Made by a program: the position numbers and the translations under genes. This document shows positions 1 through 64,000 of a DNA stretch of 64,000 nucleotides, one piece after another. Under the pieces are notes generated by a model. That model made no database searches. It saw only the letters and a list, made by a program, of their open reading frames with translations, and had not been told where the DNA came from. Source of the DNA: a virus. Lineage: Duplodnaviria > Caudoviricetes. The stretch spans positions 36,246-100,245 of the IMG/VR virus record IMGVR_UViG_3300047561_001243. The stretch is one strand, 5' to 3'. Position 1 is the first letter of the stretch. Each line of letters opens with the position of its first letter.

Positions 1-1
1 A

Positions 2-193
2 GATAACGATGATGCTGGACATAGCGCCTCAGAGGAGTTACTTAAGTGGGCCAAGGCAAAGAACAAGGGAATCTGGTTCTTTAGCTATACCCATACAGAT
101 ATGAAAGATGTGGGCGGTATGAGCAAGTCAGAGATTCTGCAGGGGTTAGAAGAGGCCCGTCACTCAATACGTGGGAAGAAGGCTTTGGCATGA
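2..193 (+). CDS. DNA primase, C-terminal part of TOPRIM domain (5'-truncated by window)
   Basis: Frame 2 reads DNDDAG...WFFSY...MKDVG, the TOPRIM DxDxAG and KD motifs; its stop overlaps the next start (ATGA). Confidence 0.75.
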   Translation, partial: DNDDAGHSASEELLKWAKAKNKGIWFFSYTHTDMKDVGGMSKSEILQGLEEARHSIRGKKALA

Positions 194-720
194 TTATTGG
201 ACTTACAGGTTACGCGCAGTCAGGTAAAGACACTTTAGCTGGAATGCTTATTGGCCTTCACGGGTACGATAACAGGGCTTTTGCTGACCCTATTCGCAAA
301 TTGTTATATGAGACAAATCCTTTACTTAAATCAGAGTACCGAGTTAAAGGGCTTGTAGATGTACACGGCTGGGATAAAGTAAAAGTTGAATACGACGAAG
401 CACGAACACTCCTTCAAAGATTGGGAGTTGCTGCTCGTACTGTTTTTGGTGAAAACTTCTGGGTAGACCAAGCATTGTCTGGTTTGTCCGAAGGAGACAA
501 GATTGTTATTACAGATGTGCGCTTCCCCAATGAAGCAGATGCCATCAAAGCTTTAGGTGGTCAAATTTGGCGAGTTAAAAGAATTGGTGTGGGAGCAGTC
601 AACAGCCACGAATCTGAAACAGCCATGGATGGATACCCAGTAAATCAAATTTTTATAAACAACGGAACACCAGAAGACCTTATGCTTTTGTTAAAAATAA
701 GGATGGGTCAATTTTCATGA
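190..720 (+). CDS. Deoxynucleoside monophosphate kinase
   Basis: IIGLTGYAQSGKDT P-loop, FADPI, RxLLQxLG and ITDVRFPNE motifs of phage dNMP kinases. Confidence 0.9.
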   Translation: MIIGLTGYAQSGKDTLAGMLIGLHGYDNRAFADPIRKLLYETNPLLKSEYRVKGLVDVHGWDKVKVEYDEARTLLQRLGVAARTVFGENFWVDQALSGLSEGDKIVITDVRFPNEADAIKALGGQIWRVKRIGVGAVNSHESETAMDGYPVNQIFINNGTPEDLMLLLKIRMGQFS

Positions 721-2306
721 CCTTTCACGGCACCCTTCTTCCTTATCAACCAGAAGCCGTTGACCGCATGTGTTCCACTAAACGCATGTTGGTTGCCTAC
801 GACCTTGGTCTTGGTAAAACAGTTTTAACCATTGCAGCAGTCGAACGTTTGTTCGATAGCGGAGACATAACAGAACCTGGTTTGGTAATATGTCTATCTA
901 GCCTTAAATACCAGTGGGCTAATCAAATTAGGAAGTTTACTGATGGTACTTCAAACCCTGTGGTCATTGACGGAACACCGTCCAAACGAGCAGAGCAATA
1001 CACGCGGCTCATTAATCGAGGGATTGATGAAGCTTCTTACATCATCCTTAATTACGAGCAGGTCGTCAACGACTGGTCATACATCGAAAAACTTCCCAGA
1101 GGATTCGTGGTCCTTGACGAAGCAACAGCTATCAAGTCTTTTAGGTCCAAGCGTTCCAAGCAAGTAAAAAAATTATCTGACTCACCGTACAAGTTTGCTT
1201 TAACTGGTACACCAATTGAAAATGGAAAACCAGAAGAGCTCTATAGCATCATGCAGTTTGTTAATCCTGAAGTACTGGGCCGCTTTGACATTTTTGATAA
1301 AAGTTTCATTGTTCGCAATCACTGGGGTGGCGTAGACCGATACCGCAATCTTCCCGTTCTACATGAACGCATGAAGTTAGCTTCAGTACGAAAGTCTCAG
1401 AAAGACTCTGATGTTGCGCCGTTTTTACCTGACTCTATTCACAAAGACCCTATTGACGTGTTTTTTGATAGGAAATCCGCACGACTCTACGAGCGCATTA
1501 AGAACGATATTCTTATAGACCTAGAGGAAGCACAAGTTCTTTTTGGTGCATCTTTTAATATCCTTGCTCATTATGGATTTGAACGCAGTGGTGGTGGCCC
1601 TGCCGATGAGTTACGAGGAAAACTTATGTCCAAAATTGGAGCACTTAAAATGCTGTGCTCCCACCCTAATTTATTACGTATCAGCGCTACTAAGTTTAAA
1701 CAGATGAATGGTGAAGGTTCAGCTTATGCTGCTTCTTTGCTAGAGGATGGTCACCTTGATGGAGTTACGGATTCTCAAAAATTAAAAGCGGTTTCGGAAT
1801 ATGTAAACAACTTTTTAGACAACGCACCTGAAAACAAAGTAGTTATATTTGCAACTCACGTAGACATGCTGCCGTTGCTTGCACATGAATTTAACGAGGA
1901 CCGCTGTAAGCTTTACTCAGGTCAACTTAACGCTAAAACAAAAGAGGAGAACAAGATTGCCTTCAATACAGACCCTAACATTCGTGTTCTTATTAGCTCT
2001 GACGCTGGCGGGTATGGAGTTGATTTACCTGCTGCCAACCTTCTTATTAATTATGACTTGCCGTGGAGCTCTGGCGCGGCTATTCAAAGAAACGGAAGAA
2101 TAAAAAGAGCATCTTCAACGTGGAAAACAATAGTTATTCAAGATTTTATTATTACTAACTCTATTGAACGCCATCAGTACGACGCACTACAGCAAAAAAG
2201 TTCTGTTGCAAACGCAATCATTGATGGTGAAGGTATTGATGATAAAGGCGGAGTACCAATTACACTTAGCAGTCTCAGCAAACATCTAAAATCAACTAAC
2301 GTATAG
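717..2306 (+). CDS. SNF2-family (SF2) helicase/ATPase
   Basis: DLGLGKT (I), LDEAT (II), LTGTPIEN (III), GYGVDL (V), QRNGRIKR (VI). Confidence 0.9.
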   Translation: MTFHGTLLPYQPEAVDRMCSTKRMLVAYDLGLGKTVLTIAAVERLFDSGDITEPGLVICLSSLKYQWANQIRKFTDGTSNPVVIDGTPSKRAEQYTRLINRGIDEASYIILNYEQVVNDWSYIEKLPRGFVVLDEATAIKSFRSKRSKQVKKLSDSPYKFALTGTPIENGKPEELYSIMQFVNPEVLGRFDIFDKSFIVRNHWGGVDRYRNLPVLHERMKLASVRKSQKDSDVAPFLPDSIHKDPIDVFFDRKSARLYERIKNDILIDLEEAQVLFGASFNILAHYGFERSGGGPADELRGKLMSKIGALKMLCSHPNLLRISATKFKQMNGEGSAYAASLLEDGHLDGVTDSQKLKAVSEYVNNFLDNAPENKVVIFATHVDMLPLLAHEFNEDRCKLYSGQLNAKTKEENKIAFNTDPNIRVLISSDAGGYGVDLPAANLLINYDLPWSSGAAIQRNGRIKRASSTWKTIVIQDFIITNSIERHQYDALQQKSSVANAIIDGEGIDDKGGVPITLSSLSKHLKSTNV

Positions 2307-2315
2307 GAGCACAAA

Positions 2316-2879
2316 TTGGTAACGCCAGTAGAAGTTTTTTTAAGCCGAGCAGAGTACAAGCAGGCAATAGATGTTGGAGTTGAGAGAAGTTTTAAGCATA
2401 GACATGAAGACGGCGAGCGCCTTGGAACTACTTACAGGACTGGACGAAAGCTTCCAGATATTGCAGGGGAGATTTTGGCTTGTATGGCAGAGCTAGCTGT
2501 TGCTAAATTTTATGAGACTGAATGGAACTCAGTCCCTTGGGATTTAAACATTCACTCAGATATGAAACGAGCCCCAGACGTTGAGCCTAACTTTGAAGTC
2601 CGCCGTATTAATGACCGCGGAGGCGCACTCTCACTTCGCCATGATGATGAGCGTTCTAAGGTAGCCGTGCTGGCTTATGTAGACTGGGAGAACTCACAAA
2701 AGGTTGTCTTGATAGGTGGAATCCTTGTTGCAGATGCTATGGACTTATCTGTTGAGTCTAGTAAAGCCGTTCAAGGCGACAATTACATTCACTTTACTAA
2801 AGACAATAACTACGTAGTTATGCAGGACGGGCTTTATGATGTCCGTACATTTGACCCTGTTTTAACAAAGAATCGCTAA
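2316..2879 (+). CDS. Hypothetical protein, possible PD-(D/E)xK nuclease fold
   Basis: 187-aa ORF; AELAVAK...PDV..FEVR pattern loosely resembles restriction-endonuclease-fold proteins. Confidence 0.4.
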   Translation: MVTPVEVFLSRAEYKQAIDVGVERSFKHRHEDGERLGTTYRTGRKLPDIAGEILACMAELAVAKFYETEWNSVPWDLNIHSDMKRAPDVEPNFEVRRINDRGGALSLRHDDERSKVAVLAYVDWENSQKVVLIGGILVADAMDLSVESSKAVQGDNYIHFTKDNNYVVMQDGLYDVRTFDPVLTKNR

Positions 2880-2891
2880 TAAACTAGGTAT

Positions 2892-3038
2892 ATGCCTAAT
2901 GCACCCAAGACACCTACGCGCACCATCCGAGTCGCAGACGACCTATGGAAGTCCGTGCAGTACAAAGCCGCTAAAGATGGCGTTACAGTTACCAGTATTA
3001 TTATTGCAGCCCTGGAAGCATACCTAAAAGATGAGTAA
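2892..3038 (+). CDS. Ribbon-helix-helix DNA-binding protein (not in ORF track)
   Basis: Translates MPNAPKTPTRTIRVADDLWKSVQYKAAKDGVTVTSIIIAALEAYLKDE, a typical RHH pattern. Confidence 0.8.
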   Translation: MPNAPKTPTRTIRVADDLWKSVQYKAAKDGVTVTSIIIAALEAYLKDE

Positions 3039-3174
3039 GCACCTAGACAAAATTAAAAAAGCTTTAGAACAACGAATTAGCTCGACGCCAAACGGTGCTG
3101 GCTATAAAAAACCTGGAAGCATGAATAAGAAAAAAACAGGCTACAGGGGACACAGGGCCAAAGGGGCCAATTGA
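3031..3174 (+). CDS. Small basic hypothetical protein (not in ORF track)
   Basis: MSKHLDKIKKALEQRISSTPNGAGYKKPGSMNKKKTGYRGHRAKGAN; overlaps the upstream stop. Confidence 0.55.
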   Translation: MSKHLDKIKKALEQRISSTPNGAGYKKPGSMNKKKTGYRGHRAKGAN

Positions 3175-3230
3175 TTTGACAGCAGTACACCCAACGCATA
3201 TTGTTGGGCATGAATCTAAGGGGGGTTCTT

Positions 3231-3638
3231 ATGGATACTACACAAATCCAAGCATATATTCGACAGTACGCTGGTCTTAGAGACCAGCTTAAAGAAACAA
3301 CAGAGCGTCAATCACAAATTAAAACACTACTGGAACAAGAAATTGATGCCAGTGGTGAGGTTGACGGCCGTGGTCACATAACTCTTGAAGTTGGGGATGA
3401 GACGGTTGGCGTCGCTTCTATTTCAAAACAAAAACGAGTTTCACAATCATTAGATATTGATGTCGCAGAGTCTTTATTAAAAGAAAAAGAACTTTATGAT
3501 TTATGTATAACAATGGTTCCTCAGATTAACGAGGATGCAATCATGGCTTCTTACTATGAGGGCAAGTTGACAGAGGAGGACATTGACAAAATGTTCAACA
3601 AAAAAGTTTCCTACGCATTCCTTTTAAACAAGGGGTAA
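3231..3638 (+). CDS. Hypothetical coiled-coil protein in replication cluster
   Basis: ORF with AAGGGGG SD before ATG 3231. Confidence 0.6.
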   Translation: MDTTQIQAYIRQYAGLRDQLKETTERQSQIKTLLEQEIDASGEVDGRGHITLEVGDETVGVASISKQKRVSQSLDIDVAESLLKEKELYDLCITMVPQINEDAIMASYYEGKLTEEDIDKMFNKKVSYAFLLNKG

Positions 3639-3640
3639 GT

Positions 3641-4111
3641 ATGGAGAACGAGTTCATTGATGACTTGTTTGCTGACGTGGATAAGTTTTATCCCAACAGC
3701 AAACGTAAGCGTCGTGAACCTAAGCAGCAGGAGATTATTTCAACTGCTGGTTGGGATGCCAAACCTTACATCAAGACATTACCTAACGGATTAGATGTTG
3801 AGATGTTTACCATCGGGGCTTTGGCTAATGCGCTTGGTAGACCAATACCAACCATACGACTGTGGATGAAAGAGGGAAACCTTCCTCATTCACCATACAG
3901 ACTCCCAACAAAAAAAGATGTACATGGCAATGACCACGCAGGTCGCAGGCTTTACACAAGGCCTATGATTGAAGTAGCCATGGAATTATTTACGAGGGCT
4001 GGACTTATGAACGGCAAACGTATAGAGTGGTCACAAAACCGTCAGGTATCAAAAGAGCTTGACGAGGCGTGGAGCAATCTACGCGAAGCCGACAAACTAT
4101 CAAAGGAATGA
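3641..4111 (+). CDS. MerR-like helix-turn-helix DNA-binding protein
   Basis: FTIGALANALGRPIPTIRLWMKEGNLP...GRRLYT matches the MerR-type wHTH. Confidence 0.75.
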   Translation: MENEFIDDLFADVDKFYPNSKRKRREPKQQEIISTAGWDAKPYIKTLPNGLDVEMFTIGALANALGRPIPTIRLWMKEGNLPHSPYRLPTKKDVHGNDHAGRRLYTRPMIEVAMELFTRAGLMNGKRIEWSQNRQVSKELDEAWSNLREADKLSKE

Positions 4112-4112
4112 A

Positions 4113-4802
4113 ATGACAGCAAACACAGTACCATCTGCTGACAATTACATCGTTGAAGAGAGTGAATTCTCTGTCGATGAACGTCCAGCGCAAGCAACAA
4201 GCACATCATCAGTTGTTGCCTCAGGTTGGGATGCAGCCGACCTAGCAACACCACAGCAATCAGAAGGTTTTCCTACTGAGTACAAGCATTCTGAGCAACC
4301 ACAGGTTGTAAAGTTCCTAGACCAAAATGGTCCATTTGCAGTATTCAAGTTGCACTTCTTAGCAGGGAAGCCTGGAAAGAAGTCTTACCTTTGCCTAAAC
4401 ACAAACGGTCAGACTAATTGCCCACTTTGCTCAGTACTACACCACAAGCCAGAAGATAAGAAAGCATTTTCTGTCGTTAATTTTTCTGCAGAAGGTGGTC
4501 CACAGCGTCAGATTCTTGTCGCAACACCACGTTTCTATAAGAACCTACACCTTGCTCATTTCTCACCACAGGGTCCTTTAACAAAGAACTACTGGTCAAT
4601 TTCACGCACTGGCAAGATGCAAACAACCGTTTACCACATGCAGGCTATCAAAGCCCGTGACCTCTCAGAAGATTGGGCTCCGTTAAACGAGACCGATTGT
4701 GAGGCATTCGTTGCTACCGCAACACCATTCGAGGCTTCGCTTTACCGCGAAACACCGTATGCAGAACTTCTTGAGATTGCACAAGAACAGCTCGGTAGTT
4801 AA
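4113..4802 (+). CDS. Single-stranded DNA-binding protein (gp32-like, Zn-binding)
   Basis: H...YLC...NCPLC metal motif, ISRTGKMQTTVY OB-fold segment, located directly before DNA polymerase. Confidence 0.65.
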   Translation: MTANTVPSADNYIVEESEFSVDERPAQATSTSSVVASGWDAADLATPQQSEGFPTEYKHSEQPQVVKFLDQNGPFAVFKLHFLAGKPGKKSYLCLNTNGQTNCPLCSVLHHKPEDKKAFSVVNFSAEGGPQRQILVATPRFYKNLHLAHFSPQGPLTKNYWSISRTGKMQTTVYHMQAIKARDLSEDWAPLNETDCEAFVATATPFEASLYRETPYAELLEIAQEQLGS

Positions 4803-4817
4803 CGTACAATAGAGAAC

Positions 4818-4873
4818 ACTGAAGAGGCTTCGGTTATCCCCTTTCTTGAAGCCTCTTCAGTCTATTAAGGGGA
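4818..4873 (+). promoter_or_regulatory. polA leader hairpin (14-bp stem) with anti-Shine-Dalgarno in its loop
   Basis: ACTGAAGAGGCTTC/GAAGCCTCTTCAGT stem; loop TCCCCTT (4837-4843) is complementary to SD AAGGGGA (4867-4873). Confidence 0.6.
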
Positions 4874-4880
4874 AATAGAC

Positions 4881-6857
4881 GTGGCATTAATTCTTACAAA
4901 AGAAGCCTTGAATGAAATGGTTTCTTATTACCTAACACAAGATGCTTTTGCATTTGACGTTGAGACAATGGGTGAAGATGCCCTGTTGACTCCAATTAAT
5001 ACCGTTGTATGGATTACTTTATCTACTTATGGGCGCACAGATGTTATTCCCATGGGGCATCCAAACGGTGAATACGTAGAAACTTTACGCCCACTTACTG
5101 GTCAGGGACAAAAAAGAGTGGATGCTGGATTACCAGCACGCCCAAGTGATTATTCAGTAAGCGATAAGTTAGCAACTAAACTTTTTAGTGAGCCACCTGC
5201 GCAGCTTTTTCCCGCAGAAGTTTTTAACGCATTAAAACCTTTATTTTTTAACGAAAACATTTTAACTATTGGTCACAATTTAATCTTTGACCTTTGCTCT
5301 GTCACTAAATACTTTGGCGGTGATGTTCCAGTAGGTCCTTACTTTGATACCATGGTTGCTTCTTTTATTTATGACAATCGTAACAAAGGTCGTTGCAGTT
5401 TAGACGAATGCCTTAAACGAGAGTTGGGGTATGAGATGGTCAAGGGCGTTGGTAAAGCTATTAATAAGTTTTCTTTTTCTGAGGTTCAAAAGTACGCGTA
5501 TTTAGATGCAAAGTACACATGGGAACTGTGGAAGAAGTTAATACCAAAATTGGAAGAGGCTAAAGTTACTAAAGTAATGGCACTGGAGATGGATGTCTTA
5601 CGCGTTCTTTGCGACATGAAGTTAACTGGCGCCCTTATTGACCAAGTCTCTTTAAAGATTTTACACGACCAGTTAGAGATTGACATTGATTTAAAGCGTG
5701 CTGAGATTTATAAAGCAGCTGGCCGTCATTTTAATATTAACTCAATTCCAGAGCGTCAAGCTTTGTTATACAAGCCTAAGGCAGAGGGTGGTCGAGGACT
5801 AAAGACAACTATTATGACCGTTAAAGGCAAAGATAAAAAAATGAATTCCGAGCAAGAGATTATCTATACAGATTACTCTACTTCAGCTGAATCACTTGCC
5901 GAGAACGCTGGTAAAGACCCACTTGCCAAATTACTAGTTGAGTACGCAGATTTGAATAAGTTGATGACAACTTACGTAATCCCCTATCTTGGCGGAGATG
6001 TTACTAAAACAGTTAACGGAACTTCTAAAGTTGAGGTGCGCGAAAGCCTGCTTATCAACGGACGCATTCATTGTGATTTTGTACAGATTGGTGCAGAAAC
6101 TGGACGTTTTTCTAGTAAGAACCCTAACCTTCAGAATGTTCCAAACCCAGCCACAGCTCATGGTAAAGCGATTCGCAATCTTTTTATTTCGCCCGAGGGG
6201 TACAAACTTATAGTTGCAGACTACTCACAGATTGAACCAAGAATAATTGCATCCATGTCAGGTGACCCAATTATGTTAGAGGCGTATAAAAATAAAGAAG
6301 ATATTTATACTGCCGTTGCCAAGACAATGGGGGTTAACCGTGCCGCTGGTAAAACTTTGGTTCTTGCCATGGCCTATGGTGTTGGTCCAGACAAAATTGC
6401 ACGCAGTGTTGGCTGTAAACTAAAAGAAGCACGTGAGCTTTTATCAGACTTTTCTGAGAAGTTTTCTTCTGTAGGTCTTTACAAACTAAAGGTTATTGGT
6501 ATTGCTAAGAAGAACCGTTACGTTACGACCGTCACAGGTCGCCGTCGTTACCTTCCAGACATAGTTTCAAGGGACCGAGACCGCCAAGGTACTGCTGAGC
6601 GCCAAGCGTTTAACACTGTCATTCAGGGTACTGCAGCCGACATTATGAAAATTGCCATGGTCAGGGCACATAAAATGATTCCCAAAGAAGCTAGACTGCT
6701 TCTTACTGTTCACGACGAGCTTGTTACCATGACCCCAGAACATTTGACCGATGTAACCGTTAAGGCAATTAGAGATGCCATGGAGGATATTCACATGTTA
6801 AAGATTCCTTTAATTGCAGACATCACCGTTGTTGACCGTTGGGGAGAGGCAAAATGA
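4881..6857 (+). CDS. polA: DNA polymerase family A (3'-5' exonuclease + polymerase, no 5'-3' exonuclease)
   Basis: FDVET, GHNLIFD, YAYLDA exonuclease motifs; TGRFSSKNPNLQN, ADYSQIEPR (A), GKTLVLAMAYG (B), LTVHDEL (C). Confidence 0.95.
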   Translation: MALILTKEALNEMVSYYLTQDAFAFDVETMGEDALLTPINTVVWITLSTYGRTDVIPMGHPNGEYVETLRPLTGQGQKRVDAGLPARPSDYSVSDKLATKLFSEPPAQLFPAEVFNALKPLFFNENILTIGHNLIFDLCSVTKYFGGDVPVGPYFDTMVASFIYDNRNKGRCSLDECLKRELGYEMVKGVGKAINKFSFSEVQKYAYLDAKYTWELWKKLIPKLEEAKVTKVMALEMDVLRVLCDMKLTGALIDQVSLKILHDQLEIDIDLKRAEIYKAAGRHFNINSIPERQALLYKPKAEGGRGLKTTIMTVKGKDKKMNSEQEIIYTDYSTSAESLAENAGKDPLAKLLVEYADLNKLMTTYVIPYLGGDVTKTVNGTSKVEVRESLLINGRIHCDFVQIGAETGRFSSKNPNLQNVPNPATAHGKAIRNLFISPEGYKLIVADYSQIEPRIIASMSGDPIMLEAYKNKEDIYTAVAKTMGVNRAAGKTLVLAMAYGVGPDKIARSVGCKLKEARELLSDFSEKFSSVGLYKLKVIGIAKKNRYVTTVTGRRRYLPDIVSRDRDRQGTAERQAFNTVIQGTAADIMKIAMVRAHKMIPKEARLLLTVHDELVTMTPEHLTDVTVKAIRDAMEDIHMLKIPLIADITVVDRWGEAK

Positions 6858-7363
6858 GTCGTTTATTTGATTGGTTTAAAAAGAAAAAAGACCAAGAACC
6901 TTTATTTGATTTAGAAAGTGCGCCAGAAGCAGAGTTTCTTGCTGGTACTACTTTAATGCGTTGGTATTTATACGACCTAGACGTTGCAAATCCAGAAGCA
7001 TTGGCAAGCCGTTTAGCGCTTCCATATATTAGTGAAGAAGGCTCTGAAAAAGAAAAACAAGATAGTGATATTCGCATGAGCCTAGTAGAAAACTATGAGC
7101 CTTTTATAAAAATGATGGCTGAGATAAGTGGAACTGTTATTAACAAAATACAAGACGAATACTTTGAAAACCATCTTAGGGACCACTTTCCAGACGTAAC
7201 CGAGGAAGAAATTGTTTCCCTGAGGGAAGTTAGGGCTGAGAACGCAGAGTTTTTTGACCAAATAGGTTTTGCAGCAGCGTTATTTACGTTATCCGTAGGC
7301 TTTCATGTAGGATTATTCCTTCCAGGACCCGTACTACAAACAAAGGAAATAGATGAGCTCTAA
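6854..7363 (+). CDS. Hypothetical protein
   Basis: Acidic ORF coupled to polA by ATGA overlap. Confidence 0.6.
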   Translation: MSRLFDWFKKKKDQEPLFDLESAPEAEFLAGTTLMRWYLYDLDVANPEALASRLALPYISEEGSEKEKQDSDIRMSLVENYEPFIKMMAEISGTVINKIQDEYFENHLRDHFPDVTEEEIVSLREVRAENAEFFDQIGFAAALFTLSVGFHVGLFLPGPVLQTKEIDEL

Positions 7364-7712
7364 TTGGTGGGCAAGCAAACTCGGTGGTCAACCAACCACC
7401 ACATCAGCACCAGTACAGGCATCCCCTCAGTACCAGATGCCACAGTCACAACCTGTCCCAATGCAACAACCTCCATTCATACCATCACAGCAACAAGTAT
7501 CTCGTTGCCCTGGTTGTGGTAGTGGTAACTATGGCGGAACAACTGAGTCCCGCCCACGTTGCTACGATTGCGGGTATCCAATCCAACAATCAGGTAGCGG
7601 TGTTGGTAAGGGAATTACAGGCGGACCACAAGCAACAGGTCCAACTCAAGCAGCAGTACAAGTGCCAACGGGCGGTTGGAATCCACAAGGAATCATTGGA
7701 CGTATTGAATAA
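7353..7712 (+). CDS. Zinc-ribbon protein with Q/P-rich flanks
   Basis: RCPGCGSGNY...RCYDCGYP. Confidence 0.65.
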   Translation: MSSNWWASKLGGQPTTTSAPVQASPQYQMPQSQPVPMQQPPFIPSQQQVSRCPGCGSGNYGGTTESRPRCYDCGYPIQQSGSGVGKGITGGPQATGPTQAAVQVPTGGWNPQGIIGRIE

Positions 7713-8773
7713 TGAAAACATCAGGAGCGTTACTAAAAGCAATTAACAGTATTAATAAGAAGTTAGGCGATGACACAATTGTTAAAGCTTCTGATGTTCG
7801 TAAAGACGTGGCAGCTCGTTTTCCAACAGGTTCGTTAGCACTAGATTGCGCTCTTGGTGGCGGTTGGCCAGTAAATCAATGGCATGAATTAGTTGGAGAA
7901 GCCAGTAACGGTAAGACAGCTATTGCTTTAAAAACTATTGCAGCTAATCAAAAGCGAGACCCCGATTTCACCACCGTGTGGGTAGCAGCTGAACAATGGG
8001 TGCCATCATATGCAGAAATGTGTGGGGTAGATACTTCCCGTGTATACGTCATAGCAGATAACAGACTAGAGGAGGCTTTAGATGCCGTTGTTGAAATCGT
8101 TCAAACCAAGGATGTGGATTGCATTGTTGTTGATAGCCTTCCTGCCCTCGTTCCTAACGCAGAAGATGAGAAAGAAATGGGCGAAGCAACGGTAGGTCGT
8201 GCCGCCCTTGGACTTAATAAGTTTTGGAGAAAGATTGGTAAGGCGTCACGTAGAAGCTTGGTTCATGAAGAGAGACCATTTATTGGCCTCATGGTCAACC
8301 AGTGGCGTTCAAAGATTGGGGCATATGGAGACCCTAGAACAACCCCTGGAGGCCAAGGCAAAGACTATGCCTATTTCACACGTTTAGAGATTAAACGCGA
8401 TGACTGGATTAAACAGGGCACAGGTTCTGACGCCCCAAAGGTTGGGCAAACCATCAAAGTTAGAGTGTTAAAGAACAAGACAACAGCACCTCAACAGGTA
8501 GCCATGTTGGACTTTTATTTTTCAAACACAGAGAGATTTGATGCTGGAGATTTTGATTCAGCTAAAGAAATTTTGGCGCTAGGTATTATCAACAAAGTCA
8601 TTGTCCGAGCAGGCGCTTACTATCGGTATGCCGAGCGTCAATGGATGGGGCAAGATGCTATGCTTGCGTCATTGAGGGAAGAAATTGACCTCAAAGAGAC
8701 ACTGGAGAAGGACGTTCTAAACAGCGTTCTGTTGAGCTCAAAGTATGTTGCTGATTCTTCCGATGAAGAGTAA
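7712..8773 (+). CDS. recA: RecA recombinase
   Basis: TGSLALDCALGGG, GEASNGKT Walker A, IVVDSLPAL Walker B, NQWR, TTPGG, KNKT. Confidence 0.95.
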   Translation: MKTSGALLKAINSINKKLGDDTIVKASDVRKDVAARFPTGSLALDCALGGGWPVNQWHELVGEASNGKTAIALKTIAANQKRDPDFTTVWVAAEQWVPSYAEMCGVDTSRVYVIADNRLEEALDAVVEIVQTKDVDCIVVDSLPALVPNAEDEKEMGEATVGRAALGLNKFWRKIGKASRRSLVHEERPFIGLMVNQWRSKIGAYGDPRTTPGGQGKDYAYFTRLEIKRDDWIKQGTGSDAPKVGQTIKVRVLKNKTTAPQQVAMLDFYFSNTERFDAGDFDSAKEILALGIINKVIVRAGAYYRYAERQWMGQDAMLASLREEIDLKETLEKDVLNSVLLSSKYVADSSDEE

Positions 8774-9104
8774 GGGACAGAAAGAGTCAAAGAAACACGA
8801 GGTACGACTCGCTAAAGAAATCGGTGGGAAACGAAACGCTGGGAGTGGCGCTTTCTGGAGTCGGAAGGGTGATGTTAGAGCCGCTAATGTTCTTATTGAA
8901 CATAAGTGGACTGGCAAAACTCAATTTACCGTCAAAGCGGTAGAACTTGAGAAGATAGTTACAGAAGCAATTCTGGACCATCGCACACCCGTCCTCGGAT
9001 TCCATCTCAACGGTGAAAACTATGTGATGCTTACTGAAGACGATTTCCTTGAGTTCTACCATAAACTCCAGGAGCATCTTAATTGTACAAAGGCGACGAG
9101 CTAG
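8763..9104 (+). CDS. PD-(D/E)xK endonuclease, Holliday-junction-resolvase-like
   Basis: E...GSGA...KGDV...LIEHK motif. Confidence 0.7.
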   Translation: MKSKGQKESKKHEVRLAKEIGGKRNAGSGAFWSRKGDVRAANVLIEHKWTGKTQFTVKAVELEKIVTEAILDHRTPVLGFHLNGENYVMLTEDDFLEFYHKLQEHLNCTKATS

Positions 9105-9391
9105 ACCGTTGGGAAAATCATGCTAAGTGTCGAGGGTTAGATACAGAACTTTGGTTTCCACCCAGAGATAAAGCAAAATATAAAGACATTGCCGATAAAG
9201 CAAAGGCTATCTGTCTAGGTAAGGATGGTAAACCTGAATGTCCAGTGCGCAAAGAGTGTTTGCTCTACGCGCTTAAAATGGACGAACAACACGGTATCTG
9301 GGGTGGGTTAAGCCACAGAGAGCGCAACGCTTTACAACGTAAGGCAACTCGTAATAAGATGTCTGTTAAGGAATGGATATCAAACAACTAA
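9083..9391 (+). CDS. whiB: WhiB-family Fe-S transcription factor
   Basis: AKC...WFP...AKAIC...CPVRKECL...GIWGGLS. Confidence 0.95.
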   Translation: MYKGDELDRWENHAKCRGLDTELWFPPRDKAKYKDIADKAKAICLGKDGKPECPVRKECLLYALKMDEQHGIWGGLSHRERNALQRKATRNKMSVKEWISNN

Positions 9392-9400
9392 AGGGGAATC

Positions 9401-10285
9401 ATGTCAGTCAAACCATCCAGCACTATGAAGAAGTTCTTAGAGGCGGGTAAAGCAGATACTCGAGTATTAGGTAAAGCTGAGCGCCACATTCTTAGTCGAC
9501 CACTTGATACATCACGTAGAACAGATGTTTTGCACCCATCAGAAATGTCTAAGGTAGCTACATGGTGCCACCGTGCATCTTATTTTCAAATTTTAGGTTA
9601 CGCCCCACCACCACGTAAGACACGTATTGGCTTGCAAACTCAGATGGTGTTTGACGAGGGACATTACATTCACGCTAAATGGCAAAAACTTTTTGCTGAA
9701 ATGGGGATTCTTTACGGTACTTGGAAGTGTTGGGTTAAGGGTTGCACAGGCCGCGAGTGGGGTATGCCTTATCCAGAGTGCCCTAATGGTCACGGACTAA
9801 TGGAAAACTACGCAGAAGTCCCATTGTCTTACGCACCTTTACACTTTGGAGGTCATGCCGACGGTTGGATTGTTGGTTGCGGTGAGGGCATGCTGCTTGA
9901 AATTAAATCAGTTGGTGAAGGAACTTTTCGTTGGGAAGCACCAGAGATGCTTTACGATAACGATAATGATATTAAAAAAGCTTGGAAAGCTTTAGAGACT
10001 CCTTTTGCAAGTCACATTTACCAAGCACAAATTTATTTAAAGTTGCTTGAATTAATTGATAACCCAGATGCACGCGAGCATCCAATCCCTCAACAGATTT
10101 TGTTTTTGTACGAGTCAAAGGCAACCCAGGAATATAAAGAGTTTGTTATTCCCAAATCAGACTTTGGCATTACGGAAATTTTTGATGCCTGTCAGGTAAT
10201 TGCCGATTGCGTTAAAGCAAAGTCAGCCCCAGCGTGTAACGTTAAGGGCTCAGAACTGTGCTCATCATGCAAAGGTTACCTATGA
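9401..10285 (+). CDS. Cas4-like/RecB-family exonuclease
   Basis: HPSE..WC, GHYIH, GHADG, LEIKS, QAQIY motifs plus C-terminal Cys cluster. Confidence 0.8.
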   Translation: MSVKPSSTMKKFLEAGKADTRVLGKAERHILSRPLDTSRRTDVLHPSEMSKVATWCHRASYFQILGYAPPPRKTRIGLQTQMVFDEGHYIHAKWQKLFAEMGILYGTWKCWVKGCTGREWGMPYPECPNGHGLMENYAEVPLSYAPLHFGGHADGWIVGCGEGMLLEIKSVGEGTFRWEAPEMLYDNDNDIKKAWKALETPFASHIYQAQIYLKLLELIDNPDAREHPIPQQILFLYESKATQEYKEFVIPKSDFGITEIFDACQVIADCVKAKSAPACNVKGSELCSSCKGYL

Positions 10286-10764
10286 TTACGCTGAAGACAG
10301 GGCCTGGTAGTAAAGCTGTTGTTGAGGATTTAGTTCAACAAGGCTACGGCCCCTCCACAGCATTTAATGATTCAGTCCCCCGCCTCCCACAAGACTTAAC
10401 CGAAATATCAGACCAGGATTTAATGTCTTTGTTTCAAGTCTTTATTGAGTACAACAATTTTATGCTGCTTCAGCTGTCCTGCGCTCGCGTAGATGAGGAG
10501 ACAGCACTTAAGCTGTTAGAAAAGGCCCAAGCAAAAATTTTGGTTGAAGCCCCCAAAGGCGAAACAGTAGCCAAGACAAAAGCAAAAATGATTTTAGACA
10601 CTGGCCTTGAACTAATGGATTCAGATTATCAAGTTCGCCATAATTATCATGAAATTCTTAAAAGTATGCAAGCTGGCGTAGCCGAAAGCACCAAGGTTGT
10701 TAGCCGTGAAATTACCCGTAGAACTTCAGGAAGTTTTAACTCTAAACAGCGCATGATGACATGA
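10282..10764 (+). CDS. Hypothetical helical protein, possible recombination mediator
   Basis: Helical ORF ending SREITRR, coupled between the nuclease and RuvC genes. Confidence 0.45.
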   Translation: MITLKTGPGSKAVVEDLVQQGYGPSTAFNDSVPRLPQDLTEISDQDLMSLFQVFIEYNNFMLLQLSCARVDEETALKLLEKAQAKILVEAPKGETVAKTKAKMILDTGLELMDSDYQVRHNYHEILKSMQAGVAESTKVVSREITRRTSGSFNSKQRMMT

Positions 10765-11300
10765 AAGTTTTTTATAAAGGCGTTGTGGACGAACATCCAG
10801 TATTTCTTGGGATTGACCAGTCCTACAGTGGTTTTGCAATAACAGCTTATGTAAACGATGAAAACTATTATACTGAGGTATATAAATCTGATAAACGCGG
10901 GATAGAACGTTTACGTGACATTCAATCACATGTAATGAACTGGCTTCACGAATTTGACAACATTTCAGATGTAGCAATGGAGGGCTATGCATTTGGCTCA
11001 CAAATGGCTAACATGCTTGGAGAACTTGGTGGCATGGTCAAGTTAACATTGTTAGATTTTGGCATTTACCCTTTAATAGTTCCCCCAACTAGCCTTAAAA
11101 AGTACGTAACTGGTAAAGGAAATGGGATTTCTAAAAGTCAGATGCTTTTGTACGTGTATAAGAAATGGGGCGCTGAGTTTACTGACGATAACGCAGCAGA
11201 TTCCTATGCTTTAGCAAGACTGGTATCTGGCAAACATTCAACCGAGTATGAAAAAGAAATTTACGGCAAGCTTTCGGACCCTAAATTTAGGGAAAAGTAG
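10761..11300 (+). CDS. ruvC: RuvC-like Holliday junction resolvase
   Basis: FLGIDQS, VAMEGYAF, PTSLKKYVTGKG, DDNAADSYALA. Confidence 0.85.
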   Translation: MKVFYKGVVDEHPVFLGIDQSYSGFAITAYVNDENYYTEVYKSDKRGIERLRDIQSHVMNWLHEFDNISDVAMEGYAFGSQMANMLGELGGMVKLTLLDFGIYPLIVPPTSLKKYVTGKGNGISKSQMLLYVYKKWGAEFTDDNAADSYALARLVSGKHSTEYEKEIYGKLSDPKFREK

Positions 11301-12236
11301 TGAACCTTCCCAAGCCTGATTCGGTCAATTTTTCTGGCATGTCTATTAAAGACCAAAATAAATACTACGCCCGACACGTTCGTGGATTAATCACATTTGT
11401 CCTACAACAATCAGATTTTCCTGATAAGTTTCGCGATGCATTAGAAACTATAGACGATTACACATTTTACTTGTGTGACGAGATTGGGACGGGATTCATG
11501 GAAGAAGATAACTTTTGCGAAGATAAAGGCTGCGATGGCGTTTGCGATTGCGGTAACGGTACGGTTACTATTGAGCCATGGGAACAACAAGAGCCGTTAG
11601 AAGAAGATGAATGATTGAAGATTCCGACAAAAATGAATTTTTTATTTGGCTTAACAACGGAATAGCTCGAGGTTGGGTAACAGAACCTTTCTGTTGTACT
11701 CATGATGGCGGCCCCATAACAGATGAAGAATACGCAGCAATGGACGAAGGCGACGATATCTGTTTTTCACACATTAAAATACTGGAGGACTAAATGGCAT
11801 ACGCATTTGCAGGAACAGCTAAAAAAACATCTGACAACGATTTACGTCAAAGTGGGTATATGACACCCGATGAGTTTGTTGACGCACTAACGCCAGGTTT
11901 AAAAGAATACATGAACAGTAATTGGGGCCGAAACGGTCAGCTAATGCATCCTGAAGATTTGGCTACAACAGCTTCAATTTACATGGAGGTCGCATATCGA
12001 GTAATAGCCGATATGTATACAGCGTGGCAAAACCAATACGACAACTAAAACCAGATTACTCGGGCAACCTTGACCACGCAGAAGAGGTTCGCCATGAGTG
12101 CTGTTGTGGTTCATTTTTGTGGACTTTGAAGGCTAGTTTTGATGATTATGAGCTAGCTTCATACTTTATAGATATGGAGTGTGCAGTTTGTGGCAGCTTT
12201 GCCAAAGCCCCAACACCCCTAGATAAACCTTTTTAA
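11300..12236 (+). CDS. Four small hypothetical genes (11300-11614, 11611-11793, 11794-12048, 12024-12236), some Cys-rich
   Basis: Tightly coupled ORFs; the last has CCCG...CAVCG zinc-ribbon motif. Confidence 0.55.
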
Positions 12237-12302
12237 CCAGACATAAAAAATTGTTGTTGTCATACTAATAGTCCAAACACTAGGACTACAAAAAGGACCA
12301 CA

Positions 12303-12590
12303 ATGACATCGGACATCAAAGATAACGCCGAACAGTTTTTACGGGTATCGGCTAGCTCAAATCCTCAATCAGTAGCATCAGCTATAGCTCATAGCATTTA
12401 TGACACCAAAACAGCCAAGATTCGCGCAGTAGGCGCAGGAGCTGTAAATCAAGCAGTTAAAGCAATTGCGATTGCCCGTGGCTACACCGCGCCACGAGGA
12501 ATGGACTTAATTTGCATCCCTGGTTTTGCAAGTATTGAGAGCCATGATGGTCAAATTAGTGCCGTTGTATTTGCCATAGAGGTACGTTAA
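12303..12590 (+). CDS. spoVS: SpoVS-family protein (Alba-like nucleic-acid-binding fold)
   Basis: LRVSASSNPQSVASAIA...RAVGAGAVNQAVKAIAIARGY...CIPGF closely follows the SpoVS signature. Confidence 0.9.
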   Translation: MTSDIKDNAEQFLRVSASSNPQSVASAIAHSIYDTKTAKIRAVGAGAVNQAVKAIAIARGYTAPRGMDLICIPGFASIESHDGQISAVVFAIEVR

Positions 12591-12650
12591 GACTGTATTT
12601 TTCTGTAAAAAACCCTATTCTGTATTAAACCTTAGGCCAAAGGAAACCAA

Positions 12651-15566
12651 ATGAAAAAAGATTCAACAAAGAATCCAAACACATTAGCAACGGAGCATGC
12701 TCCAGACATTGCTACAAATGTGAAAGCACCAAAGCCTGAAAAAGGCAAGCTTATGAAAAAGGGCAACACTGCATCAGGTGGAGCAACAGGAGTAGCTGGC
12801 GGGCGCAAGCACGGCGGTAAATTAACTTCAGGCGCACGTTACGGTATCAGTGTTAAGTTGTCAGGTGGCACAGCTCCAGAAGCTGGTGCAACACAGAGCA
12901 ACGGACGCATCATTGCCCCTTCAATAAACCGCACACGTCCTAATTTTCAGGACGGTATGGCTGGCGACACAGCCCGATAAAAAATGCCTAGCGCACATCA
13001 AAATGTTCAGTCGCTAGGTGCTGGTGGTTTATACGGAACTAACACTACTTACGGTGGTGGCGGAGTCCCAGTTGCTCGTTCAGAACTTGACTTCCTTCGC
13101 TTAGGTGTAGGTAGAGAACCTTCCGCAGAATACCCAGACGGCTATCTAGGAACAATCCGCTCACGACGCGACGACCGCGGCCGTGCTAATAGTGGTTCCG
13201 AAAGACTTTTACAAGGCGTACAAACACGCGTAACACAGCGTAGTTATCAACGTGGAGTTCATCGCGGCGAGCGCATTGACCAATCAGATTATTACTATCC
13301 AGATAACTTACGACCTGACCGTGGCATTAAACGTCAGATGCGTAGTGCACAAGTAGGAAACGTGTGGCAAAGCAAACGTAACGCTATCAATCCTGATTTA
13401 GTGCCAGCACCACACTTAGTAAATGATGGAAAAGCAGGACCAGCAGCAAAAGGTTCTGCACCAGGTGAAATCGACAAACGACGTGCAGACCAATGGGCAC
13501 GCATGAGACCGAACGCGAGATAACTATGTTAGGTAAAGCATTAGGTATGGCAGCTAAAGGTGCTGTTGCAGGTGTCAAAGCAGCAAAAGCTGGTGGTGAT
13601 GCACGAGCAGTTACTAAAGCATCAATTCATGGTGCAGGAGTTCCACAAGTAGGTGGAGCCGTAGATAAAGCTGTTGACTGGGGATTCAATAATGCCCCTA
13701 TGGCTATGGACGCAGCAAAACGTCAAGCACCAGTTATTGCAGACCGTGCAAAAGGAATGGCACAAGGAATTTCAGATAAGTTGCGCGACGGAACAACTCC
13801 TAAACCTTTGGATTGGTAGTAAATGCCAAACATGCCAGACGGTGTTTATAACCGTAAACCTTGGGTAGCACCACTTGAATCCGCATACCCGCCGCAAGAA
13901 TATCTTGGACCTTTTGCAAGCAATCAAGAACGCCTTCTATCTCAAGCGCTTGCTTCCCAGACTATGTTAGATGCGGAAATACAAGAATACGTGCGACCAC
14001 CACTTCCACAAATTGAACTTTTCCCAGCTCGTTATGGGTATGTCACCACAGAGTACGGAATTAATGACATCATTGAGGTATCAGGACGGGTACCGCAGCG
14101 TAATGAGACTGACTATAGCCAGACTCCTAACACCCAGGAATCCACTAGCCGTAACACTCTAGGAGGTTCAATCTAATGGCGATTGACGACCCCCGCCTGA
14201 TGACAGACTCCACAGGAGAAGGTATGGCAGGAGCCACTGACGTGCGCTACTCCACACAACAAGAATTAAAACGAACCATGTACAACGGTTCCAAGTCTTG
14301 CAAGAATTGTGGTTACTCAATGACTCCAGTTCAAGCATTACTAAAAGATTTATGTCCATCTTGCACTAGACGTAGTGCACAGAACCGAGTGAAAGGCCGA
14401 ATGGCATGACAGTACGCAAAGCACGCTCAGAGAACGCATCAATGTTGGAGGGCGCAACTGACGGTAAGTACCGTAAGCGTCGCCCAAATACAACAGTTGC
14501 ACCAGGAATGGGTGACCAAAAGGTTGTACAAAACCGTCAAGGTCTACACCCATACATGAACTATGGCTTCATTAACAGTGAAGAACCAGCAAAGGTTAAT
14601 CCAGGAGCATAACCATGGCTGTTAAAGACCGTGCCAACGACCCTAAGCGCGTACCAAAAATAAAAGTTGAAGGTGCGGCAGGTCCTAAAGCCAAAAAGTT
14701 TAATGGCGGTAAAAACCGTGAAAAGTTTATTGCTGATGTGCAAACAGGAAAAGTCGACAAAATAGGTGCAGGTGGTACGTGGACAACACAACCATCTGAT
14801 TTATATTCAGTTCCACGTAGTGAAACAGGTTACGTTGGAAAAGTTACCCGTAGAGGAAGTGCAGCTAATGGCTAAGAAACCAACCCCACCAATTTCGTTT
14901 CCACGTGAAAAAGCTGAAAAGCCTGCACCAAAAGGAAAAGTAACTGTTGCCCGCCCTGGCAGTAAAGAAGCCAGAGCTATTGCTGGAAAAAGCCAAGCAA
15001 AGCTAATTGGCTTAACCGCACCAGCCGATAGCGAGAACACACCTCAGCATAAGCAAAACAAGCGTGACGGCTTTACAACAAACGTTCGCACTCACGGTGC
15101 ACCAAAGTATGTATCTAACAGCTTGGGTAAAGGTACACAAACTGTACGCCCAAGCGACGCTCAACTAGAAGGACACCAATCAGTTGGAGCAGAAGCAAGT
15201 CGTTCAGCCGAACTTCCTAAAGGCAAGAACAATCCAATTTTTACTGCTGGCTCACCAGAACAAAAAGCTGCTAACGCTCACCACGATGACCCAATGTCGA
15301 AATCAACAAGCCCACTATTGCGCGAAAAATATCGCAAAATGGCTGACTTAACACACAAATTTGTTTCATCTACTAAGCCAGCAGAAAAAGAAGCTCACCG
15401 TGCAGCTTTTCACGCTTTGAGCGGTGGTAAGCGTACTAATGGTCTTGCTGGCCCGTGTTCAACAGGTGGTTGCACCCGCACAACCGATAGCAACACTGGC
15501 TCCTGTGAAGGCGGAAAATGTAATGTTGAAACACCTGCATCCGTAGGAGCTCGTCCAAGAGGATAA
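12651..15566 (+). CDS. Cluster of 8 small, mostly basic or low-complexity hypothetical proteins (12651-12980, 12984-13523, 13526-13819, 13823-14176, 14176-14409, 14406-14612, 14615-14875, 14868-15566)
   Basis: Contiguous co-oriented ORFs with 0-5 nt gaps or overlaps; K/R/G/A/P-rich. Confidence 0.6.
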
Positions 15567-15608
15567 CTGCTAGACTGCATTACCCCGTAACACTAATAGG
15601 AGCATAAA

Positions 15609-16139
15609 TTGGCAGATATTAAAGACATAGCTCATAAAGAGTTAAAAGAACCACAGATTCGATTGCTTGTTTGTCGTACCTGTAAATCAGCCGAAGAACT
15701 GCCAGACCACGAAGGTCGACCAGAAGACGACGTACTACTTAACATCACTGTAGAGCGCCATCAAAAACCAGAACCACACGTAGGTTTACTATTTAAATTT
15801 CCAGTCAAGTACTGGGCTCGTAAAGACGTAAAAGAATCCATCATGAAGCAAATTCAAGAGGGGTCCTCGGGTCTTGACGTATTTGGTACTAACTTCTATG
15901 AGACCAAATCAACTTTCCAAGAAGACGCTATGAAGTGTTTTAGCCTGCACCTTCGCCCATCAGCGGGTTGTTCAGATTACAAGGTAAGCAGCAAAGAATT
16001 AAAACCTGGAACAGAGAAAGACCGTCGTAAAGAAGGCCTTGGTGCCAGCACAGCAGCAAAGGTTTTCTTATGTGACTTCTGCCCAGCCAAGATGCATTAC
16101 CAAAAGAAATCGTTTGACTCCAAGGGATTATTTAAATGA
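15609..16139 (+). CDS. Cys/His-rich (Zn-binding) hypothetical protein
   Basis: CRTC...H..H...C..H..P..GCSDY...CDFCP. Confidence 0.6.
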   Translation: MADIKDIAHKELKEPQIRLLVCRTCKSAEELPDHEGRPEDDVLLNITVERHQKPEPHVGLLFKFPVKYWARKDVKESIMKQIQEGSSGLDVFGTNFYETKSTFQEDAMKCFSLHLRPSAGCSDYKVSSKELKPGTEKDRRKEGLGASTAAKVFLCDFCPAKMHYQKKSFDSKGLFK

Positions 16140-16627
16140 TTCAAGCAGAAACAGCTTTTATTGTTATTAAATCACAAGACGGTACCTATACGGCTATCAC
16201 TGACCTTCAAGCTGAGCTAGAGGTTACCCGCCCAGCTTCAGAGTTAGATGTCAAACGAGCCAGCCGAGAGCTAGCCGAAGCTGTCCAATTGAAGGATATT
16301 GCCCGAATTGTCGCATCTGTAATGACACAATCACCCCCAGATGATACTTCCAAAGTTGCCAGCGCTGTGAGACAATCGTTGTTGGAGAAGGGCCTTCTCC
16401 AGTAGCTACAGGGGGCAAAAATGTTTGTAGAGATGACTTGCAATTGTGGTGCATCATTTCAAATGGATGTTGAGGCAGAAAATACTGTTTTGATGTTTGC
16501 ACATAAATTTACAACTTCACACGAGTTGTGTGGATACATGACGCCAACGGCTTCAGACGTTTCTGAAAAAACAAAGCGGTATGATATTAGTTACCGCGAA
16601 AGAAAGAACGAGCCAGAGGAGATGTAG
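16136..16627 (+). CDS. Two small hypothetical genes (16136-16405, 16421-16627)
   Basis: ORFs in operon-like arrangement; the second has CNCG...H..C. Confidence 0.5.
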
Positions 16628-17556
16628 TGGATTACTACGAGGTGTTGGCCAACAAGGCGACTCCCGTAGAGTCACAACCTGGTGAGACGTCGTATTTCAG
16701 CGAGCCAGCAGCTGGCTTAGACCCACGACTATTTAGAAACGAGCGCCTGATTCCAGGGATTCGCTCAGCTATTTTATCTACCGCTTTCACCTACCTGTCC
16801 AGAGATTTTCAAGACCCAGAGTCTTGGTCCAATGTCTGGCTTGCTGGTTCTGGCGTATCTCGCCAATGGGCCGCCCATCGAGCCCCAGCAGATTTAGATT
16901 GCCTTATTGGAGTCGACTACGTAGCTTTCCGTCAATCTAATCTAAAGTACGTAGGTTTCAGCGACCAAGAGATTGCTTCAACCCTCAACGAAGGGTTTAG
17001 CACAGAGTTAAATAAAGATACATCTAATTTTATGGACACTTACGAATTAACTTTTTATGTAAATGTTCGAAGCAACATTGTCGACATTAAACCTTACGCA
17101 GCTTATTCACTTACAGCAGATGATTGGACTGTTACACCAGTTACCCAGCTACCAGCCCGCAAAAAAGATTGGGACCAGCGCGTAAGTGGTGATACTAATT
17201 TAGCATTAGCAATCATTGGTCGCTACCAGTCAGCTTTAAATACAATTACAGCAGCACAAAACGATTCAGCAAGACGAAATGCAGAGGTGGCGTTAAAACT
17301 ATCCATTTCACAAGGAGCGGCTTTATTTGACGAGATTCACCAAGGGCGCAAAACAGCATTTAGTCCATCAGGTGAGGGTTATTTAGACTATGCAAATTAC
17401 CGATGGCAAGCTGGAAAAGAAAGTGGTAGCGTTCCAGCACTAAAACAATTAAAAGAAATTTCTAAAGAGACACAAAAAGAATTTGATGTTATGACCTACG
17501 GAATTGAGCTACCTGATGCTAGTGTTCTTATCCGCAGGGCTATAACAGGTCGCTAG
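16627..17556 (+). CDS. Pol-beta-superfamily nucleotidyltransferase
   Basis: WLAGSGVS...ADLDCLIGVD (GS + DxD) motif. Confidence 0.7.
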   Translation: MDYYEVLANKATPVESQPGETSYFSEPAAGLDPRLFRNERLIPGIRSAILSTAFTYLSRDFQDPESWSNVWLAGSGVSRQWAAHRAPADLDCLIGVDYVAFRQSNLKYVGFSDQEIASTLNEGFSTELNKDTSNFMDTYELTFYVNVRSNIVDIKPYAAYSLTADDWTVTPVTQLPARKKDWDQRVSGDTNLALAIIGRYQSALNTITAAQNDSARRNAEVALKLSISQGAALFDEIHQGRKTAFSPSGEGYLDYANYRWQAGKESGSVPALKQLKEISKETQKEFDVMTYGIELPDASVLIRRAITGR

Positions 17557-17578
17557 TTTTAATTAAACGGAGCATAAC

Positions 17579-18037
17579 ATGGGTGTATTGATGTCAGTTG
17601 ATGGTGTACTGCGCAACCCTATTAATAACGCCCCAATCCGTGAAGGTTTTTATTTATACCACCTTTTAAAATCACAGACTAAAGTTGTATTTTTATGTGA
17701 TGACAGGGCATTTACGGATACTTTTTTACGGACAAATAAAGTTATTAACTTTGATGCAATTGAGTCCACAGAAGATTTAGCACCTGGGGAAGACGCAATG
17801 ATGCGATTAATCAAACGTCAAAGAGCCCAAGGTGCAGTTGAGTATGTAGTAACAGCCGACCTTTCCCTAGTTACACCCATGTTAGAGGCAGGTATAGCAG
17901 CTTTAGCATTTTGTATTCCAAGTTATTTAGACCATAAGTTTATGCCAGACAGCCGAGAAGGTAAAAAAACTTGGGGAGAAATAACCGCTGAGATTGAACG
18001 CCAACAAGACATGCTGGCACAGGATGGCCGTTTGTGA
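17579..18037 (+). CDS. HAD-superfamily-like protein (first catalytic Asp replaced)
   Basis: N-terminal VLMSVDGVLR resembles HAD motif I DxDG(V/T)L. Confidence 0.55.
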   Translation: MGVLMSVDGVLRNPINNAPIREGFYLYHLLKSQTKVVFLCDDRAFTDTFLRTNKVINFDAIESTEDLAPGEDAMMRLIKRQRAQGAVEYVVTADLSLVTPMLEAGIAALAFCIPSYLDHKFMPDSREGKKTWGEITAEIERQQDMLAQDGRL

Positions 18038-19491
18038 GGCTGATTTACCTAGGAGCTGAGGTCCCATCTAATAGAGTTATCCTTGAAGAAGCTGGTGCTA
18101 CCTATATGGGAGTCAGCTATCACCGTTTAGTAAAGCGGGGATTGCCAAAGACAAAAGCGTATTTATTAGAAAACTACTTTAATAATGCCACCAGCATATT
18201 TGTTCATGCTGGCGTTCCAAAACACGCCAAAATGACACAGGATGAACTAACCGCGTTTGCCGCTGATTACGAAGAATTTATCATAGAGAACATACACAGG
18301 ATTACCCTGTTTACAGAGTTCGACCACCCAGGACTAAGTACAGATTTTATACAGAACCAGCGAAAAACCGTTTGGGCTGGAATGCCTCCATCTAAGTTCT
18401 TGCCCGTATGGCAAAGCGCTACAGGGCTTAACGGGTTAAAACAATTAGTCAATAGCTATCTAGATATTGGTATTCGTGGAGAAGATATAGAGGAACAGAC
18501 CAGCCTTGCAGGGATAGTACAATCCAACATCCAACAACACGGTTCTAGATTCCATGCCATAGGCTGTGCTAAACCCGACAACTTACGAAGTGTTAAGGTC
18601 GAAACCGCTAGCAGTATGGCGTGGCTATCACCCATGATGCGAGGCGAAACCATTGTGTGGGACGGTGGCAAAATAGTTCGATACCCAAGCAAAATGAAAG
18701 AGCAAGCTCGTCCTAGATACAAAGCGGTGTACGACAAAGCTGGGTTAGACTACGACAAGATAATTGAAGACGACGCTAAAGAAGTATCCAAGTTAGCAAT
18801 ATGGTCATACGACCAGTTAGAGTTAAGGTTGATGATGACTGGAAATAACGGGAACATATCAGATATGAACGAGTGGGATGAAGTGGAGCAAAGTGGGGAA
18901 ACTACCCCCGCTGTATCTGATAGGAGTGGGGTGCCGATGCGGAAAGTTGAGCCACGAAATCCTGACGAAATGGGCAACTTACCAGTGTTTGGATACGCCC
19001 TAGATACCACGATAAGTAACGAAGGAGTCATTGAAGATGTCACTACAATCCATTCGCAAAGTAGTAGTTTGCGCCAGTGTAATACTTGTTTCGTTGCAAG
19101 TAATTGCCCAGCTTATAAGGTAGATAGCGCATGTGCATTTAAGTTACCAGTAGAAGTAAAGACTAAAGAACAACTAAAGAGTTTGATTAATGCAGTGATT
19201 GAAATGCAGGGTCAACGCGTTGCTTTTATGCGATTTGCAGAGGAAATCAACGGTGGATATGCAGACCCTAACGTTTCGCAAGAGATTGATAGGCTGTTTA
19301 AACTTATAAAAGTAACTAAAGAATTAGACGATTCACGCGAGTTTATTCGTATGACCGTGGAGCGACAAGGAGGCGCTGGTGTGCTAAGTTCCATCTTCGG
19401 AGACAAAGCACAAGCGCTTAGAGAACTACCAGATGGTGGTCTAAATGAAGAGCAAACTACCAAAATTATTAAGCAGGCAACAGAAGAATAA
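18034..19491 (+). CDS. tRNA-guanine transglycosylase (TGT/DpdA)-like fold fused to a Cys4 domain
   Basis: FLPVW, RFHAIG, ETASSMAW..PMMRG follow the phage TGT-like pattern; CNTCFVASNCP...C in the C-terminal part. Confidence 0.45.
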   Translation: MRLIYLGAEVPSNRVILEEAGATYMGVSYHRLVKRGLPKTKAYLLENYFNNATSIFVHAGVPKHAKMTQDELTAFAADYEEFIIENIHRITLFTEFDHPGLSTDFIQNQRKTVWAGMPPSKFLPVWQSATGLNGLKQLVNSYLDIGIRGEDIEEQTSLAGIVQSNIQQHGSRFHAIGCAKPDNLRSVKVETASSMAWLSPMMRGETIVWDGGKIVRYPSKMKEQARPRYKAVYDKAGLDYDKIIEDDAKEVSKLAIWSYDQLELRLMMTGNNGNISDMNEWDEVEQSGETTPAVSDRSGVPMRKVEPRNPDEMGNLPVFGYALDTTISNEGVIEDVTTIHSQSSSLRQCNTCFVASNCPAYKVDSACAFKLPVEVKTKEQLKSLINAVIEMQGQRVAFMRFAEEINGGYADPNVSQEIDRLFKLIKVTKELDDSREFIRMTVERQGGAGVLSSIFGDKAQALRELPDGGLNEEQTTKIIKQATEE

Positions 19492-19625
19492 CACTTAGAA
19501 CATATCAGATAGGAAGGGGATAAGAAAGCAGAAAAAGCATCGGCGCTTGCCTATGTAATACAGCTATACTAATCAACCAATCCCGCACTCAACCAGCGGG
19601 ATTTTTACTTTACGCGATGAGGATA

Positions 19626-21653
19626 ATGATGACACTTTCTTTTAGATTGGCTGATGATTTTATTTCTACCTATACTGGCAAGAAGGTTCCTTGGGGATAC
19701 CAAGATGCCGCTGGTAATTCGGTAGGGGAGATTACTTTCCTTAGAACCTATAGCCGATTGAAAGAAGATGGAACCAAAGAAACTTGGGTAGATGTATGCC
19801 AGCGAGTAATCGAGGGTATGTATTCTATTCAGAAAGACCATTGTAAGACTAGCCGTCTTCCATGGAATGATTCAAAAGCTCAGGCTTCAGCCAAGGAAGC
19901 GTTTGACCGCTTGTTCAATTTAAAGTGGACACCACCTGGCCGAGGACTATGGGTAATGGGAACCGCGCTCGTTAATGAGCAGAAGAACTCAGCAGCACTA
20001 CAAAACTGTTCGTTTGTATCAACAGGCGACATGACCAAGGTCAATCCAGCTAAGCCGTTTGCTTTTCTCATGGAAGCATCCATGCTTGGAGTAGGGGTTG
20101 GCTTTGACGATAAAGGGGCAGACAAGGACTTCACAATTTATGAACCACAACCAGACACAGCCCCCATCCTCATCCCCGACACCAGAGAGGGCTGGGTTGA
20201 ATCAACAGCGACCCTCATCAATGCCTTCCTCAAGCCAGATTGCAAGGCTCCAGTATTTGATTACAAAGAAATACGCCCAGCAGGCGTCCCAATCAAAACA
20301 TTTGGTGGAACTGCCGCAGGGCCAGAACCGTTAATTAGACTACATGACTACATCCGTGGGATATTCAAGGGCCGCGCAGGACAAAAGCTTACCCGTGTAG
20401 ATATCGCGGACATAGGAAACCTTATCGGTGTATGTGTAGTGTCAGGCAACGTTCGCCGTTCAGCAGAGTTGTTAATGGGTCGCTTAGATGACAAAGATTT
20501 CCTTAACCTCAAGAACAGCAAGGTATTCCCCGAGCGCAATTCCTACAGTAAGAAGGCCCCAGGCTGGGCATGGATGAGTAATAACTCTGTGTCTGTCAAT
20601 GTAGGAGATGACATGAGCCATATTGTTGATGCTATTGCCCTCAATGGTGAGCCAGGAGTTATTTGGATGGATGTTACTAAGAAGTACGGACGTCTTATTG
20701 ACCCTATCAACAATAAAGACCACCGCGCTTCAGGATACAACCCATGTGCAGAACAGAGCTTAGAATCCTATGAATGCTGCACGCTGGTCGAAACCTACCT
20801 AAACCGCCACGACAACCTTGAAGACTATAAGCGAACACTTAAGTTTGCCTACCTCTATGCCAAGACTGTTACCTTGCTTCCTACACATTGGGAAGAGACC
20901 AACGCAATCATGCAACGCAATCGCCGTATTGGTACCTCAATGTCAGGCATTGCAAACTTTGCAGACCGAGTTGGCTTACCTGCTTTGCGTGAGTGGATGG
21001 ATGGTGGATACAACACCGTACAGGCATACGACAAGACTTACTCAGAATGGCTAGGCATCCGTGAGTCAATCAAGACCACAACAGTAAAGCCATCAGGAAC
21101 GGTATCAATCTTGGCTGGAGAATCCCCTGGAGTCCACTGGACAGTGGGGGGTCAGTTCTTCTTGCGAGCTATCCGTTTTGCTAACTCTGACCCAATGCTT
21201 CCGCTATTTAAAGCTGGTAACTATACTGTTGAGCCCGCCTCAGAATCACCTGAGACAACTTCAGTTGTGTTCTTCCCAGTAGAGTCAATGGCTTTGCGTT
21301 CTGAGAAAGATGTTTCTATCTATGAGAAGGCCTCCCTTGCTGCAATGGCACAACGCCACTGGTCAGATAACTCCGTGTCAGTAACAGTATCTTTTGATGC
21401 AAAGAAAGAGAAAGAAGCAGTAGGCACAGTTCTTCACATGTTTGATGGACAACTTAAAACTGTTTCATTCCTACCTATGGGCAACGATGTTTATCCACAG
21501 ATGCCATATACCCAGATAGATAAGGCTACCTTTGAGGAATATAAGTTAAAGCTTATGACCCTTGATTTTACCGATGTCTATGCTGGTATGGCTGCTGATG
21601 CAATCGGTGAGAAGTATTGCTCAACTGATTTCTGTGAGGTTCCAAAAGCTTGA
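19626..21653 (+). CDS. nrdJ: Class II (adenosylcobalamin-dependent) ribonucleotide reductase
   Basis: PPGRGLW, LQNC, GNVRRSAE, NPCAEQ, TTVKPSGTVS, C-terminal CSTDFC. Confidence 0.95.
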   Translation: MMTLSFRLADDFISTYTGKKVPWGYQDAAGNSVGEITFLRTYSRLKEDGTKETWVDVCQRVIEGMYSIQKDHCKTSRLPWNDSKAQASAKEAFDRLFNLKWTPPGRGLWVMGTALVNEQKNSAALQNCSFVSTGDMTKVNPAKPFAFLMEASMLGVGVGFDDKGADKDFTIYEPQPDTAPILIPDTREGWVESTATLINAFLKPDCKAPVFDYKEIRPAGVPIKTFGGTAAGPEPLIRLHDYIRGIFKGRAGQKLTRVDIADIGNLIGVCVVSGNVRRSAELLMGRLDDKDFLNLKNSKVFPERNSYSKKAPGWAWMSNNSVSVNVGDDMSHIVDAIALNGEPGVIWMDVTKKYGRLIDPINNKDHRASGYNPCAEQSLESYECCTLVETYLNRHDNLEDYKRTLKFAYLYAKTVTLLPTHWEETNAIMQRNRRIGTSMSGIANFADRVGLPALREWMDGGYNTVQAYDKTYSEWLGIRESIKTTTVKPSGTVSILAGESPGVHWTVGGQFFLRAIRFANSDPMLPLFKAGNYTVEPASESPETTSVVFFPVESMALRSEKDVSIYEKASLAAMAQRHWSDNSVSVTVSFDAKKEKEAVGTVLHMFDGQLKTVSFLPMGNDVYPQMPYTQIDKATFEEYKLKLMTLDFTDVYAGMAADAIGEKYCSTDFCEVPKA

Positions 21654-22216
21654 TTTATCCAAACTCTAACAGTGAAGCTGGTCAGGAATCATTTGTTCTG
21701 ACCAGCCTTCACGGTAAGCGCAATGGTTTCTACGTTGAAGTAGGAGCCTTTCATTCTAAGATAACTAGTAATACTTACTTGCTAGAAAAAGAATTTGATT
21801 GGAAAGGGGTTGCATTTGAAATTCTCCCCGACTGCGTTGCTGAATACAATGCCAATCGTGGTAACCCATGTATTGAAACAGACGCCACAACTTTTAATTA
21901 CTTAGCGTATTTTCAAGCTAACAACGTCCCAAAGCGTATAGACTATTTGCAATTAGATATTGAGCCAGCAAGTAATACCCTTCTAGCACTAAAACAATTG
22001 CCTTTGCAAGACTACCGTTTTAATGTAATAACTTTTGAACATGACCTTTACTACTCTCCCAACAACCTTGCCATCAAAGTAGAGCAACAAGAAATACTAA
22101 AAAGTTATGGATACAAACTTGCTGCCGATAATGTTCAAGTAATAGTTGCTGGTTACCCGCCTAGGGAATTTGAAGACTGGTGGCTTGACCCTACCTACAA
22201 TAATTACAGTAGTTAG
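21650..22216 (+). CDS. FkbM-family SAM-dependent methyltransferase
   Basis: SEAGQE..., FYVEVGA, SNTYLLE, IDYLQLDIE, ITFEHD, EDWW. Confidence 0.8.
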   Translation: MIYPNSNSEAGQESFVLTSLHGKRNGFYVEVGAFHSKITSNTYLLEKEFDWKGVAFEILPDCVAEYNANRGNPCIETDATTFNYLAYFQANNVPKRIDYLQLDIEPASNTLLALKQLPLQDYRFNVITFEHDLYYSPNNLAIKVEQQEILKSYGYKLAADNVQVIVAGYPPREFEDWWLDPTYNNYSS

Positions 22217-22342
22217 GGACTCTTAAATTATCAGGATGGGTAATATATAATTTACCGCAATGATAACAAAGCACTTGCACGGTAGAGCTATCTCCCCACT
22301 GCATTTCTGCAAAATACATGGGCCAACGAAACTTAATTTTTC

Positions 22343-23044
22343 TCATTTATAAATTTTCCTTTGTCTTCGTGAGGAGTAATGACCCCAAAACACTGTAGAT
22401 AATCTTGCTTTATCATTCATAATCTTTTCTTCTTCTTCTCCGCCAATAACAATAGATTTCCAATTGTCTCGCTTGACTGGAAACACTTGAAACATGGCAG
22501 TTCCTTTAGGGATAATGCCAGTGAAATCTTCTCTAATCATAAACGGTGCATTAGCATCTGTTTTTAATATGTCTGTATCAACATAGCCAGTCAATGTCTG
22601 TATAGGTAAATCAGGATGTCCGTATGGGTGAGTGAACACTGAGGAATATCCTTTTGGAGTTCTTATAATCCAACCATGTTGAAACTTAAATACTTGTTTT
22701 GCAAACCCTGGAGGAAAATCAAAATGAGAAATTTGAGCAACATCCCACTCCGCCCAGATATTTGCTTCTTCTGGCATGTTCATAGTTTGCAATATCTTTT
22801 TTCCATTTGGCCCATCGGTTACCATAATGTCTGCCCAAAGCTCCACTATGTAACCTAACGCATAAGAATCAAAGATTGGAGCACACGACTTCACCGTTGC
22901 AACAGGATGTTTCAATCCTTCAAGGTTTGCATACTTACTTATACTCTTATAGTTCTCATTCATTACTTTGATGGCAGACTTGGGTTTGTGCGCTACCGCA
23001 CCAATGTATTTGTTGGTAGCACTAAAAATTATCTTTTTGTACAT
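22343..23044 (-). CDS. Conserved phage protein (DUF6065-like), paralog of 45187-45909
   Basis: CAPIFD..GY, TPKGYS..FTHP, GYVDTD, PF.I...F.G.IPKGT...Q..P.KR..W shared with the paralog. Confidence 0.65.
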   Translation of the reverse strand: MYKKIIFSATNKYIGAVAHKPKSAIKVMNENYKSISKYANLEGLKHPVATVKSCAPIFDSYALGYIVELWADIMVTDGPNGKKILQTMNMPEEANIWAEWDVAQISHFDFPPGFAKQVFKFQHGWIIRTPKGYSSVFTHPYGHPDLPIQTLTGYVDTDILKTDANAPFMIREDFTGIIPKGTAMFQVFPVKRDNWKSIVIGGEEEEKIMNDKARLSTVFWGHYSSRRQRKIYK

Positions 23045-23391
23045 TCTCTTTTACCCAATCTTCTAGCCAATCAACTAAGTCTTCTACCTCAACACTTTTG
23101 CCAAACTCTTCAACCAAGTCCCCGTATAGATAATCATCAATTACATATACAGGCAAGCTATTAATCGTCATCGAAGTCATCATCATCATCTATCCATTCA
23201 TCAGGGTCTACACTGGGGCTTGGATTGCCCCAATCGGGGTTGGGAACAATAGGTTCAAACCCGCTCATCAAAACCCCTCAGTCTCCTGTTTTCTCGTTGA
23301 AGGTAGACATTCTCTCTCCAAAACAAGCACATGACAGTTACAGAGCCACCAAGGGCTATAAGAATAGCCAGCAGGTCACCAGTTGTAAGTA

Positions 23392-24117
23392 TCATGCGTC
23401 TACTCTTACCTCTGAGTAACCAGTAACAGTGTTGTTATCTTCCGTTACTTCCCACTTAGGGCGCTTGGCAGATAGCAATACGGCTTTCTTCTTTGCCTTT
23501 GGTAGCGACTTCCATGCTGATTTGTGCGCCACAAAAATACTGCCTTCGGCATCTTTCTGAGTAAAGCTTAGAAGCCATGCACCACCGTCTTCAAGGTTCT
23601 TGTCGATAATGATGTGATTGAACATAGATTTCTTTCTAGCCATTGTATTACTCCTCTATTTGGTTTCCGTTTTCGTCTTGGTAAGTAACATAGTTATCGC
23701 TTCCAAAGTCCTCAATAACCCAGTCTTGAATAAACTCTAATACATCCTTTATCGTTGGTTCGCTTTCAGGTTCCCACGCTATCATTTCTTGAACGATTTG
23801 TTCAACATCGTATGATACTACGCGCATGACATTTATTTCTTTAGGCAACGCGGTTTGGGTTGGTTCTATCTGTGCCATGGCGCTTCCCCACTTTCGATTA
23901 CCTGTTTTGCTATGTCATTGACCGTTGGTTCAGGCACATCTTCTTTGCACTTGTGATGGTTGTCGATACCTGTTTCGATAAGGTCTCCACACCAACTGCA
24001 CAATGGTATTTCTCTAATTGTCATCGTTGCTCTCCATGTCATCGTTGCTCTCTTTGAAGTCGTCCTTGCATGAAGCACACCATTTACCTTCGGCATACTC
24101 CTTCTCGTTGCTCTCAC
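23392..24117 (-). CDS. Three small hypothetical genes (23392-23643, 23648-23878, 23866-24117)
   Basis: Contiguous minus-strand ORFs; starts uncertain. Confidence 0.5.
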
Positions 24118-24135
24118 ATATTTCGCATAGTTCCA

Positions 24136-24798
24136 TCACGCACCAGCTTTCTCAGTATTGTTATCTACCGCTTTGGCTTCTTCTTCGCAGTTTGGACATC
24201 CATACTCATCACTATTCCAATCATCTTTAGGATAAGTGGCAAAATCAGTATCACACTGATTACAGCGCATTTCATAGAAGCGGATAGTTTCGCTCGTTCC
24301 TGCTTTGTAGACTTCTTCCCCACCCCAGCCACCTTCCTCTTCATAATCGTTGTTGATAACTACATTGGGATACTGTCGTGATAGTTCTAGCAACACTTGG
24401 TAAGGCTGACCCCACGCAGTATCGAATCGGTAATAGAGACGGTTATCTTCCTCATCTTGTAGCGATGTATCTGAGTCACCAGTGTTATCAGGACGGGCAA
24501 CATCCCATTTAGTTCCCCAGTTGCGAACATTCCAGTTATACCAGTTGTTCTCTACCTGCATACCAGCACTGTCACAGACTGAATCGTAATCATCGAGGAT
24601 TGAATCATCGGGTTTGATGATGTTCCAAAACGCGAACACAGGACTGTTATAGGTTGATACTACTTTCTCATCTTGCTTTGTTTCCATGTTCCAACGCATA
24701 TGAGTCCTGCTAAATGGTTGGTTGAGTTGTGCTTTTATCTTTGCAATATCTTCGGGACTTCCGTCGATATTGACTCCATTGAATACCCAGTTAGGCAT
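24136..24798 (-). CDS. DUF1281/Api92-like ferredoxin-fold protein
   Basis: MPNWVFN, WYNWNVRNWGTKWD, YRFDTAW..P, YEEEG motifs. Confidence 0.75.
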   Translation of the reverse strand: MPNWVFNGVNIDGSPEDIAKIKAQLNQPFSRTHMRWNMETKQDEKVVSTYNSPVFAFWNIIKPDDSILDDYDSVCDSAGMQVENNWYNWNVRNWGTKWDVARPDNTGDSDTSLQDEEDNRLYYRFDTAWGQPYQVLLELSRQYPNVVINNDYEEEGGWGGEEVYKAGTSETIRFYEMRCNQCDTDFATYPKDDWNSDEYGCPNCEEEAKAVDNNTEKAGA

Positions 24799-25047
24799 TT
24801 GTTTCCCCTTTTCTTTTGTCCGTTCCTTGTTTAGATATTCTTGCTAGGGGCAGGAAAGGACGGAATCCCCTAGCAAGAATCTTTGTTATCTATATAGATA
24901 AAGCTTTCTCGTTGTTGATGTATTCGCATGTCTCGCATTGAAAGGGTGCGCCATTTTTTATTGGTTCTTTCCAACGCTCTCCACAATCAGCACATGCATA
25001 CTGGTATGGATAGCAGACTAGGCAGGTATCTGCACCACAGCCGTAAG

Positions 25048-26709
25048 TCATCTCTCACCTCTTATGTGCATAATGCGGTCAATCTCTGTATAAACAAACG
25101 AGTAACCGTCTAGCAATCCTTCTAAGTAATGAAAGTTTGAGTCAGCCCCGTCGCCGTCATCTATTGCGCACTGCGCTTGATACATTCGGTTCTTCATCTC
25201 TCCATAGATAAGCGCAAGGGTAGAGATATCTGTATTGGTAATGAGGTCGTTGTTTATCATGCAACCACCTCTTCGCTAATCCATTTACAGACTTCTCCTT
25301 CATAGATATCTACATCAGTAAGGTTGGCAATCGCTTTGAGCCATTGGTCATCAACCTCCATAACAATACGGTGAACAGTCATTACTTTCCCCCTTCATAC
25401 TCTCGTTGGATATCTACATAGGTATCTTTGTCATCTAAAAGCATTTCTACAAAGTCCACAATGACATCAGGGACATTGGTAGCAGGATAGGCTTTCTCAT
25501 CTGTCATCAAGTAATACTCAGTCGCTTCGAGTTCGCTAACTATATTGTTACCGTCCTCATACTCTTCGTATTCACCTTGTAGCAAGATTCTCCACTCATG
25601 TCCAAGGTCGTCCTTAGTCCAGTAATACATCGCTGGCTTGGTATCAGTCATTACCTTCCCTCCCAGTATCTAACTATCGTGGTAAGTGTGGTGTGTAGGT
25701 GGCAGTCACAATCATCTGAGGACTCCCAATGCCCGTCAAAGTGTTCGAGGTTATCTTCATAGATAAGGGTGACGAGTTCATCTATTGTGTAAGGCTTATA
25801 GTTATCCAGCTTGGTATCGGTCATTCTTCACTCGCCATAATCATTTGACCGCAACGCTGGCAGTAATGGAACGCACCGCCCCAGTCGTCGCGTGGGTTTC
25901 CCATGTCGTCGTGGCAAGGTTCGCCTTTAGAGTTGCACGCATAAAAGCCGTCCATGTGTGGTTGATTACCGCACAGGCAAACTATGTCCTCTTTTGCTTC
26001 TTGGAATATCAGTGCTGTTATCATTCGGCGCTTTCCAATACTGGTAACGAGTGAGTAATTCCCTGTGTATGGAAGTAGTAAGTAAGGCGGTCAAGTGCCT
26101 CATCTAAATCTTGGCGTATTTCGTGGTAGTCCATACCTAGTTTGCCATAGTCCACAGAAGAAGCATTGGCACGCAGGAAGGCTAAATCACTGCCACAAGT
26201 GACGAGGGTGTCAAGGATTTCAACAGCCTCAGTTTGCCCGTCTAGGTAAGCACGGCAGAGAAAGGCGTATTTGGCGTCGCTCATGCCTGTCCTGCTAACT
26301 TCTGACAGTATGTCAGGATAGATAAACAGGCTGACTGGTAGAGCGAGAAGAGATAGCCGTCGATAGGAATGAAGAGGTAATCAGGCTGGGTATCTTGTTC
26401 AGCCTTGACCTCGCAAAACTGGTGGGCTTCCTCCATGAGGTCACTACTTGCCCATGCGGTGAAGCGTGTCATGGCTTCCCATTTTTCTTTGTAATAAGGG
26501 AAGTTGCTATCAGGATTGCTAACTTGCTCGAATGTGTCAGTGCAGTCTTCCATGGCAAGAATGTCGTCATGGTCGGATAACTGTCTTGCTACATCTGCCA
26601 CAACCTCAGCCCAATGGGTGATGTTGTTAGGTCGCTCGGCGTTGATGTCGTCGGGTAGAGTCATGGTGTTGCTTTTTGCTAGTTCTAGTAATACCGCTTT
26701 GGTATCCAT
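25048..26709 (-). CDS. Run of small acidic early-type hypothetical genes (25048-25260, 25382-25651, 25821-26024, 26021-26284, 26281-26709)
   Basis: Coupled minus-strand ORFs with purine-rich SD sequences. Confidence 0.55.
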
Positions 26710-26740
26710 GTGTTCCGTCCTTTCCAAGGTCGTTGAGAGC

Positions 26741-26810
26741 AAACTACTCCCCTGTCAAGCCGAAAGCAACCCGATTAGCCCCTTTTCTCACTTTGTTATC
26801 AAATCGTTAT
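26741..26810 (-). promoter_or_regulatory. Sigma-A-like promoter TTGCTT-N17-TAGTTT with upstream GTTAT-N6-GTTAT repeat
   Basis: -35 at 26764-26769, -10 at 26741-26746, direct repeat 26795-26810. Confidence 0.5.
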
Positions 26811-26829
26811 AAAGCTTGAATACCTACAT

Positions 26830-27299
26830 AGGCAACCTGCCCCCCGTAAAAATCGGGCGCAAAAGCCAATTTCACCTGTTTATTCCCTGTGTAGAGAGAG
26901 AGTAAGAGAGAGAGATAGAAAGATAATCGTCCCTCTCCTGCCAGCCTCTCTATGCCCCTGTGAAGGCTTGCCAGTGGCATGCAGTATCTCTCTAGGCATG
27001 GTGTGGCTACCTGTATAGGTATGGCTCTCCTATCAGATAGCAGGACGGGGCAGGGGTCAGCCAATCGGGCCGTCCCCCTACTGCCCCCCTGCCGTGTGCA
27101 TGCAGTAGCCAAGTGGCTTTATCTCTTAGTCTCTTTATCTCTTTGTCGACAATTGCTAGTGCTTAGCCGCCTTGCTAACTCTTGGCAGAGGTGGCCCATG
27201 CCCGCACTGGCAACCTCTGGCCAGTCGTGGCCTGTGATAGCAGCACGGCTAAGGGCGCCGAATCTCTTCGAGATAGCAGGATAGGTAAGTGCTGGCTCT
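26830..27299 (-). ncRNA. Candidate structured non-coding RNA or cis-acting locus (about 470 nt)
   Basis: No credible ORF, nested inverted repeats, directly downstream of the cassette-1 promoter. Confidence 0.35.
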
Positions 27300-27305
27300 C
27301 AAATC

Positions 27306-27397
27306 TCTCTACCACACTGGCATCCACAAGTCAATAGGCTAGTGATAACTCTTTGGTAACAAAGTTATCCACAGGCTGTGGATAAACCTGTGGAAAA
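27306..27397 (-). promoter_or_regulatory. Cassette 1: three DnaA boxes + direct repeat + promoter TTGACT-N17-TAGAGA
   Basis: TTATCCACA 27365, TGTGGATAA 27377, TGTGGAAAA 27389; ATAAC-N6-GTAAC 27345-27360. Confidence 0.8.
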
Positions 27398-27478
27398 GTT
27401 TGGGTTGGGCTTTGATTGGGATAGCAGGGAGGAGCCCTTAGCTATCATTAGCAATATTAATCAAAGCCCAACCCAAAC
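27398..27478. repeat. Palindromic element with 20-bp perfect arms
   Basis: GTTTGGGTTGGGCTTTGATT ... AATCAAAGCCCAACCCAAAC. Confidence 0.85.
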
Positions 27479-27526
27479 AATCGGCTCATCTCATGCCAAT
27501 ACCAATACTGGTAAGCATGAAGGCAC

Positions 27527-27565
27527 AAAAAAATGGGGACCAGCCAGGTGGCCAGTCCCCATTTT
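27527..27565 (-). terminator. Intrinsic terminator
   Basis: ATGGGGAC/GTCCCCAT stem with a T-run on the minus strand, after gene 27586-27906. Confidence 0.65.
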
Positions 27566-27585
27566 CAAGCTAGGAGCGAAAGGGA

Positions 27586-28763
27586 TTAACTCTCGTCGCT
27601 TATAGTCCGCAGCTCGTTGCCAAGCGTGCGAAATTCTTCTGCTTCATACAGCATAACCGTACGGTCTTCTTCATCCAACAGGTCATATATTAATGATGAC
27701 TGCGCGATGTCGACTACTTCCTTGGCCAGGCTCATGAATCTATTCATGAACACAGCACAGTTATCGTCATCTGCAGGCCCAGCGCTAGCCAGTTCCCACA
27801 GTTCTATAACTTCAGGTACGACGTTGTCAGCCACACGTCCAAATGCAATTTGGATGTGCTCTTCCATTGCCATTGCATTGATAGATAGCGGTTTAGTTAT
27901 CACCAAGACACCTCCGCTGAATCAACTGTGTAGTCACTGATATCCATCTCGCATTCAGTGGAGTCTACCGTGCACTCAAATGCGTCGTCAAACTCACGGT
28001 TCCAACCAACAGGCGCCATAACTTTGACAGTACAGGTAAATGTAACCTGCAGTTCATACTCTTTGATAAGACTGATATCAAGCATTTCTGCAATTGCAGT
28101 GAAGTGCTCTTCTGTTTCTTCATCATAGTTCTCACCAATGTACTTCTCTACCGCTGCATGCTTATGCTGGTAATCACGCAACTGTGTGAGATAGCGTTCG
28201 TTGTTAGATGCCAGTGCTGGTATCTGCTTGTTGAGTTCGTCTAACTGATTTTGTAACTGTAATTCCTTATCTGTTTTGATAAGTTCCATCTGTTGTTACC
28301 CCTTTTCTAAGATAGCGGGGCAGGTATCTCCTGCCCCGCCAACTACTTATAGATACTTCGCTATGGATTTCATAGTCGTAGCATTTACTACTTCCTCATC
28401 TGTCATACGCAGGATAGATAAGGCGTTTGTGATGTCCTCACAGATTTCATCATAGGCATACTTAGCCATAGTAGTAAAGTCTTTCTCAGGTTCTTTTGGC
28501 AACTTGTCCTCAGTAACAATGATGTCGTAGTCAATGTTTAGAGTGTTGTTCCAAGAACGATAGTTTGTGCGTAGATTTGTTGCGTCTTTTACGTTATCCA
28601 TAGCAAACTTAGTAACTTGTTCGTTCCAAGCCTTCTTTAGTTTGTCAAACTCTGCCTCGTTTTGTTCTTGTGAAGCATAGTCATTTTTTACTTTGGCTAA
28701 CTTATTTTCTAAAGCCGTGATGACTTTATGTGTTGCTACCTTTACCGAAATGGCTCTTGCCAT
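27586..28763 (-). CDS. Three hypothetical genes (27586-27906, 27900-28289, 28347-28763)
   Basis: Minus-strand ORFs; AAGGGG SD before the 28289 and 28763 starts. Confidence 0.65.
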
Positions 28764-28792
28764 AATCGTTACCCCTTTCCTTAGGTAAGAGA

Positions 28793-28860
28793 AGTATCTC
28801 TTATCTCTCACCTAAGGACTAGAGCCCAACGATAACAATTAGATAACGAAGTTATCCACA
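28793..28860 (-). promoter_or_regulatory. Cassette 2: DnaA box + direct repeat + promoter TAGTCC-N17-GATACT
   Basis: TTATCCACA 28852-28860 (overlaps the upstream gene's stop); ATAAC-N6-ATAAC 28832-28847. Confidence 0.75.
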
Positions 28861-29406
28861 GCTTTCTTTGGCAGATTTGATAGCGTCCTCTATACTGCTA
28901 AACCCCCACGATGAATCTTGTACTTCGAGGTGGCCGCAGGATAGGCAAGCTTTCTTTATTAGATAACCGCAGACATCCCCGCGTAGGTATCGGTCATATT
29001 CTTCCACCTCATGACCGAGGCCAGTAACTGCAGTAAGTTCATCTGTAACACCGTAGGAAGCAAGTGCATCCTTAGTAGTATAGATAAACCCTACTTGGCC
29101 ACTGTCCCACTGTGCATGCTGGGCCAGTCCGTGCCAGGCGCCGATACGGATACTAATACCGCTATGGTCGTAGAGGTACAACGGCTTGATATGAATTCCG
29201 CCATTCTCTTCGATAGCAGTGTAGAGTTCTTCCCATGACTCGTAGTCTTCACTACGATAGGAAGTCTTATCGCCTAACTCATAGCGCTTATGGAAGCAAA
29301 CCATGGTGCCTATATTGTCCCACTCTCGTGGGTCCATAGGGCTCTCGTCATTCACTATCTCTATAACTAGGCCGTTATGCTCGACCTTGTCTAACACGTA
29401 ACTCAT
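28852..29406 (-). CDS. Conserved phage/plasmid hypothetical protein
   Basis: DPREWDN, LYLYDHSGI, WDSGQVGFIY, EVEEYD.YL.GD..GY, DS.WGF motifs. Confidence 0.7.
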   Translation of the reverse strand: MSYVLDKVEHNGLVIEIVNDESPMDPREWDNIGTMVCFHKRYELGDKTSYRSEDYESWEELYTAIEENGGIHIKPLYLYDHSGISIRIGAWHGLAQHAQWDSGQVGFIYTTKDALASYGVTDELTAVTGLGHEVEEYDRYLRGDVCGYLIKKACLSCGHLEVQDSSWGFSSIEDAIKSAKESCG

Positions 29407-29433
29407 ATGCATCCCTTTCTCTCGTGTAGCGCA

Positions 29434-29513
29434 ATTGTCGCAGAGTCTCCCCCGCTGGTATATAGCTCGAATGTCACGGTTGTATAACAATGTTATCCAC
29501 AGCCTGTGGAAAA
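29434..29513 (-). promoter_or_regulatory. Cassette 3: two DnaA boxes + direct repeat + promoter TATACC-N17-GACAAT
   Basis: TTATCCACA 29493, TGTGGAAAA 29505; GTCAC-N6-ATAAC 29473-29488. Confidence 0.75.
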
Positions 29514-29584
29514 GTTTGGGTCGGGCTTAGGGCTCGCTTGGCTATACGACTACGTTGCCAGCCAGCCCTAAGCCCGACCCAAAC
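29514..29584. repeat. Palindromic element with 21-bp perfect arms
   Basis: GTTTGGGTCGGGCTTAGGGCT ... AGCCCTAAGCCCGACCCAAAC. Confidence 0.85.
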
Positions 29585-29588
29585 AAAG

Positions 29589-29641
29589 TTATCCACAGGA
29601 TGTGTATAACCCTGTGGATAACTCCGTTATAGATTTGTTAC
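29589..29641 (+). promoter_or_regulatory. Three DnaA boxes at 12-bp period + inverted copy of the direct repeat
   Basis: TTATCCACA 29589, TGTGTATAA 29601, TGTGGATAA 29613; GTTAT-N6-GTTAC 29626-29641. Confidence 0.8.
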
Positions 29642-29844
29642 AGTACGCTTACGTACTTCATAGCAGTGCGGAGAACGTTGTCGTAATCGCCACTCATTGA
29701 CTCGGCGTAGTACGCATCCACTTCCTCCTTGGAAGCGCCAGCCTTTTTGATTGCACTTCCAACTGATGCCATGATTGACATTGCATTACCATCGTTGCCA
29801 GTTAGCTGAACTTCGATGTCGAACTTAGGTGTGGTTGTATCCAC
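29638..29844 (-). CDS. Conserved small phage protein
   Basis: LTGNDGNAMSIM...SGDYDNVL motif. Confidence 0.7.
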   Translation of the reverse strand: MDTTTPKFDIEVQLTGNDGNAMSIMASVGSAIKKAGASKEEVDAYYAESMSGDYDNVLRTAMKYVSVL

Positions 29845-29911
29845 GGTGGTCCCTTTCTGTTAGGTGTTTGGGTTGAGAGGGGGGATTGCTCCCCCCTCCC
29901 TAGCAGGATGG

Positions 29912-30916
29912 CTAAGCCAGAGCCTTGACTGCTTGGAAGATTCGATTCTTCTCAGCATTTACTTGTGAGTCGAAGCCACTTGCTGCTGCAGTGTTGGCTT
30001 CGCTGCTTCCGCGTCGCGCTTGGCGGAAGTAATCAACGCGCTCAGTAAGTGCATTGAATGTGCCCCACGCAGTGCCCTTGATGTTGGCATTGGTAGGTGA
30101 TGTGAAGTACAGGTCATTCAAGAGGTCAATCTTGTTTTCCCATACTGTGAGTGCCCCGCTCTTCTTGGTCTCATCGACCGAAGGCTTTGGATAGAGAGCA
30201 GTGATGATGTCATTGAACTTCTTGGCATCGACCGCTGTCTCGAAGAGGGACTGTGCTTCCTTTTGGAAGTCGTCCATGTAACTGAAGGTAAGGCTGAGTG
30301 CCTTGCGAGCATCCTCAACTCTATCTTTCACCGTCAAGGTGTGGCGCATCTTGAATGATTGCTTCTTAGAATCAAGAGCAATGTTCAAGGTGTTTTGGCA
30401 AACAACTCTCACTGGTGTGATTGCTGCTTGGATAGCAGCACTGCCATCATGTGATGTGTGGACCAGAAGGTAAGTAACAGTTTTATCTGCTGCTCCCTTA
30501 GGGTCGATGATGAACTCTCGTGGTACAACGAGAGAGCCGAAGACCTGACGGCCATCTTTGATTGAGCCAGCGGATTCCCACTTGGCACCACCATCGAGGA
30601 TATTGTCACCGAAGGTGAACAGGTCCTCGTTTTGGTATACGCGGTAGCGCTCGCCAACTACGGAGAGCACATCAGTGCCTAGTCCGAATGGACTAGTGCG
30701 GACCACGAGTTGGTGGTCAGTGTTGCGGTTGTAGCCCTCAGGTAGAGGTGCTGGTTCGAGACGGACGTCCCAGTTGTCGAGCTTGGCCAGTGCGAGCATC
30801 TGAGCCGTGGTGATATCTGTATCCTTATCGAATACAGTCCCAAGACCGTGCCACGCTGGTTCACTACGAAGTGCAAAGGCGGTTACGCCGTCTACACTCT
30901 CGAGATTGTGAGCCAT
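29912..30916 (-). CDS. DUF932-family phage/plasmid protein
   Basis: PAWHGLG, VGERY...QN, ESAGSIKDGR, TSHDGS, TPVRVVCQNTL, GTAWG.FNA.TE. Confidence 0.85.
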   Translation of the reverse strand: MAHNLESVDGVTAFALRSEPAWHGLGTVFDKDTDITTAQMLALAKLDNWDVRLEPAPLPEGYNRNTDHQLVVRTSPFGLGTDVLSVVGERYRVYQNEDLFTFGDNILDGGAKWESAGSIKDGRQVFGSLVVPREFIIDPKGAADKTVTYLLVHTSHDGSAAIQAAITPVRVVCQNTLNIALDSKKQSFKMRHTLTVKDRVEDARKALSLTFSYMDDFQKEAQSLFETAVDAKKFNDIITALYPKPSVDETKKSGALTVWENKIDLLNDLYFTSPTNANIKGTAWGTFNALTERVDYFRQARRGSSEANTAAASGFDSQVNAEKNRIFQAVKALA

Positions 30917-30970
30917 GATTTCCCCTTCTTTGAAGAATCATCTCAAAGAGGCTTTCTCTTTGATAGTGCA

Positions 30971-31038
30971 ACTCTATCGCATACCTATACGGGCAGCAAT
31001 GCCCCAAAGGTCACGTTTGTATAACGAAGTTATCCACA
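30971..31038 (-). promoter_or_regulatory. Cassette 4: DnaA box + direct repeat + promoter TTGCTG-N17-TAGAGT
   Basis: TTATCCACA 31030; GTCAC-N6-ATAAC 31010-31025. Confidence 0.8.
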
Positions 31039-31043
31039 GGCAA

Positions 31044-31111
31044 TGTTTGGGTTGGACATATGGCTAGGCGGCAAGGTATTCACCAGCCAGCCATATCATC
31101 CAACCCAAACA
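31044..31111. repeat. Palindromic element (13-bp outer arms plus inner ATATGGCT/AGCCATAT)
   Basis: TGTTTGGGTTGGA ... TCCAACCCAAACA. Confidence 0.8.
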
Positions 31112-31157
31112 AATCAGCCCCCGCATCTCTGCGGGGGCGTCTTTGTATTAGGGGCAC

Positions 31158-32987
31158 CTAATAGTTGTTGAGTATTGCTGCAACGATTGATTCTTCCTCA
31201 TCGTTTGCATAAGCTGCATACTCTTCAGCAACTTTATTGAATAGCATTGTGTAGGTGCGTTCGTGGTATTCCTTCACACGCTCATCCTTGAGGATAAGGT
31301 CTGAAGCATTTTCTAGTGCGATTAGCACCATCAGTAACTCTGTCTTGTTATCTATTTCCATTAGTCCTCCTCACATTCACATGGTTCATCAGGGTTGAAT
31401 GAACAGAACATGCAACCCATGTACTCGTCGCACTTTTTGCATGCGTATCGGAATTGGTGTTCATCACAGCAGACAAATAGCTCGTCCATGATTTTGTAGT
31501 ACTTGGTCTGGTCAAGGACTGGCATTACTCGTACTCCTCTGCTGCAACCTTGGCTGCGTACCCATTGGCACGCAGTGATGAGATGCCTAGCTTTTCTTTT
31601 TCATCTGCATAGATTGCATCGAACTCATCTTTGTGCAGATACATAAGTATTGCTTGAGCACGTGAGTATGCTTTCTGCGTAGCAGTGTTGCGTTGTTGTT
31701 GGTTCATGATGCCACCTTTGTATTAGCGCATGGATAGCAGGTCTTCTCAACCTCTACACCTAGACAGAATGCATCAATACCTGAGTAGATGATGTTTTCT
31801 GTGCTGTTACAGATTGTGCATTTCATTTGTTTCCCCCTTCAGGAAAGAAGCATTCGATTGATGATTTGAAACAGTAGTGGTCGCCAACCCAGTTGAGATG
31901 GTCGAGACCGATAGTTGCTAGTGTGAGAGTGCCACCGATTAGGGCTGTCCAGAAGACAACCCTAACCAATGTGCGGACTTGGTAATAGCGTGCGGTCCTC
32001 ATCGAGAGACCATCGCCTTGCCACGACGGAAGATGCGAGTGTGGCATTTGCCAGTTGGTTCGTAGAGATTGACTGTTGAGTATTCGTCAGCCATTCCGTG
32101 GTCTACGAATGATTGGAAGCTTTTTACTGCTTCCAGTGCGTCTGTGTAAGTGTGCTCCCAATGGCTTTCCTTGCCATCGTAGGAAGCAGTTACTTTGAAC
32201 TCGTATTGCGTATACATCTGTGCCCCTTCTGTTGTAGTTGTTTGGGTCGGCTAGCCGTCCCCCACCGAGCAGGGTTCTCACCCTGCCCGATAGGCAATCT
32301 CTAGTCGCGTGTGAACTCACTTATTTCGTTATGCTGTCCACACTTGGGGCAGTCATACTCAGTTGTGCGTTCCGTTCCGTGAGTCTCACTTTGTGTGTGA
32401 CCACCGTTGAAACCGTCCGATGTGTAACTTGTCTGCTCTGTGAGGCACTCGACCTCTCCGAGCCATCCACAATCACACTCGTGTTCCATAGTGTCGTTGA
32501 TGTGGTTGACGTGATGATTTGTAGAGATAGCGTCTGCTCCGTAGAGTGGTGCTCTAGTTGCATTAGATGGCATCTTCTTCTTCCCTCCATGTTGTCCACT
32601 TGATTGTGTTATCAGTGGTGATGAGTTGAATTGAATAGTTGCCGTTAGGCTTGCGGTCGATACGGATAGCGACACCCTGAACGCCTGAGCGTTGAGTGGT
32701 GATGAAGTCAAGCACCTTAGGAAGTGTTGCCATGCTTATGCCTCCACTTCTGTTGGAGGGTTGAGGCGAGCAAATACTTCAGCCTCAATCTGCTTGCGAG
32801 TGCGTGCCTCTGCGATTACTGGCAAGAGTGCATCTACAATTGCTTGTAGTTGGTCACCCATAGACCAATCGAAGATGGTGATTTCTAAACCATCAACGTC
32901 AATGCTAAGGTTGATGGTGTTGCCCGATACGTTCGCACTAGATGAAAACTCATCACCAGTGCGTGTGAATAGACTTACTGAAGCCAT
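31158..32987 (-). CDS. Run of small early-type hypothetical genes (31158-31361, 31525-31707, 31823-32002 with a TM helix, 31999-32217, Zn-ribbon ORF ending at 32301, 32736-32987)
   Basis: Coupled minus-strand ORFs, several with AAGGGG SD. Confidence 0.55.
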
Positions 32988-33037
32988 TTGGCTACCCCTT
33001 TACGGAATTGGAGGCGGTGTTGCCTTCCAATAAGATA

Positions 33038-33128
33038 AAGATAGTCTATTTATTACCAAACCATAAGAGCCCAAATGTCACAGTTTGATAACGAAGTTAT
33101 CCACAGCCTGCTCCAAAAGTTATCCACA
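33038..33128 (-). promoter_or_regulatory. Cassette 5: two DnaA boxes + direct repeat + promoter TTATGG-N17-TATCTT
   Basis: TTATCCACA 33097 and 33120; GTCAC-N6-ATAAC 33077-33092. Confidence 0.8.
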
Positions 33129-33215
33129 AGGGGGGTAGGGTTAGGTAACATTTCGTTATAATTGGCCACCAGGTGCCAATAACAGGTAGCACCTGTTTAG
33201 CGATACAGTAGCCTA

Positions 33216-33905
33216 ATGTTCGATGCAAATTCACTGCCACAAGTTGGCGTAAGTATTCGGCGCCATAACAATGCGGAGATAAAAGAAGTCGGCATGGGCT
33301 ATTCCTTGTGTTATGAAGGAAGGCAATGGATGACTATGAACAACCGTCACAACATACAGGCTAAGGAGTTATATAGCTCTTATGACCAAGCATACGGTGA
33401 CGTTGTGCTGTCAGGACTTGGTTTTGGCTTACTTGCACTATGGATAGCACAAAAGCCAGAAGTAGCTTCTGTAAGAGTGTATGAGAAGCATTTAGACATC
33501 ATTAATCTATTTGTTCTAAACAATGGCTTTAACCCAAAAATAATTTTGATACATGAAGATATCAACACAGTAGCCACAAAGTGTGATTGCTTATTCTTAG
33601 ACCACTATGAGTTTGAAGAGACACACCTTCGTCTTGCTAACATGGCACAGGTAGCTAGCAAGATTGAACACACGGTGTTCTGGGCATGGGCTCTGGAGAG
33701 GGACTTGGCTTACAGCATCTACGGGCTAACTCAAGAGCACTGCTACGGAATGGAGTTGACTATGAAGCTTGTAGACTTCCGCACTCGCTTTGATGAGTTG
33801 CCGTTAAAGATAAAACAGCCAGAAGCACTTAACGAATATGTTTACACATACTTTGACAAGATTGGCTACACATTGGACACTCCTAAAAACTTAACCTCTG
33901 TGTAA
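33216..33905 (+). CDS. Class I SAM-dependent methyltransferase-like protein (spermidine-synthase-like)
   Basis: GDVVLSGLGFG, VRVYEK, IIHED, DCLFLDH. Confidence 0.7.
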   Translation: MFDANSLPQVGVSIRRHNNAEIKEVGMGYSLCYEGRQWMTMNNRHNIQAKELYSSYDQAYGDVVLSGLGFGLLALWIAQKPEVASVRVYEKHLDIINLFVLNNGFNPKIILIHEDINTVATKCDCLFLDHYEFEETHLRLANMAQVASKIEHTVFWAWALERDLAYSIYGLTQEHCYGMELTMKLVDFRTRFDELPLKIKQPEALNEYVYTYFDKIGYTLDTPKNLTSV

Positions 33906-33966
33906 ACTACTCTTGACAGAGTATCGCTACCTTGTCCTAGGGGCATCTAATCGGTGTCCCTAGTTA

Positions 33967-34039
33967 TGGCCCATAGCTCAGTTGGCAGAGCACTGCACTG
34001 TTAATGCGGTTGTCCTTGGTTCGAGTCCAAGTGGGCCAG
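33967..34039 (+). tRNA. tRNA-Asn(GTT), no encoded CCA
   Basis: TGGCCCA/TGGGCCA acceptor stem, CTGTTAA anticodon loop, GGTTCGAGTCC T-arm. Confidence 0.9.
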
Positions 34040-34043
34040 CGAC

Positions 34044-34115
34044 GCCTCAATAGCTCAGTGGTAGAGCAGCTCACTTGTAATGAGCAGGTCGGGAGTTCAA
34101 ATCTCTCTTGGGGCT
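34044..34115 (+). tRNA. tRNA-Thr(TGT), no encoded CCA
   Basis: GCCTCAA/TTGGGGC acceptor stem, CTTGTAA anticodon loop, AGTTCAAATCT T-arm. Confidence 0.9.
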
Positions 34116-34119
34116 CTAA

Positions 34120-34191
34120 TCTCCATTCGTCTAATCGGCAAGACCGCGGATTCTGGTTCCGCTAATCGTGGTTCGAGTCCATGGTGGAGAG
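34120..34191 (+). tRNA. tRNA-Gln(CTG), no encoded CCA
   Basis: TCTCCAT/GTGGAGA acceptor stem, TTCTGGT anticodon loop, GGTTCGAGTCC T-arm. Confidence 0.9.
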
Positions 34192-34244
34192 CAAGAACGT
34201 GTCGCGGTCATGCATAATTACATATATGTAATACGCTACGCCGC

Positions 34245-34700
34245 ATGATTAAGTTTTGTAGCCAATGTGAGCAAGCAAAAGACATTGCAGAGTTTGCTAA
34301 AAAAGGCGCCCATCGCAAACAGTCCAGGTGCAAGAGCTGTAATAGAGATTACCTAAGAGAGTATTACGAGTTAAATCCTTTAGAAAAGCTACGCGTTCTA
34401 CATAGCAACCGCGTGCGTCGCCAAGGTATACAGCAGTTCCTACTGGAACAAAAAGATAAGCCCTGCGCAGATTGCGGTAACAGGTATCCACGCGAGGCCA
34501 TGGACTTTGACCATTTAGGCGATAAAGAGTTCACTATTAGCAATGGCAAGAACATTGTAAGCCGTGAACGTTTAGAGGCCGAGATAGCCAAATGCGATGT
34601 AGTCTGCTCTAATTGCCACAGGACCAGAACAGAGACGAGACGACTATCTGCGACTACAGAGATAACTCCATCCTCTCCCTTGTCGGCCAAGGACCACTAG
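34245..34700 (+). CDS. HNH endonuclease with Zn-finger
   Basis: CSQC...CKSC, CADCG...DFDH...KCDVVCSNCHR. Confidence 0.85.
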   Translation: MIKFCSQCEQAKDIAEFAKKGAHRKQSRCKSCNRDYLREYYELNPLEKLRVLHSNRVRRQGIQQFLLEQKDKPCADCGNRYPREAMDFDHLGDKEFTISNGKNIVSRERLEAEIAKCDVVCSNCHRTRTETRRLSATTEITPSSPLSAKDH

Positions 34701-34752
34701 CTAGGGATATAGATGATGCAATTGATGACTGGGAAGAACTCGGTATTGACTA

Positions 34753-34920
34753 ATGCCACGCTATGACTTTGTCTGCATGCCATGTGATTCCACAGTGGAG
34801 ATGCATATGGCTGTCGACTCCGTGGAGCGTCCAGCATGTGATAGGTGCGGCAACTTCATGACTAAAGTTTTTACGCCACCTGCAGTTCACTTTAAAGGTG
34901 GCGGCTGGGGCGGCCAATGA
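34753..34920 (+). CDS. FmdB-family zinc-ribbon protein (not in ORF track)
   Basis: MPRYDFVCMPC...PACDRCG..MTKVFTPPAVHFKGGGWG. Confidence 0.8.
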   Translation: MPRYDFVCMPCDSTVEMHMAVDSVERPACDRCGNFMTKVFTPPAVHFKGGGWGGQ

Positions 34921-35065
34921 CATTTGGCTTCTTCTGCTTCTTCATGGGCATAGTAATTGGAATTGCCGTCGGATTCTTCTGGGGCATGGATGAACTGTAA
35001 TAGCCAAGGCGCCGAATCCCTTCGGGTGTATTCACGCATATCGTCTCCCGCGAAAGGACTCTTTA

Positions 35066-35317
35066 ATGACTGAATTATCTAAACGCCAGCAAAAGATTAG
35101 ACGCAACATCATGGAGCAACATGAGTTTCTTGCAGGAAGAGAACAGTTTGCTGTTGATGCTTTTGAACGAGACTTGAATCATGCTATCGACATCTATGAT
35201 AGAGAAAAAGATGAAATGACCCAGGAGCAGCGTGATGATGTCGATGCCAAGATTGCAGAGAACCTTGCATTGATTAAGACTTTGCGCGGTATCACGGAAG
35301 AAGAACCGCTACCTTAA
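35066..35317 (+). CDS. Hypothetical protein
   Basis: ORF with AAGGA SD. Confidence 0.55.
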   Translation: MTELSKRQQKIRRNIMEQHEFLAGREQFAVDAFERDLNHAIDIYDREKDEMTQEQRDDVDAKIAENLALIKTLRGITEEEPLP

Positions 35318-35321
35318 TCGG

Positions 35322-35546
35322 ATGTTTACCGCTTGGGTTCTAGACCAACAAGACCGTGATGGCGATGTTGGCGACTGCGCCCGTCTAATATTTGAAGATA
35401 TCAATAACGGCTGCGCCCCATCCACATTTAGAGATGTAATTGTCTGGAAGCGCCATTTTGTGGCAGAGCACCCCAAAACATCAGAACAAGCGTTAGTCCT
35501 GCTACGCGAAGCATATGTTGCTTATATAGCCAGTTTTTCTCAGTAA
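35322..35546 (+). CDS. YozE/SAM-like small protein
   Basis: FTAWVLDQQDRDGDVGDCARLI..D pattern. Confidence 0.55.
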   Translation: MFTAWVLDQQDRDGDVGDCARLIFEDINNGCAPSTFRDVIVWKRHFVAEHPKTSEQALVLLREAYVAYIASFSQ

Positions 35547-35718
35547 TTCTGCGAGATACTATTGGTATGAAGCGCGAAGATGGTGACTACGGCCCAATTT
35601 TTTCTGGGAAGGTAAAACGAGTAGCTAACCTTAAACTCACACCAGACCGCATGACTGAATTTGAACACGAGAAGAACAATACCCAAGCACCTGTAATCCC
35701 ATTGAAAAGGAAAGACAA

Positions 35719-36439
35719 ATGAGAGACAGAGCTTTGGGCAAGTCAAAAGCAGAGCGCAGCGGAATGTTTCCAATTAACCGCAACAATGAATTTAGAGTTA
35801 ACAATCCTGGTATGTTTTCTGGGCCCCGCCCATCCTATGGAAGATATCAAGTAGGCTCTAACGCGTCAGATATACTTAATAAAAGCCTGAACAAAGGAAC
35901 ACGATAATGCCACTAAAGCGTCGTAGAGAAAATGATGAGACTCGCAAACTTGGTTCTATGGGTGAAGCGTTAGGTTTTGACAAACCCCTTAAAGAGTCAC
36001 GCTCTGTACTTCCTTATCGCCCATTCCCAGAAGATGCGGGCAATCCAGACCGCAATGTTAAGTTTAATGAAAAAGCAACTAAGCGTGCTGCGATGATTAA
36101 AGACGGTAGCTCAGCCGCTCTTATTGGTAAGCGTGTTGATACACATAACACAATTGCTAAGCGCCTTGGCAAAGATGTAGAGACCATTCAGGTGAATAGC
36201 GGTAAGAAGTAATGTGTAAAACTTGTGGCTGCGGAAAACCTAATAAAACCCATAAGAAGGTTATTAAGGTAGCTGGAGAAAAACATACTATTAAACAGAA
36301 GAAAAACGGCGAAGTCATTGTTGACCACGCTGGAAACAAGGGCAAGTACGACAAGATTAACCTTACAAAAAAAGCTGGGGCTAAGACAATTAAGCAAGGC
36401 GTAAAAGCTACAAAAGATTGGCATAAGAAAAATGGCTAA
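35719..36439 (+). CDS. Small basic hypothetical genes (35719-35907, 35907-36212, 36212-36439)
   Basis: TAATG-coupled K/R-rich ORFs. Confidence 0.55.
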
Positions 36440-36692
36440 GTCACCAGCATGGCAGCGTAAAGAAGGCAAGAACCCAGAAGGCGGACTAAATGCTAAGGGT
36501 AGAGCCTCTGCTAAAAAAGAAGGACACAACCTTAAGCCTCCTGTATCTGCTAAGGAAGCTAAGAACTCACCTAAAGCTGCAGGACGCCGTAAATCATTTT
36601 GCGCCCGTATGGGTGGCATGCCAGGCCCTATGATTGGCCCTGGTGGAAAACCAACACGCAAAGCGTTATCTTTAAGAAAGTGGGATTGCTAA
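36432..36692 (+). CDS. DUF6321-like basic protein
   Basis: AWQRKEGKNPEGGLNAKGR...RRKSFCARM...SLRKWDC. Confidence 0.7.
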   Translation: MAKSPAWQRKEGKNPEGGLNAKGRASAKKEGHNLKPPVSAKEAKNSPKAAGRRKSFCARMGGMPGPMIGPGGKPTRKALSLRKWDC

Positions 36693-36789
36693 TGGCATCT
36701 CCATGTTGGGCTAATTATCGTCAACTCGGTATGAAAGAAAAGAATGGAAAACAAGTTCCTAATTGCGTACCAGAAAAGAAGGCGAAGTA

Positions 36790-37080
36790 ATGAGCGAAAC
36801 TAAGAAGTTTGGTCCTTACAAGGGTTCTGATAAAAATGGTGGCCGCCCAATCTATGTATTTAAGAAAAAGGGCAAAGACGGTAAGTGGCATACTACTTCC
36901 TCCGATAAAGCCCGTGTAGACCATGAAGAACGTACGGGTAAGAAGCTTAAGAAGAATCAAGAAGTTGACCACAAGGACAACAACAAGAACAATGATTCTA
37001 AAGGCAACTTACGCGTTATTTCTAAATCAGATAACGTTGCTAAAGAGAACAAACGCCGCGCTGGTAAGAAGAGCAAATGA
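36790..37080 (+). CDS. Small HNH endonuclease
   Basis: EVDHKDNNKNNDSKGNLRVISKSDN. Confidence 0.75.
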   Translation: MSETKKFGPYKGSDKNGGRPIYVFKKKGKDGKWHTTSSDKARVDHEERTGKKLKKNQEVDHKDNNKNNDSKGNLRVISKSDNVAKENKRRAGKKSK

Positions 37081-37400
37081 TTAACCGACACCAAGACTCT
37101 CAATCAAAGCGCGATGAAGAGTTTCAATTTCAAGTGCAACAAGCACGTTCTAATCCAGAGTTACTTAAAAACTCTAGTCCTGAAATAAAAGAAGCCGCGG
37201 ATAACCAATCTAAGTTTTCAGAACGACGTAAGAAGTACGGTCTATGAAAAGTAAGAAGCACCGCCAACATAAAGGAGTACACCTAAATACTCAACGTGGT
37301 TTACGCGTTGGTGGTATTGTTATTCCGTACTGGCCTTCCTATTGGAATGGTGTGAGTACTGGCGATGAGCACCACGGTCAACCAACTAACGAAGGAGCTA

Positions 37401-37625
37401 ATGATGGAAACAGCACAGGTTCTGACTCTTCAGGCAGTTCCGACGGCGGAGCGGGAACTAACTCTTAACGACCGCTGTGACTCTTGTAGCGCAGCTGCGA
37501 TGGTTGTTGCAACATTGTTAAATGGTGAGTTAATGTTTTGTGGACATCACGCTAAAAAGCTTTCTAACACACTTATGAAAAAAGCACTTGATGTTTATGA
37601 CCCACAAGGAGTGCTAACACTCTAA
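37401..37625 (+). CDS. Actinobacterial-type small Zn-binding protein
   Basis: LTLNDRCDSCSAAA...GELMFCGHH. Confidence 0.65.
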   Translation: MMETAQVLTLQAVPTAERELTLNDRCDSCSAAAMVVATLLNGELMFCGHHAKKLSNTLMKKALDVYDPQGVLTL

Positions 37626-37641
37626 ACTAGAACTCTAGTAC

Positions 37642-40305
37642 TTGGGAGAGTTCTTGAACGATTTGCGTCATATCGCAACACAATTCGAGGCATATAAAAA
37701 AGTAGCACAAGCAACTGTAGGCGGGGGAGTACTCTTCTTCGTTCTTTCTTTCGGCCTATCGGAAAATGCTATTGCTGATGAGGCTCCTGTTGTTCCTCCT
37801 GCAGTGCAGCCAGAGAACGCTCCTGCGCCAGACGCGAGTCCTTCTTCAAATCAAGATAATGCAAGTCCTGCTCCAACTGTTGTCTCCGTTCTTGAAAAAG
37901 TTGATACCGCTACTGTAACAGTCCAAACCGCGGTTCATAATGCCGAAGTAGCTGTTGCCACAATCCTTCCAACCCAAACTATTGCCCAAGCGGTAGCTGC
38001 CGTACCAGAGGTGGTTCAAGCCGTGGCTGCTGCTACCACCAAGGTAGAGACAGCTGTTACTGCTATACAGGTAGCTGTTGCCGCTACAGATACAGCAACA
38101 GTCCTAGTTGCAGCCTCAGATTCAGCAACCGCCCTTGTAGCCCCTGCGGTAGTTGTTGTAGACAGCGCAACAGCAGTTGTTGCATCCGCAACAGTGGTCG
38201 TGGAAGATAAGACTGCAGTAGTCGCCGTAGTAACGCAAGACGTTACTACTGCTCAAGCAACCGCAGAGTCAGCGGTAGTAACAACCACCACTAGCGGAGT
38301 TACAGCAAAAGTTTATACTTATAATGGTGGGGGCTCACCAGCGCTTCCAAGTGAGACCGCAACACCTGTTCTTACAACTACAGTTCCCTACATATCAGCT
38401 AACTGGGGTGGGGGCACTGTCATGGGTGTTCAAAGCGACAGAGTTATTATTAAATACACTGGCACCATTACTGTTCCAGAAGAAGCAGTTGCAGTTAAAT
38501 ACGCTGTGTATTCAGATGATGGCGCAAAACTATATTTAGATGGTCAATTAGCAATTAATAACTGGAGAGACCAAGGTTCTACTTGGAGTGCGTATTCACC
38601 TACATATAACACCACAACCGATAAGTCACAAGATTTTGTGCTTTGGTACTACGAAAATGGCGGGGGAGCTAACGTAACTCTTGGATGGGGTATCACTAGA
38701 GCTAATGGAACTGGGTATTGGACTAATCCAATGGCTACTGCGTTTGGTACTACTACTACAACTCAAGACCCAGCAGCTCTTGCTGCTTTAGCTGCTGCTC
38801 AAGCAAACCTAACAACAGCAAATACAAACCTAACAAATGCTCAAACAGATTTAACAACGGCTCAAACAGATTTAACAACGGCTCAAACAAACCTAACAAC
38901 GGTTACTACCGCTGCTGGTGAAGCATTGAGCGCTGCCAACACCGCGCTTGCTACAGCAGACCAATTAGCTAATACTGCAATTGTAAAAGCCAATGAAGCT
39001 AAGGCTGCATTAGAAACAGCTACGACCACAGTCTCCATTGCTGCTTCTCAGTATGTTGCCGCTCAGCTTCAGTTGAAAGCTCAGCAAGATGCTGAAGCTG
39101 CTGCTCTGTTAGCGGCTCAACAGGCGGCTGCTGCTCAGGCTGCTGCTGACGCAGCTGCTGCTTTATTAGCGCAGCAGCAGCAAGCTGCTCAAGGTACTCC
39201 TGTACCACCGACTCCTGCTCCATCTATTCCTCCCGTGGCTCCAGAACCTCAACCAGAGCCTCCCGTTCAACCAACCCCAGTGGAACAACCACAACCAACT
39301 CCAACGCCCGAGCCAACGCCCGTTCAAGAGCCAGCACCCAATCCTGAACCAGACCCTGTCGCGACTGAACAACCCGCAGACCCTCAACCAGAACCAGCAA
39401 ATCCTGAGCCTGACCCAGAACCAACTCCTCCTCAGGACCCACCTAGCGAACCAAATCCACAACCAGAGCCATCCACAGGGGAGCCACCAGTAGCACCGCC
39501 AGACCAGCCGTCCGACGTTCCCGCTGACACAAATTCTGATGCTCAACATTCTGACGAACCGACACCGCCAGAACCGTCACCGCCAGAGCCAGAACAACCT
39601 GAAATACCATCTCAACCTCCTGTAGAGGAGCCTCCTGCTGAGGCGCCACCTGCAGAGGTTACCACTGCTGCAGAGATTAAAGCAGTTGTAGATGATGTGT
39701 TATCTGACGGCAAGTTGTCCGCAGCTGATGCAGTGGCAGTTCTTGAGTCACTCAACGCTGATGGTGAAATCACTAAGGATGAGGTTAATAATCTTTCAGA
39801 TTCCCTTGCAGCAGATGGCAAGCTAACTACCGCCGAAAAGGAGTTAGTTGCTGAAGCACTTATTCAATCTGTTACCCCTGGCGAAACACTGACAAAAGAA
39901 CAGATTCAAGATGCTGGTATTGCCTATCAAGACCTTCCACCAGAGACTCCTGTCGAGGTTAGGCAGGATGAGAACGGTAACGAAGTTATAATTACAGCAG
40001 ACGTAGCTGCGGCTCTAGTTTTACTAGAGAACCCATCAGAATTAATTGGCGCAATATTTAGCGACCCAGGACAGGCACTACAAGCACTTGGAAGTATCGG
40101 TGCTGATATGTCTACAGAAGAACGTGAAGAAGCACAGAAGATGGTAGTTGCTGCCGTTATTGCAGGCGGTGCCGCACTTAATGCTGTTGGCGCTGCTGGA
40201 GGAGCCGCGGGCGGAAGCCGTAGCGGTGGAAATAGCGGTGGGGGAAATTCTGGAGGCGGAGGCGCTTCTGGAGATAGTAAAGGCGTGAGGAGACGCAGAC
40301 CATGA
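37642..40305 (+). CDS. Large membrane-anchored surface protein with PA14 domain
   Basis: Signal-like N-terminus (AIA/DE), PA14 motifs (SDDGAKLYLDG, YYENGGGA), heptad repeats, Pro/Glu linker, C-terminal hydrophobic helix and RRRRP tail. Confidence 0.75.
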   Translation: MGEFLNDLRHIATQFEAYKKVAQATVGGGVLFFVLSFGLSENAIADEAPVVPPAVQPENAPAPDASPSSNQDNASPAPTVVSVLEKVDTATVTVQTAVHNAEVAVATILPTQTIAQAVAAVPEVVQAVAAATTKVETAVTAIQVAVAATDTATVLVAASDSATALVAPAVVVVDSATAVVASATVVVEDKTAVVAVVTQDVTTAQATAESAVVTTTTSGVTAKVYTYNGGGSPALPSETATPVLTTTVPYISANWGGGTVMGVQSDRVIIKYTGTITVPEEAVAVKYAVYSDDGAKLYLDGQLAINNWRDQGSTWSAYSPTYNTTTDKSQDFVLWYYENGGGANVTLGWGITRANGTGYWTNPMATAFGTTTTTQDPAALAALAAAQANLTTANTNLTNAQTDLTTAQTDLTTAQTNLTTVTTAAGEALSAANTALATADQLANTAIVKANEAKAALETATTTVSIAASQYVAAQLQLKAQQDAEAAALLAAQQAAAAQAAADAAAALLAQQQQAAQGTPVPPTPAPSIPPVAPEPQPEPPVQPTPVEQPQPTPTPEPTPVQEPAPNPEPDPVATEQPADPQPEPANPEPDPEPTPPQDPPSEPNPQPEPSTGEPPVAPPDQPSDVPADTNSDAQHSDEPTPPEPSPPEPEQPEIPSQPPVEEPPAEAPPAEVTTAAEIKAVVDDVLSDGKLSAADAVAVLESLNADGEITKDEVNNLSDSLAADGKLTTAEKELVAEALIQSVTPGETLTKEQIQDAGIAYQDLPPETPVEVRQDENGNEVIITADVAAALVLLENPSELIGAIFSDPGQALQALGSIGADMSTEEREEAQKMVVAAVIAGGAALNAVGAAGGAAGGSRSGGNSGGGNSGGGGASGDSKGVRRRRP
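38805..38901 (+). repeat. 21-nt tandem repeats encoding (T/N)AQT(D/N)LT heptads
   Basis: GCTCAAACAGATTTAACAACG occurs twice exactly, with degenerate flanking copies. Confidence 0.8.
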
Positions 40306-40472
40306 AAAGAATATTCACAGATATGGTAGACCAGCTATGGACTTTGCTAGGCATGTTCATTGCCTGGGTAGTTCTTGATGGTTCCGCAAAAACAATTGTG
40401 GGGTACGCAATTATTGGAACATTAATTGCATGGGCCATCACATACCCAATTCGAAATCCAAAGGATGAGTAA
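40302..40472 (+). CDS. Small two-TM membrane protein (not in ORF track)
   Basis: MKRIFTDMVDQLWTLLGMFIAWVVLDGSAKTIVGYAIIGTLIAWAITYPIRNPKDE. Confidence 0.7.
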   Translation: MKRIFTDMVDQLWTLLGMFIAWVVLDGSAKTIVGYAIIGTLIAWAITYPIRNPKDE

Positions 40473-40804
40473 TGTTTAAAACAACAGGTAATATTTTGCT
40501 TCGCATCGTTGCAGTATTTGCAGCTAGCGGGCTTGGCGTAATCGGTGCTGGTTCTATTGCTGGCATTTCAGTAGCAAAGGCAGTAACGGTAGCTGGACTA
40601 ACAGCAGTTGCCGCAGTAGTAGAAAAGCTAGCCCGTGGGTTTATGAACGACGGCAGACTTTCACTAGATGAAATCAACTCAGCTTTTGCAGCAGTTGACG
40701 TAAATTCTAAAACAGCAGCTGACCTACAGGTTGAGGCCAATCAATCAGGTTCAGCAATTACAATTGCACCAAAAGATAAAGAAAAAGACCCAGACTATAA
40801 TTAG
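40472..40804 (+). CDS. Putative holin
   Basis: Two hydrophobic segments, directly upstream of the endolysin. Confidence 0.55.
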   Translation: MFKTTGNILLRIVAVFAASGLGVIGAGSIAGISVAKAVTVAGLTAVAAVVEKLARGFMNDGRLSLDEINSAFAAVDVNSKTAADLQVEANQSGSAITIAPKDKEKDPDYN

Positions 40805-40812
40805 GAGTTAAC

Positions 40813-41556
40813 GTGGCAGAAAAAGGAACAGCAGCTGCTCTTATTGAAGTTGCACAAAAAGAAGTAGGGACTATTGAAGGCCCTAAAGATAATGAAACAA
40901 AGTACGGCGCTTTTACTAAAGCTAATTTCTTAGCATGGTGTGGAAGTTACGTTATGTGGTGTGCAAACCAATCTGGCGTAAAGGTACCTAATACAGTGTC
41001 AACCGTTGCTGGTGCTGCTGCATTTAAGAAAATGGGTACATGGTTTGAAGCTGATTGCGGGCAATCACCACAGCCAGGGGATATCCTGTATTTTGATTTT
41101 CCAGGAGATGGCGTTGATAGAATTTCTCACGTAGGTATCTGCAAAGGTATTGACTCAGACGGCGTTGTAACCACCCTAGAAGGAAACACATCCTCTAGTA
41201 AAAAAGGAAGCCAAAGAAATGGCGGAGAAGTTTGCGAGCAAACTCGTGCCTACAAAGCTAATAAGAAGAAAGTAATGGTTTCTATTGTTGGTTGGGGTCG
41301 CCCTAATTACAAAGGTAACGAAGTAACAGTTACTATCCCTAAAGCCAAGGCTCCAGCATTTCCAGGACAAATTCGTCCAGGAGACAATAATGAAGGCGTC
41401 AAGGTTGTTCAACGCGCCCTTGGTCTTCTAGCTGATGGGGACTACGGCCCAGCTACAAAGAAAGCTGTTATCGGGTTTCAAGACAACCATGACGTAGTAG
41501 ATTCAAATGGGATTATTGGTCCTAAGACTTGGGCTGAACTAGTTAAGTTTCTATAG
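40813..41556 (+). CDS. Endolysin: CHAP domain + peptidoglycan-binding domain
   Basis: AWCGSYV, SHVGI, TLEGNT (CHAP triad); VQRALG..ADG.YGP.T..AV..FQ...GIIGPKTW. Confidence 0.9.
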   Translation: MAEKGTAAALIEVAQKEVGTIEGPKDNETKYGAFTKANFLAWCGSYVMWCANQSGVKVPNTVSTVAGAAAFKKMGTWFEADCGQSPQPGDILYFDFPGDGVDRISHVGICKGIDSDGVVTTLEGNTSSSKKGSQRNGGEVCEQTRAYKANKKKVMVSIVGWGRPNYKGNEVTVTIPKAKAPAFPGQIRPGDNNEGVKVVQRALGLLADGDYGPATKKAVIGFQDNHDVVDSNGIIGPKTWAELVKFL

Positions 41557-41710
41557 TATGGACGACGCCGAACGCATAAAGCGCTATACCTGCGCTTTGT
41601 GCGGGAAACGCTTTGTGGTGCCCGACTTAGCTCGGGGCTGCGAAGATAAGCACTTCGACAACGAAGACGTTTAGTCAGATTTTTCCTGCCATAAATAAGA
41701 TAATAGATTT

Positions 41711-42205
41711 ATGGCTAAACCTAATCAATCTCCGTTTTCACCTTTGTCAACCAACGGTGCAGAAATTGCCGATGTGTTTGGAAAGTTCCGTGCAGGAATA
41801 TCAAAGGGACGTAAAACCGCCCAGAAAATTCAAAAAGGTAAGAAGGAAGACACCGACCGTCAAGGCGACCGCGACCATGACATCGCGTTAGAAAACCTAC
41901 GCCACGGCAACAACGAGAAGCTACACGATAAAGCTTTTGGTGCTGCAAGTACCGCCCCAGCAAACGTTAAATCTTTTAAATCACCAGCGGGTGAATTTAC
42001 AACCCATCCCCCAGTTGGGCAACCAACTACCGTTAATAACGGCCCTGGTGGAGAACACGTAGACCGCCGCAGCGAAACTCAGACTGGTCCTAAGCCTAAG
42101 CGTACTAATAAAAAGAAACTTACCGCAGAGATGTCAACTCCAGCTGCACCCACCTCCACCCCAGTTGCATCTAATGTTGCCAGCCCCTTTACGTCCCCAG
42201 CCTAA
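41711..42205 (+). CDS. Hypothetical low-complexity protein
   Basis: ORF downstream of a late-type promoter motif. Confidence 0.5.
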   Translation: MAKPNQSPFSPLSTNGAEIADVFGKFRAGISKGRKTAQKIQKGKKEDTDRQGDRDHDIALENLRHGNNEKLHDKAFGAASTAPANVKSFKSPAGEFTTHPPVGQPTTVNNGPGGEHVDRRSETQTGPKPKRTNKKKLTAEMSTPAAPTSTPVASNVASPFTSPA

Positions 42206-42524
42206 ACCATCTCGCGACCGCGAATTTAGAGATGAAGTAACTAGGGTTAAGGAACCAGCACAACGCGGCGTGCCAACCCAAACATTGCAATGGAATAGGT
42301 GGTCACCATGAGAGAAGAATTTAAACAGGCAAAGGCGGAACAAGTAACTTTTAAAGACTCACGCTTTGGAATTCGCAGGTTATTTATCAATAGGTTAGAA
42401 AGACCAAGAATTGGTACGTACGATACCCCTGGTAAAGGTGTTCAAGGAGAATCCCAGAACTAGTTTAGGCATTAAAACGCAATGAATTGTTCTACCTTAG
42501 TACAAGGCTTTTGAAAGGACCATC

Positions 42525-42866
42525 GTGGCAACATATACAACGGTACGACTTGTAGCTCCACAGCAGCTTACAACTTCGGCTGCAGCGGCCTTATACACAG
42601 TCCCAGCTTCAACACAGACAATTGTTAAACAGATTCTTTTGTCTAACCCAACAGCGAGCTCTGCTACAGCTACCGTGTACTTAGTACCTAGTGCTGGCTC
42701 CGCTGCAAACACTAATGCAATTATTGGCGGAATTACTATAGCCGCTAACTCATCTTTAACTTACGATTTGTCACAGGTACTAAACACTAGCGATTCAATT
42801 AGAGCTCTCGCTTCCGCTGGAACCACCATTACGATTATGGCTTCTGGCGTAGAAATTACGGCGTAA
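42525..42866 (+). CDS. Putative virion structural beta-sandwich protein
   Basis: LYTVPAST.TIVKQI.LSN...VL...D.I.A.A...SGVEI pattern common in phage minor structural proteins. Confidence 0.6.
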   Translation: MATYTTVRLVAPQQLTTSAAAALYTVPASTQTIVKQILLSNPTASSATATVYLVPSAGSAANTNAIIGGITIAANSSLTYDLSQVLNTSDSIRALASAGTTITIMASGVEITA

Positions 42867-42868
42867 CC

Positions 42869-43030
42869 ATGGCAATTAAAACTCTTGGTCCACTCGTCTC
42901 AGGAATTGCACAAACAACAAACGTAGCATCCCCTACCGCCACTGGCACAACTGGTGCCCGCCAGATTACAATTTCAACGGCATCACCAACAGGTGGCGCA
43001 GACGGAGATGTCTGGCTGAAGCACGCGTAA
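42869..43030 (+). CDS. Small fibre-type protein with GDxW motif (not in ORF track)
   Basis: ...ITISTASPTGGADGDVWLKHA. Confidence 0.6.
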   Translation: MAIKTLGPLVSGIAQTTNVASPTATGTTGARQITISTASPTGGADGDVWLKHA

Positions 43031-43033
43031 CCC

Positions 43034-44353
43034 ATGACAGGCCATATTAAAGTCAGTGGGGTTTGGCAGAACATAACAGCCCCATCGGTAAAAATTGCTG
43101 GTACTTGGAAGCAGGTTATACAGGCCTGGACAAAAGTTGGCGGCTCTTGGGTACAGTGGTATATCGCAACAATTACAGATACATTTACCCGTGCTGATAC
43201 TGGTTCAGGTTTAGGAACTAGTGATAGCGGTGCTTTATGGTCAGCAATTCGAGGCATATTTTTTATTAGTTCTAATAAAGCTAAAAGCAATGATTCCGCA
43301 GCTACCTACCCAATCGCTGTAGTTGATTCTGGAGTAACAACCCCCTCTATTAACTTAGATACAGATACTGCTGGTGGTGGAACTGGTATTTCTTTTTGGG
43401 TTTCTGATACACAGAACTGGTACGGGGTGTTTCCATTTGTTGCCACCTCTACCTCTTACGGACAAAGTTGTGCAACATACACTCAAAGTGCTGCATCATA
43501 TTCTTGCACCCAAGTTTCTGGACCCAACTACGGAGCAGCTTGCCAGGGATATGCATCAACTTATGGACAACAGTGTCAGGGCTTTACAACTACCTACGGA
43601 CAGACTTGTGATGGTTTTACCACCACTTATGGACAACAGTGTCAAGGCTTTAGTACCACCTACGGACAGACTTGTATTCAATGGTCAAACATTTCGTATG
43701 GAAACACAATTATTTGTAGTGGTGGTTGGCAACAAAGATACGATGGATTACGTGGTTACTATTACCAAGTTTGTCTTGCCTACGCAAACCAGCAAACTTC
43801 AAGCGGAGGAGGTTGTATCGACTGGTCTCAAACTTCTGGCACCTCGTGTACAGGCGGTTACTCTCAAACTTCTTCCAACTCGTGTACAGGCGGTTACTCT
43901 CAAACTTCTGCCAACTCGTGTACAGGCGGCTACGCTCAAACTGGTCCCAACTACACCTGTCCTGGAGGTTATATTCAAAGCGGACCTTCATATTCTTGCG
44001 GTATCGTAAATGGGCCAAACTACTCAGCTCTTTGCTCAGCCTACACTCAAACCTCTGCCAACTCAGCAGGTCAGGTATCTCTGCGTTTAATTAGGTCAGT
44101 TGCTAACGTAGTAAGTACTCTGGTAGACCAGGCTATTAGCGCATTGCCAGCATCTTTACAGGTCCTTATTAGTGGAAACCAAATTACTGCTCGAGCTTAT
44201 TCAGGAGTCGGGCAAACAACTCAAATTGGCTCAGATTTAGTTAATACCCCATCTTCACCTATTACAGCTACACAGCACGGCCTTATAATTGCCCCAGGCG
44301 GTTATAACCAAGGAACTACCGCTGACAACCTAACTGTTAGTGCCGTACAATAA
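43034..44353 (+). CDS. Putative fibre/receptor-binding protein with 16-Cys repeat insertion
   Basis: N-terminal KVxGxW repeats, DTFTRAD beta-rich domain interrupted by 33-nt (43562-43675) and 36-nt (43844-43941) Cys-coding repeats. Confidence 0.65.
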   Translation: MTGHIKVSGVWQNITAPSVKIAGTWKQVIQAWTKVGGSWVQWYIATITDTFTRADTGSGLGTSDSGALWSAIRGIFFISSNKAKSNDSAATYPIAVVDSGVTTPSINLDTDTAGGGTGISFWVSDTQNWYGVFPFVATSTSYGQSCATYTQSAASYSCTQVSGPNYGAACQGYASTYGQQCQGFTTTYGQTCDGFTTTYGQQCQGFSTTYGQTCIQWSNISYGNTIICSGGWQQRYDGLRGYYYQVCLAYANQQTSSGGGCIDWSQTSGTSCTGGYSQTSSNSCTGGYSQTSANSCTGGYAQTGPNYTCPGGYIQSGPSYSCGIVNGPNYSALCSAYTQTSANSAGQVSLRLIRSVANVVSTLVDQAISALPASLQVLISGNQITARAYSGVGQTTQIGSDLVNTPSSPITATQHGLIIAPGGYNQGTTADNLTVSAVQ

Positions 44354-44373
44354 AAGAAACTGAAGGAGAAAAA

Positions 44374-44655
44374 ATGAGTACTACGCCACCACGTTCTTTT
44401 GCCGAGATTCAAGCAGAGCGTATTGCAGAGCGCCAGCAGGCACCATCATTGGCTGCCCAGCAGTCGGCGCATCCGTTTCACATCGCCCTTATTCTTGACA
44501 ACGAAGTTCAACAGGTATTTCATATTGAAGAAGAGATGGCTTCAATTTTTATGAGCTCCCCACTAATTCTTCAGGTAGAGGCACCTCTTGCGGGTGGCCC
44601 TGAAAGAGGTTGGGCATACAATCCACAGACTGGTCAGTTTACAGCCCCTGAATAA
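44374..44655 (+). CDS. Small protein typical of fibre-associated genes
   Basis: C-terminal GWAYNPQTGQFTAP motif. Confidence 0.5.
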   Translation: MSTTPPRSFAEIQAERIAERQQAPSLAAQQSAHPFHIALILDNEVQQVFHIEEEMASIFMSSPLILQVEAPLAGGPERGWAYNPQTGQFTAPE

Positions 44656-45215
44656 TGTCTCTTAAAGACTTTGTAACCGATACCCGTGCGGAGTTCTTAG
44701 ACGACAATATCCTTTTAATTAAGGATTTTTTACCCCAGAATATAGTCAAATCTATTTTAGATTTGGCTACTTCTGCTTCCCCTGAAGATTGGGATAAGTA
44801 TCCAATAGGTCTTCTTTGGAAGGGTAGACTTTTAGAATTCTCTTTACACGAAAACTTAATCTCAAATGAAATTTCCGCAATCCTTAATCACCGCTATAAG
44901 TTTATTGAAACTAACATTGTAAGAAAGTTAATTCCAGGAGATGAACGCCCACCTCACTACGACAGCGAAAAAGACCCCAGCTGCGAGTATGGGGTTGTTA
45001 TGTACCTTAATGAGGATTTTGATGGTGGGGAAATCTTTTATCCGTCAAAGGGGATTACGCACAAGCCCGTAAAAAACAGTGTTCTCATACATTCATCTGG
45101 ACCAGAGTACGTGCATGGCATATCTCCAGTTTTATCAGGAGTGCGCTACTATATGACCCTATTTGCAGATGCGAAAGCAGGGTCCAATGAAGTTCTACCA
45201 CTTTATCCCAAGTAA
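44655..45215 (+). CDS. 2OG-Fe(II) oxygenase (prolyl-4-hydroxylase-like)
   Basis: PHYD, MYLNEDFDGGE, HGISPV.SGVRY. Confidence 0.9.
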   Translation: MSLKDFVTDTRAEFLDDNILLIKDFLPQNIVKSILDLATSASPEDWDKYPIGLLWKGRLLEFSLHENLISNEISAILNHRYKFIETNIVRKLIPGDERPPHYDSEKDPSCEYGVVMYLNEDFDGGEIFYPSKGITHKPVKNSVLIHSSGPEYVHGISPVLSGVRYYMTLFADAKAGSNEVLPLYPK

Positions 45216-45909
45216 CGAAGCCTGGGCGGATAACGTACCAAACCCTAAACTAGCTCGTGATGTTATGCCTGATTGGTATAAGAAGTCTGAATTGTCGTAT
45301 GAAGATTCAGACTCACCAACTGGTGAGAGCAGTGGTTTAAAAACATGCAATCCGTTCCTTGATACCCTAATTGCTGGGTATGTGCTAACAACGTGGACAA
45401 ATATTTATGTAAAAGTAGGGCCAGATGGTTCTTTAGATGTTGATTGGGATGCCGATGCATCTAGCCCAATTATTATGGAAAGAAGTCCAAAATCAGGCGC
45501 TTTGATGCCGCGACCTGCTGGACACATGCCTAATCACCTTGTCTGGACTCCTAAGTGGGGATTTAAATCTCCTAAGGGGTTTAGTACTTTAGTTACGCAC
45601 CCACTTAATCGGTGGGACTTACCGTTCACCACATCAGCTGGAATTATTGACAGCGATAAGTTTCATGGTTCTGGGAATATCCCTTTCTTTATTAAAGAGG
45701 GTTTTGAGGGAGTTATTCCTACAGGAACGCCGATAGCACAACTTATCCCTATCAAACGTGAAAGTTGGACTGGTGCGGTTTATAACCCAGCACTTGTTGA
45801 TATCATTCCTTCTGTTGGTAAGCAGATGCGGGAAGTGGTACGCGGTTATTACCGAGATAAATTCTGGGTAAAAAAAGAATATAAGATGGAGAAAAATGAT
45901 AAAGCCTGA
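45187..45909 (+). CDS. Conserved phage protein (DUF6065-like), paralog of 22343-23044
   Basis: KTCNPFLD...GY, PKGFS.LVTHP, GIIDSD, PFFIKEGFEG.IP.GTP.AQ.IP.KRE.W. Confidence 0.65.
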   Translation: MKFYHFIPSNEAWADNVPNPKLARDVMPDWYKKSELSYEDSDSPTGESSGLKTCNPFLDTLIAGYVLTTWTNIYVKVGPDGSLDVDWDADASSPIIMERSPKSGALMPRPAGHMPNHLVWTPKWGFKSPKGFSTLVTHPLNRWDLPFTTSAGIIDSDKFHGSGNIPFFIKEGFEGVIPTGTPIAQLIPIKRESWTGAVYNPALVDIIPSVGKQMREVVRGYYRDKFWVKKEYKMEKNDKA

Positions 45910-46696
45910 GGATAAAATAGCAGTAGGTTGGATTGATGGTGGTCAGGTAATGAGCGGGTTTGCTGCTTATATTTCTAACCTACTTTTAAGTCGCCCCGTA
46001 ATCTCTGACGTTGTAGTAGCAAGTGGCCCCTACCTTTCTTACAATAGAAATAGAATGGTTGAACTTTTTCTTCAGACCGACGCAACTTGGTTGTTCTCTT
46101 TAGACTCGGATTTAAAGATAACCCCAGAAGATTTTGACTACCTATGTGAAACTGCAGATGCTGAAAAACGCGCAATTGTTGGAGGCAAGTATTACCTGCC
46201 ATTTGATAACGGGCAATCCATCCACCCATCTGCAATGGAAAAAGTACCTGGTACAAAACTGGGAGCATGGATTGACCCCTCAAAAGTTTTTGACGGTAAA
46301 ATTCTAGATAACTTGCATTCTGTTGGTTTTGGTTATTCTTTGACGCATCGGGATGTATTTGAAACACTCAAAACAGTTAACTTACAAAAAGACCCAAATA
46401 ACGAACTTAGTTGGTTTCAAGACTCATGGACCTCCGAATACAAGAACTGGATGTCAGATGACGTTTATTTCTTTATTCAAGTAGTTGAGCAAGGTATTAA
46501 CGTAGCTCTAGATACTAGGGCCACATCACAGCATTTAAAAGTTATGCACATAGGAGATTCCAGCATGCTTACCGTACGTAATGATTTCCGCAGCGGGCCA
46601 CGCAATGGTCACAATCACGGCCACGACCACAATGTTGTTGAGGTTATGCCTTCTCAACGTGTTTCGTGGTGGGCTCGCAGAAAGAAAAATGTATGA
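45896..46696 (+). CDS. GT-A fold glycosyltransferase
   Basis: NRN..VE.FL, WLFSLDSD (DxD), GFG..L.HR.VF, SDDVYF. Confidence 0.75.
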   Translation: MIKPEDKIAVGWIDGGQVMSGFAAYISNLLLSRPVISDVVVASGPYLSYNRNRMVELFLQTDATWLFSLDSDLKITPEDFDYLCETADAEKRAIVGGKYYLPFDNGQSIHPSAMEKVPGTKLGAWIDPSKVFDGKILDNLHSVGFGYSLTHRDVFETLKTVNLQKDPNNELSWFQDSWTSEYKNWMSDDVYFFIQVVEQGINVALDTRATSQHLKVMHIGDSSMLTVRNDFRSGPRNGHNHGHDHNVVEVMPSQRVSWWARRKKNV

Positions 46697-47718
46697 GGGT
46701 CTTATTGACTGGTGCTGGTGGTTTTGTTGGTCACCACACCTTAGAGCACTTACTTAAGACCACTGATTGGGATATTGTTGTAACCGATAGCTTTAGACAT
46801 AAAGGCTACAGTTCACGTTTGAGAGCGGTGCTTGCAGCCAACCCGCAGGACAAAGACCGAGTAACTGTCATAACTCATGACTTAACAACTCCTATAGATG
46901 TTGTGACGGCTAATCATATTGGAGAAGTTGGCATTATTATCAATAATGCTTCTGAGTCTCATGTTGATAGAAGCTTACTTGAGCCACGTTATTTTATTGA
47001 AAACAACGTTGCTATTGCCGCAACCATGCTTGATTACGCCAGAACCCTTCCAGGGTTAAAACTATTCATTCAAGTCTCTACTGATGAGGTTTACGGACCA
47101 GCAAAAAATGGCGCCTCCCACCCAGAGTATGACCCCATCTTGCCATCAAACCCGTACTCGGCAAGTAAAGCTGCTCAAGAAGCAATTGCTATTGGGTATT
47201 GGAGAAGTTATGACGTTCCAGTAGTAATTTCTAACACTATGAATATTATTGGCGAACGCCAAGATGTTGAGAAATTTATTCCAAAGACTATCAGTTACAT
47301 CTTGGCAGGTAAGAAGATGCCTGTACACGCAAGCTTTGATGGTGAATGGCACGCAGGAAGTCGTTATTACCTGCATGCTCGCAACCAAGCAGACGCGCTT
47401 GCGCACATATCTAAAAACTCTTACAAACACAAGTTAAAGTTTTCTGAGGGCGTTCAACGACCACACAGGTTCCACGTTGGCGGAGAACGCGAAACTTGGA
47501 ACGATGAGATGGTCAACATGATTGCTGGGCATATGGGCCTTACAGGCGACTGGGTTGATTACCACGATGTTGGGAGCTCTCGCCCAGGCCATGACTTACG
47601 CTATGCATTAGACCGAAAAACTCTTGAGGAATGGGGTTGGACACCTCCAGTGCCGTTTGAAGAGTCTCTGCGCAAAGTTGTTGAGTGGACATTAGCAAAC
47701 CGTGAGTGGCTCCTTTAA
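46693..47718 (+). CDS. rmlB: dTDP-glucose 4,6-dehydratase
   Basis: TGAGGFVG, ASESHVDRS, VSTDEVYG, PYSASK, RPGHDLRYALD. Confidence 0.9.
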   Translation: MRVLLTGAGGFVGHHTLEHLLKTTDWDIVVTDSFRHKGYSSRLRAVLAANPQDKDRVTVITHDLTTPIDVVTANHIGEVGIIINNASESHVDRSLLEPRYFIENNVAIAATMLDYARTLPGLKLFIQVSTDEVYGPAKNGASHPEYDPILPSNPYSASKAAQEAIAIGYWRSYDVPVVISNTMNIIGERQDVEKFIPKTISYILAGKKMPVHASFDGEWHAGSRYYLHARNQADALAHISKNSYKHKLKFSEGVQRPHRFHVGGERETWNDEMVNMIAGHMGLTGDWVDYHDVGSSRPGHDLRYALDRKTLEEWGWTPPVPFEESLRKVVEWTLANREWLL

Positions 47719-48391
47719 CTCTTTCTATCATCTTCACACCCCTAAAACTGGGGGTCACTGGGTTGATAGCTTAATACTCAGGACAATAAAACCTGCGTTA
47801 GAAGATGCGGGTATTCCATTTAAAACCGACCATGCGGGTTGGAGCCATGTACAGAACAATACATACATACTTTCAACATGGAGAGACCCAGCTTTACGTA
47901 CCGTTAGCCATTTCTGCCATTATAAAAATTATTTTTGTGGAGATTCCAGCAAATCTAGTGAGGCCGAGCTTTTGAACTGGGTTGAAAAAAATGAAGGGGC
48001 CCTATCAAACTACCAAAGCCGAACTCTTCTATATTCAACACAAGAAACACGGGTGCCTTATTTTTACTTAAACCATAAAGACTTTTTAAACACCCCTATC
48101 GACAGAGATGAGGTTTTAAAAAGACTGTCTCGCATAAATGTAATTATTAAAGATATAGAGATGGACGACCAAACTGCTGAATCTGTATTGAAGAAGATTG
48201 TTGAAGACCTAAAGCTTAAACATGTTCCGCACCCAATTAAGGGTACGGATTTTAATATAAACCCCAACTCTCAGGAACTTTTCAACATTTTATCTAGTTC
48301 TACGATAGACTACTTATTTGCCATCAACCCATTAGATACGGAGATATACCTAAGTGATAATTCAAGTTATTGGTTTGCCAGGGAGCGGTAA
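47702..48391 (+). CDS. Sulfotransferase-family protein
   Basis: HLHTPKTGG (5'-PSB) and RDPALRTVS (3'-PB) PAPS-binding motifs. Confidence 0.8.
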   Translation: MSGSFNSFYHLHTPKTGGHWVDSLILRTIKPALEDAGIPFKTDHAGWSHVQNNTYILSTWRDPALRTVSHFCHYKNYFCGDSSKSSEAELLNWVEKNEGALSNYQSRTLLYSTQETRVPYFYLNHKDFLNTPIDRDEVLKRLSRINVIIKDIEMDDQTAESVLKKIVEDLKLKHVPHPIKGTDFNINPNSQELFNILSSSTIDYLFAINPLDTEIYLSDNSSYWFARER

Positions 48392-49103
48392 AACTACTTT
48401 AGCAACTGAACTGGTTGGGCGTATCAATGCCGTACACCTCAACGCTGATTATGTCCGCTCTACCATTAACTCTGACCTTGGATTTACGCCAGAAGATAGA
48501 GTTGAACACGCACGCCGCATGGGTGAGATGGCTCGCCTGCTCTCTGGACAAGGTCTTGACGTAGTCGTTGATTTTATATGCCCAACCCAAACAACTAGAG
48601 ATGCTTTTGGTAAAGCAGACGTGATTGTGTGGATGGACACCATCCAAGAAGGTCGCTTTGAAGATACCAATAAGCTTTGGGAAATTCCTACTGGGGTAGA
48701 TTATCACTTTGTAACTTATGGGGCTCAAGAACAAGTTGACCACATTATTGACGGCTCAAAGCTTTACGATTGGAAGAAGCCAACAACTCTTCTATTGGGA
48801 AGATACCAACCTTGGCATGAAGGCCACGAAGCATTAAAGGAAAAAGCTCATGAACGAACAGAACAAGTCCTCATTGCCGTCAGAGACACCTATGGAACCT
48901 CCGACAAAGACCCGCTTGTTTTTGAGGAAGTTAAGCAACATATTGTTCAAGGAACAGCCCGACCTGCTCTTGTAATGAAAGTTCCCAACATCACTAACAT
49001 TGTGTACGGCCGTGATGTGGGATATAAAATTGAACAAGTAGACCTTGGGGCTACCATCCACTCAATCTCGGCAACCCAAAAGAGAAAAGAAATGGGCATA
49101 TGA
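48354..49103 (+). CDS. cysC: Adenylylsulfate kinase fused to an HxGH nucleotidyltransferase domain
   Basis: GLPGSGKTT, DLGFTPEDRVEHARR, VDFICP; then GRYQPWHEGH and SISATQKR. Confidence 0.8.
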   Translation: MIIQVIGLPGSGKTTLATELVGRINAVHLNADYVRSTINSDLGFTPEDRVEHARRMGEMARLLSGQGLDVVVDFICPTQTTRDAFGKADVIVWMDTIQEGRFEDTNKLWEIPTGVDYHFVTYGAQEQVDHIIDGSKLYDWKKPTTLLLGRYQPWHEGHEALKEKAHERTEQVLIAVRDTYGTSDKDPLVFEEVKQHIVQGTARPALVMKVPNITNIVYGRDVGYKIEQVDLGATIHSISATQKRKEMGI

Positions 49104-49312
49104 ATGTAACCAAAGCTAGGTCATTTACTAAGTCAGCCACCTACCGAGTTTTTGGAACTTTAACTTCTTGGGCTGTTGTTTATGCAATTACTGGCAAGGG
49201 AAGCTTGGCAACTTTAATTGCTTTTTGGGAAACCATCGTTAAGGTAGCCGTATATTATTGGCACGAGCGAGTATGGAACAAGATTCAGTGGGGTCGGCGT
49301 AATGACAGATAA
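49100..49312 (+). CDS. DUF2061-family membrane protein
   Basis: RSFTKS.TYR...YYWHERVWNKIQWG. Confidence 0.8.
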   Translation: MNVTKARSFTKSATYRVFGTLTSWAVVYAITGKGSLATLIAFWETIVKVAVYYWHERVWNKIQWGRRNDR

Positions 49313-49568
49313 GCCCGTTAGGCCTTGGGATATTCTTAAAAGTAATAAAGGATTTATCCCAGAGTATGTAAAAGAAGAACGCCTTAAAATCTGCCATAGT
49401 TGCGAAGATTTGATTAAGCTTACTGGTATGTGTAAGCATTGTGGGTGCATTATGAAACTAAAAACAACGCTTGCTGAGGCTAACTGCCCAAAAGCTAAAT
49501 GGAGGAAAGTGGTGCCGTCCATTACAATGCCCAACGCCATTGAAGATGATGGTTTGCCTAAGCGCTGA
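49302..49568 (+). CDS. DUF6171-like Cys-rich protein
   Basis: RLKICHSC...CKHCGC....KT.L....CP...W. Confidence 0.7.
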   Translation: MTDKPVRPWDILKSNKGFIPEYVKEERLKICHSCEDLIKLTGMCKHCGCIMKLKTTLAEANCPKAKWRKVVPSITMPNAIEDDGLPKR

Positions 49569-49649
49569 CAAAGCGTAAATCCTCTTGGAGAATAGTAACC
49601 GCGCCCCCGATATCAGGCGTCTTACTACTCTAGAGAAAAGGTCATTTAA

Positions 49650-50942
49650 ATGGCAACAAATAACAACGCTCACACGTTGGACTCAGCTGGACAGCCAGCC
49701 GTTGACTTTGTATGGGGAAATCTTGCCCTACAGCCAAACGACGTCCGCGGTGAAACAGCGGCTTCAAATATTGGTGGAACAACAGGCTCTAACGCACTTG
49801 GATACAAAACTGCTGTAGTCACAGCAACTTCAAGTGACGGAACAACAGTAACTTACACCTCAGCAAATACATTTAAGCCAGGCGAGCTTGTAACAATCAC
49901 AGGACTTACAACAGCTGCTGGTAACCTTACAAACGCAATTATTGCTACAGCTTCAGCTACAAACTTTACGGTTACTAGCGCGGTTTCAACATCAGACTCT
50001 GCTCAGACAGCCACAGCTAAGGTAATTGAAACAGCAATTCGCGGAATTGGCGCAGACGCATACTGGGCAGCAACATCAGCTGTAACAGGTGCTCGTTTAG
50101 ATTTTGCTGGAACATCAGCTTACTCAGGCTCAAACGCAATCCCTAACGTAACAGTCATGAGCGGACGCCATGAAATCATTGAAACAGGCTACGCTGGTTA
50201 TCCAAACTACACACCAGATGTTGCTAACTATATGGTTACAGCTGCATCAGGCAATGGAACAACTGTTTCATACACATCTTTCAACAACCTACAGCCAGGA
50301 GATTCAGTAAACATTACTGGTCTTACAACCTCAGCATTCAACCTTTCAGCTGCAACAGTTGCTACAGCAAACCGTCAAGGCTTTACTGTAACTAACTCAG
50401 CTACAGGAACCGCTGTAACAGGCGCTGCATACGGCAAGGTACAGGCTACAAACGCTGTAACAGCCTACGACGGCACATACGTCTCTGGCGTTGCTTACAT
50501 CAACGTTCCTTCAATCCTTGGTCTTGCAACCGCTCTTGGTCTTGATGCCCTTAAGGATGCTGGTTACGCAACAGCTAATATCACCAACACAATTGGTGCT
50601 ACAAACACAGCTACACAGCCTACACAGATTAACGTCACAACAACTACTGCAGCGACAGTAACTGTATCTGGCGGAACTTCTACATGGGGTGTTGGTACAA
50701 AGGTTACAATCTCTGCAGGTACAGGTATTCCAACAGCACTTGTTGGTTCATGGACTGTAACAGGTGGCTCAGGAAGCACACTTATCATTGCTGGTTCAGG
50801 ATGGACAGTTGCCGACACAGGAGCTATTACACCTGGTACACAGCTAAAGGGAACACCACTAACAGTGAAGTCACAGTCAACTGCGGCTGGAGCAGCTTCA
50901 GTAGCTCTATCAGCAACAATTACAATGACATCTTGGGCATAA
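49650..50942 (+). CDS. Thr/Ala-rich putative virion structural protein with repeated beta domains
   Basis: Repeated 'xDGTTVTYT...PG..V.ITGLT...NL...TVT' units; preceded by late-type promoter motif and followed by a terminator. Confidence 0.6.
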   Translation: MATNNNAHTLDSAGQPAVDFVWGNLALQPNDVRGETAASNIGGTTGSNALGYKTAVVTATSSDGTTVTYTSANTFKPGELVTITGLTTAAGNLTNAIIATASATNFTVTSAVSTSDSAQTATAKVIETAIRGIGADAYWAATSAVTGARLDFAGTSAYSGSNAIPNVTVMSGRHEIIETGYAGYPNYTPDVANYMVTAASGNGTTVSYTSFNNLQPGDSVNITGLTTSAFNLSAATVATANRQGFTVTNSATGTAVTGAAYGKVQATNAVTAYDGTYVSGVAYINVPSILGLATALGLDALKDAGYATANITNTIGATNTATQPTQINVTTTTAATVTVSGGTSTWGVGTKVTISAGTGIPTALVGSWTVTGGSGSTLIIAGSGWTVADTGAITPGTQLKGTPLTVKSQSTAAGAASVALSATITMTSWA

Positions 50943-50961
50943 TCTTCCCAACCCAAACAAC

Positions 50962-50994
50962 AAAAAGCCCCCAGCTAATAACTGGGGGCTTTTT
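50962..50994. terminator. Bidirectional intrinsic terminator between convergent genes
   Basis: AAAAAGCCCCCAG-ctaataa-CTGGGGGCTTTT. Confidence 0.85.
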
Positions 50995-50997
50995 GCT

Positions 50998-51288
50998 TTA
51001 AGCTATCTTTAATCGTCTCTTTAACTTCTTTCGCTCTACATCCGTTGTAGCCCCCCAGATGCCCAATACGGGCTCGTGAAGGGCATACTCTAGGCACGGA
51101 GTTTGAAACTGACAGCTCCTACATATAGCAAGGGCTGCTTTAGTTATCGAACGTGGTGTTCCTATCTCTGGAAAAAATATATCGGGGTCTGTTTGTGAAC
51201 ACGGTTGAGTGCCATCAAATCCAGGCGCATTAGTACCACCCCTTGCGTTGCCAAAACTTCCATGCGTTACATGCGCCCGACGGCTCAT
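50998..51288 (-). CDS. whiB: Second WhiB-family transcription factor (start uncertain)
   Basis: PCSQTDPDIFFP...AICRSCQFQTPCL...GIWGATT. Confidence 0.9.
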   Translation of the reverse strand: MSRRAHVTHGSFGNARGGTNAPGFDGTQPCSQTDPDIFFPEIGTPRSITKAALAICRSCQFQTPCLEYALHEPVLGIWGATTDVERKKLKRRLKIA

Positions 51289-51769
51289 TTGTGCTCCCAT
51301 ATCTTTTTTCGATGTAGCGAAGGCCATATTTTATTTGCAGGGAAGCAACAGGGGTTTTTTCTACTTTGTAGTTACCCCATGTTGAAGGCATAAATTGTGC
51401 AATACCGTAGGCACCAGAAGACTTATTTTTAGCCTTAGGGTTAAAATGACTTTCATGTTGCCAGATATTGCGTAAACAGGTCCACTCTTTCATAGACCAG
51501 TCTTTTGTATATACGGTTAAAAATGCTAGCGCTTCAGCGTCAAAGTATTTGACGTTGTCACTTGCCAAGGCTTTCTTAGCTTCCGACTTGGTAGTCGTTA
51601 CCTTTAAATAGGTGAGCGATACAGTAACGGGTTTTTCATTGACCACCGCTGGTTTAACTGTTACCGCGTAAGCTGGAGCGACTAGGTGGGCTGCAAAAAT
51701 AAACCCAGCCATAAGCGCTGCTCCAAACTTCTTCAAATCAATAGATAAATTGATTCTGATATTAAGCAT
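51230..51769 (-). CDS. Secreted lytic transglycosylase (SLT/lysozyme-like)
   Basis: Signal peptide; CL..IW..ES.FNPKA.N.SSGAYGIAQF...YIEKRYG...C.AW.FW...GWY. Confidence 0.85.
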   Translation of the reverse strand: MLNIRINLSIDLKKFGAALMAGFIFAAHLVAPAYAVTVKPAVVNEKPVTVSLTYLKVTTTKSEAKKALASDNVKYFDAEALAFLTVYTKDWSMKEWTCLRNIWQHESHFNPKAKNKSSGAYGIAQFMPSTWGNYKVEKTPVASLQIKYGLRYIEKRYGSTNEPSGACNAWKFWQRKGWY

Positions 51770-51980
51770 GTGATTGCTCCTCTCAGTGCAAAAGAGACCA
51801 TCACTGGTCTCTTCCATACTCAACGGTAGCATAGGCGTTACGAAGTACGTCAAGCGCAAATAAGATTTTTAATAAGATTTTTTTCACAAAATGTGCAAAA
51901 CTAGCGTATTACATCGTTTTAGTGATACATATACGGATAACTATTCTTGCATTTGACAAAATACAGAATAGGATATCTTA

Positions 51981-52247
51981 ATGTCGGCAGCTGACTGGGC
52001 AACTACTTTATCTGGCTTTGCAGCAGCAACTGCGTTTGTTGGTGTCATTGGTTCGTGGATAATCCGAACATGGCTTAAAAGCTTTTTATGTGAGCTTAAA
52101 CCAAATGGTGGCTCGTCACTCAATGACAAAATTAATTTAGAGGTAATACCCATGCTTAAAGAACTACGCGGCGCTCAGCTTGAAATTGGCGAAAAAGTTG
52201 CAAAACTTGAGGGTCGTTTTGAACAACACGTTGAAGAAGGCGAGTAA
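51981..52247 (+). CDS. Small membrane protein
   Basis: N-terminal TM helix, ELKPNGGSSL.D motif seen in actinophage lysis-region proteins. Confidence 0.6.
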   Translation: MSAADWATTLSGFAAATAFVGVIGSWIIRTWLKSFLCELKPNGGSSLNDKINLEVIPMLKELRGAQLEIGEKVAKLEGRFEQHVEEGE

Positions 52248-52295
52248 TCTGTAGTATGCTCTAAGTCACTCATCCCGAGTGGACAAAGGAGAAAC

Positions 52296-52490
52296 ATGGA
52301 TACAAAGGTACTACAGTCAATCTTGGGCACATATCTTCGTGCTTCGGCTGCTTCAGTAGCGGCTCTTTACATGAGCGGGATTTCAGACCCAAAGACATTG
52401 CTTAACGCATTCATTGCGGGTCTTGTTGGACCTCTTGCCAAAGCGGTTAATCCCAAAGACAAATCTTTTGGTATTGGCGCGTCTAAGTAA
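52296..52490 (+). CDS. Putative holin
   Basis: 64 aa, two hydrophobic segments, NPKD.SFG C-terminus. Confidence 0.6.
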   Translation: MDTKVLQSILGTYLRASAASVAALYMSGISDPKTLLNAFIAGLVGPLAKAVNPKDKSFGIGASK

Positions 52491-52500
52491 CAACTTTATA

Positions 52501-52537
52501 GACTTAGGGCGGGGTAACTCCCGCCCTAAGTCATTTT
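52501..52537 (+). terminator. Intrinsic terminator
   Basis: GACTTAGGGCGGG/CCCGCCCTAAGTC stem followed by ATTTTT. Confidence 0.75.
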
Positions 52538-52566
52538 TACTGTAAGATATAAACAAAGGAGAACAA

Positions 52567-53974
52567 ATGATTACATGCGTAAACTGCGAGAACAAAGCAA
52601 TCTACACCGTAACTAACCCAGGTACAAACGACCTTGACTACTGTGTAAAATGCTTACCTGCCCGTCTGCTCACATATGCAACAGCTGGTAACTATCCGCT
52701 TCGTAAAGTTGAAAAAGAAGTTAAGAAAACCGAAGTTAAAGAAGAGGCTTAATGAAGGTTGAAAGGATTGCTGCTGTCCAAGCGCATCCAGTTCCGTCCC
52801 ATGCCATGCAGCCACGTGGCCCGTTTCCTCCTGAGCTTTTTAGAGAATCCCCAATAATCTCTGATTACGAATCTGCTTATGATGAGGGGGGAGACAACTT
52901 TGAAAAAGGCGCTACGGTGCAAAATAATTTCAAACCCGCTAAATTTCTTCGTTGTGGAGAGTGCTTAGCTAGAGTAAAAGAAACTGAAACCGAAACCCAC
53001 GTCTGCGAGTAATCATGACAAAACGACCAAAGCTACCTTCTGCTGAAGAACTTTTTGGAGACCGAGACGGTTTACGCAAAGAAAGCGTAGACCGCTATTG
53101 GAAAGCTCTTGGTCTTCCTTCTAGTCAAGAAGAAGCAGATGAGCAAGCAAGGGAATGGGAATTAATAAACCCAAGCTTTACAACACAGACCGCTCCGCAA
53201 TCCCCAGACAAATCTCGCCATAGGGCGCAAAAACTTGCTTACAGTGCCAAGCTGCAAACGTTAGTCATTAAGATGCGTGACAACTCTTGGATTGGCTATG
53301 ACGATATAGACGAAAGTACTTGGCAATCTTTAAGAACGGCCCAGTCTACAAATGATTGGATTAAAGACAACAGCTTGGGGGCGGGTGGTGGTTGGTATCA
53401 CTTTGACCCGTCTGACTTCCCTGCCTCAACAAGAGTAATGTTTAACTCTTAATTATGAAATCACTTGGACCACTATATGGCGGAAAACTAAGGTACTGGC
53501 ATAAAAAAGCTTTGCCCGTGTTTGAAATTGGCACAACACAGGAAACAGAGATGCCTTACCGCCTTGGCAAATGTTTGGTTGTTAGAGTACCCTTTACCCA
53601 TCCTGGTTATTACTTTGGCGTGTTTTACCACAGCCCTGTTATTAACCATGATGATGACGGCAAGATAGACGAGATACTACAAAACGCAATGCGGGGTCGA
53701 ACTGCTTGGACTCCTCAGGATGGGGACTATGAAGATTTTTTCAAAGAATGAAAAGTGGGAAAAACCCTTTTCCGAAAAAGTGTATAAGCGAGTTAAAAAA
53801 ATTCCCACAGCGGATTTGTCTTTATGGGCAGAACAGGCTATCAGCGAGCTAGGAAGAACGCTGTCTACATTTGAAAAGTCTCGCAGTGAAGAAATGTTAA
53901 GAGAGGCTTTGCTTGGTGCCGAAGCGGTCCATGCCGTAATTGATGAGCTTTTTAATAGAACGACACGCTTGTAA
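52567..53974 (+). CDS. Five small genes before the terminase (52567-52752, 52752-53012, 53015-53452 KTSC-like, 53455-53751, 53720-53974)
   Basis: Coupled ORFs; 53015 has AY....TLVI..RD....Y..I....W..L....S....I KTSC-like pattern. Confidence 0.55.
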
Positions 53975-54123
53975 CTAATTGTATATTTATCGACATTAGC
54001 AGTATAGTTATCCCGCCGCGTGTTTCTACTCTCCCGTGTCGTGGCTTACGAGGACCTGGGTTTAAAACACCCAGGTTTTCGACTTTCTATACACTGTAAG
54101 TAACAGCTAATGAATCGGACAAA

Positions 54124-55704
54124 ATGAGCGAACAAGATTTTATCGACGAGGAAGAGTTCCTTGACGAAGAAGACGAGGACGCCCTCCCCCAAGAAGAGGA
54201 AGAGGAGCTAGACGAACTCTCTAAAGCCTTTGTTAAAAAACTTGTGGACCGCTGCATTGAGTTTCAAACAGCTCTTGTTGGACACGAGCTTCACCCATAT
54301 CAAATGCCTTTGGCGCGGCGCATCATTGAATCCGTAATTATTAACGACGGTGAAGAAGTAACCGCTCTTGCAGCACGCCAGTCAGGTAAATCTGAAACTA
54401 TTGCTAACACCGTAGTAACTCTTATGGTGCTCCTTCCCCGCCTAGCTAAAATGTATCCAGATTTACTTGGACGCTATAAAGGTGGAATCTGGGTAGGTAT
54501 GTTTGCCCCAGTTGAAGGTCAAGTAGAAACTCTTTTTGGTAGAGCAGTTAACAGACTTACATCAGAGCGAGCGCTAGAAATATTAGGCGACCCAGAGATT
54601 GATGATTCCTTAAATAAAGTAGCTGGTGTTACCCGTCAAATTAAATTAAAAAACTCTGGCTCAACGCTTTCAATGATGACTGCTAACCCACGCGCAAAGA
54701 TTGAATCTAAATCTTTCCATCTTATTGTTATTGATGAGTGTCAAGAAGCAGATGACTTTGTAGTATCTAAATCAATTTCTCCTATGCTTGCGTATTACTC
54801 AGGAACCATGGTTAAAACTGGAACACCAACTACGCACAAGAACAACTTTTATCGTTCAATACAATTGAATAAGCGTCGTCAGACGGGAACTCGGGCAAGG
54901 CAAAATCACTTTGAGTGGGACTGGCGAGATGTAGCTAAGTGTAACCCCAACTACAGTAAGTTTATTAAAAAAGAAATGTTGCGTATTGGAGAAGACTCTG
55001 ATGAGTTTCAGATGTCTTACTGTAATAAGTGGATGTTGGAACGAGGAATGTTTGTTACATCTAATGTTATGGATGAATTAGGTGATACATCTCAAGAGAT
55101 AGTTAAGGCTTGGCATCGTTCACCAGTTGTAGTTGGTATTGACCCTGCTCGTAAACTGGATTCTACAGTAGTTACAATTGTTTGGGTTGATTGGGATAGG
55201 CCAGATGAGTTTGGTTACTTTGACCACCGTATTCTTAACTGGCTTGAAATTCAAGGAGACGACTGGGAAGACCAATACTTCCAAATTATTAACTTCTTAT
55301 CTAACTACGACGTGCTCGCCGTTGGTGTAGATGCAAATGGTGTTGGTGATGCAGTTGCTCAACGTTTAAAGCTTTTACTGCCAAGAGCTGAAGTTCACGC
55401 CTTGGGAAGTAGTCAACCAGAGCAGTCAAAACGTTGGAAACATTTAAAGGCTTTAATTGATAGGCGCCTTATTGGATGGCCAGCTCATGCCAAAACTCGT
55501 AGGTTACGTACTTGGAAGCGCTTCTACCAACAAATGACTGACCTAGAAACTAAGTTTACTGGTCCCAATTTTCTTGCAAAAGCTCCCGATGAAGCCCATG
55601 CACATGATGATTTTGCAGATTCTTTAGCCATCGCTATCAGCCTTACTGCCGATTTAACCTTGCCTCAAGTAGAAGTTAGCCACAACCTATTTTTTACAAG
55701 ATAG
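54124..55704 (+). CDS. terL: Terminase large subunit
   Basis: ARQSGKSE Walker A, IVIDECQ Walker B, TGTP coupling motif, VGIDPA and HDDFADS nuclease motifs. Confidence 0.95.
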   Translation: MSEQDFIDEEEFLDEEDEDALPQEEEEELDELSKAFVKKLVDRCIEFQTALVGHELHPYQMPLARRIIESVIINDGEEVTALAARQSGKSETIANTVVTLMVLLPRLAKMYPDLLGRYKGGIWVGMFAPVEGQVETLFGRAVNRLTSERALEILGDPEIDDSLNKVAGVTRQIKLKNSGSTLSMMTANPRAKIESKSFHLIVIDECQEADDFVVSKSISPMLAYYSGTMVKTGTPTTHKNNFYRSIQLNKRRQTGTRARQNHFEWDWRDVAKCNPNYSKFIKKEMLRIGEDSDEFQMSYCNKWMLERGMFVTSNVMDELGDTSQEIVKAWHRSPVVVGIDPARKLDSTVVTIVWVDWDRPDEFGYFDHRILNWLEIQGDDWEDQYFQIINFLSNYDVLAVGVDANGVGDAVAQRLKLLLPRAEVHALGSSQPEQSKRWKHLKALIDRRLIGWPAHAKTRRLRTWKRFYQQMTDLETKFTGPNFLAKAPDEAHAHDDFADSLAIAISLTADLTLPQVEVSHNLFFTR

Positions 55705-55781
55705 TTACGTTTAGCGAGATTTGAAGCTCTTTCTGGAGCACACTATTACTGAGGTCCTCAAACCAATTAGGAGTAAAAACA

Positions 55782-56551
55782 ATGGCAATTGCCCCAACAC
55801 CAAAGTTCCCAGAAGTACCTGGCACAGTTTACGACCGTAAATTTTCCCCAGCTACACCTGGACAACGTGGCCCACTTCGTTTCGAAGAAGGTCTTGCAAC
55901 AGATACAGATATTCCAGCGGAATTTACAAACGGAGCTTCACAGGGTTACAAGCCTGCAGCTGGCCGTCCAAACCGCAACGCAGCAGTTCACACAAAGACA
56001 GCTGAAGAAACAATGCGCGAGCGTGCTCACGTAGGTTCTGCTTCATGGGTAGAAGCACCAAATACTCTTTCAGAGTTTTCAACAGGCGGCTTTGCTGACC
56101 ACGGCGCAAATACTTTTGAAGAAGTATTCCGCAATGGCGCTCACCAGCAGCGTCTAAACCCAGCAGTAGTAAACGACTAATTAAATAAGTTTCTCGTCCC
56201 CCCGTCCAGCGCGTAGACAGCTGCGGGGGGCGAGAGCCTATTAAAGGATGACAAATGGCGTTAATTAGAGGTCGTGAAGTAAAGGAAACCCCACAGCAGG
56301 TTCCTGCCAATCCAAAACTTTGGAACATGGTTAAAGCACAATCTAAAACGCGTTTTTCTAAAAACTCCCCTGCATCTGCTCACTGGATTCATGCCAAGTA
56401 CCAGCAGATGGGCGGACGGTTTGTCGAGTCAAAGAAAGAGGTAGACCCGCGATTACGCGACTACACTCAAGAAGCTATTGATAAAAAAGAAGAAGACCAA
56501 AAAAAGAAAATTAAAAAAGACGTAACAAAAACACTGCCAAAACGCCGATAG
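55782..56551 (+). CDS. Two hypothetical genes between terminase and portal (55782-56180, 56255-56551)
   Basis: ORFs with clear SD sequences. Confidence 0.6.
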
Positions 56552-56620
56552 TTTTCTATTTATTGTTTTATCGACATTAGTGCTATTGTTACCCACACAG
56601 GTATCGTGGAGAGGATTTAA

Positions 56621-58339
56621 GTGAGTTCTATTGACTTTTCACCTCCCTCCTATAGGGCGGCGTCTAGCGACCTAACTATATCTATCTCCCCATTAGGCCT
56701 TGTTGAATTAGCAGATGAAGAATTTGAAGTTCATGGTCCCCGATTAAATCGTTATTCAATGAACTGGGCTATGTACCTAGGTCACCACTACAGCTATCGT
56801 CGCCAAGCTGGCGAATCACAGATTGTTCTTAATTACTACAGAGCTATTACAGATTTTATTAATAACTTTACCTTTGGTAAGGGTGTTCAATTTCGCAGCC
56901 CTAAAGAAACAGAAGCTATTGTCCCAGACTTATTAGAGCGCGTGTGGGAAGTAGATAACAACAAAGCTACAGTGCTTTGGGAGATTGGCCAGCAAGGCGC
57001 AGTCTCTGGAGATTGTTTTGTAAAGATTGCTTACGAAGAGGCTTACACAGACCCAGCTGGTCGCATTCACCCAGGGCGCGTAAGAATCCTTCCACTTAAT
57101 TCTTCTTTTGCCTTTCCAGAGTTTCACCCACATGACCGTGAACGTTTAGTTAGATTTAAACTTAAGTACCGTTTTTGGGGTACTTCTTTAGAAGGTACAC
57201 GTCAAGTGTTTACCTATACTGAGATTCTTACAGACGACATGATTGAAGAATATATTAACGATGAGTTAATTGACTCTCGCCCTAACCCACTGGGAACAAT
57301 TCCAGTGGTTCACATTCCAAATGTCAGAGTCTCAGGTTCTCCCTGGGGACTTTCTGATTGCGACCAAATTGTTAGCATCAACCGCACATACAATGAAGTT
57401 TCTACAGACATTGCAGACATCGTGAATTATCACGCTGCTCCTGTAACGGTGATAATTGGGGCCAAAGCTTCGCAACTTGAAAAAGGTGCGAACAAGGTCT
57501 GGGGCGGATTACCTAAAGACGCTCGGGTAGAGAACCTGGAGGGCGGGGCCCAGGGTCTTAAAGGCGCAATGGACTTCTTAGCCATGCTAAAGAAAGCCAT
57601 GCACGAAATGACTGGTGTTCCAGAAACAGCGTTAGGAACAGCACAACCTATTTCAAATACTTCTGGTGTAGCGCTATCAATTCAATTCCAGCCGTTAATG
57701 AACCGTTACCACCAAAAAATTATTCAGTATGCACATGGTCTTGAAAGAATTAATGAGTTAGTTCTTCTTAACCTTACAGTTAAAGAACCAGAAGCTCTTG
57801 TGTGGGACCCTAACGCTAGCCAGACACCTTTAAAGCCAGGACAAGTACCTCAGCTAAACCCAGCTGACCCAATTACTTACCGCTCGTATGTGCACTTCCC
57901 ACCTCCACTACCTTTGGATAAGTTAATTATCCTTAACGAAATTCAATCAAAAATGTCTTTAGGTCTTGAATCTAAAGAAGGTGCCTTACGTCTATTGGGC
58001 GAAGAGTTCCCTGCAGAGAAACTTACAGAAATTCGTCAAGAGCTTATGGATGACGCTAAAGCTGATGGTGCCTTGAAGCTCCTTCAGACAGAAATCCAAA
58101 ACGAAATTATGAGTCTTACTGGAATGATGGCTGGTCCTGATGGAACGGCAACCCCACTTCCAACAGGCCCAGAAGGTCAGCAAATGGCCCCATCTCCTAC
58201 GGGTGGCTCAACCCCAATCCTTGATGACGCCCAAATGATGCTTGCCCAAGGCGAGCAAGGGGTACGAAACCGATTGGTTACAGAAGCTTACGGAACACAA
58301 CTTCCTCAGCGAAGGGTTCCGCAGGATTACGAAAAGTAA
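56621..58339 (+). CDS. Portal protein (SPP1 gp6-like)
   Basis: Size and position, NPLG.IPVVH.PN, G.SD, SGVAL motifs. Confidence 0.9.
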   Translation: MSSIDFSPPSYRAASSDLTISISPLGLVELADEEFEVHGPRLNRYSMNWAMYLGHHYSYRRQAGESQIVLNYYRAITDFINNFTFGKGVQFRSPKETEAIVPDLLERVWEVDNNKATVLWEIGQQGAVSGDCFVKIAYEEAYTDPAGRIHPGRVRILPLNSSFAFPEFHPHDRERLVRFKLKYRFWGTSLEGTRQVFTYTEILTDDMIEEYINDELIDSRPNPLGTIPVVHIPNVRVSGSPWGLSDCDQIVSINRTYNEVSTDIADIVNYHAAPVTVIIGAKASQLEKGANKVWGGLPKDARVENLEGGAQGLKGAMDFLAMLKKAMHEMTGVPETALGTAQPISNTSGVALSIQFQPLMNRYHQKIIQYAHGLERINELVLLNLTVKEPEALVWDPNASQTPLKPGQVPQLNPADPITYRSYVHFPPPLPLDKLIILNEIQSKMSLGLESKEGALRLLGEEFPAEKLTEIRQELMDDAKADGALKLLQTEIQNEIMSLTGMMAGPDGTATPLPTGPEGQQMAPSPTGGSTPILDDAQMMLAQGEQGVRNRLVTEAYGTQLPQRRVPQDYEK

Positions 58340-58454
58340 TGGGTTTAACACATAACTTTGCGTGATGTACGGCAAAATTAAATACTAAGAAATCATCGTT
58401 TGGTCATACGTGCTCACACATCGGATAACGACCCAGAGAATAGAGGATATAAGA

Positions 58455-59234
58455 ATGTCAGAAATCGCAGAAGCAGCTGTCGAAGGCTTTGCAGCCGAGG
58501 CAGGTACAGTTCCAGTAGTTAACGTGCAGGGTGTTGACGCACCTGCTGTTACTACTACGGAAGCAGTTAAGTCCAAGTTCTATACAGAAGAGGATTTAGC
58601 TAAAGTACGTACACAAGAAAAAGACAAACTCTACCCAACAATTGAAAAACTCAAAGAACAGGTAGACGTTCTGACTCGTGAACGTCAAGAGCAATCAGCA
58701 AGACAAGATGCTGAGGTAGCTGAAAAAGCTGCACAGACAAAGTTGCAACAGGAAGAAGAACTTTCTGCCAAGGACTTGCTTAAGCTTAAAGAGTCAGAGT
58801 GGAAGGAACAGCTGGAGCGTGAGCGCCAAGAGCGCGAACGAGCCTTTGCTCTTCTGGAACAAGAAAAAACTTTTGCGGATATTCAATCCTTCCGCCAACA
58901 GTTACTTGAACAAGAGCGGGAAAATATTATTCCTGAACTTGTTGACTTGATTAGTGGCAGTACTCGTGAAGAACTTCAGACAAGCGTTGAAAGCTTGAAA
59001 GACCGTTCAACACGAATTTTAGAGTCGGCACAATCTGCAATGCAGAATGCTCGCCGCGAAATGACGGGGACTAGGGTTACTACGCCCCCAGCTGGACCAT
59101 TGGAAACTCAAACGGAGCAACGCAACTTTACGGCGCAAGAAATTGCGTCAATGTCGGTAAACGAATACGCAAAATATCGAAGCCGTCTTTTGAGCCCTCA
59201 AGCTCAAGGCAAGACGTCGGGTCTGTTCGGTTAA
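58455..59234 (+). CDS. Capsid scaffolding protein
   Basis: Glu/Lys-rich coiled coil between portal and capsid genes. Confidence 0.75.
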   Translation: MSEIAEAAVEGFAAEAGTVPVVNVQGVDAPAVTTTEAVKSKFYTEEDLAKVRTQEKDKLYPTIEKLKEQVDVLTRERQEQSARQDAEVAEKAAQTKLQQEEELSAKDLLKLKESEWKEQLERERQERERAFALLEQEKTFADIQSFRQQLLEQERENIIPELVDLISGSTREELQTSVESLKDRSTRILESAQSAMQNARREMTGTRVTTPPAGPLETQTEQRNFTAQEIASMSVNEYAKYRSRLLSPQAQGKTSGLFG

Positions 59235-59278
59235 CCCTTAAACATCCATCAATCTAATTAATTAGGAGTCAAAGCTAA

Positions 59279-60349
59279 ATGGCATCAAGTATCACAGGAA
59301 CGGGCTCACTCGCAGCCGCACCTACAGCGTACTCAGGTACCAACACACAGCTCACACAAGCGATTCAGCAAATCTGGTCAAAGGAAATTCTATTCCAGGC
59401 CATGCCTATCCTTCGTTTTGAGCAGTTCGCAGTCAAGAAGACTGAGCTCGGTGTTGCCCCTGGTCTTCAAATCAACTTCATGCGTTACAACAACCTCGGA
59501 TTCGCTTCTTCACTTGTTGAAGGTGTCCGCATGCAAACTAACGCATTAACAGCACAGCAGTTCTCAATCACAGTAACAGAGCATGGTTATGCTCTTGCTG
59601 TTTCAGAGCTATTGCTTAACGCTTCATTCGATGACGTAATGGCTTCAGCCTCACGTCTTCTTGGTCGTAACATGGCTATCTATCTTGACCAGCTATCACG
59701 CGACACACTTTATGCAGCAACTTCAACCATCTATGGTGAAGACCGCTCAAACCTAACAGCAGTTAACAATTGGTATGCCCAAGGCTCAACAGGCGGTAAC
59801 CGTGCTGCTATGACAGGTAACTTCTTCTTGACTCCTCACACAATCAAGGACGCTGCAGAAACACTTGCAACAAAGAACATCCCTCGCCTTGGTGAGACAT
59901 ATGTTGCTTTTGTTCACCCACACCAGAGCCGTAAGCTCCGTGACAATCCAGAATTCATTGAAGTCACAAAGTACGCAGCTCCAGGTAACTTCATGCTTGG
60001 TGAAATTGGTCGTCTATACGACGTAGTATTCATCGAAACCACACAGGTCCTTAAGGTCGCTGGTGGTGCTGGTACTTCTTACACCGCAGACACAGCTGTT
60101 GCTAACCCAACAGTAGCTGCTGGTGGAGGTTACACAACTCCTGCTACCTACACAGGTAACGGTGGTTCAGACCGCTATTCAGCTATCTTCATTGGAGATA
60201 ACGCATTCGGTCACGCAATCTCACTTCCAGTTGAACTACGCGATGGCGGAATCTTGGACTTCGGTCGTGAGCACGCTCTTGCTTGGTACTCAATCTTCGG
60301 TCTTGGTCTAATTACTGACCAGTCTGTAATCATTGCAGAAACCAACTAA
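59279..60349 (+). CDS. Major capsid protein (N4-gp56-like HK97 fold)
   Basis: YVAFVHP...LR....F......Y......GEIG....V.F.ET, FG..A.G motifs; strong codon bias; followed by a terminator-like hairpin. Confidence 0.9.
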   Translation: MASSITGTGSLAAAPTAYSGTNTQLTQAIQQIWSKEILFQAMPILRFEQFAVKKTELGVAPGLQINFMRYNNLGFASSLVEGVRMQTNALTAQQFSITVTEHGYALAVSELLLNASFDDVMASASRLLGRNMAIYLDQLSRDTLYAATSTIYGEDRSNLTAVNNWYAQGSTGGNRAAMTGNFFLTPHTIKDAAETLATKNIPRLGETYVAFVHPHQSRKLRDNPEFIEVTKYAAPGNFMLGEIGRLYDVVFIETTQVLKVAGGAGTSYTADTAVANPTVAAGGGYTTPATYTGNGGSDRYSAIFIGDNAFGHAISLPVELRDGGILDFGREHALAWYSIFGLGLITDQSVIIAETN

Positions 60350-60366
60350 AAACTTAATAGCAGATG

Positions 60367-60390
60367 GGGTGGGGCCGAAAGGCCCCACTC
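60367..60390 (+). terminator. Hairpin/terminator after the capsid gene
   Basis: GTGGGGCC-GAAA-GGCCCCAC stem with GNRA loop; weak U-tract. Confidence 0.6.
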
Positions 60391-60422
60391 TAATTAAACC
60401 GAGACATTAAATTGGAGAAAAA

Positions 60423-60788
60423 ATGGCAACAAACCAGGTTAAGCCTACAGATGTAACTGGCCGCTCACGAGCAGCCGCCGCTAAAGAATTCGCGGAAGAA
60501 CAAAATGCACGAGCTGCAGAGATGTCGCTAGCAACTGCTAAGAAAGCAGAAGAGCTAGACGGCGTTATTGACGCTACAAAGCCAAACCGTCAAACAGTGA
60601 TTGTTGACAACCCAACTAAAATTGGTGAGTCAGAAGATACAGTTGTAATTCGAGTAATTGCAGATATCGAGCACATGACATTAGGCGCAGGAAATACTTT
60701 CTCATTTAAGGCAGGGCAAAAGTACGAGGTAGCTCGTGACGTTGCTAAACACTTAGAAGAAAAGGGATACTTAGCTGGCGTTATCTAA
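60423..60788 (+). CDS. Hypothetical head-associated protein
   Basis: Follows the capsid gene; FKAGQKYEV...VA.HLEEKG motif. Confidence 0.6.
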   Translation: MATNQVKPTDVTGRSRAAAAKEFAEEQNARAAEMSLATAKKAEELDGVIDATKPNRQTVIVDNPTKIGESEDTVVIRVIADIEHMTLGAGNTFSFKAGQKYEVARDVAKHLEEKGYLAGVI

Positions 60789-60896
60789 ACGCGATTATTA
60801 AGCGGAGTGGGCGCCTCTATGGGGCGCCTGTTTCGTTTTACGGGGATTTATTACTTAATAACTGTCATCATTTAGTCGTAGCGTTAGGAGTATGAA

Positions 60897-61961
60897 GTGG
60901 CTCTACTTGCAGACCTAGTATCTAGAGTCCGTTTAGAGTTGGGTGACCAACCCAAACAATTTACATACTCAGGCAAAGGCGATGGCGCAAGCCTAAAATT
61001 TACCCTTAACGCTAAGCATGTTGAGACTACAGGTCTCTATGTAACTGTTGGTGGCGTGGCAAAAACATACCCAGCTCAATACACTCTAGAAGAACTTACT
61101 GGGGTTATTACCTTTGCTACCGCCCCAGCTTTAAACGCAATCATTGCCGTTACTGGCACAGCCAATCGCTATTTTGTTGATGCAGACATCTGTAACTTTG
61201 TTAACACTGCCGTTATTCAGCACCTTCATAACCGTGCGGATAACATGGGTAGCATGATGACTATTGCATCTATTCCACCAGTTGAAGAGTACCCAATCGC
61301 TATCCTTGCAACCATTGAGGGACTGTGGGCTTTAGCAACTGATGCATCTTTTGATATTAATATTACCGCACCCGATGGTGTTGTTATCCCACGGTCTGCG
61401 CGTTATCAGCAACTTACTAACACAATCCAACAACGCTGGGAACAGTATCGTCAGCTTTGCTCTGCTTTAAATATTGGGCTGTGGCGCCTAGAGATAGGTA
61501 CCTTACGCCGCGTTAGCCGCACTACTAACAAACTCGTGCCCGTATATATGCCACAAGAAATTGATGACTCCCGCAGACCAGAACGCGTCTACATTGAAAA
61601 CAATCTTAATGGGCGTTCACCTATGCCTACTACTGTTCAAAATTACGATATAGCGTTATACCAAGGAGACTCATACGAAGTAGAATTTGATTTCCCATTT
61701 GATACAACTGCCCTTACTTTTGCAGCGCAGATTCGCACATACCCTAACGCCCCATCTCTGTACGCCTCATTTACAATAACAACAATCTCTACCTCATCTA
61801 CCTTGAGTAAGATTAAGCTATCGCTTACAAATAGCGCAACAAAATATATGCCTGTACGAGCGTTCTGGGATTTGCAAGCGACTGCTGCGTCTGACCCTAC
61901 CTATCAAATGACATACATTAAAGGTCAGGTGTTTACGACACAGCAGGTGACAAGTGACTAA
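60897..61961 (+). CDS. Head-tail connector/neck-like structural protein
   Basis: VRLELGD N-terminus typical of adaptors, GDG....F.L segment, C-terminal YQGD...AQIR baseplate-like domain. Confidence 0.6.
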   Translation: MALLADLVSRVRLELGDQPKQFTYSGKGDGASLKFTLNAKHVETTGLYVTVGGVAKTYPAQYTLEELTGVITFATAPALNAIIAVTGTANRYFVDADICNFVNTAVIQHLHNRADNMGSMMTIASIPPVEEYPIAILATIEGLWALATDASFDINITAPDGVVIPRSARYQQLTNTIQQRWEQYRQLCSALNIGLWRLEIGTLRRVSRTTNKLVPVYMPQEIDDSRRPERVYIENNLNGRSPMPTTVQNYDIALYQGDSYEVEFDFPFDTTALTFAAQIRTYPNAPSLYASFTITTISTSSTLSKIKLSLTNSATKYMPVRAFWDLQATAASDPTYQMTYIKGQVFTTQQVTSD

Positions 61962-64000
61962 TTGTGTAATTTGCGGTCAGCCTAGCTGTACCTGTTCAAC
62001 ACAGGGAATCAATGTAGTCCCTCGTGCACCTATTGTCGTCAGTGTTAATGTCCCGACGCCAGTTACACCTACTTCAAATAATCTAACCGTAAATCCTGGA
62101 GCACAAGGAACATCTGGTTTCCAAGGCGCACAAGGAACTCAAGGTGTTCCTGGTCAAGGATTACAAGGCCCTAGTGGTGTACAAGGATTACTTGGTGCAC
62201 AAGGATTACAAGGACGTCAAGGTGTACAAGGTGTCTCTGGTCAAAGCATTCAGGGTCAAGCTGGAACAAGCGGCTCAAACGGAACTCAGGGTGCAATTGG
62301 TTTACAGGGGTTCTTTGGAACTCAAGGCTTTAAAGGCGACATTGGTATCCAAGGTTCCGTTGGTCTTCAAGGTAATTTTGGTCCTCAAGGTATTTCTGGT
62401 GTGCAGGGTGCTGGTATTCAGGGCACCCGTGGTATTCAAGGTGAGCTAGGTAGTCAAGGACTTCAAGGTAACACTGGCTCAATTGGTGTTCAAGGAGTAC
62501 AGGGCACACTTGGTCTTCAAGGGTTTCAAGGTCTACAAGGTTTGTATGGGCCAGTAGGTTCACAAGGTGTACAGGGCGTACAGGGTAATTTTGGTGTACA
62601 AGGTAATCAAGGTACACAAGGTTTTCTAGGACCAATTGGTAATCAAGGTACTACTGGTCTTCAAGGACAAGTTGGTTTACAGGGTAACCAAGGTACACAA
62701 GGTGTTGGCATACAAGGCTCACTTGGTATGCAAGGTATTCAGGGCCTTAAAGGTGAGACTGGTTCTTACAACGCAAAAGATTCTGTTTACACAGCTACTA
62801 CCGCAGTACTTTCTAACTCACCAGTCTATGCGGTTGGAACACTAGGTGCTGATGGCGGATACGGTGTTGGGGCACAACTTTACGCATCAATCAATGGAGT
62901 TTTAACAGTTGGTGGGGTTAACCCGCCAACCAACTCCCGTGTTCTTGTTAAGAACCAAGCAAATCCTTTACACAACGGTGTCTATGTTGTTACTAACACT
63001 GGTTCAAGTATTGCTCCATGGAGACTTACTCGCGCTACTGATTATGACAATAGTACTGCTGCTGAAATTCGAAATGGTGATTACTTATACGTAACCCATG
63101 GAACTTTATCTGGAAATGCGTTTTTGCAAAACCAAGATGGTACTGGAACAAACGACAGTATTATTATTGGCACCGACCTTATTTATTTTGTTATTACTGA
63201 TGGTGTTGGTCCTGCGGGTGCGCAGGGTGTTCAAGGAACAATTGGTGTACAGGGTTTTCAAGGTACTCAGGGAGTTCAGGGTCTTTTAGGTTTTCAAGGT
63301 TTAACTGGTCAAGGATTACAAGGAACTTTAGGTAATCAAGGTTTAACTGGTTTACAAGGAGCTCAAGGTTTACAGGGCGCTGCACTTCAAGGCGTACAAG
63401 GTATGGCTGGTTCTGTACAGGGACAGACTGGTACGCAAGGTGCTTTAGGTCTTCAAGGTCAAACTGGTTCACAAGGAACCCAAGGTTTACAAGGAGTTCA
63501 AGGAACTCTTGGTCTACAAGGTTTTGTTGGTGCCCAAGGCGCACAAGGTGTTCAAGGTTTACTTGGTCTGCAAGGACTTCTTGGTAATCAAGGCGTTCAA
63601 GGTAATCAAGGTAATCAAGGTATTCAAGGATTCTTTGGATTACAAGGAGCCACTGGTCTTGGCCTGCAAGGTATCCAAGGTAACCAAGGCCCTAACGCTG
63701 CAATTTCATTTGGTTTAACACCACCCCAATACCCATTACTTGGTGACCGCTGGGTTGACTCTAATTCTGGTTCCGAATATACCTACATCAATGATGGTGA
63801 TAATTATTATTGGGTAGAAGTTTCTGCTTCAGGTTTTTCTGGTCAAACTGGTTCTCAAGGTATTCAAGGCGCAGTAGGCGTTGGTGCCGATGGTGCTCAA
63901 GGTTTACAAGGATTCCTTGGTACACAAGGATTGACGGGAGCTGGAACACAAGGTACTCAAGGCATACAAGGTGGCTTAGGTTCTCAAGGTTTACAGGGAT
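61954..64000 (+). CDS. Collagen-like fibre protein (3'-truncated; not in ORF track)
   Basis: Open frame from GTG 61954 to the window end; long G-X-Q triplet runs interrupted by RVLVKNQ...NGVY...RATD and GDRW domains. Confidence 0.9.
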   Translation, partial: MTNCVICGQPSCTCSTQGINVVPRAPIVVSVNVPTPVTPTSNNLTVNPGAQGTSGFQGAQGTQGVPGQGLQGPSGVQGLLGAQGLQGRQGVQGVSGQSIQGQAGTSGSNGTQGAIGLQGFFGTQGFKGDIGIQGSVGLQGNFGPQGISGVQGAGIQGTRGIQGELGSQGLQGNTGSIGVQGVQGTLGLQGFQGLQGLYGPVGSQGVQGVQGNFGVQGNQGTQGFLGPIGNQGTTGLQGQVGLQGNQGTQGVGIQGSLGMQGIQGLKGETGSYNAKDSVYTATTAVLSNSPVYAVGTLGADGGYGVGAQLYASINGVLTVGGVNPPTNSRVLVKNQANPLHNGVYVVTNTGSSIAPWRLTRATDYDNSTAAEIRNGDYLYVTHGTLSGNAFLQNQDGTGTNDSIIIGTDLIYFVITDGVGPAGAQGVQGTIGVQGFQGTQGVQGLLGFQGLTGQGLQGTLGNQGLTGLQGAQGLQGAALQGVQGMAGSVQGQTGTQGALGLQGQTGSQGTQGLQGVQGTLGLQGFVGAQGAQGVQGLLGLQGLLGNQGVQGNQGNQGIQGFFGLQGATGLGLQGIQGNQGPNAAISFGLTPPQYPLLGDRWVDSNSGSEYTYINDGDNYYWVEVSASGFSGQTGSQGIQGAVGVGADGAQGLQGFLGTQGLTGAGTQGTQGIQGGLGSQGLQG

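Follow-up and report, generated by a model that had tools for sequence, protein, structure and literature searches.

A composite DNA module, in which a DnaA box is joined to a GTTAY-type direct repeat, is carried by the phage analysed here and by more than 100 other uncultured phages, and is undescribed. On balance, we lean towards the reading that its copies form a portable module controlling, from upstream, early promoters read by the main RNA polymerase of the host, with a host regulator on the repeat and host DnaA on the box. An earlier note had described five such cassettes; its observation was confirmed, and its interpretation was partly supported.

The source was IMGVR_UViG_3300047561_001243 (full record 100,245 bp), of which a stretch of 64,000 nt (the window) was analysed. 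Judged by its TerL (54% identical to the TerL of Streptomyces phage BRock) and an encoded WhiB protein, this is an uncultured actinophage of ~100 kb. The recognisable members of its leftward early-type block encode DUF932, zinc-ribbon and DUF1281_C proteins. The block is divergent from the plus-strand genes and tRNAs, which run from 33216 onward, and the cassettes are predicted to cut it into five transcription units.

Cassette anatomy and DnaA-box clusters

The five minus-strand cassettes (starts 33106, 31039, 29502, 28861 and 27374) aligned without gaps on the layout C-TGTGGATAA-C-N3-GTTAY-N6-GTKAY-N10-[-35]-N17-[-10], with the identical spacing and exactly the -35 and -10 hexamers claimed before (Table 1). 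A sixth module was found besides, giving six full modules (box plus repeat) in the window, one of them on the plus strand and without a promoter. For the pattern GTTAY..AA..GTKAY, the genome gave seven matches where 0.13 would be expected. Regarding the proposed sigma-A promoters, the fixed position was upheld, with the -10 at module position 64 in all five cassettes, but the hexamers agreed less well: strict actinobacterial TANNNT fits only two of the five, with A at position 2 in 5/5 and T at position 6 in 4/5. Module 6 mirrors cassette 3 on the other side of a palindrome and runs antisense into a gene, and no -10 was present at the usual offsets. The seventh repeat, which is box-less, likewise has no promoter behind it; its 21-mer is also present in a relative (L116). 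As these two copies lack promoters, the module can also serve simply as a binding site.

The window contains 10 copies of the perfect box TTATCCACA; 0.61 were expected, and shuffled sequences never gave more than 3. Nine of the ten copies lay within 27365-33128, and there were no others in the whole 100,245-bp record. A recount of TTWTNCACA boxes in this interval gave the same 12, nine of them perfect, as reported earlier. Additionally, cassettes 2, 3 and 5 are each closely preceded by a highly stable hairpin (RNA fold z between -7.9 and -10.6), and terminators lie ahead of cassettes 2 and 5.

Table 1. Features of the early-type block and its surroundings (window coordinates; promoters and targets are predicted)
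Feature	Position	Strand	Details
Leftward early-type block	22191..32987	-	~35 small genes, mostly without known relatives
Extra perfect DnaA box	33120..33128	-	Same orientation as, and 23 bp upstream of, cassette-1 box
Cassette 1	33038..33106	-	DnaA box 33097-33105; repeat 33077-33092 (GTTAT-N6-GTGAC); predicted driver of nine-small-gene run, first ATG 32987
Cassette 1 promoter	-35 TTATGG 33061-33066; -10 TATCTT 33038-33043	-	
Hairpin/palindrome H2	31045..31110	.	GTTTGGGTTGG...CCAACCCAAAC; 6 nt before cassette 2; directly after terminator 31117-31138 (together -65.7 kcal/mol, z -9.8)
Cassette 2	30971..31039	-	DnaA box 31030-31038; repeat 31010-31025; targets DUF932 gene (29912-30916) and 68-aa gene (29638-29844)
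Cassette 2 promoter	-35 TTGCTG 30994-30999; -10 TAGAGT 30971-30976	-	
Module 6 (complete)	29612..29641	+	CTGTGGATAAC-TCC-GTTAT-N6-GTTAC
Box triplet, 3-bp gaps	29589..29621	.	TTATCCACA 29589, TGTGTATAA 29601, TGTGGATAA 29613; beyond the palindrome from cassette 3; last box part of module 6
Hairpin/palindrome H3	29514..29584	.	21-bp perfect stem; z -10.6; DnaA boxes and modules 3 and 6 on its two sides
Box TGTGGAAAA	29505..29513	+	3 bp from cassette-3 box, head-to-head
Cassette 3	29434..29502	-	DnaA box 29493-29501; repeat 29473-29488; target 184-aa gene (28852-29406), phrog_6186
Cassette 3 promoter	-35 TATACC; -10 GACAAT 29434-29439	-	
Cassette 4	28793..28861	-	DnaA box 28852-28860; repeat 28832-28847 (GTTAT-N6-GTTAT); overlaps 3' end of upstream gene including stop codon; targets three genes, 28763 down to 27586
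Cassette 4 promoter	-35 TAGTCC; -10 GATACT 28793-28798	-	
Hairpin/palindrome H5	27398..27478	.	20-bp stem; z -7.9; after terminator 27538-27553; abuts three boxes of cassette 5
Two extra boxes by cassette 5	TGTGGATAA 27377-27385; TGTGGAAAA 27389-27397	+	Each 3 bp from its neighbour; head-to-head with cassette-5 box
Cassette 5	27306..27374	-	DnaA box 27365-27373; repeat 27345-27360; faces 470-nt ORF-free stretch, then gene run 26709 down to 22191
Cassette 5 promoter	Best -35 TTGACT 27329-27334; -10 TAGAGA 27306-27311	-	
Seventh repeat, box-less	26795..26810	+	GTTATCAAATCGTTAT

Spread across phages and link to promoters

The composite TGTGGATAAC-N3-GTTAY-N6-GTKAY was found, with its spacing kept, in at least 117 IMG/VR viral contigs (35-53% GC). 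Since these viral scans demanded an exact box and an exact repeat, conservation inside their letters is imposed, except in the unbiased set below. Among cultured phages there was no meaningful match, and bacterial genomes gave 15 scattered matches in 596 Gb, which is chance level, so the composite was not taken over from host origins. At least 47 unrelated gene families lie downstream of the module, with the start codon 100-130 nt from the box for most of them, and TANNNT peaked at module positions 63/64 (45/98), 73-75 (20) and 83-85 (17), a one-turn ladder. These results indicate that the module is promoter-linked, with the -10 at helically phased offsets, in agreement with the promoter-linked cassettes of an early-type actinophage block that had been described. 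Many cassette-bearing phages have a single box at a single promoter; repeat arrays reach five units (L126). In another relative (G034), an 8.5-kb 'repeat' considered as a terminal repeat was rejected as a wrap-around assembly, because its end falls inside a gene.

The unbiased set comprised 35 unique related small phages, found via a neighbouring protein and not via the motif. CGTTAYC-N4-CGTTAYC was present in all 35, and the -10 lay 48 nt beyond it in 24/35. A DnaA box was found in only 5/35, and in the box-poor lineage the stretch upstream of the repeat appears protein-coding. The direct repeat is the core element of the module. As the repeat is universal and the box optional in this set, DnaA would be an accessory input and not the obligatory gate of early transcription that the earlier note had envisaged.

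Likely binders of the box and the repeat

Within 60 bp of a perfect box, we found 100 one-mismatch variants, of which 58 alter position 5 and 21 position 3, while none alters position 4, 7 or 8; the background was flat. The same variants occur at the cassette box position itself, and the pattern is the known DnaA degeneracy TTWTNCACA. Extra boxes lay 11/12, 20-24, 32-34, 41-44, 53-56 and 64-66 bp upstream, forming a helical ladder. In Microbacteriaceae genomes, used as a stand-in for the phage's own host, TGTGGATAAC was enriched over control and clustered at dnaA/oriC. Given the DnaA-type degeneracy, the helical ladder and the same 10-mer at Microbacteriaceae oriC, the earlier identification of the cassette boxes as true DnaA boxes, predicted to be bound by host DnaA, is well supported at the level of sequence.

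The M. tuberculosis MtrA site reads c-G-T/A-n-A-C/T-c twice, 4 nt apart (PMC6265350), the S. coelicolor MtrA site GT(G/A)ACC-N5-GT(G/T)AC (PMC5650626) and the GlnR site GTnAC-n6-GTnAC (PMC10704036). The phage repeat, with two units at an 11-bp period and the core GTnA(C/T), has this published shape and, as in OmpR/PhoB-type promoters of Actinobacteria (MtrA, GlnR, PhoP), lies upstream of the -35, where activation is expected. Similarly, M. tuberculosis oriC holds MtrA boxes among DnaA boxes in one locus (PMC4285127). However, 70-78% of copies have T at position 5 of the repeat, where MtrA/GlnR sites prefer C, and the composite is only at chance level in bacteria. In five small Microbacteriaceae genomes, again standing in for the host, GTTAY-N6-GTTAY was not enriched over control and the repeat was absent from the oriC regions. 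Of 29 genomes, only two had it ahead of divIVA, which MtrA targets in mycobacteria, and no host regulon matched it in the genomes examined. The earlier assignment to MtrA/GlnR thus holds for site shape and not for enrichment, oriC or divIVA; it remains a resemblance.

Alternative explanations, related systems and proposed mechanism

The earlier note had named a phage-encoded binder as the case against its reading, and a whole-genome search for DnaA domain IV, OmpR-type wHTH, HTH_3 and sigma region 4 found none. Such a protein might bind the repeat, and perhaps the box, making the module an operator through which early promoters are shut off or autoregulated after an early or middle protein has built up, as with Cro or phi29 p4. 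We consider this rather unlikely. Most early genes are small and without family, so any of their products could be a DNA-binding protein that escaped recognition; candidate host genomes show no enrichment of the repeat, the composite is phage-specific, promoter-less copies are present, and a 156-aa protein (3641-4111) has a weak MerR-like HTH; MerR-like BldC reportedly binds direct repeats (PMC5859096). However, no DNA-binding family was found among the early genes, and no protein family was common to cassette-bearing loci or to this phage and the 17-kb phages. The module also precedes the first-expressed genes, its site upstream of the -35 is unusual for simple repression, and it is improbable that a non-homologous protein should reproduce the complete DnaA degeneracy profile of the box. 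Among described phage systems, the nearest analogue is the set of paired DnaA boxes in the first-step-transfer (injection-stop) region of T5 (Davison, bioRxiv 10.1101/866236, citing Heusterspreute 1987). There, too, consensus and near-consensus boxes lie in the first-expressed small-gene region of a large lytic siphovirus, in T5-like phages as eight boxes with 3-bp pairs on inverted repeats; the region is judged non-origin, with host DnaA as presumed binder. The boxes might act mainly on DNA or DnaA, by anchoring or pausing the incoming genome on membrane-bound DnaA, as proposed for that T5 region, or by soaking up DnaA and blocking host initiation, with promoter closeness secondary. The exact 3-bp pairs tied to large palindromes (27365-27478, 29493-29621), the promoter-less module and the 12 boxes per genome copy would fit this. 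It is nevertheless improbable: the 3-bp box-repeat gap and the helical phase to the -10 are fixed across unrelated lineages and downstream genes, many phages have just one box at one promoter, and the T5 model is itself an unproven proposal. T5 boxes, moreover, occupy a long untranslated repeat region without a fixed offset before each promoter, the GTTAY direct repeat is missing from T5, T5-like hosts are enterobacteria, and terminal repeats are not demonstrable for the present record. The composite itself is undescribed, and the DnaA-box idea is less unprecedented than the earlier note assumed, because T5-like pre-early boxes were already described.

An intrinsic promoter element (phased A-tracts or a UP-like contact of polymerase alpha) acting without a separate regulator is very unlikely. 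A-rich tails, CAAA (~-56) and CAAAA (~-45), sit at UP subsite positions, and in the unbiased set promoter linkage of the repeat is 100%, at constant spacing; yet the invariant letters are the GTTA cores and not A-tracts, arrays have up to five units, promoter-less copies exist in this phage, and a strict pentamer repeat is not known for UP elements. Replication origins, with iterons and DnaA boxes as in P1 and plasmid origins, are scarcely plausible. DnaA boxes do adjoin short direct repeats, the locus 29473-29641 is mirror-symmetric around its palindrome, and the 17-kb relatives lack a polymerase and carry a single repeat locus. However, there are six or seven copies in this one genome, each in register with a -10 and a start codon, the 11-bp unit is present only twice, neither an AT-rich unwinding stretch nor a DnaA-trio run was found beside the clusters, and genes for the phage's own helicase, PolA and RecA lie elsewhere in the genome.

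DnaA is also a transcription factor, as in dnaA autoregulation, nrdAB, B. subtilis sda and the stimulation of lambda pR; high-affinity boxes stand by a housekeeping-sigma promoter, and expression follows DnaA level or nucleotide state. The cassettes share this placement, but the known cases concern host genes or, for one phage promoter, boxes located after the start, whereas the box described here is coupled, at 3 bp, to a second site, and the pair recurs as a module in many phages. PeSL (promoter-early stem-loop) elements, reportedly described by Arbiol et al. in 2010 as mobile regulatory cassettes of T4-type phages, are likewise short conserved early-promoter units with a stem-loop before many unrelated small early genes, and seemingly mobile; unlike them, the present module contains predicted host transcription-factor sites, and its upstream binding part is conserved while the core promoter varies. 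Lambda CII activates via direct repeats TTGC-N6-TTGC, a tandem repeat whose gap is likewise 6 nt and which adjoins the -35 of a weak promoter. In the CII case, however, the repeats lie on either side of the -35 and their reader is a phage protein, whereas here they end 10 nt before it and no phage candidate reader was found.

In the favoured reading of a host-read control module, the core would be the tandem repeat (C/T)GTTAYC-N4-(C/T)GTKAY, at roughly -61 to -46 relative to the predicted start, serving as docking site for a dimeric activator, most likely a host OmpR/PhoB-family response regulator of MtrA/GlnR type. The second part would be the perfect DnaA box 3 bp upstream on the same helix face, often followed by further boxes at ~11-bp steps, on which host DnaA may provide a second input that aids or hinders activator and polymerase. 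The 3-bp-spaced box pairs that flank the large palindromes may, in addition, retain DnaA on the incoming DNA, in line with the proposal for T5. With host DnaA and the activator as inputs, early-gene output would therefore depend on host proteins present at injection, one of which reports replication status.

Boxes and cassettes of the early block

Five minus-strand stretches (cassettes 1 to 5) aligned without gaps and shared the layout C-TGTGGATAA-C-N3-GTTAY-N6-GTKAY-N10-hexamer-N17-hexamer, in which a DnaA box and a direct repeat 3 bp further on form a module, followed by a -35/-10 pair. These equally spaced cassettes carried the same hexamers as in the earlier note, whose inventory was correct for the five minus-strand copies but incomplete, having missed a sixth module on the plus strand, a repeat without a box and three hairpins. 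The two direct repeats GTTAY-N6-GTKAY, with an 11-bp period, were present in 6/6 modules, and GTTAY..AA..GTKAY occurred seven times in the genome vs 0.13 expected. The perfect box TTATCCACA occurred ten times in the window (expected 0.61; maximum 3 in 100 shuffles); nine of these copies lay within 27365-33128, and the whole 100,245-bp record, in which the window spans 36246-100245, contained no further copy. Together with three variants, the nine perfect boxes gave the 12 matches to TTWTNCACA previously counted in this interval, and the gaps between neighbouring boxes in the window were 3 bp.

Box specificity was analyzed in 1.77 Mb of phage loci. Among 100 one-mismatch variants within 60 bp of a perfect box, 58 differed at position 5 and 21 at position 3, and none at position 4, 7 or 8; beyond 500 bp from a perfect box, the variants were spread evenly over the positions. 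The DnaA degeneracy of Schaper and Messer, as quoted in bioRxiv 10.1101/866236, is TT(A/T)TNCACA. Measured from the cassette box, extra boxes lay at 11/12, 20-24, 32-34, 41-44, 53-56 and 64-66 bp, which corresponds to helical phasing, and the variant boxes TGTGTATAAC, TGTGGAAAAC and TGTGAATAAC occupied the cassette position where a perfect box sat one turn upstream. In 31 genomes of Microbacteriaceae, which are plausible hosts only, the 10-mer TGTGGATAAC was more frequent than its reversed control and clustered at dnaA/oriC beside the same variant boxes. DnaA domain IV (Bac_DnaA_C) was not found in the phage genome. The agreement of degeneracy, phasing and oriC usage argues that the boxes have DnaA specificity, as the earlier note had proposed, and these features together with the lack of a phage DnaA domain IV make host DnaA by far the most likely binder.

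A phage-encoded protein would be the alternative binder, and the earlier note had named it as an outcome against its reading; none emerged from family searches and locus comparison. Bac_DnaA_C, Trans_reg_C, HTH_3 and Sigma70_r4 gave no match in the phage genome, and HTH_17/MerR gave only a sub-threshold match to a 156-aa protein, the only lead to a phage-encoded binder. Pfam and PHROGs revealed no DNA-binding family among about 40 early and neighbouring proteins, and no single protein was shared by all cassette loci. Of the proteins at these loci, the one shared most widely (88 aa) adjoined a transglycosylase and had no Pfam match; by eye it resembled a small membrane or lysis protein.

Coordinates of features in the phage and in related viral or metagenome loci (L numbers)
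Feature	Position	Strand	Remarks
Cassettes 1 to 5, starts	33106, 31039, 29502, 28861, 27374	-	
Module 6, complete	29612-29641	+	No usable -10 behind; antisense into a 68-aa gene
Repeat without box	26795-26810	+	
Leftward block	22191-32987		About 35 genes, small and in most cases lacking known relatives; split into five units by the cassettes
ORF-free stretch behind cassette 5	26830-27300	-	No credible ORF; RNA fold z -3.0
Box-pair locus 1	27365-27397 (boxes), 27398-27478 (hairpin)		
Box-pair locus 2	29493-29513, 29589-29621 (boxes), 29514-29584 (hairpin)		Boxes around the hairpin
Third hairpin	31045-31110		
CCRACCCAAAC copies	23853-23863, 32240-32250, 37969, 42273, 48582, 50948, 60947		
WhiB-family protein	50998-51327	-	
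RecA homologue	7712-8773	+	
TGT/DpdA-like enzyme	18034-19491	+	
MerR-like protein, 156 aa	3641-4111	+	
Widely shared protein, 88 aa	51981-52247		
TGTCRG-N10-TANNNT, examples	L112:2074-2160, L116:797-880, L142, L121		
GGCGTGTCG-N-TTTGACAA	L142, L063, L077, L084, L116:760-780		
Short ORF, 34 codons	L139:7635-7736		

Promoter character and the tandem repeat

The proposed -10 hexamers in the window had A at position 2 in five of five cases and T at position 6 in four; the strict actinobacterial TANNNT fitted only two of the five, and a generic sigma-70 scan did not flag the window cassettes. A Shine-Dalgarno sequence and start codon followed the -10 at 30-55 nt in each cassette except cassette 5, which had the best -35 of the set (TTGACT) and faced 470 nt without an ORF. 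This stretch held CCTGCTATCT repeats and a long AG/TC-rich tract, matched no Rfam family, and may act as a long leader or be transcribed as a non-coding RNA.

Across phages, 99 distinct cassettes were compared. The first RBS-bearing gene mostly started 100-130 nt downstream of the box, and the downstream genes belonged to at least 47 unrelated families. TANNNT peaked at module positions 63/64 (45/98), 73-75 (20) and 83-85 (17), a ladder of one-helical-turn steps whose longer offsets stemmed largely from a core promoter of the form TGTCRG-N10-TANNNT, found after the module in 21/93 cassettes of other phage lineages. The published '-26 element' promoter of PafBC, which acts in the actinobacterial DNA-damage response, is tGTCgg(N10)tA(N3)T (PMC8635444), which this core promoter matches. 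No cassette of our phage was followed by a PafBC-type promoter; the sister-lineage phages that carry it may drive early genes via host PafBC. The promoter linkage, the helical -10 ladder and the variety of core promoters and genes indicate that the module acts as a face-of-the-helix upstream element joinable to different core promoters and genes. Its ties to start codons and to phased -10 elements across phages argue for real promoter cassettes, in line with the promoter claim of the earlier note.

A second conserved motif, GGCGTGTCG-N-TTTGACAA, which holds a TTGACA -35, was observed beside cassettes, upstream or downstream, in several related phages.

As the other viral scans had demanded exact box and repeat letters, an unbiased set of 35 relatives from a 17-kb phage lineage was gathered via the metallophosphoesterase encoded beside the module, with no motif imposed. 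The pattern (C/T)GTTAYC-N4-CGTTAYC-nAAA was present in 35/35 distinct intergenic regions, with a -10 at repeat start + 48 nt in 24 of them, whereas a DnaA box stood at the cassette position in only five. Complete 16-17-kb genomes of this lineage carried exactly one repeat each, and two further loci (L070 and L129) had the repeat without a box before good -35/-10 pairs. The tandem repeat looks like the constant feature of the promoter, with DnaA as an optional second input. Of the gating of early transcription by DnaA and MtrA that the earlier note proposed, the promoter cassettes and the DnaA-type boxes are supported, an obligatory role of DnaA is not.

In the unbiased relatives without a box, the DNA upstream of the repeat varied in a codon-like manner and could be read as a short ORF that begins before the preceding gene has ended. 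Third-codon variation ran up to and through the repeat in L139 and its counterpart in L214-L251, all of the 17-kb lineage, and the 34-codon ORF of L139 (MEGFARPDFGDEDVDNIVIV...) overlapped the metallophosphoesterase stop. In this lineage, one stretch of DNA seems to serve both as promoter element and as short coding frame.

The repeat has the shape of OmpR/PhoB-family sites. In its core, G, T and A were invariant, and at position 5, 70-78% of copies had T and 22-30% had C. Published motifs are c-G-T/A-n-A-C/T-c twice, 4 nt apart, for M. tuberculosis MtrA by ChIP-seq, which permits C/T (PMC6265350); (G/T)T(G/A)ACC-N5-GT(G/T)ACN for S. coelicolor MtrA (PMC5650626); (A/G)TAACAAT-N3-(A/G)TAACAAT for C. 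glutamicum MtrA (PMC3353115); and GTnAC-n6-GTnAC for GlnR (PMC10704036). At core position 5, the Streptomyces MtrA and GlnR motifs have C and the M. tuberculosis MtrA motif C/T, whereas the phage repeat has mostly T. In the M. tuberculosis oriC, MtrA boxes are interspersed with DnaA boxes (PMC4285127); the repeat was not found in the oriC regions of the Microbacteriaceae genomes examined. Nor was it enriched over control in five small Microbacteriaceae genomes, which may not be of the host clade, and it lay upstream of divIVA in 2/29 genomes. The few other intergenic matches were single, before unrelated rhodopsin, aminotransferase and msrB genes. A conserved TTGCTAGCGTTAG upstream of divIVA was rejected as a repeat, an extended -10 being the simpler reading. 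The MtrA/GlnR assignment of the earlier note is consistent with the site shape, but no link to a host regulon emerged. An MtrA/GlnR-type regulator is the best current candidate for the repeat binder, though less likely than not.

Palindromes, T5-like phages and the origin reading

Cassettes 2, 3 and 5 each had a very stable hairpin immediately upstream (RNA fold z -7.9 to -10.6), and intrinsic terminators preceded two of the three hairpins. At 27365-27478 and 29473-29641, the boxes were 3 bp apart, head-to-head or tandem, and abutted palindromes whose ends were inverted copies of CCRACCCAAAC. The order at 29473-29641 was mirrored, running from module 6 through three boxes, the palindrome and two boxes (of which the second is that of module 3) to the repeat of module 3.

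The 11-mer CCRACCCAAAC had 15 copies across the 100-kb genome; every copy followed the sense orientation of the genes around it, and some were inside coding regions. All three hairpins were inverted pairs of this 11-mer, with interiors that differed but were complementary. Candidate roles of the 11-mer are a Chi-like site, an RNA processing site or a nick site.

Among described systems, the first-step-transfer (injection-stop) region of T5-like phages comes closest: its eight DnaA boxes form pairs with 3-bp gaps on inverted repeats (bioRxiv 10.1101/866236), and the window likewise has 3-bp box pairs on inverted repeats. The author of that study judges the region not to be an origin, and proposes that incoming DNA is held on membrane-bound DnaA (bioRxiv 10.1101/866236). 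At the box clusters of the window, a replication origin is very unlikely, and its hallmarks were absent: no 40-bp stretch above 78% AT lay beside the box clusters, except the cassette-1 promoter itself, and no runs of DnaA-trios were present near the boxes. The argument for placing the cassette block in a terminal repeat was dropped, because the 8.5-kb overlap between the ends of a 124.5-kb relative breaks off within a gene; the record of our phage has no end repeats.

Host, spread and meaning of the module

Our phage (about 100 kb, 44% GC) has genes for terminase and portal, three tRNAs, PolA, RecA, a helicase and ribonucleotide reductase, and also for a DpdA/TGT-like enzyme, a hint of 7-deazaguanine DNA modification. 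The terminase shared 54% identity with the terminases of Streptomyces phage BRock and its relatives, and a DUF932 protein about 53% with Streptomyces phage counterparts. These similarities and the WhiB-family protein point to an actinobacterial host, probably of low GC.

The exact composite TGTGGATAAC-N3-GTTAY-N6-GTKAY was present in at least 117 IMG/VR contigs (35-53% GC among the matches listed); 596 Gb of bacterial and archaeal genomes gave 15 scattered matches, approximately the chance expectation. Single-linkage clustering of the cassette loci merged everything into one and was uninformative. Among cultured phages (50,697 records), neither megablast with the region nor blastn with a single cassette returned anything meaningful, and the first 50 kb of BRock contained neither box nor repeat. 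A full-text literature search found no description of the composite, and both the composite and its spread among actinophages appear undescribed.

One of the 15 bacterial matches (L195) was a 1.5-kb contig in a Microbacteriaceae metagenome-assembled genome, on which a full cassette and three DnaA boxes were accompanied by repeated GTTTAAAC motifs and small phage-like genes. The contig probably stems from a phage or mobile element and was binned with that genome, which makes it a weak host clue.

The fusion of the module to PafBC-type promoters in sister lineages suggests that host-factor sites form a toolbox out of which phages piece together early promoters. A broader reading, which we consider rather unlikely as a whole, has lytic actinophages composing their first promoters of binding sites for host proteins that signal cell state: DnaA for replication licence, an MtrA-like response regulator for envelope and division status and, in sister lineages, PafBC for DNA damage, which is sensed as single-stranded DNA. 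Host physiology read at injection would then set early-gene output, while multiplying genomes would drain DnaA from the host origin.

The module is a concrete 40-bp object that is easily tested, and is common to more than 100 uncultured phages of an ecologically dominant, hard-to-culture bacterial group. It is a possible host-assignment marker for actinophage contigs and opens a new approach to the DnaA boxes of T5-like phages, which still lack an explanation. Binding by host DnaA and a response regulator would make it the first general design of phage early promoter wired to the host replication initiator.

Follow-up and report, generated by a model that had tools for sequence, protein, structure and literature searches.

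A mirror-symmetric cysteine ladder in a lectin-fold protein of uncultured aquatic phages: a putative disulfide-stapled, length-tunable stalk

The window, a stretch of 64,000 nucleotides from a complete 100-kb phage genome (100,245 bp), carries a gene (43034..44353, + strand, ORF call) for a 439-aa lectin-fold protein interrupted by a cysteine-laddered insertion. This ladder gene is present in a single copy in the genome. The phage is an uncultured freshwater low-GC actinophage, the basis for the host being two WhiB genes. Three further reading frames overlapping the ladder gene (43374-44009 and 43726-44094 on the + strand, 43710-44018 on the − strand) were rejected as genes and are treated as by-products of the repeats.

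Two partner genes follow on the same strand. The first (44374..44655, +) encodes a cysteine-free 93-aa protein with no assigned function. Of the 81 related IMG/VR loci, 67 contain its cluster, usually right after the ladder gene. The second (45163..45909, +) encodes a DUF6065-like protein of 248 aa (phrog_7084), likewise without an assigned function; its cluster is found in 61 related loci, often in repeated pairs of a small protein and a DUF6065 protein. A search of PDB sequences with the profile of this DUF6065-like neighbour gave no match.

The ladder gene is located between a CHAP endolysin gene (40813-41556) and a sugar-modification island with genes for a 2OG-oxygenase, a GT2 enzyme, a sugar dehydratase and an APS-kinase. 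The terminase gene follows some 10 kb later, and the ladder gene is outside any recognised tail module of its own genome. Such a position, together with an insert very rich in Ser, Thr and Tyr, could be expected of a soluble or lysis-associated cell-wall-binding protein, or of a substrate or scaffold for the neighbouring hydroxylation, glycosyltransfer and sulfation enzymes, rather than of a virion adhesin. This explanation is very unlikely in view of the related loci. In most of the 74 the genes immediately before the ladder gene encode tail fibres or structural proteins of the virion, and in several the tail sheath and tube genes come after it, whereas clusters of oxygenase, glycosyltransferase and dehydratase genes accompany it in only 10–15. 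The N-terminal module of the protein also points to the virion, since it recurs beside a tail fibre gene.

This module (aa 1-48; 43034..43177, +) consists of short GxWxxV-type β-strand repeats (AlphaFold2 pLDDT ~63) and is the only part of the window protein matched by a curated family (PHROG 25859, phrog_25859, E 5e-9). It also opens a 201-aa protein of Vibrio phage JSF10 whose gene comes just after the tail fibre gene, and it is probably a virion-attachment module. Among the cultured phages of INPHARED, these 48 residues alone find matches (JSF10, RSF1), and the homologue P0018 matches none.

The remainder of the protein outside the insertion is predicted to be a two-sheet jelly-roll of the ConA-like lectin/glucanase type (CBM66-like), with a core pLDDT above 90. 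Its first half (aa 49-140; 43178..43453, +) is modelled at pLDDT 82-97 and its second half (aa 341-439; 44054..44350, +) at 94-97; the latter is 94-96% identical in the homologues P0002 and P0003. Structural alignment of the window model by VIA-align matched the core with CBM66 (4b1m; Z 16.8, rmsd 2.6, 155 aa), the receptor-binding domain of TM4 gp23 (9n6a; Z 16.2) and the Douge BppU-CBM (8zdo_a; Z 15.4), over aligned lengths of 155-174 residues; the P0018 model likewise gave a ConA-like match. Structural matches in BFVD are actinophage minor tail proteins, and a Foldseek search of the whole window model against PDB returned weak jelly-roll matches only. Beyond the core of about 170 residues, VIA-align found no solved chain aligning with either the window or the P0018 model.

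The window protein has no sequence match in Pfam at E <= 1, and neither it nor its neighbours have one in NCBIfam; the insert has none among PDB sequences at E <= 10 or in the ESM Atlas. The likeness to the Douge gp23 BppU-CBM (8ZDO), the C-terminal domain of TM4 gp23 (9N6A) and CBM66 (4B1M) is one of β-sandwich fold, whereas sequence similarity is undetectable (no Pfam, NCBIfam or PDB sequence match) and these structures lack a long Cys-laddered hairpin insertion. BppU of Douge combines an N-terminal ring domain with a CBM binding mycobacterial glycans (PMC13033339). The window protein shares with it the plan of a small, probable N-terminal attachment domain followed by a CBM-type domain, an actinobacterial host and a neighbourhood of tail genes. 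The receptor-binding role suggested in the earlier note fits both the tail-gene surroundings and this lectin fold, which receptor-binding domains of actinophages also have; the core may bind glycans.

All 16 cysteines of the protein lie within residues 146-334. The outbound arm (C146 to C228; 43469..43717, +) carries eight, at residues 146, 158, 170, 181, 192, 203, 214 and 228, and the return arm (C247 to C334; 43772..44035, +) another eight, at 247, 261, 272, 284, 296, 309, 322 and 334. The spacings are therefore 12, 12, 11, 11, 11, 11, 14 outbound, 19 across the tip and 14, 11, 12, 12, 13, 13, 12 on the return, with a mirror deviation of 5 against a shuffle mean of 13.7 (5000 shuffles, p = 0.009). 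Between the arms lies a Cys-free tip of 18 residues (aa 229-246; 43718..43771, +), SGGWQQRYDGLRGYYYQV, containing the conserved turn motif RYDGLRGYYY. The earlier note had placed the ladder at 43449-44050 and described 16 cysteines in one insertion, eight on either side of the tip; its span covers the ladder correctly and its count is exact, and the region is indeed a single insertion within a folded domain. The nested context pairs that it listed are all present (CATY/CSAY, YSCTQV/YSCGIV, four CxG[FY] against four C[TP]GGY units, CIQW/CIDW, ICSG/VCLA), and its quotation of the tip covered 17 of the 18 residues.

The arms are built of repeats of 11–13 residues with one Cys per unit, and with GP and GG motifs at intervals of 11-13 residues. 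Tandem Repeats Finder detected both arrays expected from the first reading of the sequence: a 33-nt array in the outbound arm (43565..43668, +; 3.2 copies, 72% matches, units CQGFTTTYGQx) and a 36-nt array in the return arm (43826..43942, +; 3.2 copies, 92% matches, units CTGGYSQTSxNS). Pairwise identity of the 33-nt units is 55-88% with an ABAB pattern, and two copies of the 36-nt unit are 97% identical. The Tenebrio-type antifreeze β-helix is built of unidirectional 12-residue repeats (TCTxSxxCxxAx) with two Cys six apart per coil. It was rejected as a parallel: each unit of 11–13 residues has one Cys here, and the order is mirrored, not translated.

Homologues form at least 615 clusters at 50% identity, all of them uncultured and outside every Pfam family, and the family is confined to aquatic phages, largely of actinobacteria. 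The laddered-hairpin design is found in hundreds of uncultured phages and is without prior description in the literature. A JGI metagenome scan for close relatives yielded no confirmed match. In close relatives the Cys numbers on the two arms are equal, as had been anticipated: 3+3, 4+4, 6+6, 7+7, 8+8, 9+9 and 11+11 (6 to 22 in total), with mirror-image spacing, which supports the proposal that the arms are antiparallel partners. In P0015 and P0021 the spacings are perfect palindromes (0 of 5000 shuffles as good). The total Cys count is even in 212 of 233 proteins and odd in 21, and in 12 of these 21 the surplus Cys falls outside the insert by 40 residues or more. Rung spacings of 5-13 are found in relatives, and rung number varies from 2 to about 18.

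Comparison of close homologues shows where the insert changes. P0002 has an identical tip (100%) and arms 77-82% identical to those of the window protein. P0003 retains 16 of 16 Cys with arms 47-49% and flanks 83-100% identical, and a 14-residue segment is shifted by one rung on both arms, a compensated change. The tip was expected to be hypervariable; on the contrary, 12 cluster representatives, down to ~40% identity, share RYDG[FL]RGY[YW]Y, and the arms diverge fastest. The sides of the stalk, rich in Tyr, Ser, Thr, Gln and Gly, are therefore a likelier host-specific contact or spacing element than the tip.

The AlphaFold2 model of P0018 (4+4 Cys; mean pLDDT 89.7) presents the insert as one long β-hairpin (E95-156, turn 157-160, E161-223; tip pLDDT 91-92). 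In the window model the base strands (E129-151/E332-356) have the same topology, and a tip hairpin (E232-237/E242-247) is predicted at pLDDT ~62; the arms (residues 158-226 and 252-326) fall below 50, mid-arm 30-40, and are not modelled. A two-stranded hairpin is thus well supported by the models.

The low pLDDT of 30-40 in the window arms could also be explained by a compact disulfide-rich module, such as a meander in two layers or a knotted domain, in which disulfides are local or mixed and the mirrored spacing would reflect two similar half-domains face to face. To our knowledge, no monomer is known to form a two-stranded ribbon some 30 nm long, which speaks for such a module, as do the regular GP and GG motifs and the non-mirror tandem Cys modules elsewhere in the family (for example in a protein with 52 Cys). 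It is nevertheless quite improbable, as the P0018 model shows continuous strands of 24 residues with a single turn at high confidence. The spacing, moreover, is mirrored and not translated (mirror deviation 0 against tandem deviation 18-22 in P0015/P0021), and a hairpin also suits those relatives that have just two Cys pairs, one at the base and one at the tip, with arms of 40 residues between them (spacings 40, 19, 40).

The first interpretation, a disulfide-stapled hairpin, stood in part. The single long hairpin is found in the 4+4 homologue, but apposition of C1-C16 through C8-C9 is absent from the models. In P0018 the paired strands are symmetric at i+j = 317-318 against a partner-Cys sum of 314, and a similar offset is seen in the window model (tip 479 against 475, base 483-485 against 480), both being read from the secondary-structure string. 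With the strands centred 1.5-2 residues off the mirror centre of the cysteines, each Cys would face the aromatic residue that stands at +3 in the CxxW/Y/F motif of its partner, an apposition that the same reading gives for 7 of 8 pairs in P0018. Partner cysteines in this register are 3 residues apart on opposite faces and would have no disulfide geometry. In addition, rung spacings are often odd (156, as against 108 even ones) while agreeing between the arms, which is incompatible with a regular ribbon having all disulfides at non-hydrogen-bonded sites.

Accordingly, the same long hairpin could exist with its rung cysteines unbonded to each other, each packing on the partner's aromatic residue, and with thiols that are free, metal-bound or bonded to other virion or host components. 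The register and the frequent odd spacings favour this arrangement. In mirror-type ladders, 45-53% of rungs have an aromatic residue at +3. Some relatives, too, have Cys-free inserts of the same size with 7-residue GSNYG-type repeats on both arms, so that Cys is dispensable for the architecture. This reading is still considered unlikely. Cysteine is conserved far better than the +3 aromatic (26% family-wide), and the even Cys parity (212:21), which holds also in members lacking the mirror-symmetric pattern, is unexplained by a two-fold packing motif. Sixteen exposed free thiols would be very unusual for an extracellular virion protein, and the register itself comes from a secondary-structure string and not from coordinates. 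Register tests on 562 rungs in 70 mirror-type proteins used aromatic co-occupancy, Pro-offset parity and mutual information along anti-diagonals, the last compared with re-pairing within proteins; they scored offset 0, for direct Cys:Cys pairing, and offset +3, for Cys:aromatic pairing, equally.

The out-and-back path with mirrored motif order resembles the needle of T4 gp37, whose topology of this kind Bartual et al. reportedly described in 2010. In the gp37 needle three intertwined chains are held together by HxH-Fe sites, and many receptor-binding proteins are trimers. The arms of three chains could intertwine here as well, with cysteines making bonds between chains or metal sites where gp37 has His-Fe; CxCxxC motifs at both insert ends in some relatives would suit this. 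The likeness extends to a thin receptor-binding projection of a phage, but HxH motifs are absent (two His in the whole protein, none in the insert), and a single-chain hairpin on a jelly-roll with Cys in place of His is indicated instead. The models of P0018 and the window protein are monomers, in which the arms leave and re-enter one jelly-roll as neighbouring strands; a complex prediction with two P0018 copies (ipSAE 0.00) was uninformative on self-association either way. The closest architecture, Douge BppU, is a dimer with independent CBMs (PMC13033339). An intertwined trimer is therefore hardly probable.

The favoured explanation, judged somewhat more likely than not, is a lectin-like tail adhesin bearing a stalk that is laddered by disulfides and tunable in length. 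The protein would comprise the 48-residue attachment module, a ConA-like β-sandwich of the kind used by actinophage baseplate and minor-tail proteins for cell-wall glycans, and a two-stranded antiparallel β-hairpin of ~190 residues prolonging two neighbouring sandwich strands. In the reducing cytoplasm the hairpin would zip from the conserved YDG[FL]RGY turn, with outbound rung k matched to return rung k. After lysis the eight Cys pairs could oxidise to nested disulfides, C146-C334 through C228-C247, locking a thin stalk of up to about 25-30 nm when fully extended. Rung number would set stalk length and would be changed by repeat gain or loss in both arms. The nested staples are suggested by Cys parity and conservation in the sequences; that the stalk is extended, that the protein is attached to the virion and that it binds glycans or the host are put forward with similar reserve.

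Several known systems resemble parts of this stalk. Theta-defensins, protegrins and tachyplesins are peptides of 16-18 residues with Cys two apart, directly opposite at non-hydrogen-bonded sites. The proposed two-stranded antiparallel hairpin with nested Cys pairs is like them, but its arms are ~90 residues long, its rungs 11-14 apart (5-13 in relatives), with many odd spacings; C-x-C spacing is absent, and AlphaFold2 gives no direct Cys apposition. Functional disulfides occur in tail proteins made in the cytoplasm, as in freshwater cyanophage Pam3 (PMC9942802) and Agrobacterium phage Milano (PMC10811340), where the bonds are inter-subunit and fix fibres or sheath, as opposed to the repeated intrachain ladder proposed here. 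The comparison with bovine ultralong CDR-H3 made in the earlier note proved loose. Both are long β-ribbons of variable length emerging from a β-sandwich domain, but the bovine disulfides lie in a hypervariable knob and none in the stalk (PMC8602281, PMC5994613), whereas the ladder protein lacks a knob and has its Cys in the stalk, with none between C228 and C247, and its tip is conserved. Tentaclins, DGR-targeted C-type-lectin hairpins (PMC10743442), were rejected as relatives because of another fold and the absence of a Cys ladder.

More speculatively, and less likely than not, the insert could serve as a length-tunable molecular ruler: a monomeric two-stranded β-ribbon longer, at 25-30 nm, than any known, with evenly spaced disulfide rungs forming only once the virion is outside the reducing cytoplasm. 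Coordinated gain and loss of repeats in two arms would adapt how far the lectin head or the stalk reaches to the envelopes of different freshwater actinobacteria, and the fast-evolving Tyr/Ser/Thr-rich sides would be the specificity surface.

A stable lectin domain bearing a rod of programmable length would be a scaffold of interest to protein engineers. If the ladder is real, it would represent a new structural solution for phage host recognition, a thin rod of only two strands, adjustable stepwise by one repeat added per arm and locked by extracellular redox chemistry. Since the family is large, uncultured and aquatic, and belongs largely to phages of actinobacteria without known phage receptors, its members may make up a major class of proteins that determine host range in freshwater viromes and lack annotation.

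All 16 Cys of the 439-aa protein encoded by the ladder gene (43034-44353, + strand) are located within residues 146-334, eight on each side of an 18-residue Cys-free segment, with spacings of 12,12,11,11,11,11,14 / 19 / 14,11,12,12,13,13,12. Tandem Repeats Finder detects a 33-nt array (43565-43668, 3.2 copies, 72% matches) and a 36-nt array (43826-43942, 3.2 copies, 92% matches). The outbound repeat units are 55-88% identical pairwise in an ABAB pattern; among the return units one pair reaches 97% identity. The spacing list departs from mirror symmetry by a deviation of 5, versus 13.7 expected from shuffles (p = 0.009), and all the matched pairs of Cys contexts claimed in the earlier note are recovered when the Cys are listed in nested order. 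The 8+8 ladder described there is confirmed by Cys count, spacing, the two repeat arrays and the mirror statistic; it is real and non-random. In the homologue P0002 (87% identical) the repeats of either arm resemble one another more closely than they do in the window protein (43565-43942), which suggests ongoing within-arm homogenisation (concerted evolution) at a steady rung count of 8+8.

Word-indexed search yielded 53 homologue clusters, and exhaustive search of clusters at 50% identity yielded 615 (E <= 0.001), of which 219 reach E <= 1e-10; none of the INPHARED cultured phages has the ladder. Close relatives contain 6, 8, 12, 14, 16, 18 or 22 Cys around a central gap of 16-19, and the arm counts, whose equality the earlier note proposed as a check, are invariably equal in all of them. 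Mirror-type ladders have as few as 2 rungs (spacings 40,19,40) and as many as about 18. Two homologues, P0015 (7,12,7,9,9,11,9,9 / 18 / mirror) and P0021 (11+11 Cys), are perfect palindromes with a mirror deviation of 0 versus a tandem deviation of 18-22, and an insert composed of two tandem copies of one domain is thereby ruled out. Between the window protein and the homologue P0003 (69% identical) a 14-residue segment is shifted by one rung on both arms, which is a compensated change. Of the 233 distinct family proteins that have 5 or more Cys, 212 have an even count, a ratio to which no formal probability is attached since the clusters are related. In 12 of the 21 odd-Cys proteins the extra Cys lies outside the insert by 40 residues or more; loss of a single Cys is clearly a rare event.

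Other Cys arrangements occur in related loci. An 820-aa relative (L049:703-3165) has about eleven tandem modules with 52 Cys in total (spacing 7,7,6,13) and lacks mirror symmetry; a Cys-rich repeat architecture of another kind can thus occupy this insertion site. In many relatives (L028, L043, L055, L016 and others) the same CxCxxC motif is found in the same direction at the start and end of the insert (2,3 ... 2,3); these six Cys at the stalk base could form a metal site instead of disulfides.

Pfam and NCBIfam searches with the window protein returned zero matches, and in PHROGs phrog_25859 matches residues 1-48 only. In the AlphaFold2 model, built with 48 homologues, the core is very confident (residues 49-150 and 330-439, mostly pLDDT >90), and the arms (158-226 and 252-326) are at pLDDT <50. 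Structural alignment identifies the core as a ConA-like jelly roll similar to CBM66 (4b1m; Z 16.8, rmsd 2.6, 155 aa aligned), the receptor-binding domain of mycobacteriophage TM4 gp23 (9n6a; Z 16.2), a baseplate chain of mycobacteriophage Douge (8zdo_a; Z 15.4) and phage J-1 Dit CBM2 (Z 13.2). The Douge chain is BppU, comprising an N-terminal ring domain and a CBM with affinity for mycobacterial arabinomannan and alpha-glucan (PMC13033339); this two-part logic is common to BppU and the window protein. Among predicted viral structures, the top six matches are uncharacterised proteins of uncultured phages belonging to the ladder family, followed by minor tail and tail fibre proteins of Rhodococcus, Gordonia, Arthrobacter, Mycobacterium and Streptomyces phages.

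In the window model, core strands 129-151 and 332-356 reach the first rung, and a tip hairpin is formed by 232-237/242-247. The model of P0018, a homologue with 4+4 Cys, was built with 149 homologues (mean pLDDT 89.7; tip 91-92, mid-arm 60-78), and its insert is a single long two-stranded hairpin with outbound strands 95-113, 116-139 and 145-156, a turn at 157-160 (GFRG) and return strands 161-172, 178-201 and 204-223. Together with the comparative data, this model makes a hairpin topology of the ladder insert highly probable. By extrapolation to arms of 91 residues, the window stalk would be about 25-30 nm long if extended.

The stapled hairpin of the earlier note is thus favoured by the P0018 model as regards the hairpin; the proposed C1-C16 to C8-C9 pairing is not reproduced. 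The paired strand segments of P0018 (4/4), read from the secondary-structure string, are symmetric about i+j = 317-318, and the partner Cys (113/201, 125/189, 136/178, 148/166) sum to 314. Each Cys in this register faces an aromatic residue three positions past its partner (C148:W169, F151:C166, C136:Y181, W139:C178, W128:C189, C113:Y204, W116:C201). Rung Cys would then be 3 residues apart on opposite faces, making a disulfide impossible, and the window model has an offset of the same kind. This register is a concrete reason to question the assumed disulfides. Equal spacings on both arms are odd in 156 cases versus 108 even, a pattern impossible for a perfectly regular ribbon with every disulfide at non-hydrogen-bonded sites; covariation analysis singled out no strand register. 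On the other side, P0003 keeps all 16 Cys though its arms are just 47-49% identical, Cys is far better conserved than the aromatic at +3 (26% of cases family-wide), and even parity extends to members with a non-mirrored Cys pattern. Disulfides are in use in phage tails outside the cell (PMC9942802, PMC10811340). The ladder protein presumably works there as well. Cys conservation, parity and the presumed extracellular setting, weighed against the model register, leave the hairpin very likely and, given the hairpin, make nested disulfides more likely than not.

The earlier note expected a hypervariable tip; the opposite is seen in this subfamily, where 12 cluster representatives, some with as little as about 40% identity, carry the motif RYDG[FL]RGY[YW]Y. 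The tip is 100% identical to P0002 and 56% to P0003, and the arms 77-82% and 47-49%, respectively. The N-terminal module is 100% identical to P0003, and the C-terminal core 94-96% to P0002 and 94% to P0003. So sharp a drop between well-kept flanks resembles replacement of a cassette or a strong acceleration of change in the stalk. Inserts of 88-284 residues, matching the laddered ones in size, are also present in 13 Cys-free homologues. In several of these (for example P0048, P0046 and P0038) a divergent centre is flanked on either side by roughly the same number of 7-residue GSNYG-type repeats. These represent the two-arm stalk in a form that lacks disulfides, so the two-arm architecture is older than, or independent of, the Cys, and the arms can pair without them.

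The virus record that includes the window (100,245 bp, complete per CheckV, GC 44.6%) contains a single copy of the ladder gene and encodes DNA polymerase, helicase, UvsX-like recombinase, ribonucleotide reductase, terminase, portal, major head protein and a collagen-like fibre. Two WhiB-family genes (window 9110-9334, + strand, E 7e-21; window 51022-51204, - strand, E 4e-15) score above the Pfam cut-off, and control genomes gave WhiB matches in Corynebacterium only. This identifies the host as an actinobacterium, and the GC content points to a probable low-GC freshwater one. An 887-aa protein with a carbohydrate-binding PA14 domain and without a PHROG match (37642-40305, + strand), encoded 2.7 kb upstream of the ladder gene, is probably a further adhesin or fibre. 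An endolysin (CHAP and PG_binding_1; 40813-41556, + strand), also upstream, sits amid adhesin-like genes, outside any lysis cassette.

Directly 3' of the Ser/Thr/Tyr-rich ladder gene is a run (44655-49103, + strand) encoding a 2OG-Fe(II) oxygenase, a GT2 glycosyltransferase, an NDP-sugar 4,6-dehydratase/epimerase and an APS-kinase-like protein. The oxygenase, glycosyltransferase and dehydratase recur in just 10-15 related loci, so their involvement in modifying the ladder protein is no more than a possibility. All ORFs from 80 related IMG/VR loci were clustered, and two downstream neighbours proved far more constant: a small protein of about 90 aa (75-145 aa; 44374-44655 in the window; 67 loci) and a DUF6065-like protein of about 235 aa (phrog_7084; 45163-45909; 61 loci) with invariant C, D, GY, R and Y residues and cupin-like GHxxNH and THPLN motifs. 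Often repeated as pairs two or three times (e.g., L016:9443-11500), they could be maturation or assembly helpers. Virion-structural and tail-fibre genes (phrog_5838, phrog_8780) usually precede the ladder gene, and in several myophage loci tail sheath and tube genes follow it.

Literature search found no paper describing a mirror Cys-ladder hairpin on a phage adhesin. Cystine-ladder hairpin peptides are nearest to the ladder idea, with quite different rung spacing and scale; T4 gp37 shares the out-and-back logic alone. The ultralong CDR-H3 analogy drawn earlier fails, the defining knob of the cow antibody having no counterpart here. In fold and role the nearest known system is the CBM-type receptor-binding domains of actinophages. 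The ladder gene encodes a phage tail adhesin of lectin fold, with a predicted binding role and a repeat-built, mirror-symmetric hairpin stalk that is probably disulfide-laddered; the Cys-free relatives fit Cys as added staples. The conserved turn most plausibly serves as the nucleus from which the hairpin folds, perhaps doubling as a conserved contact; the variable surface is formed by the sides of the stalk.
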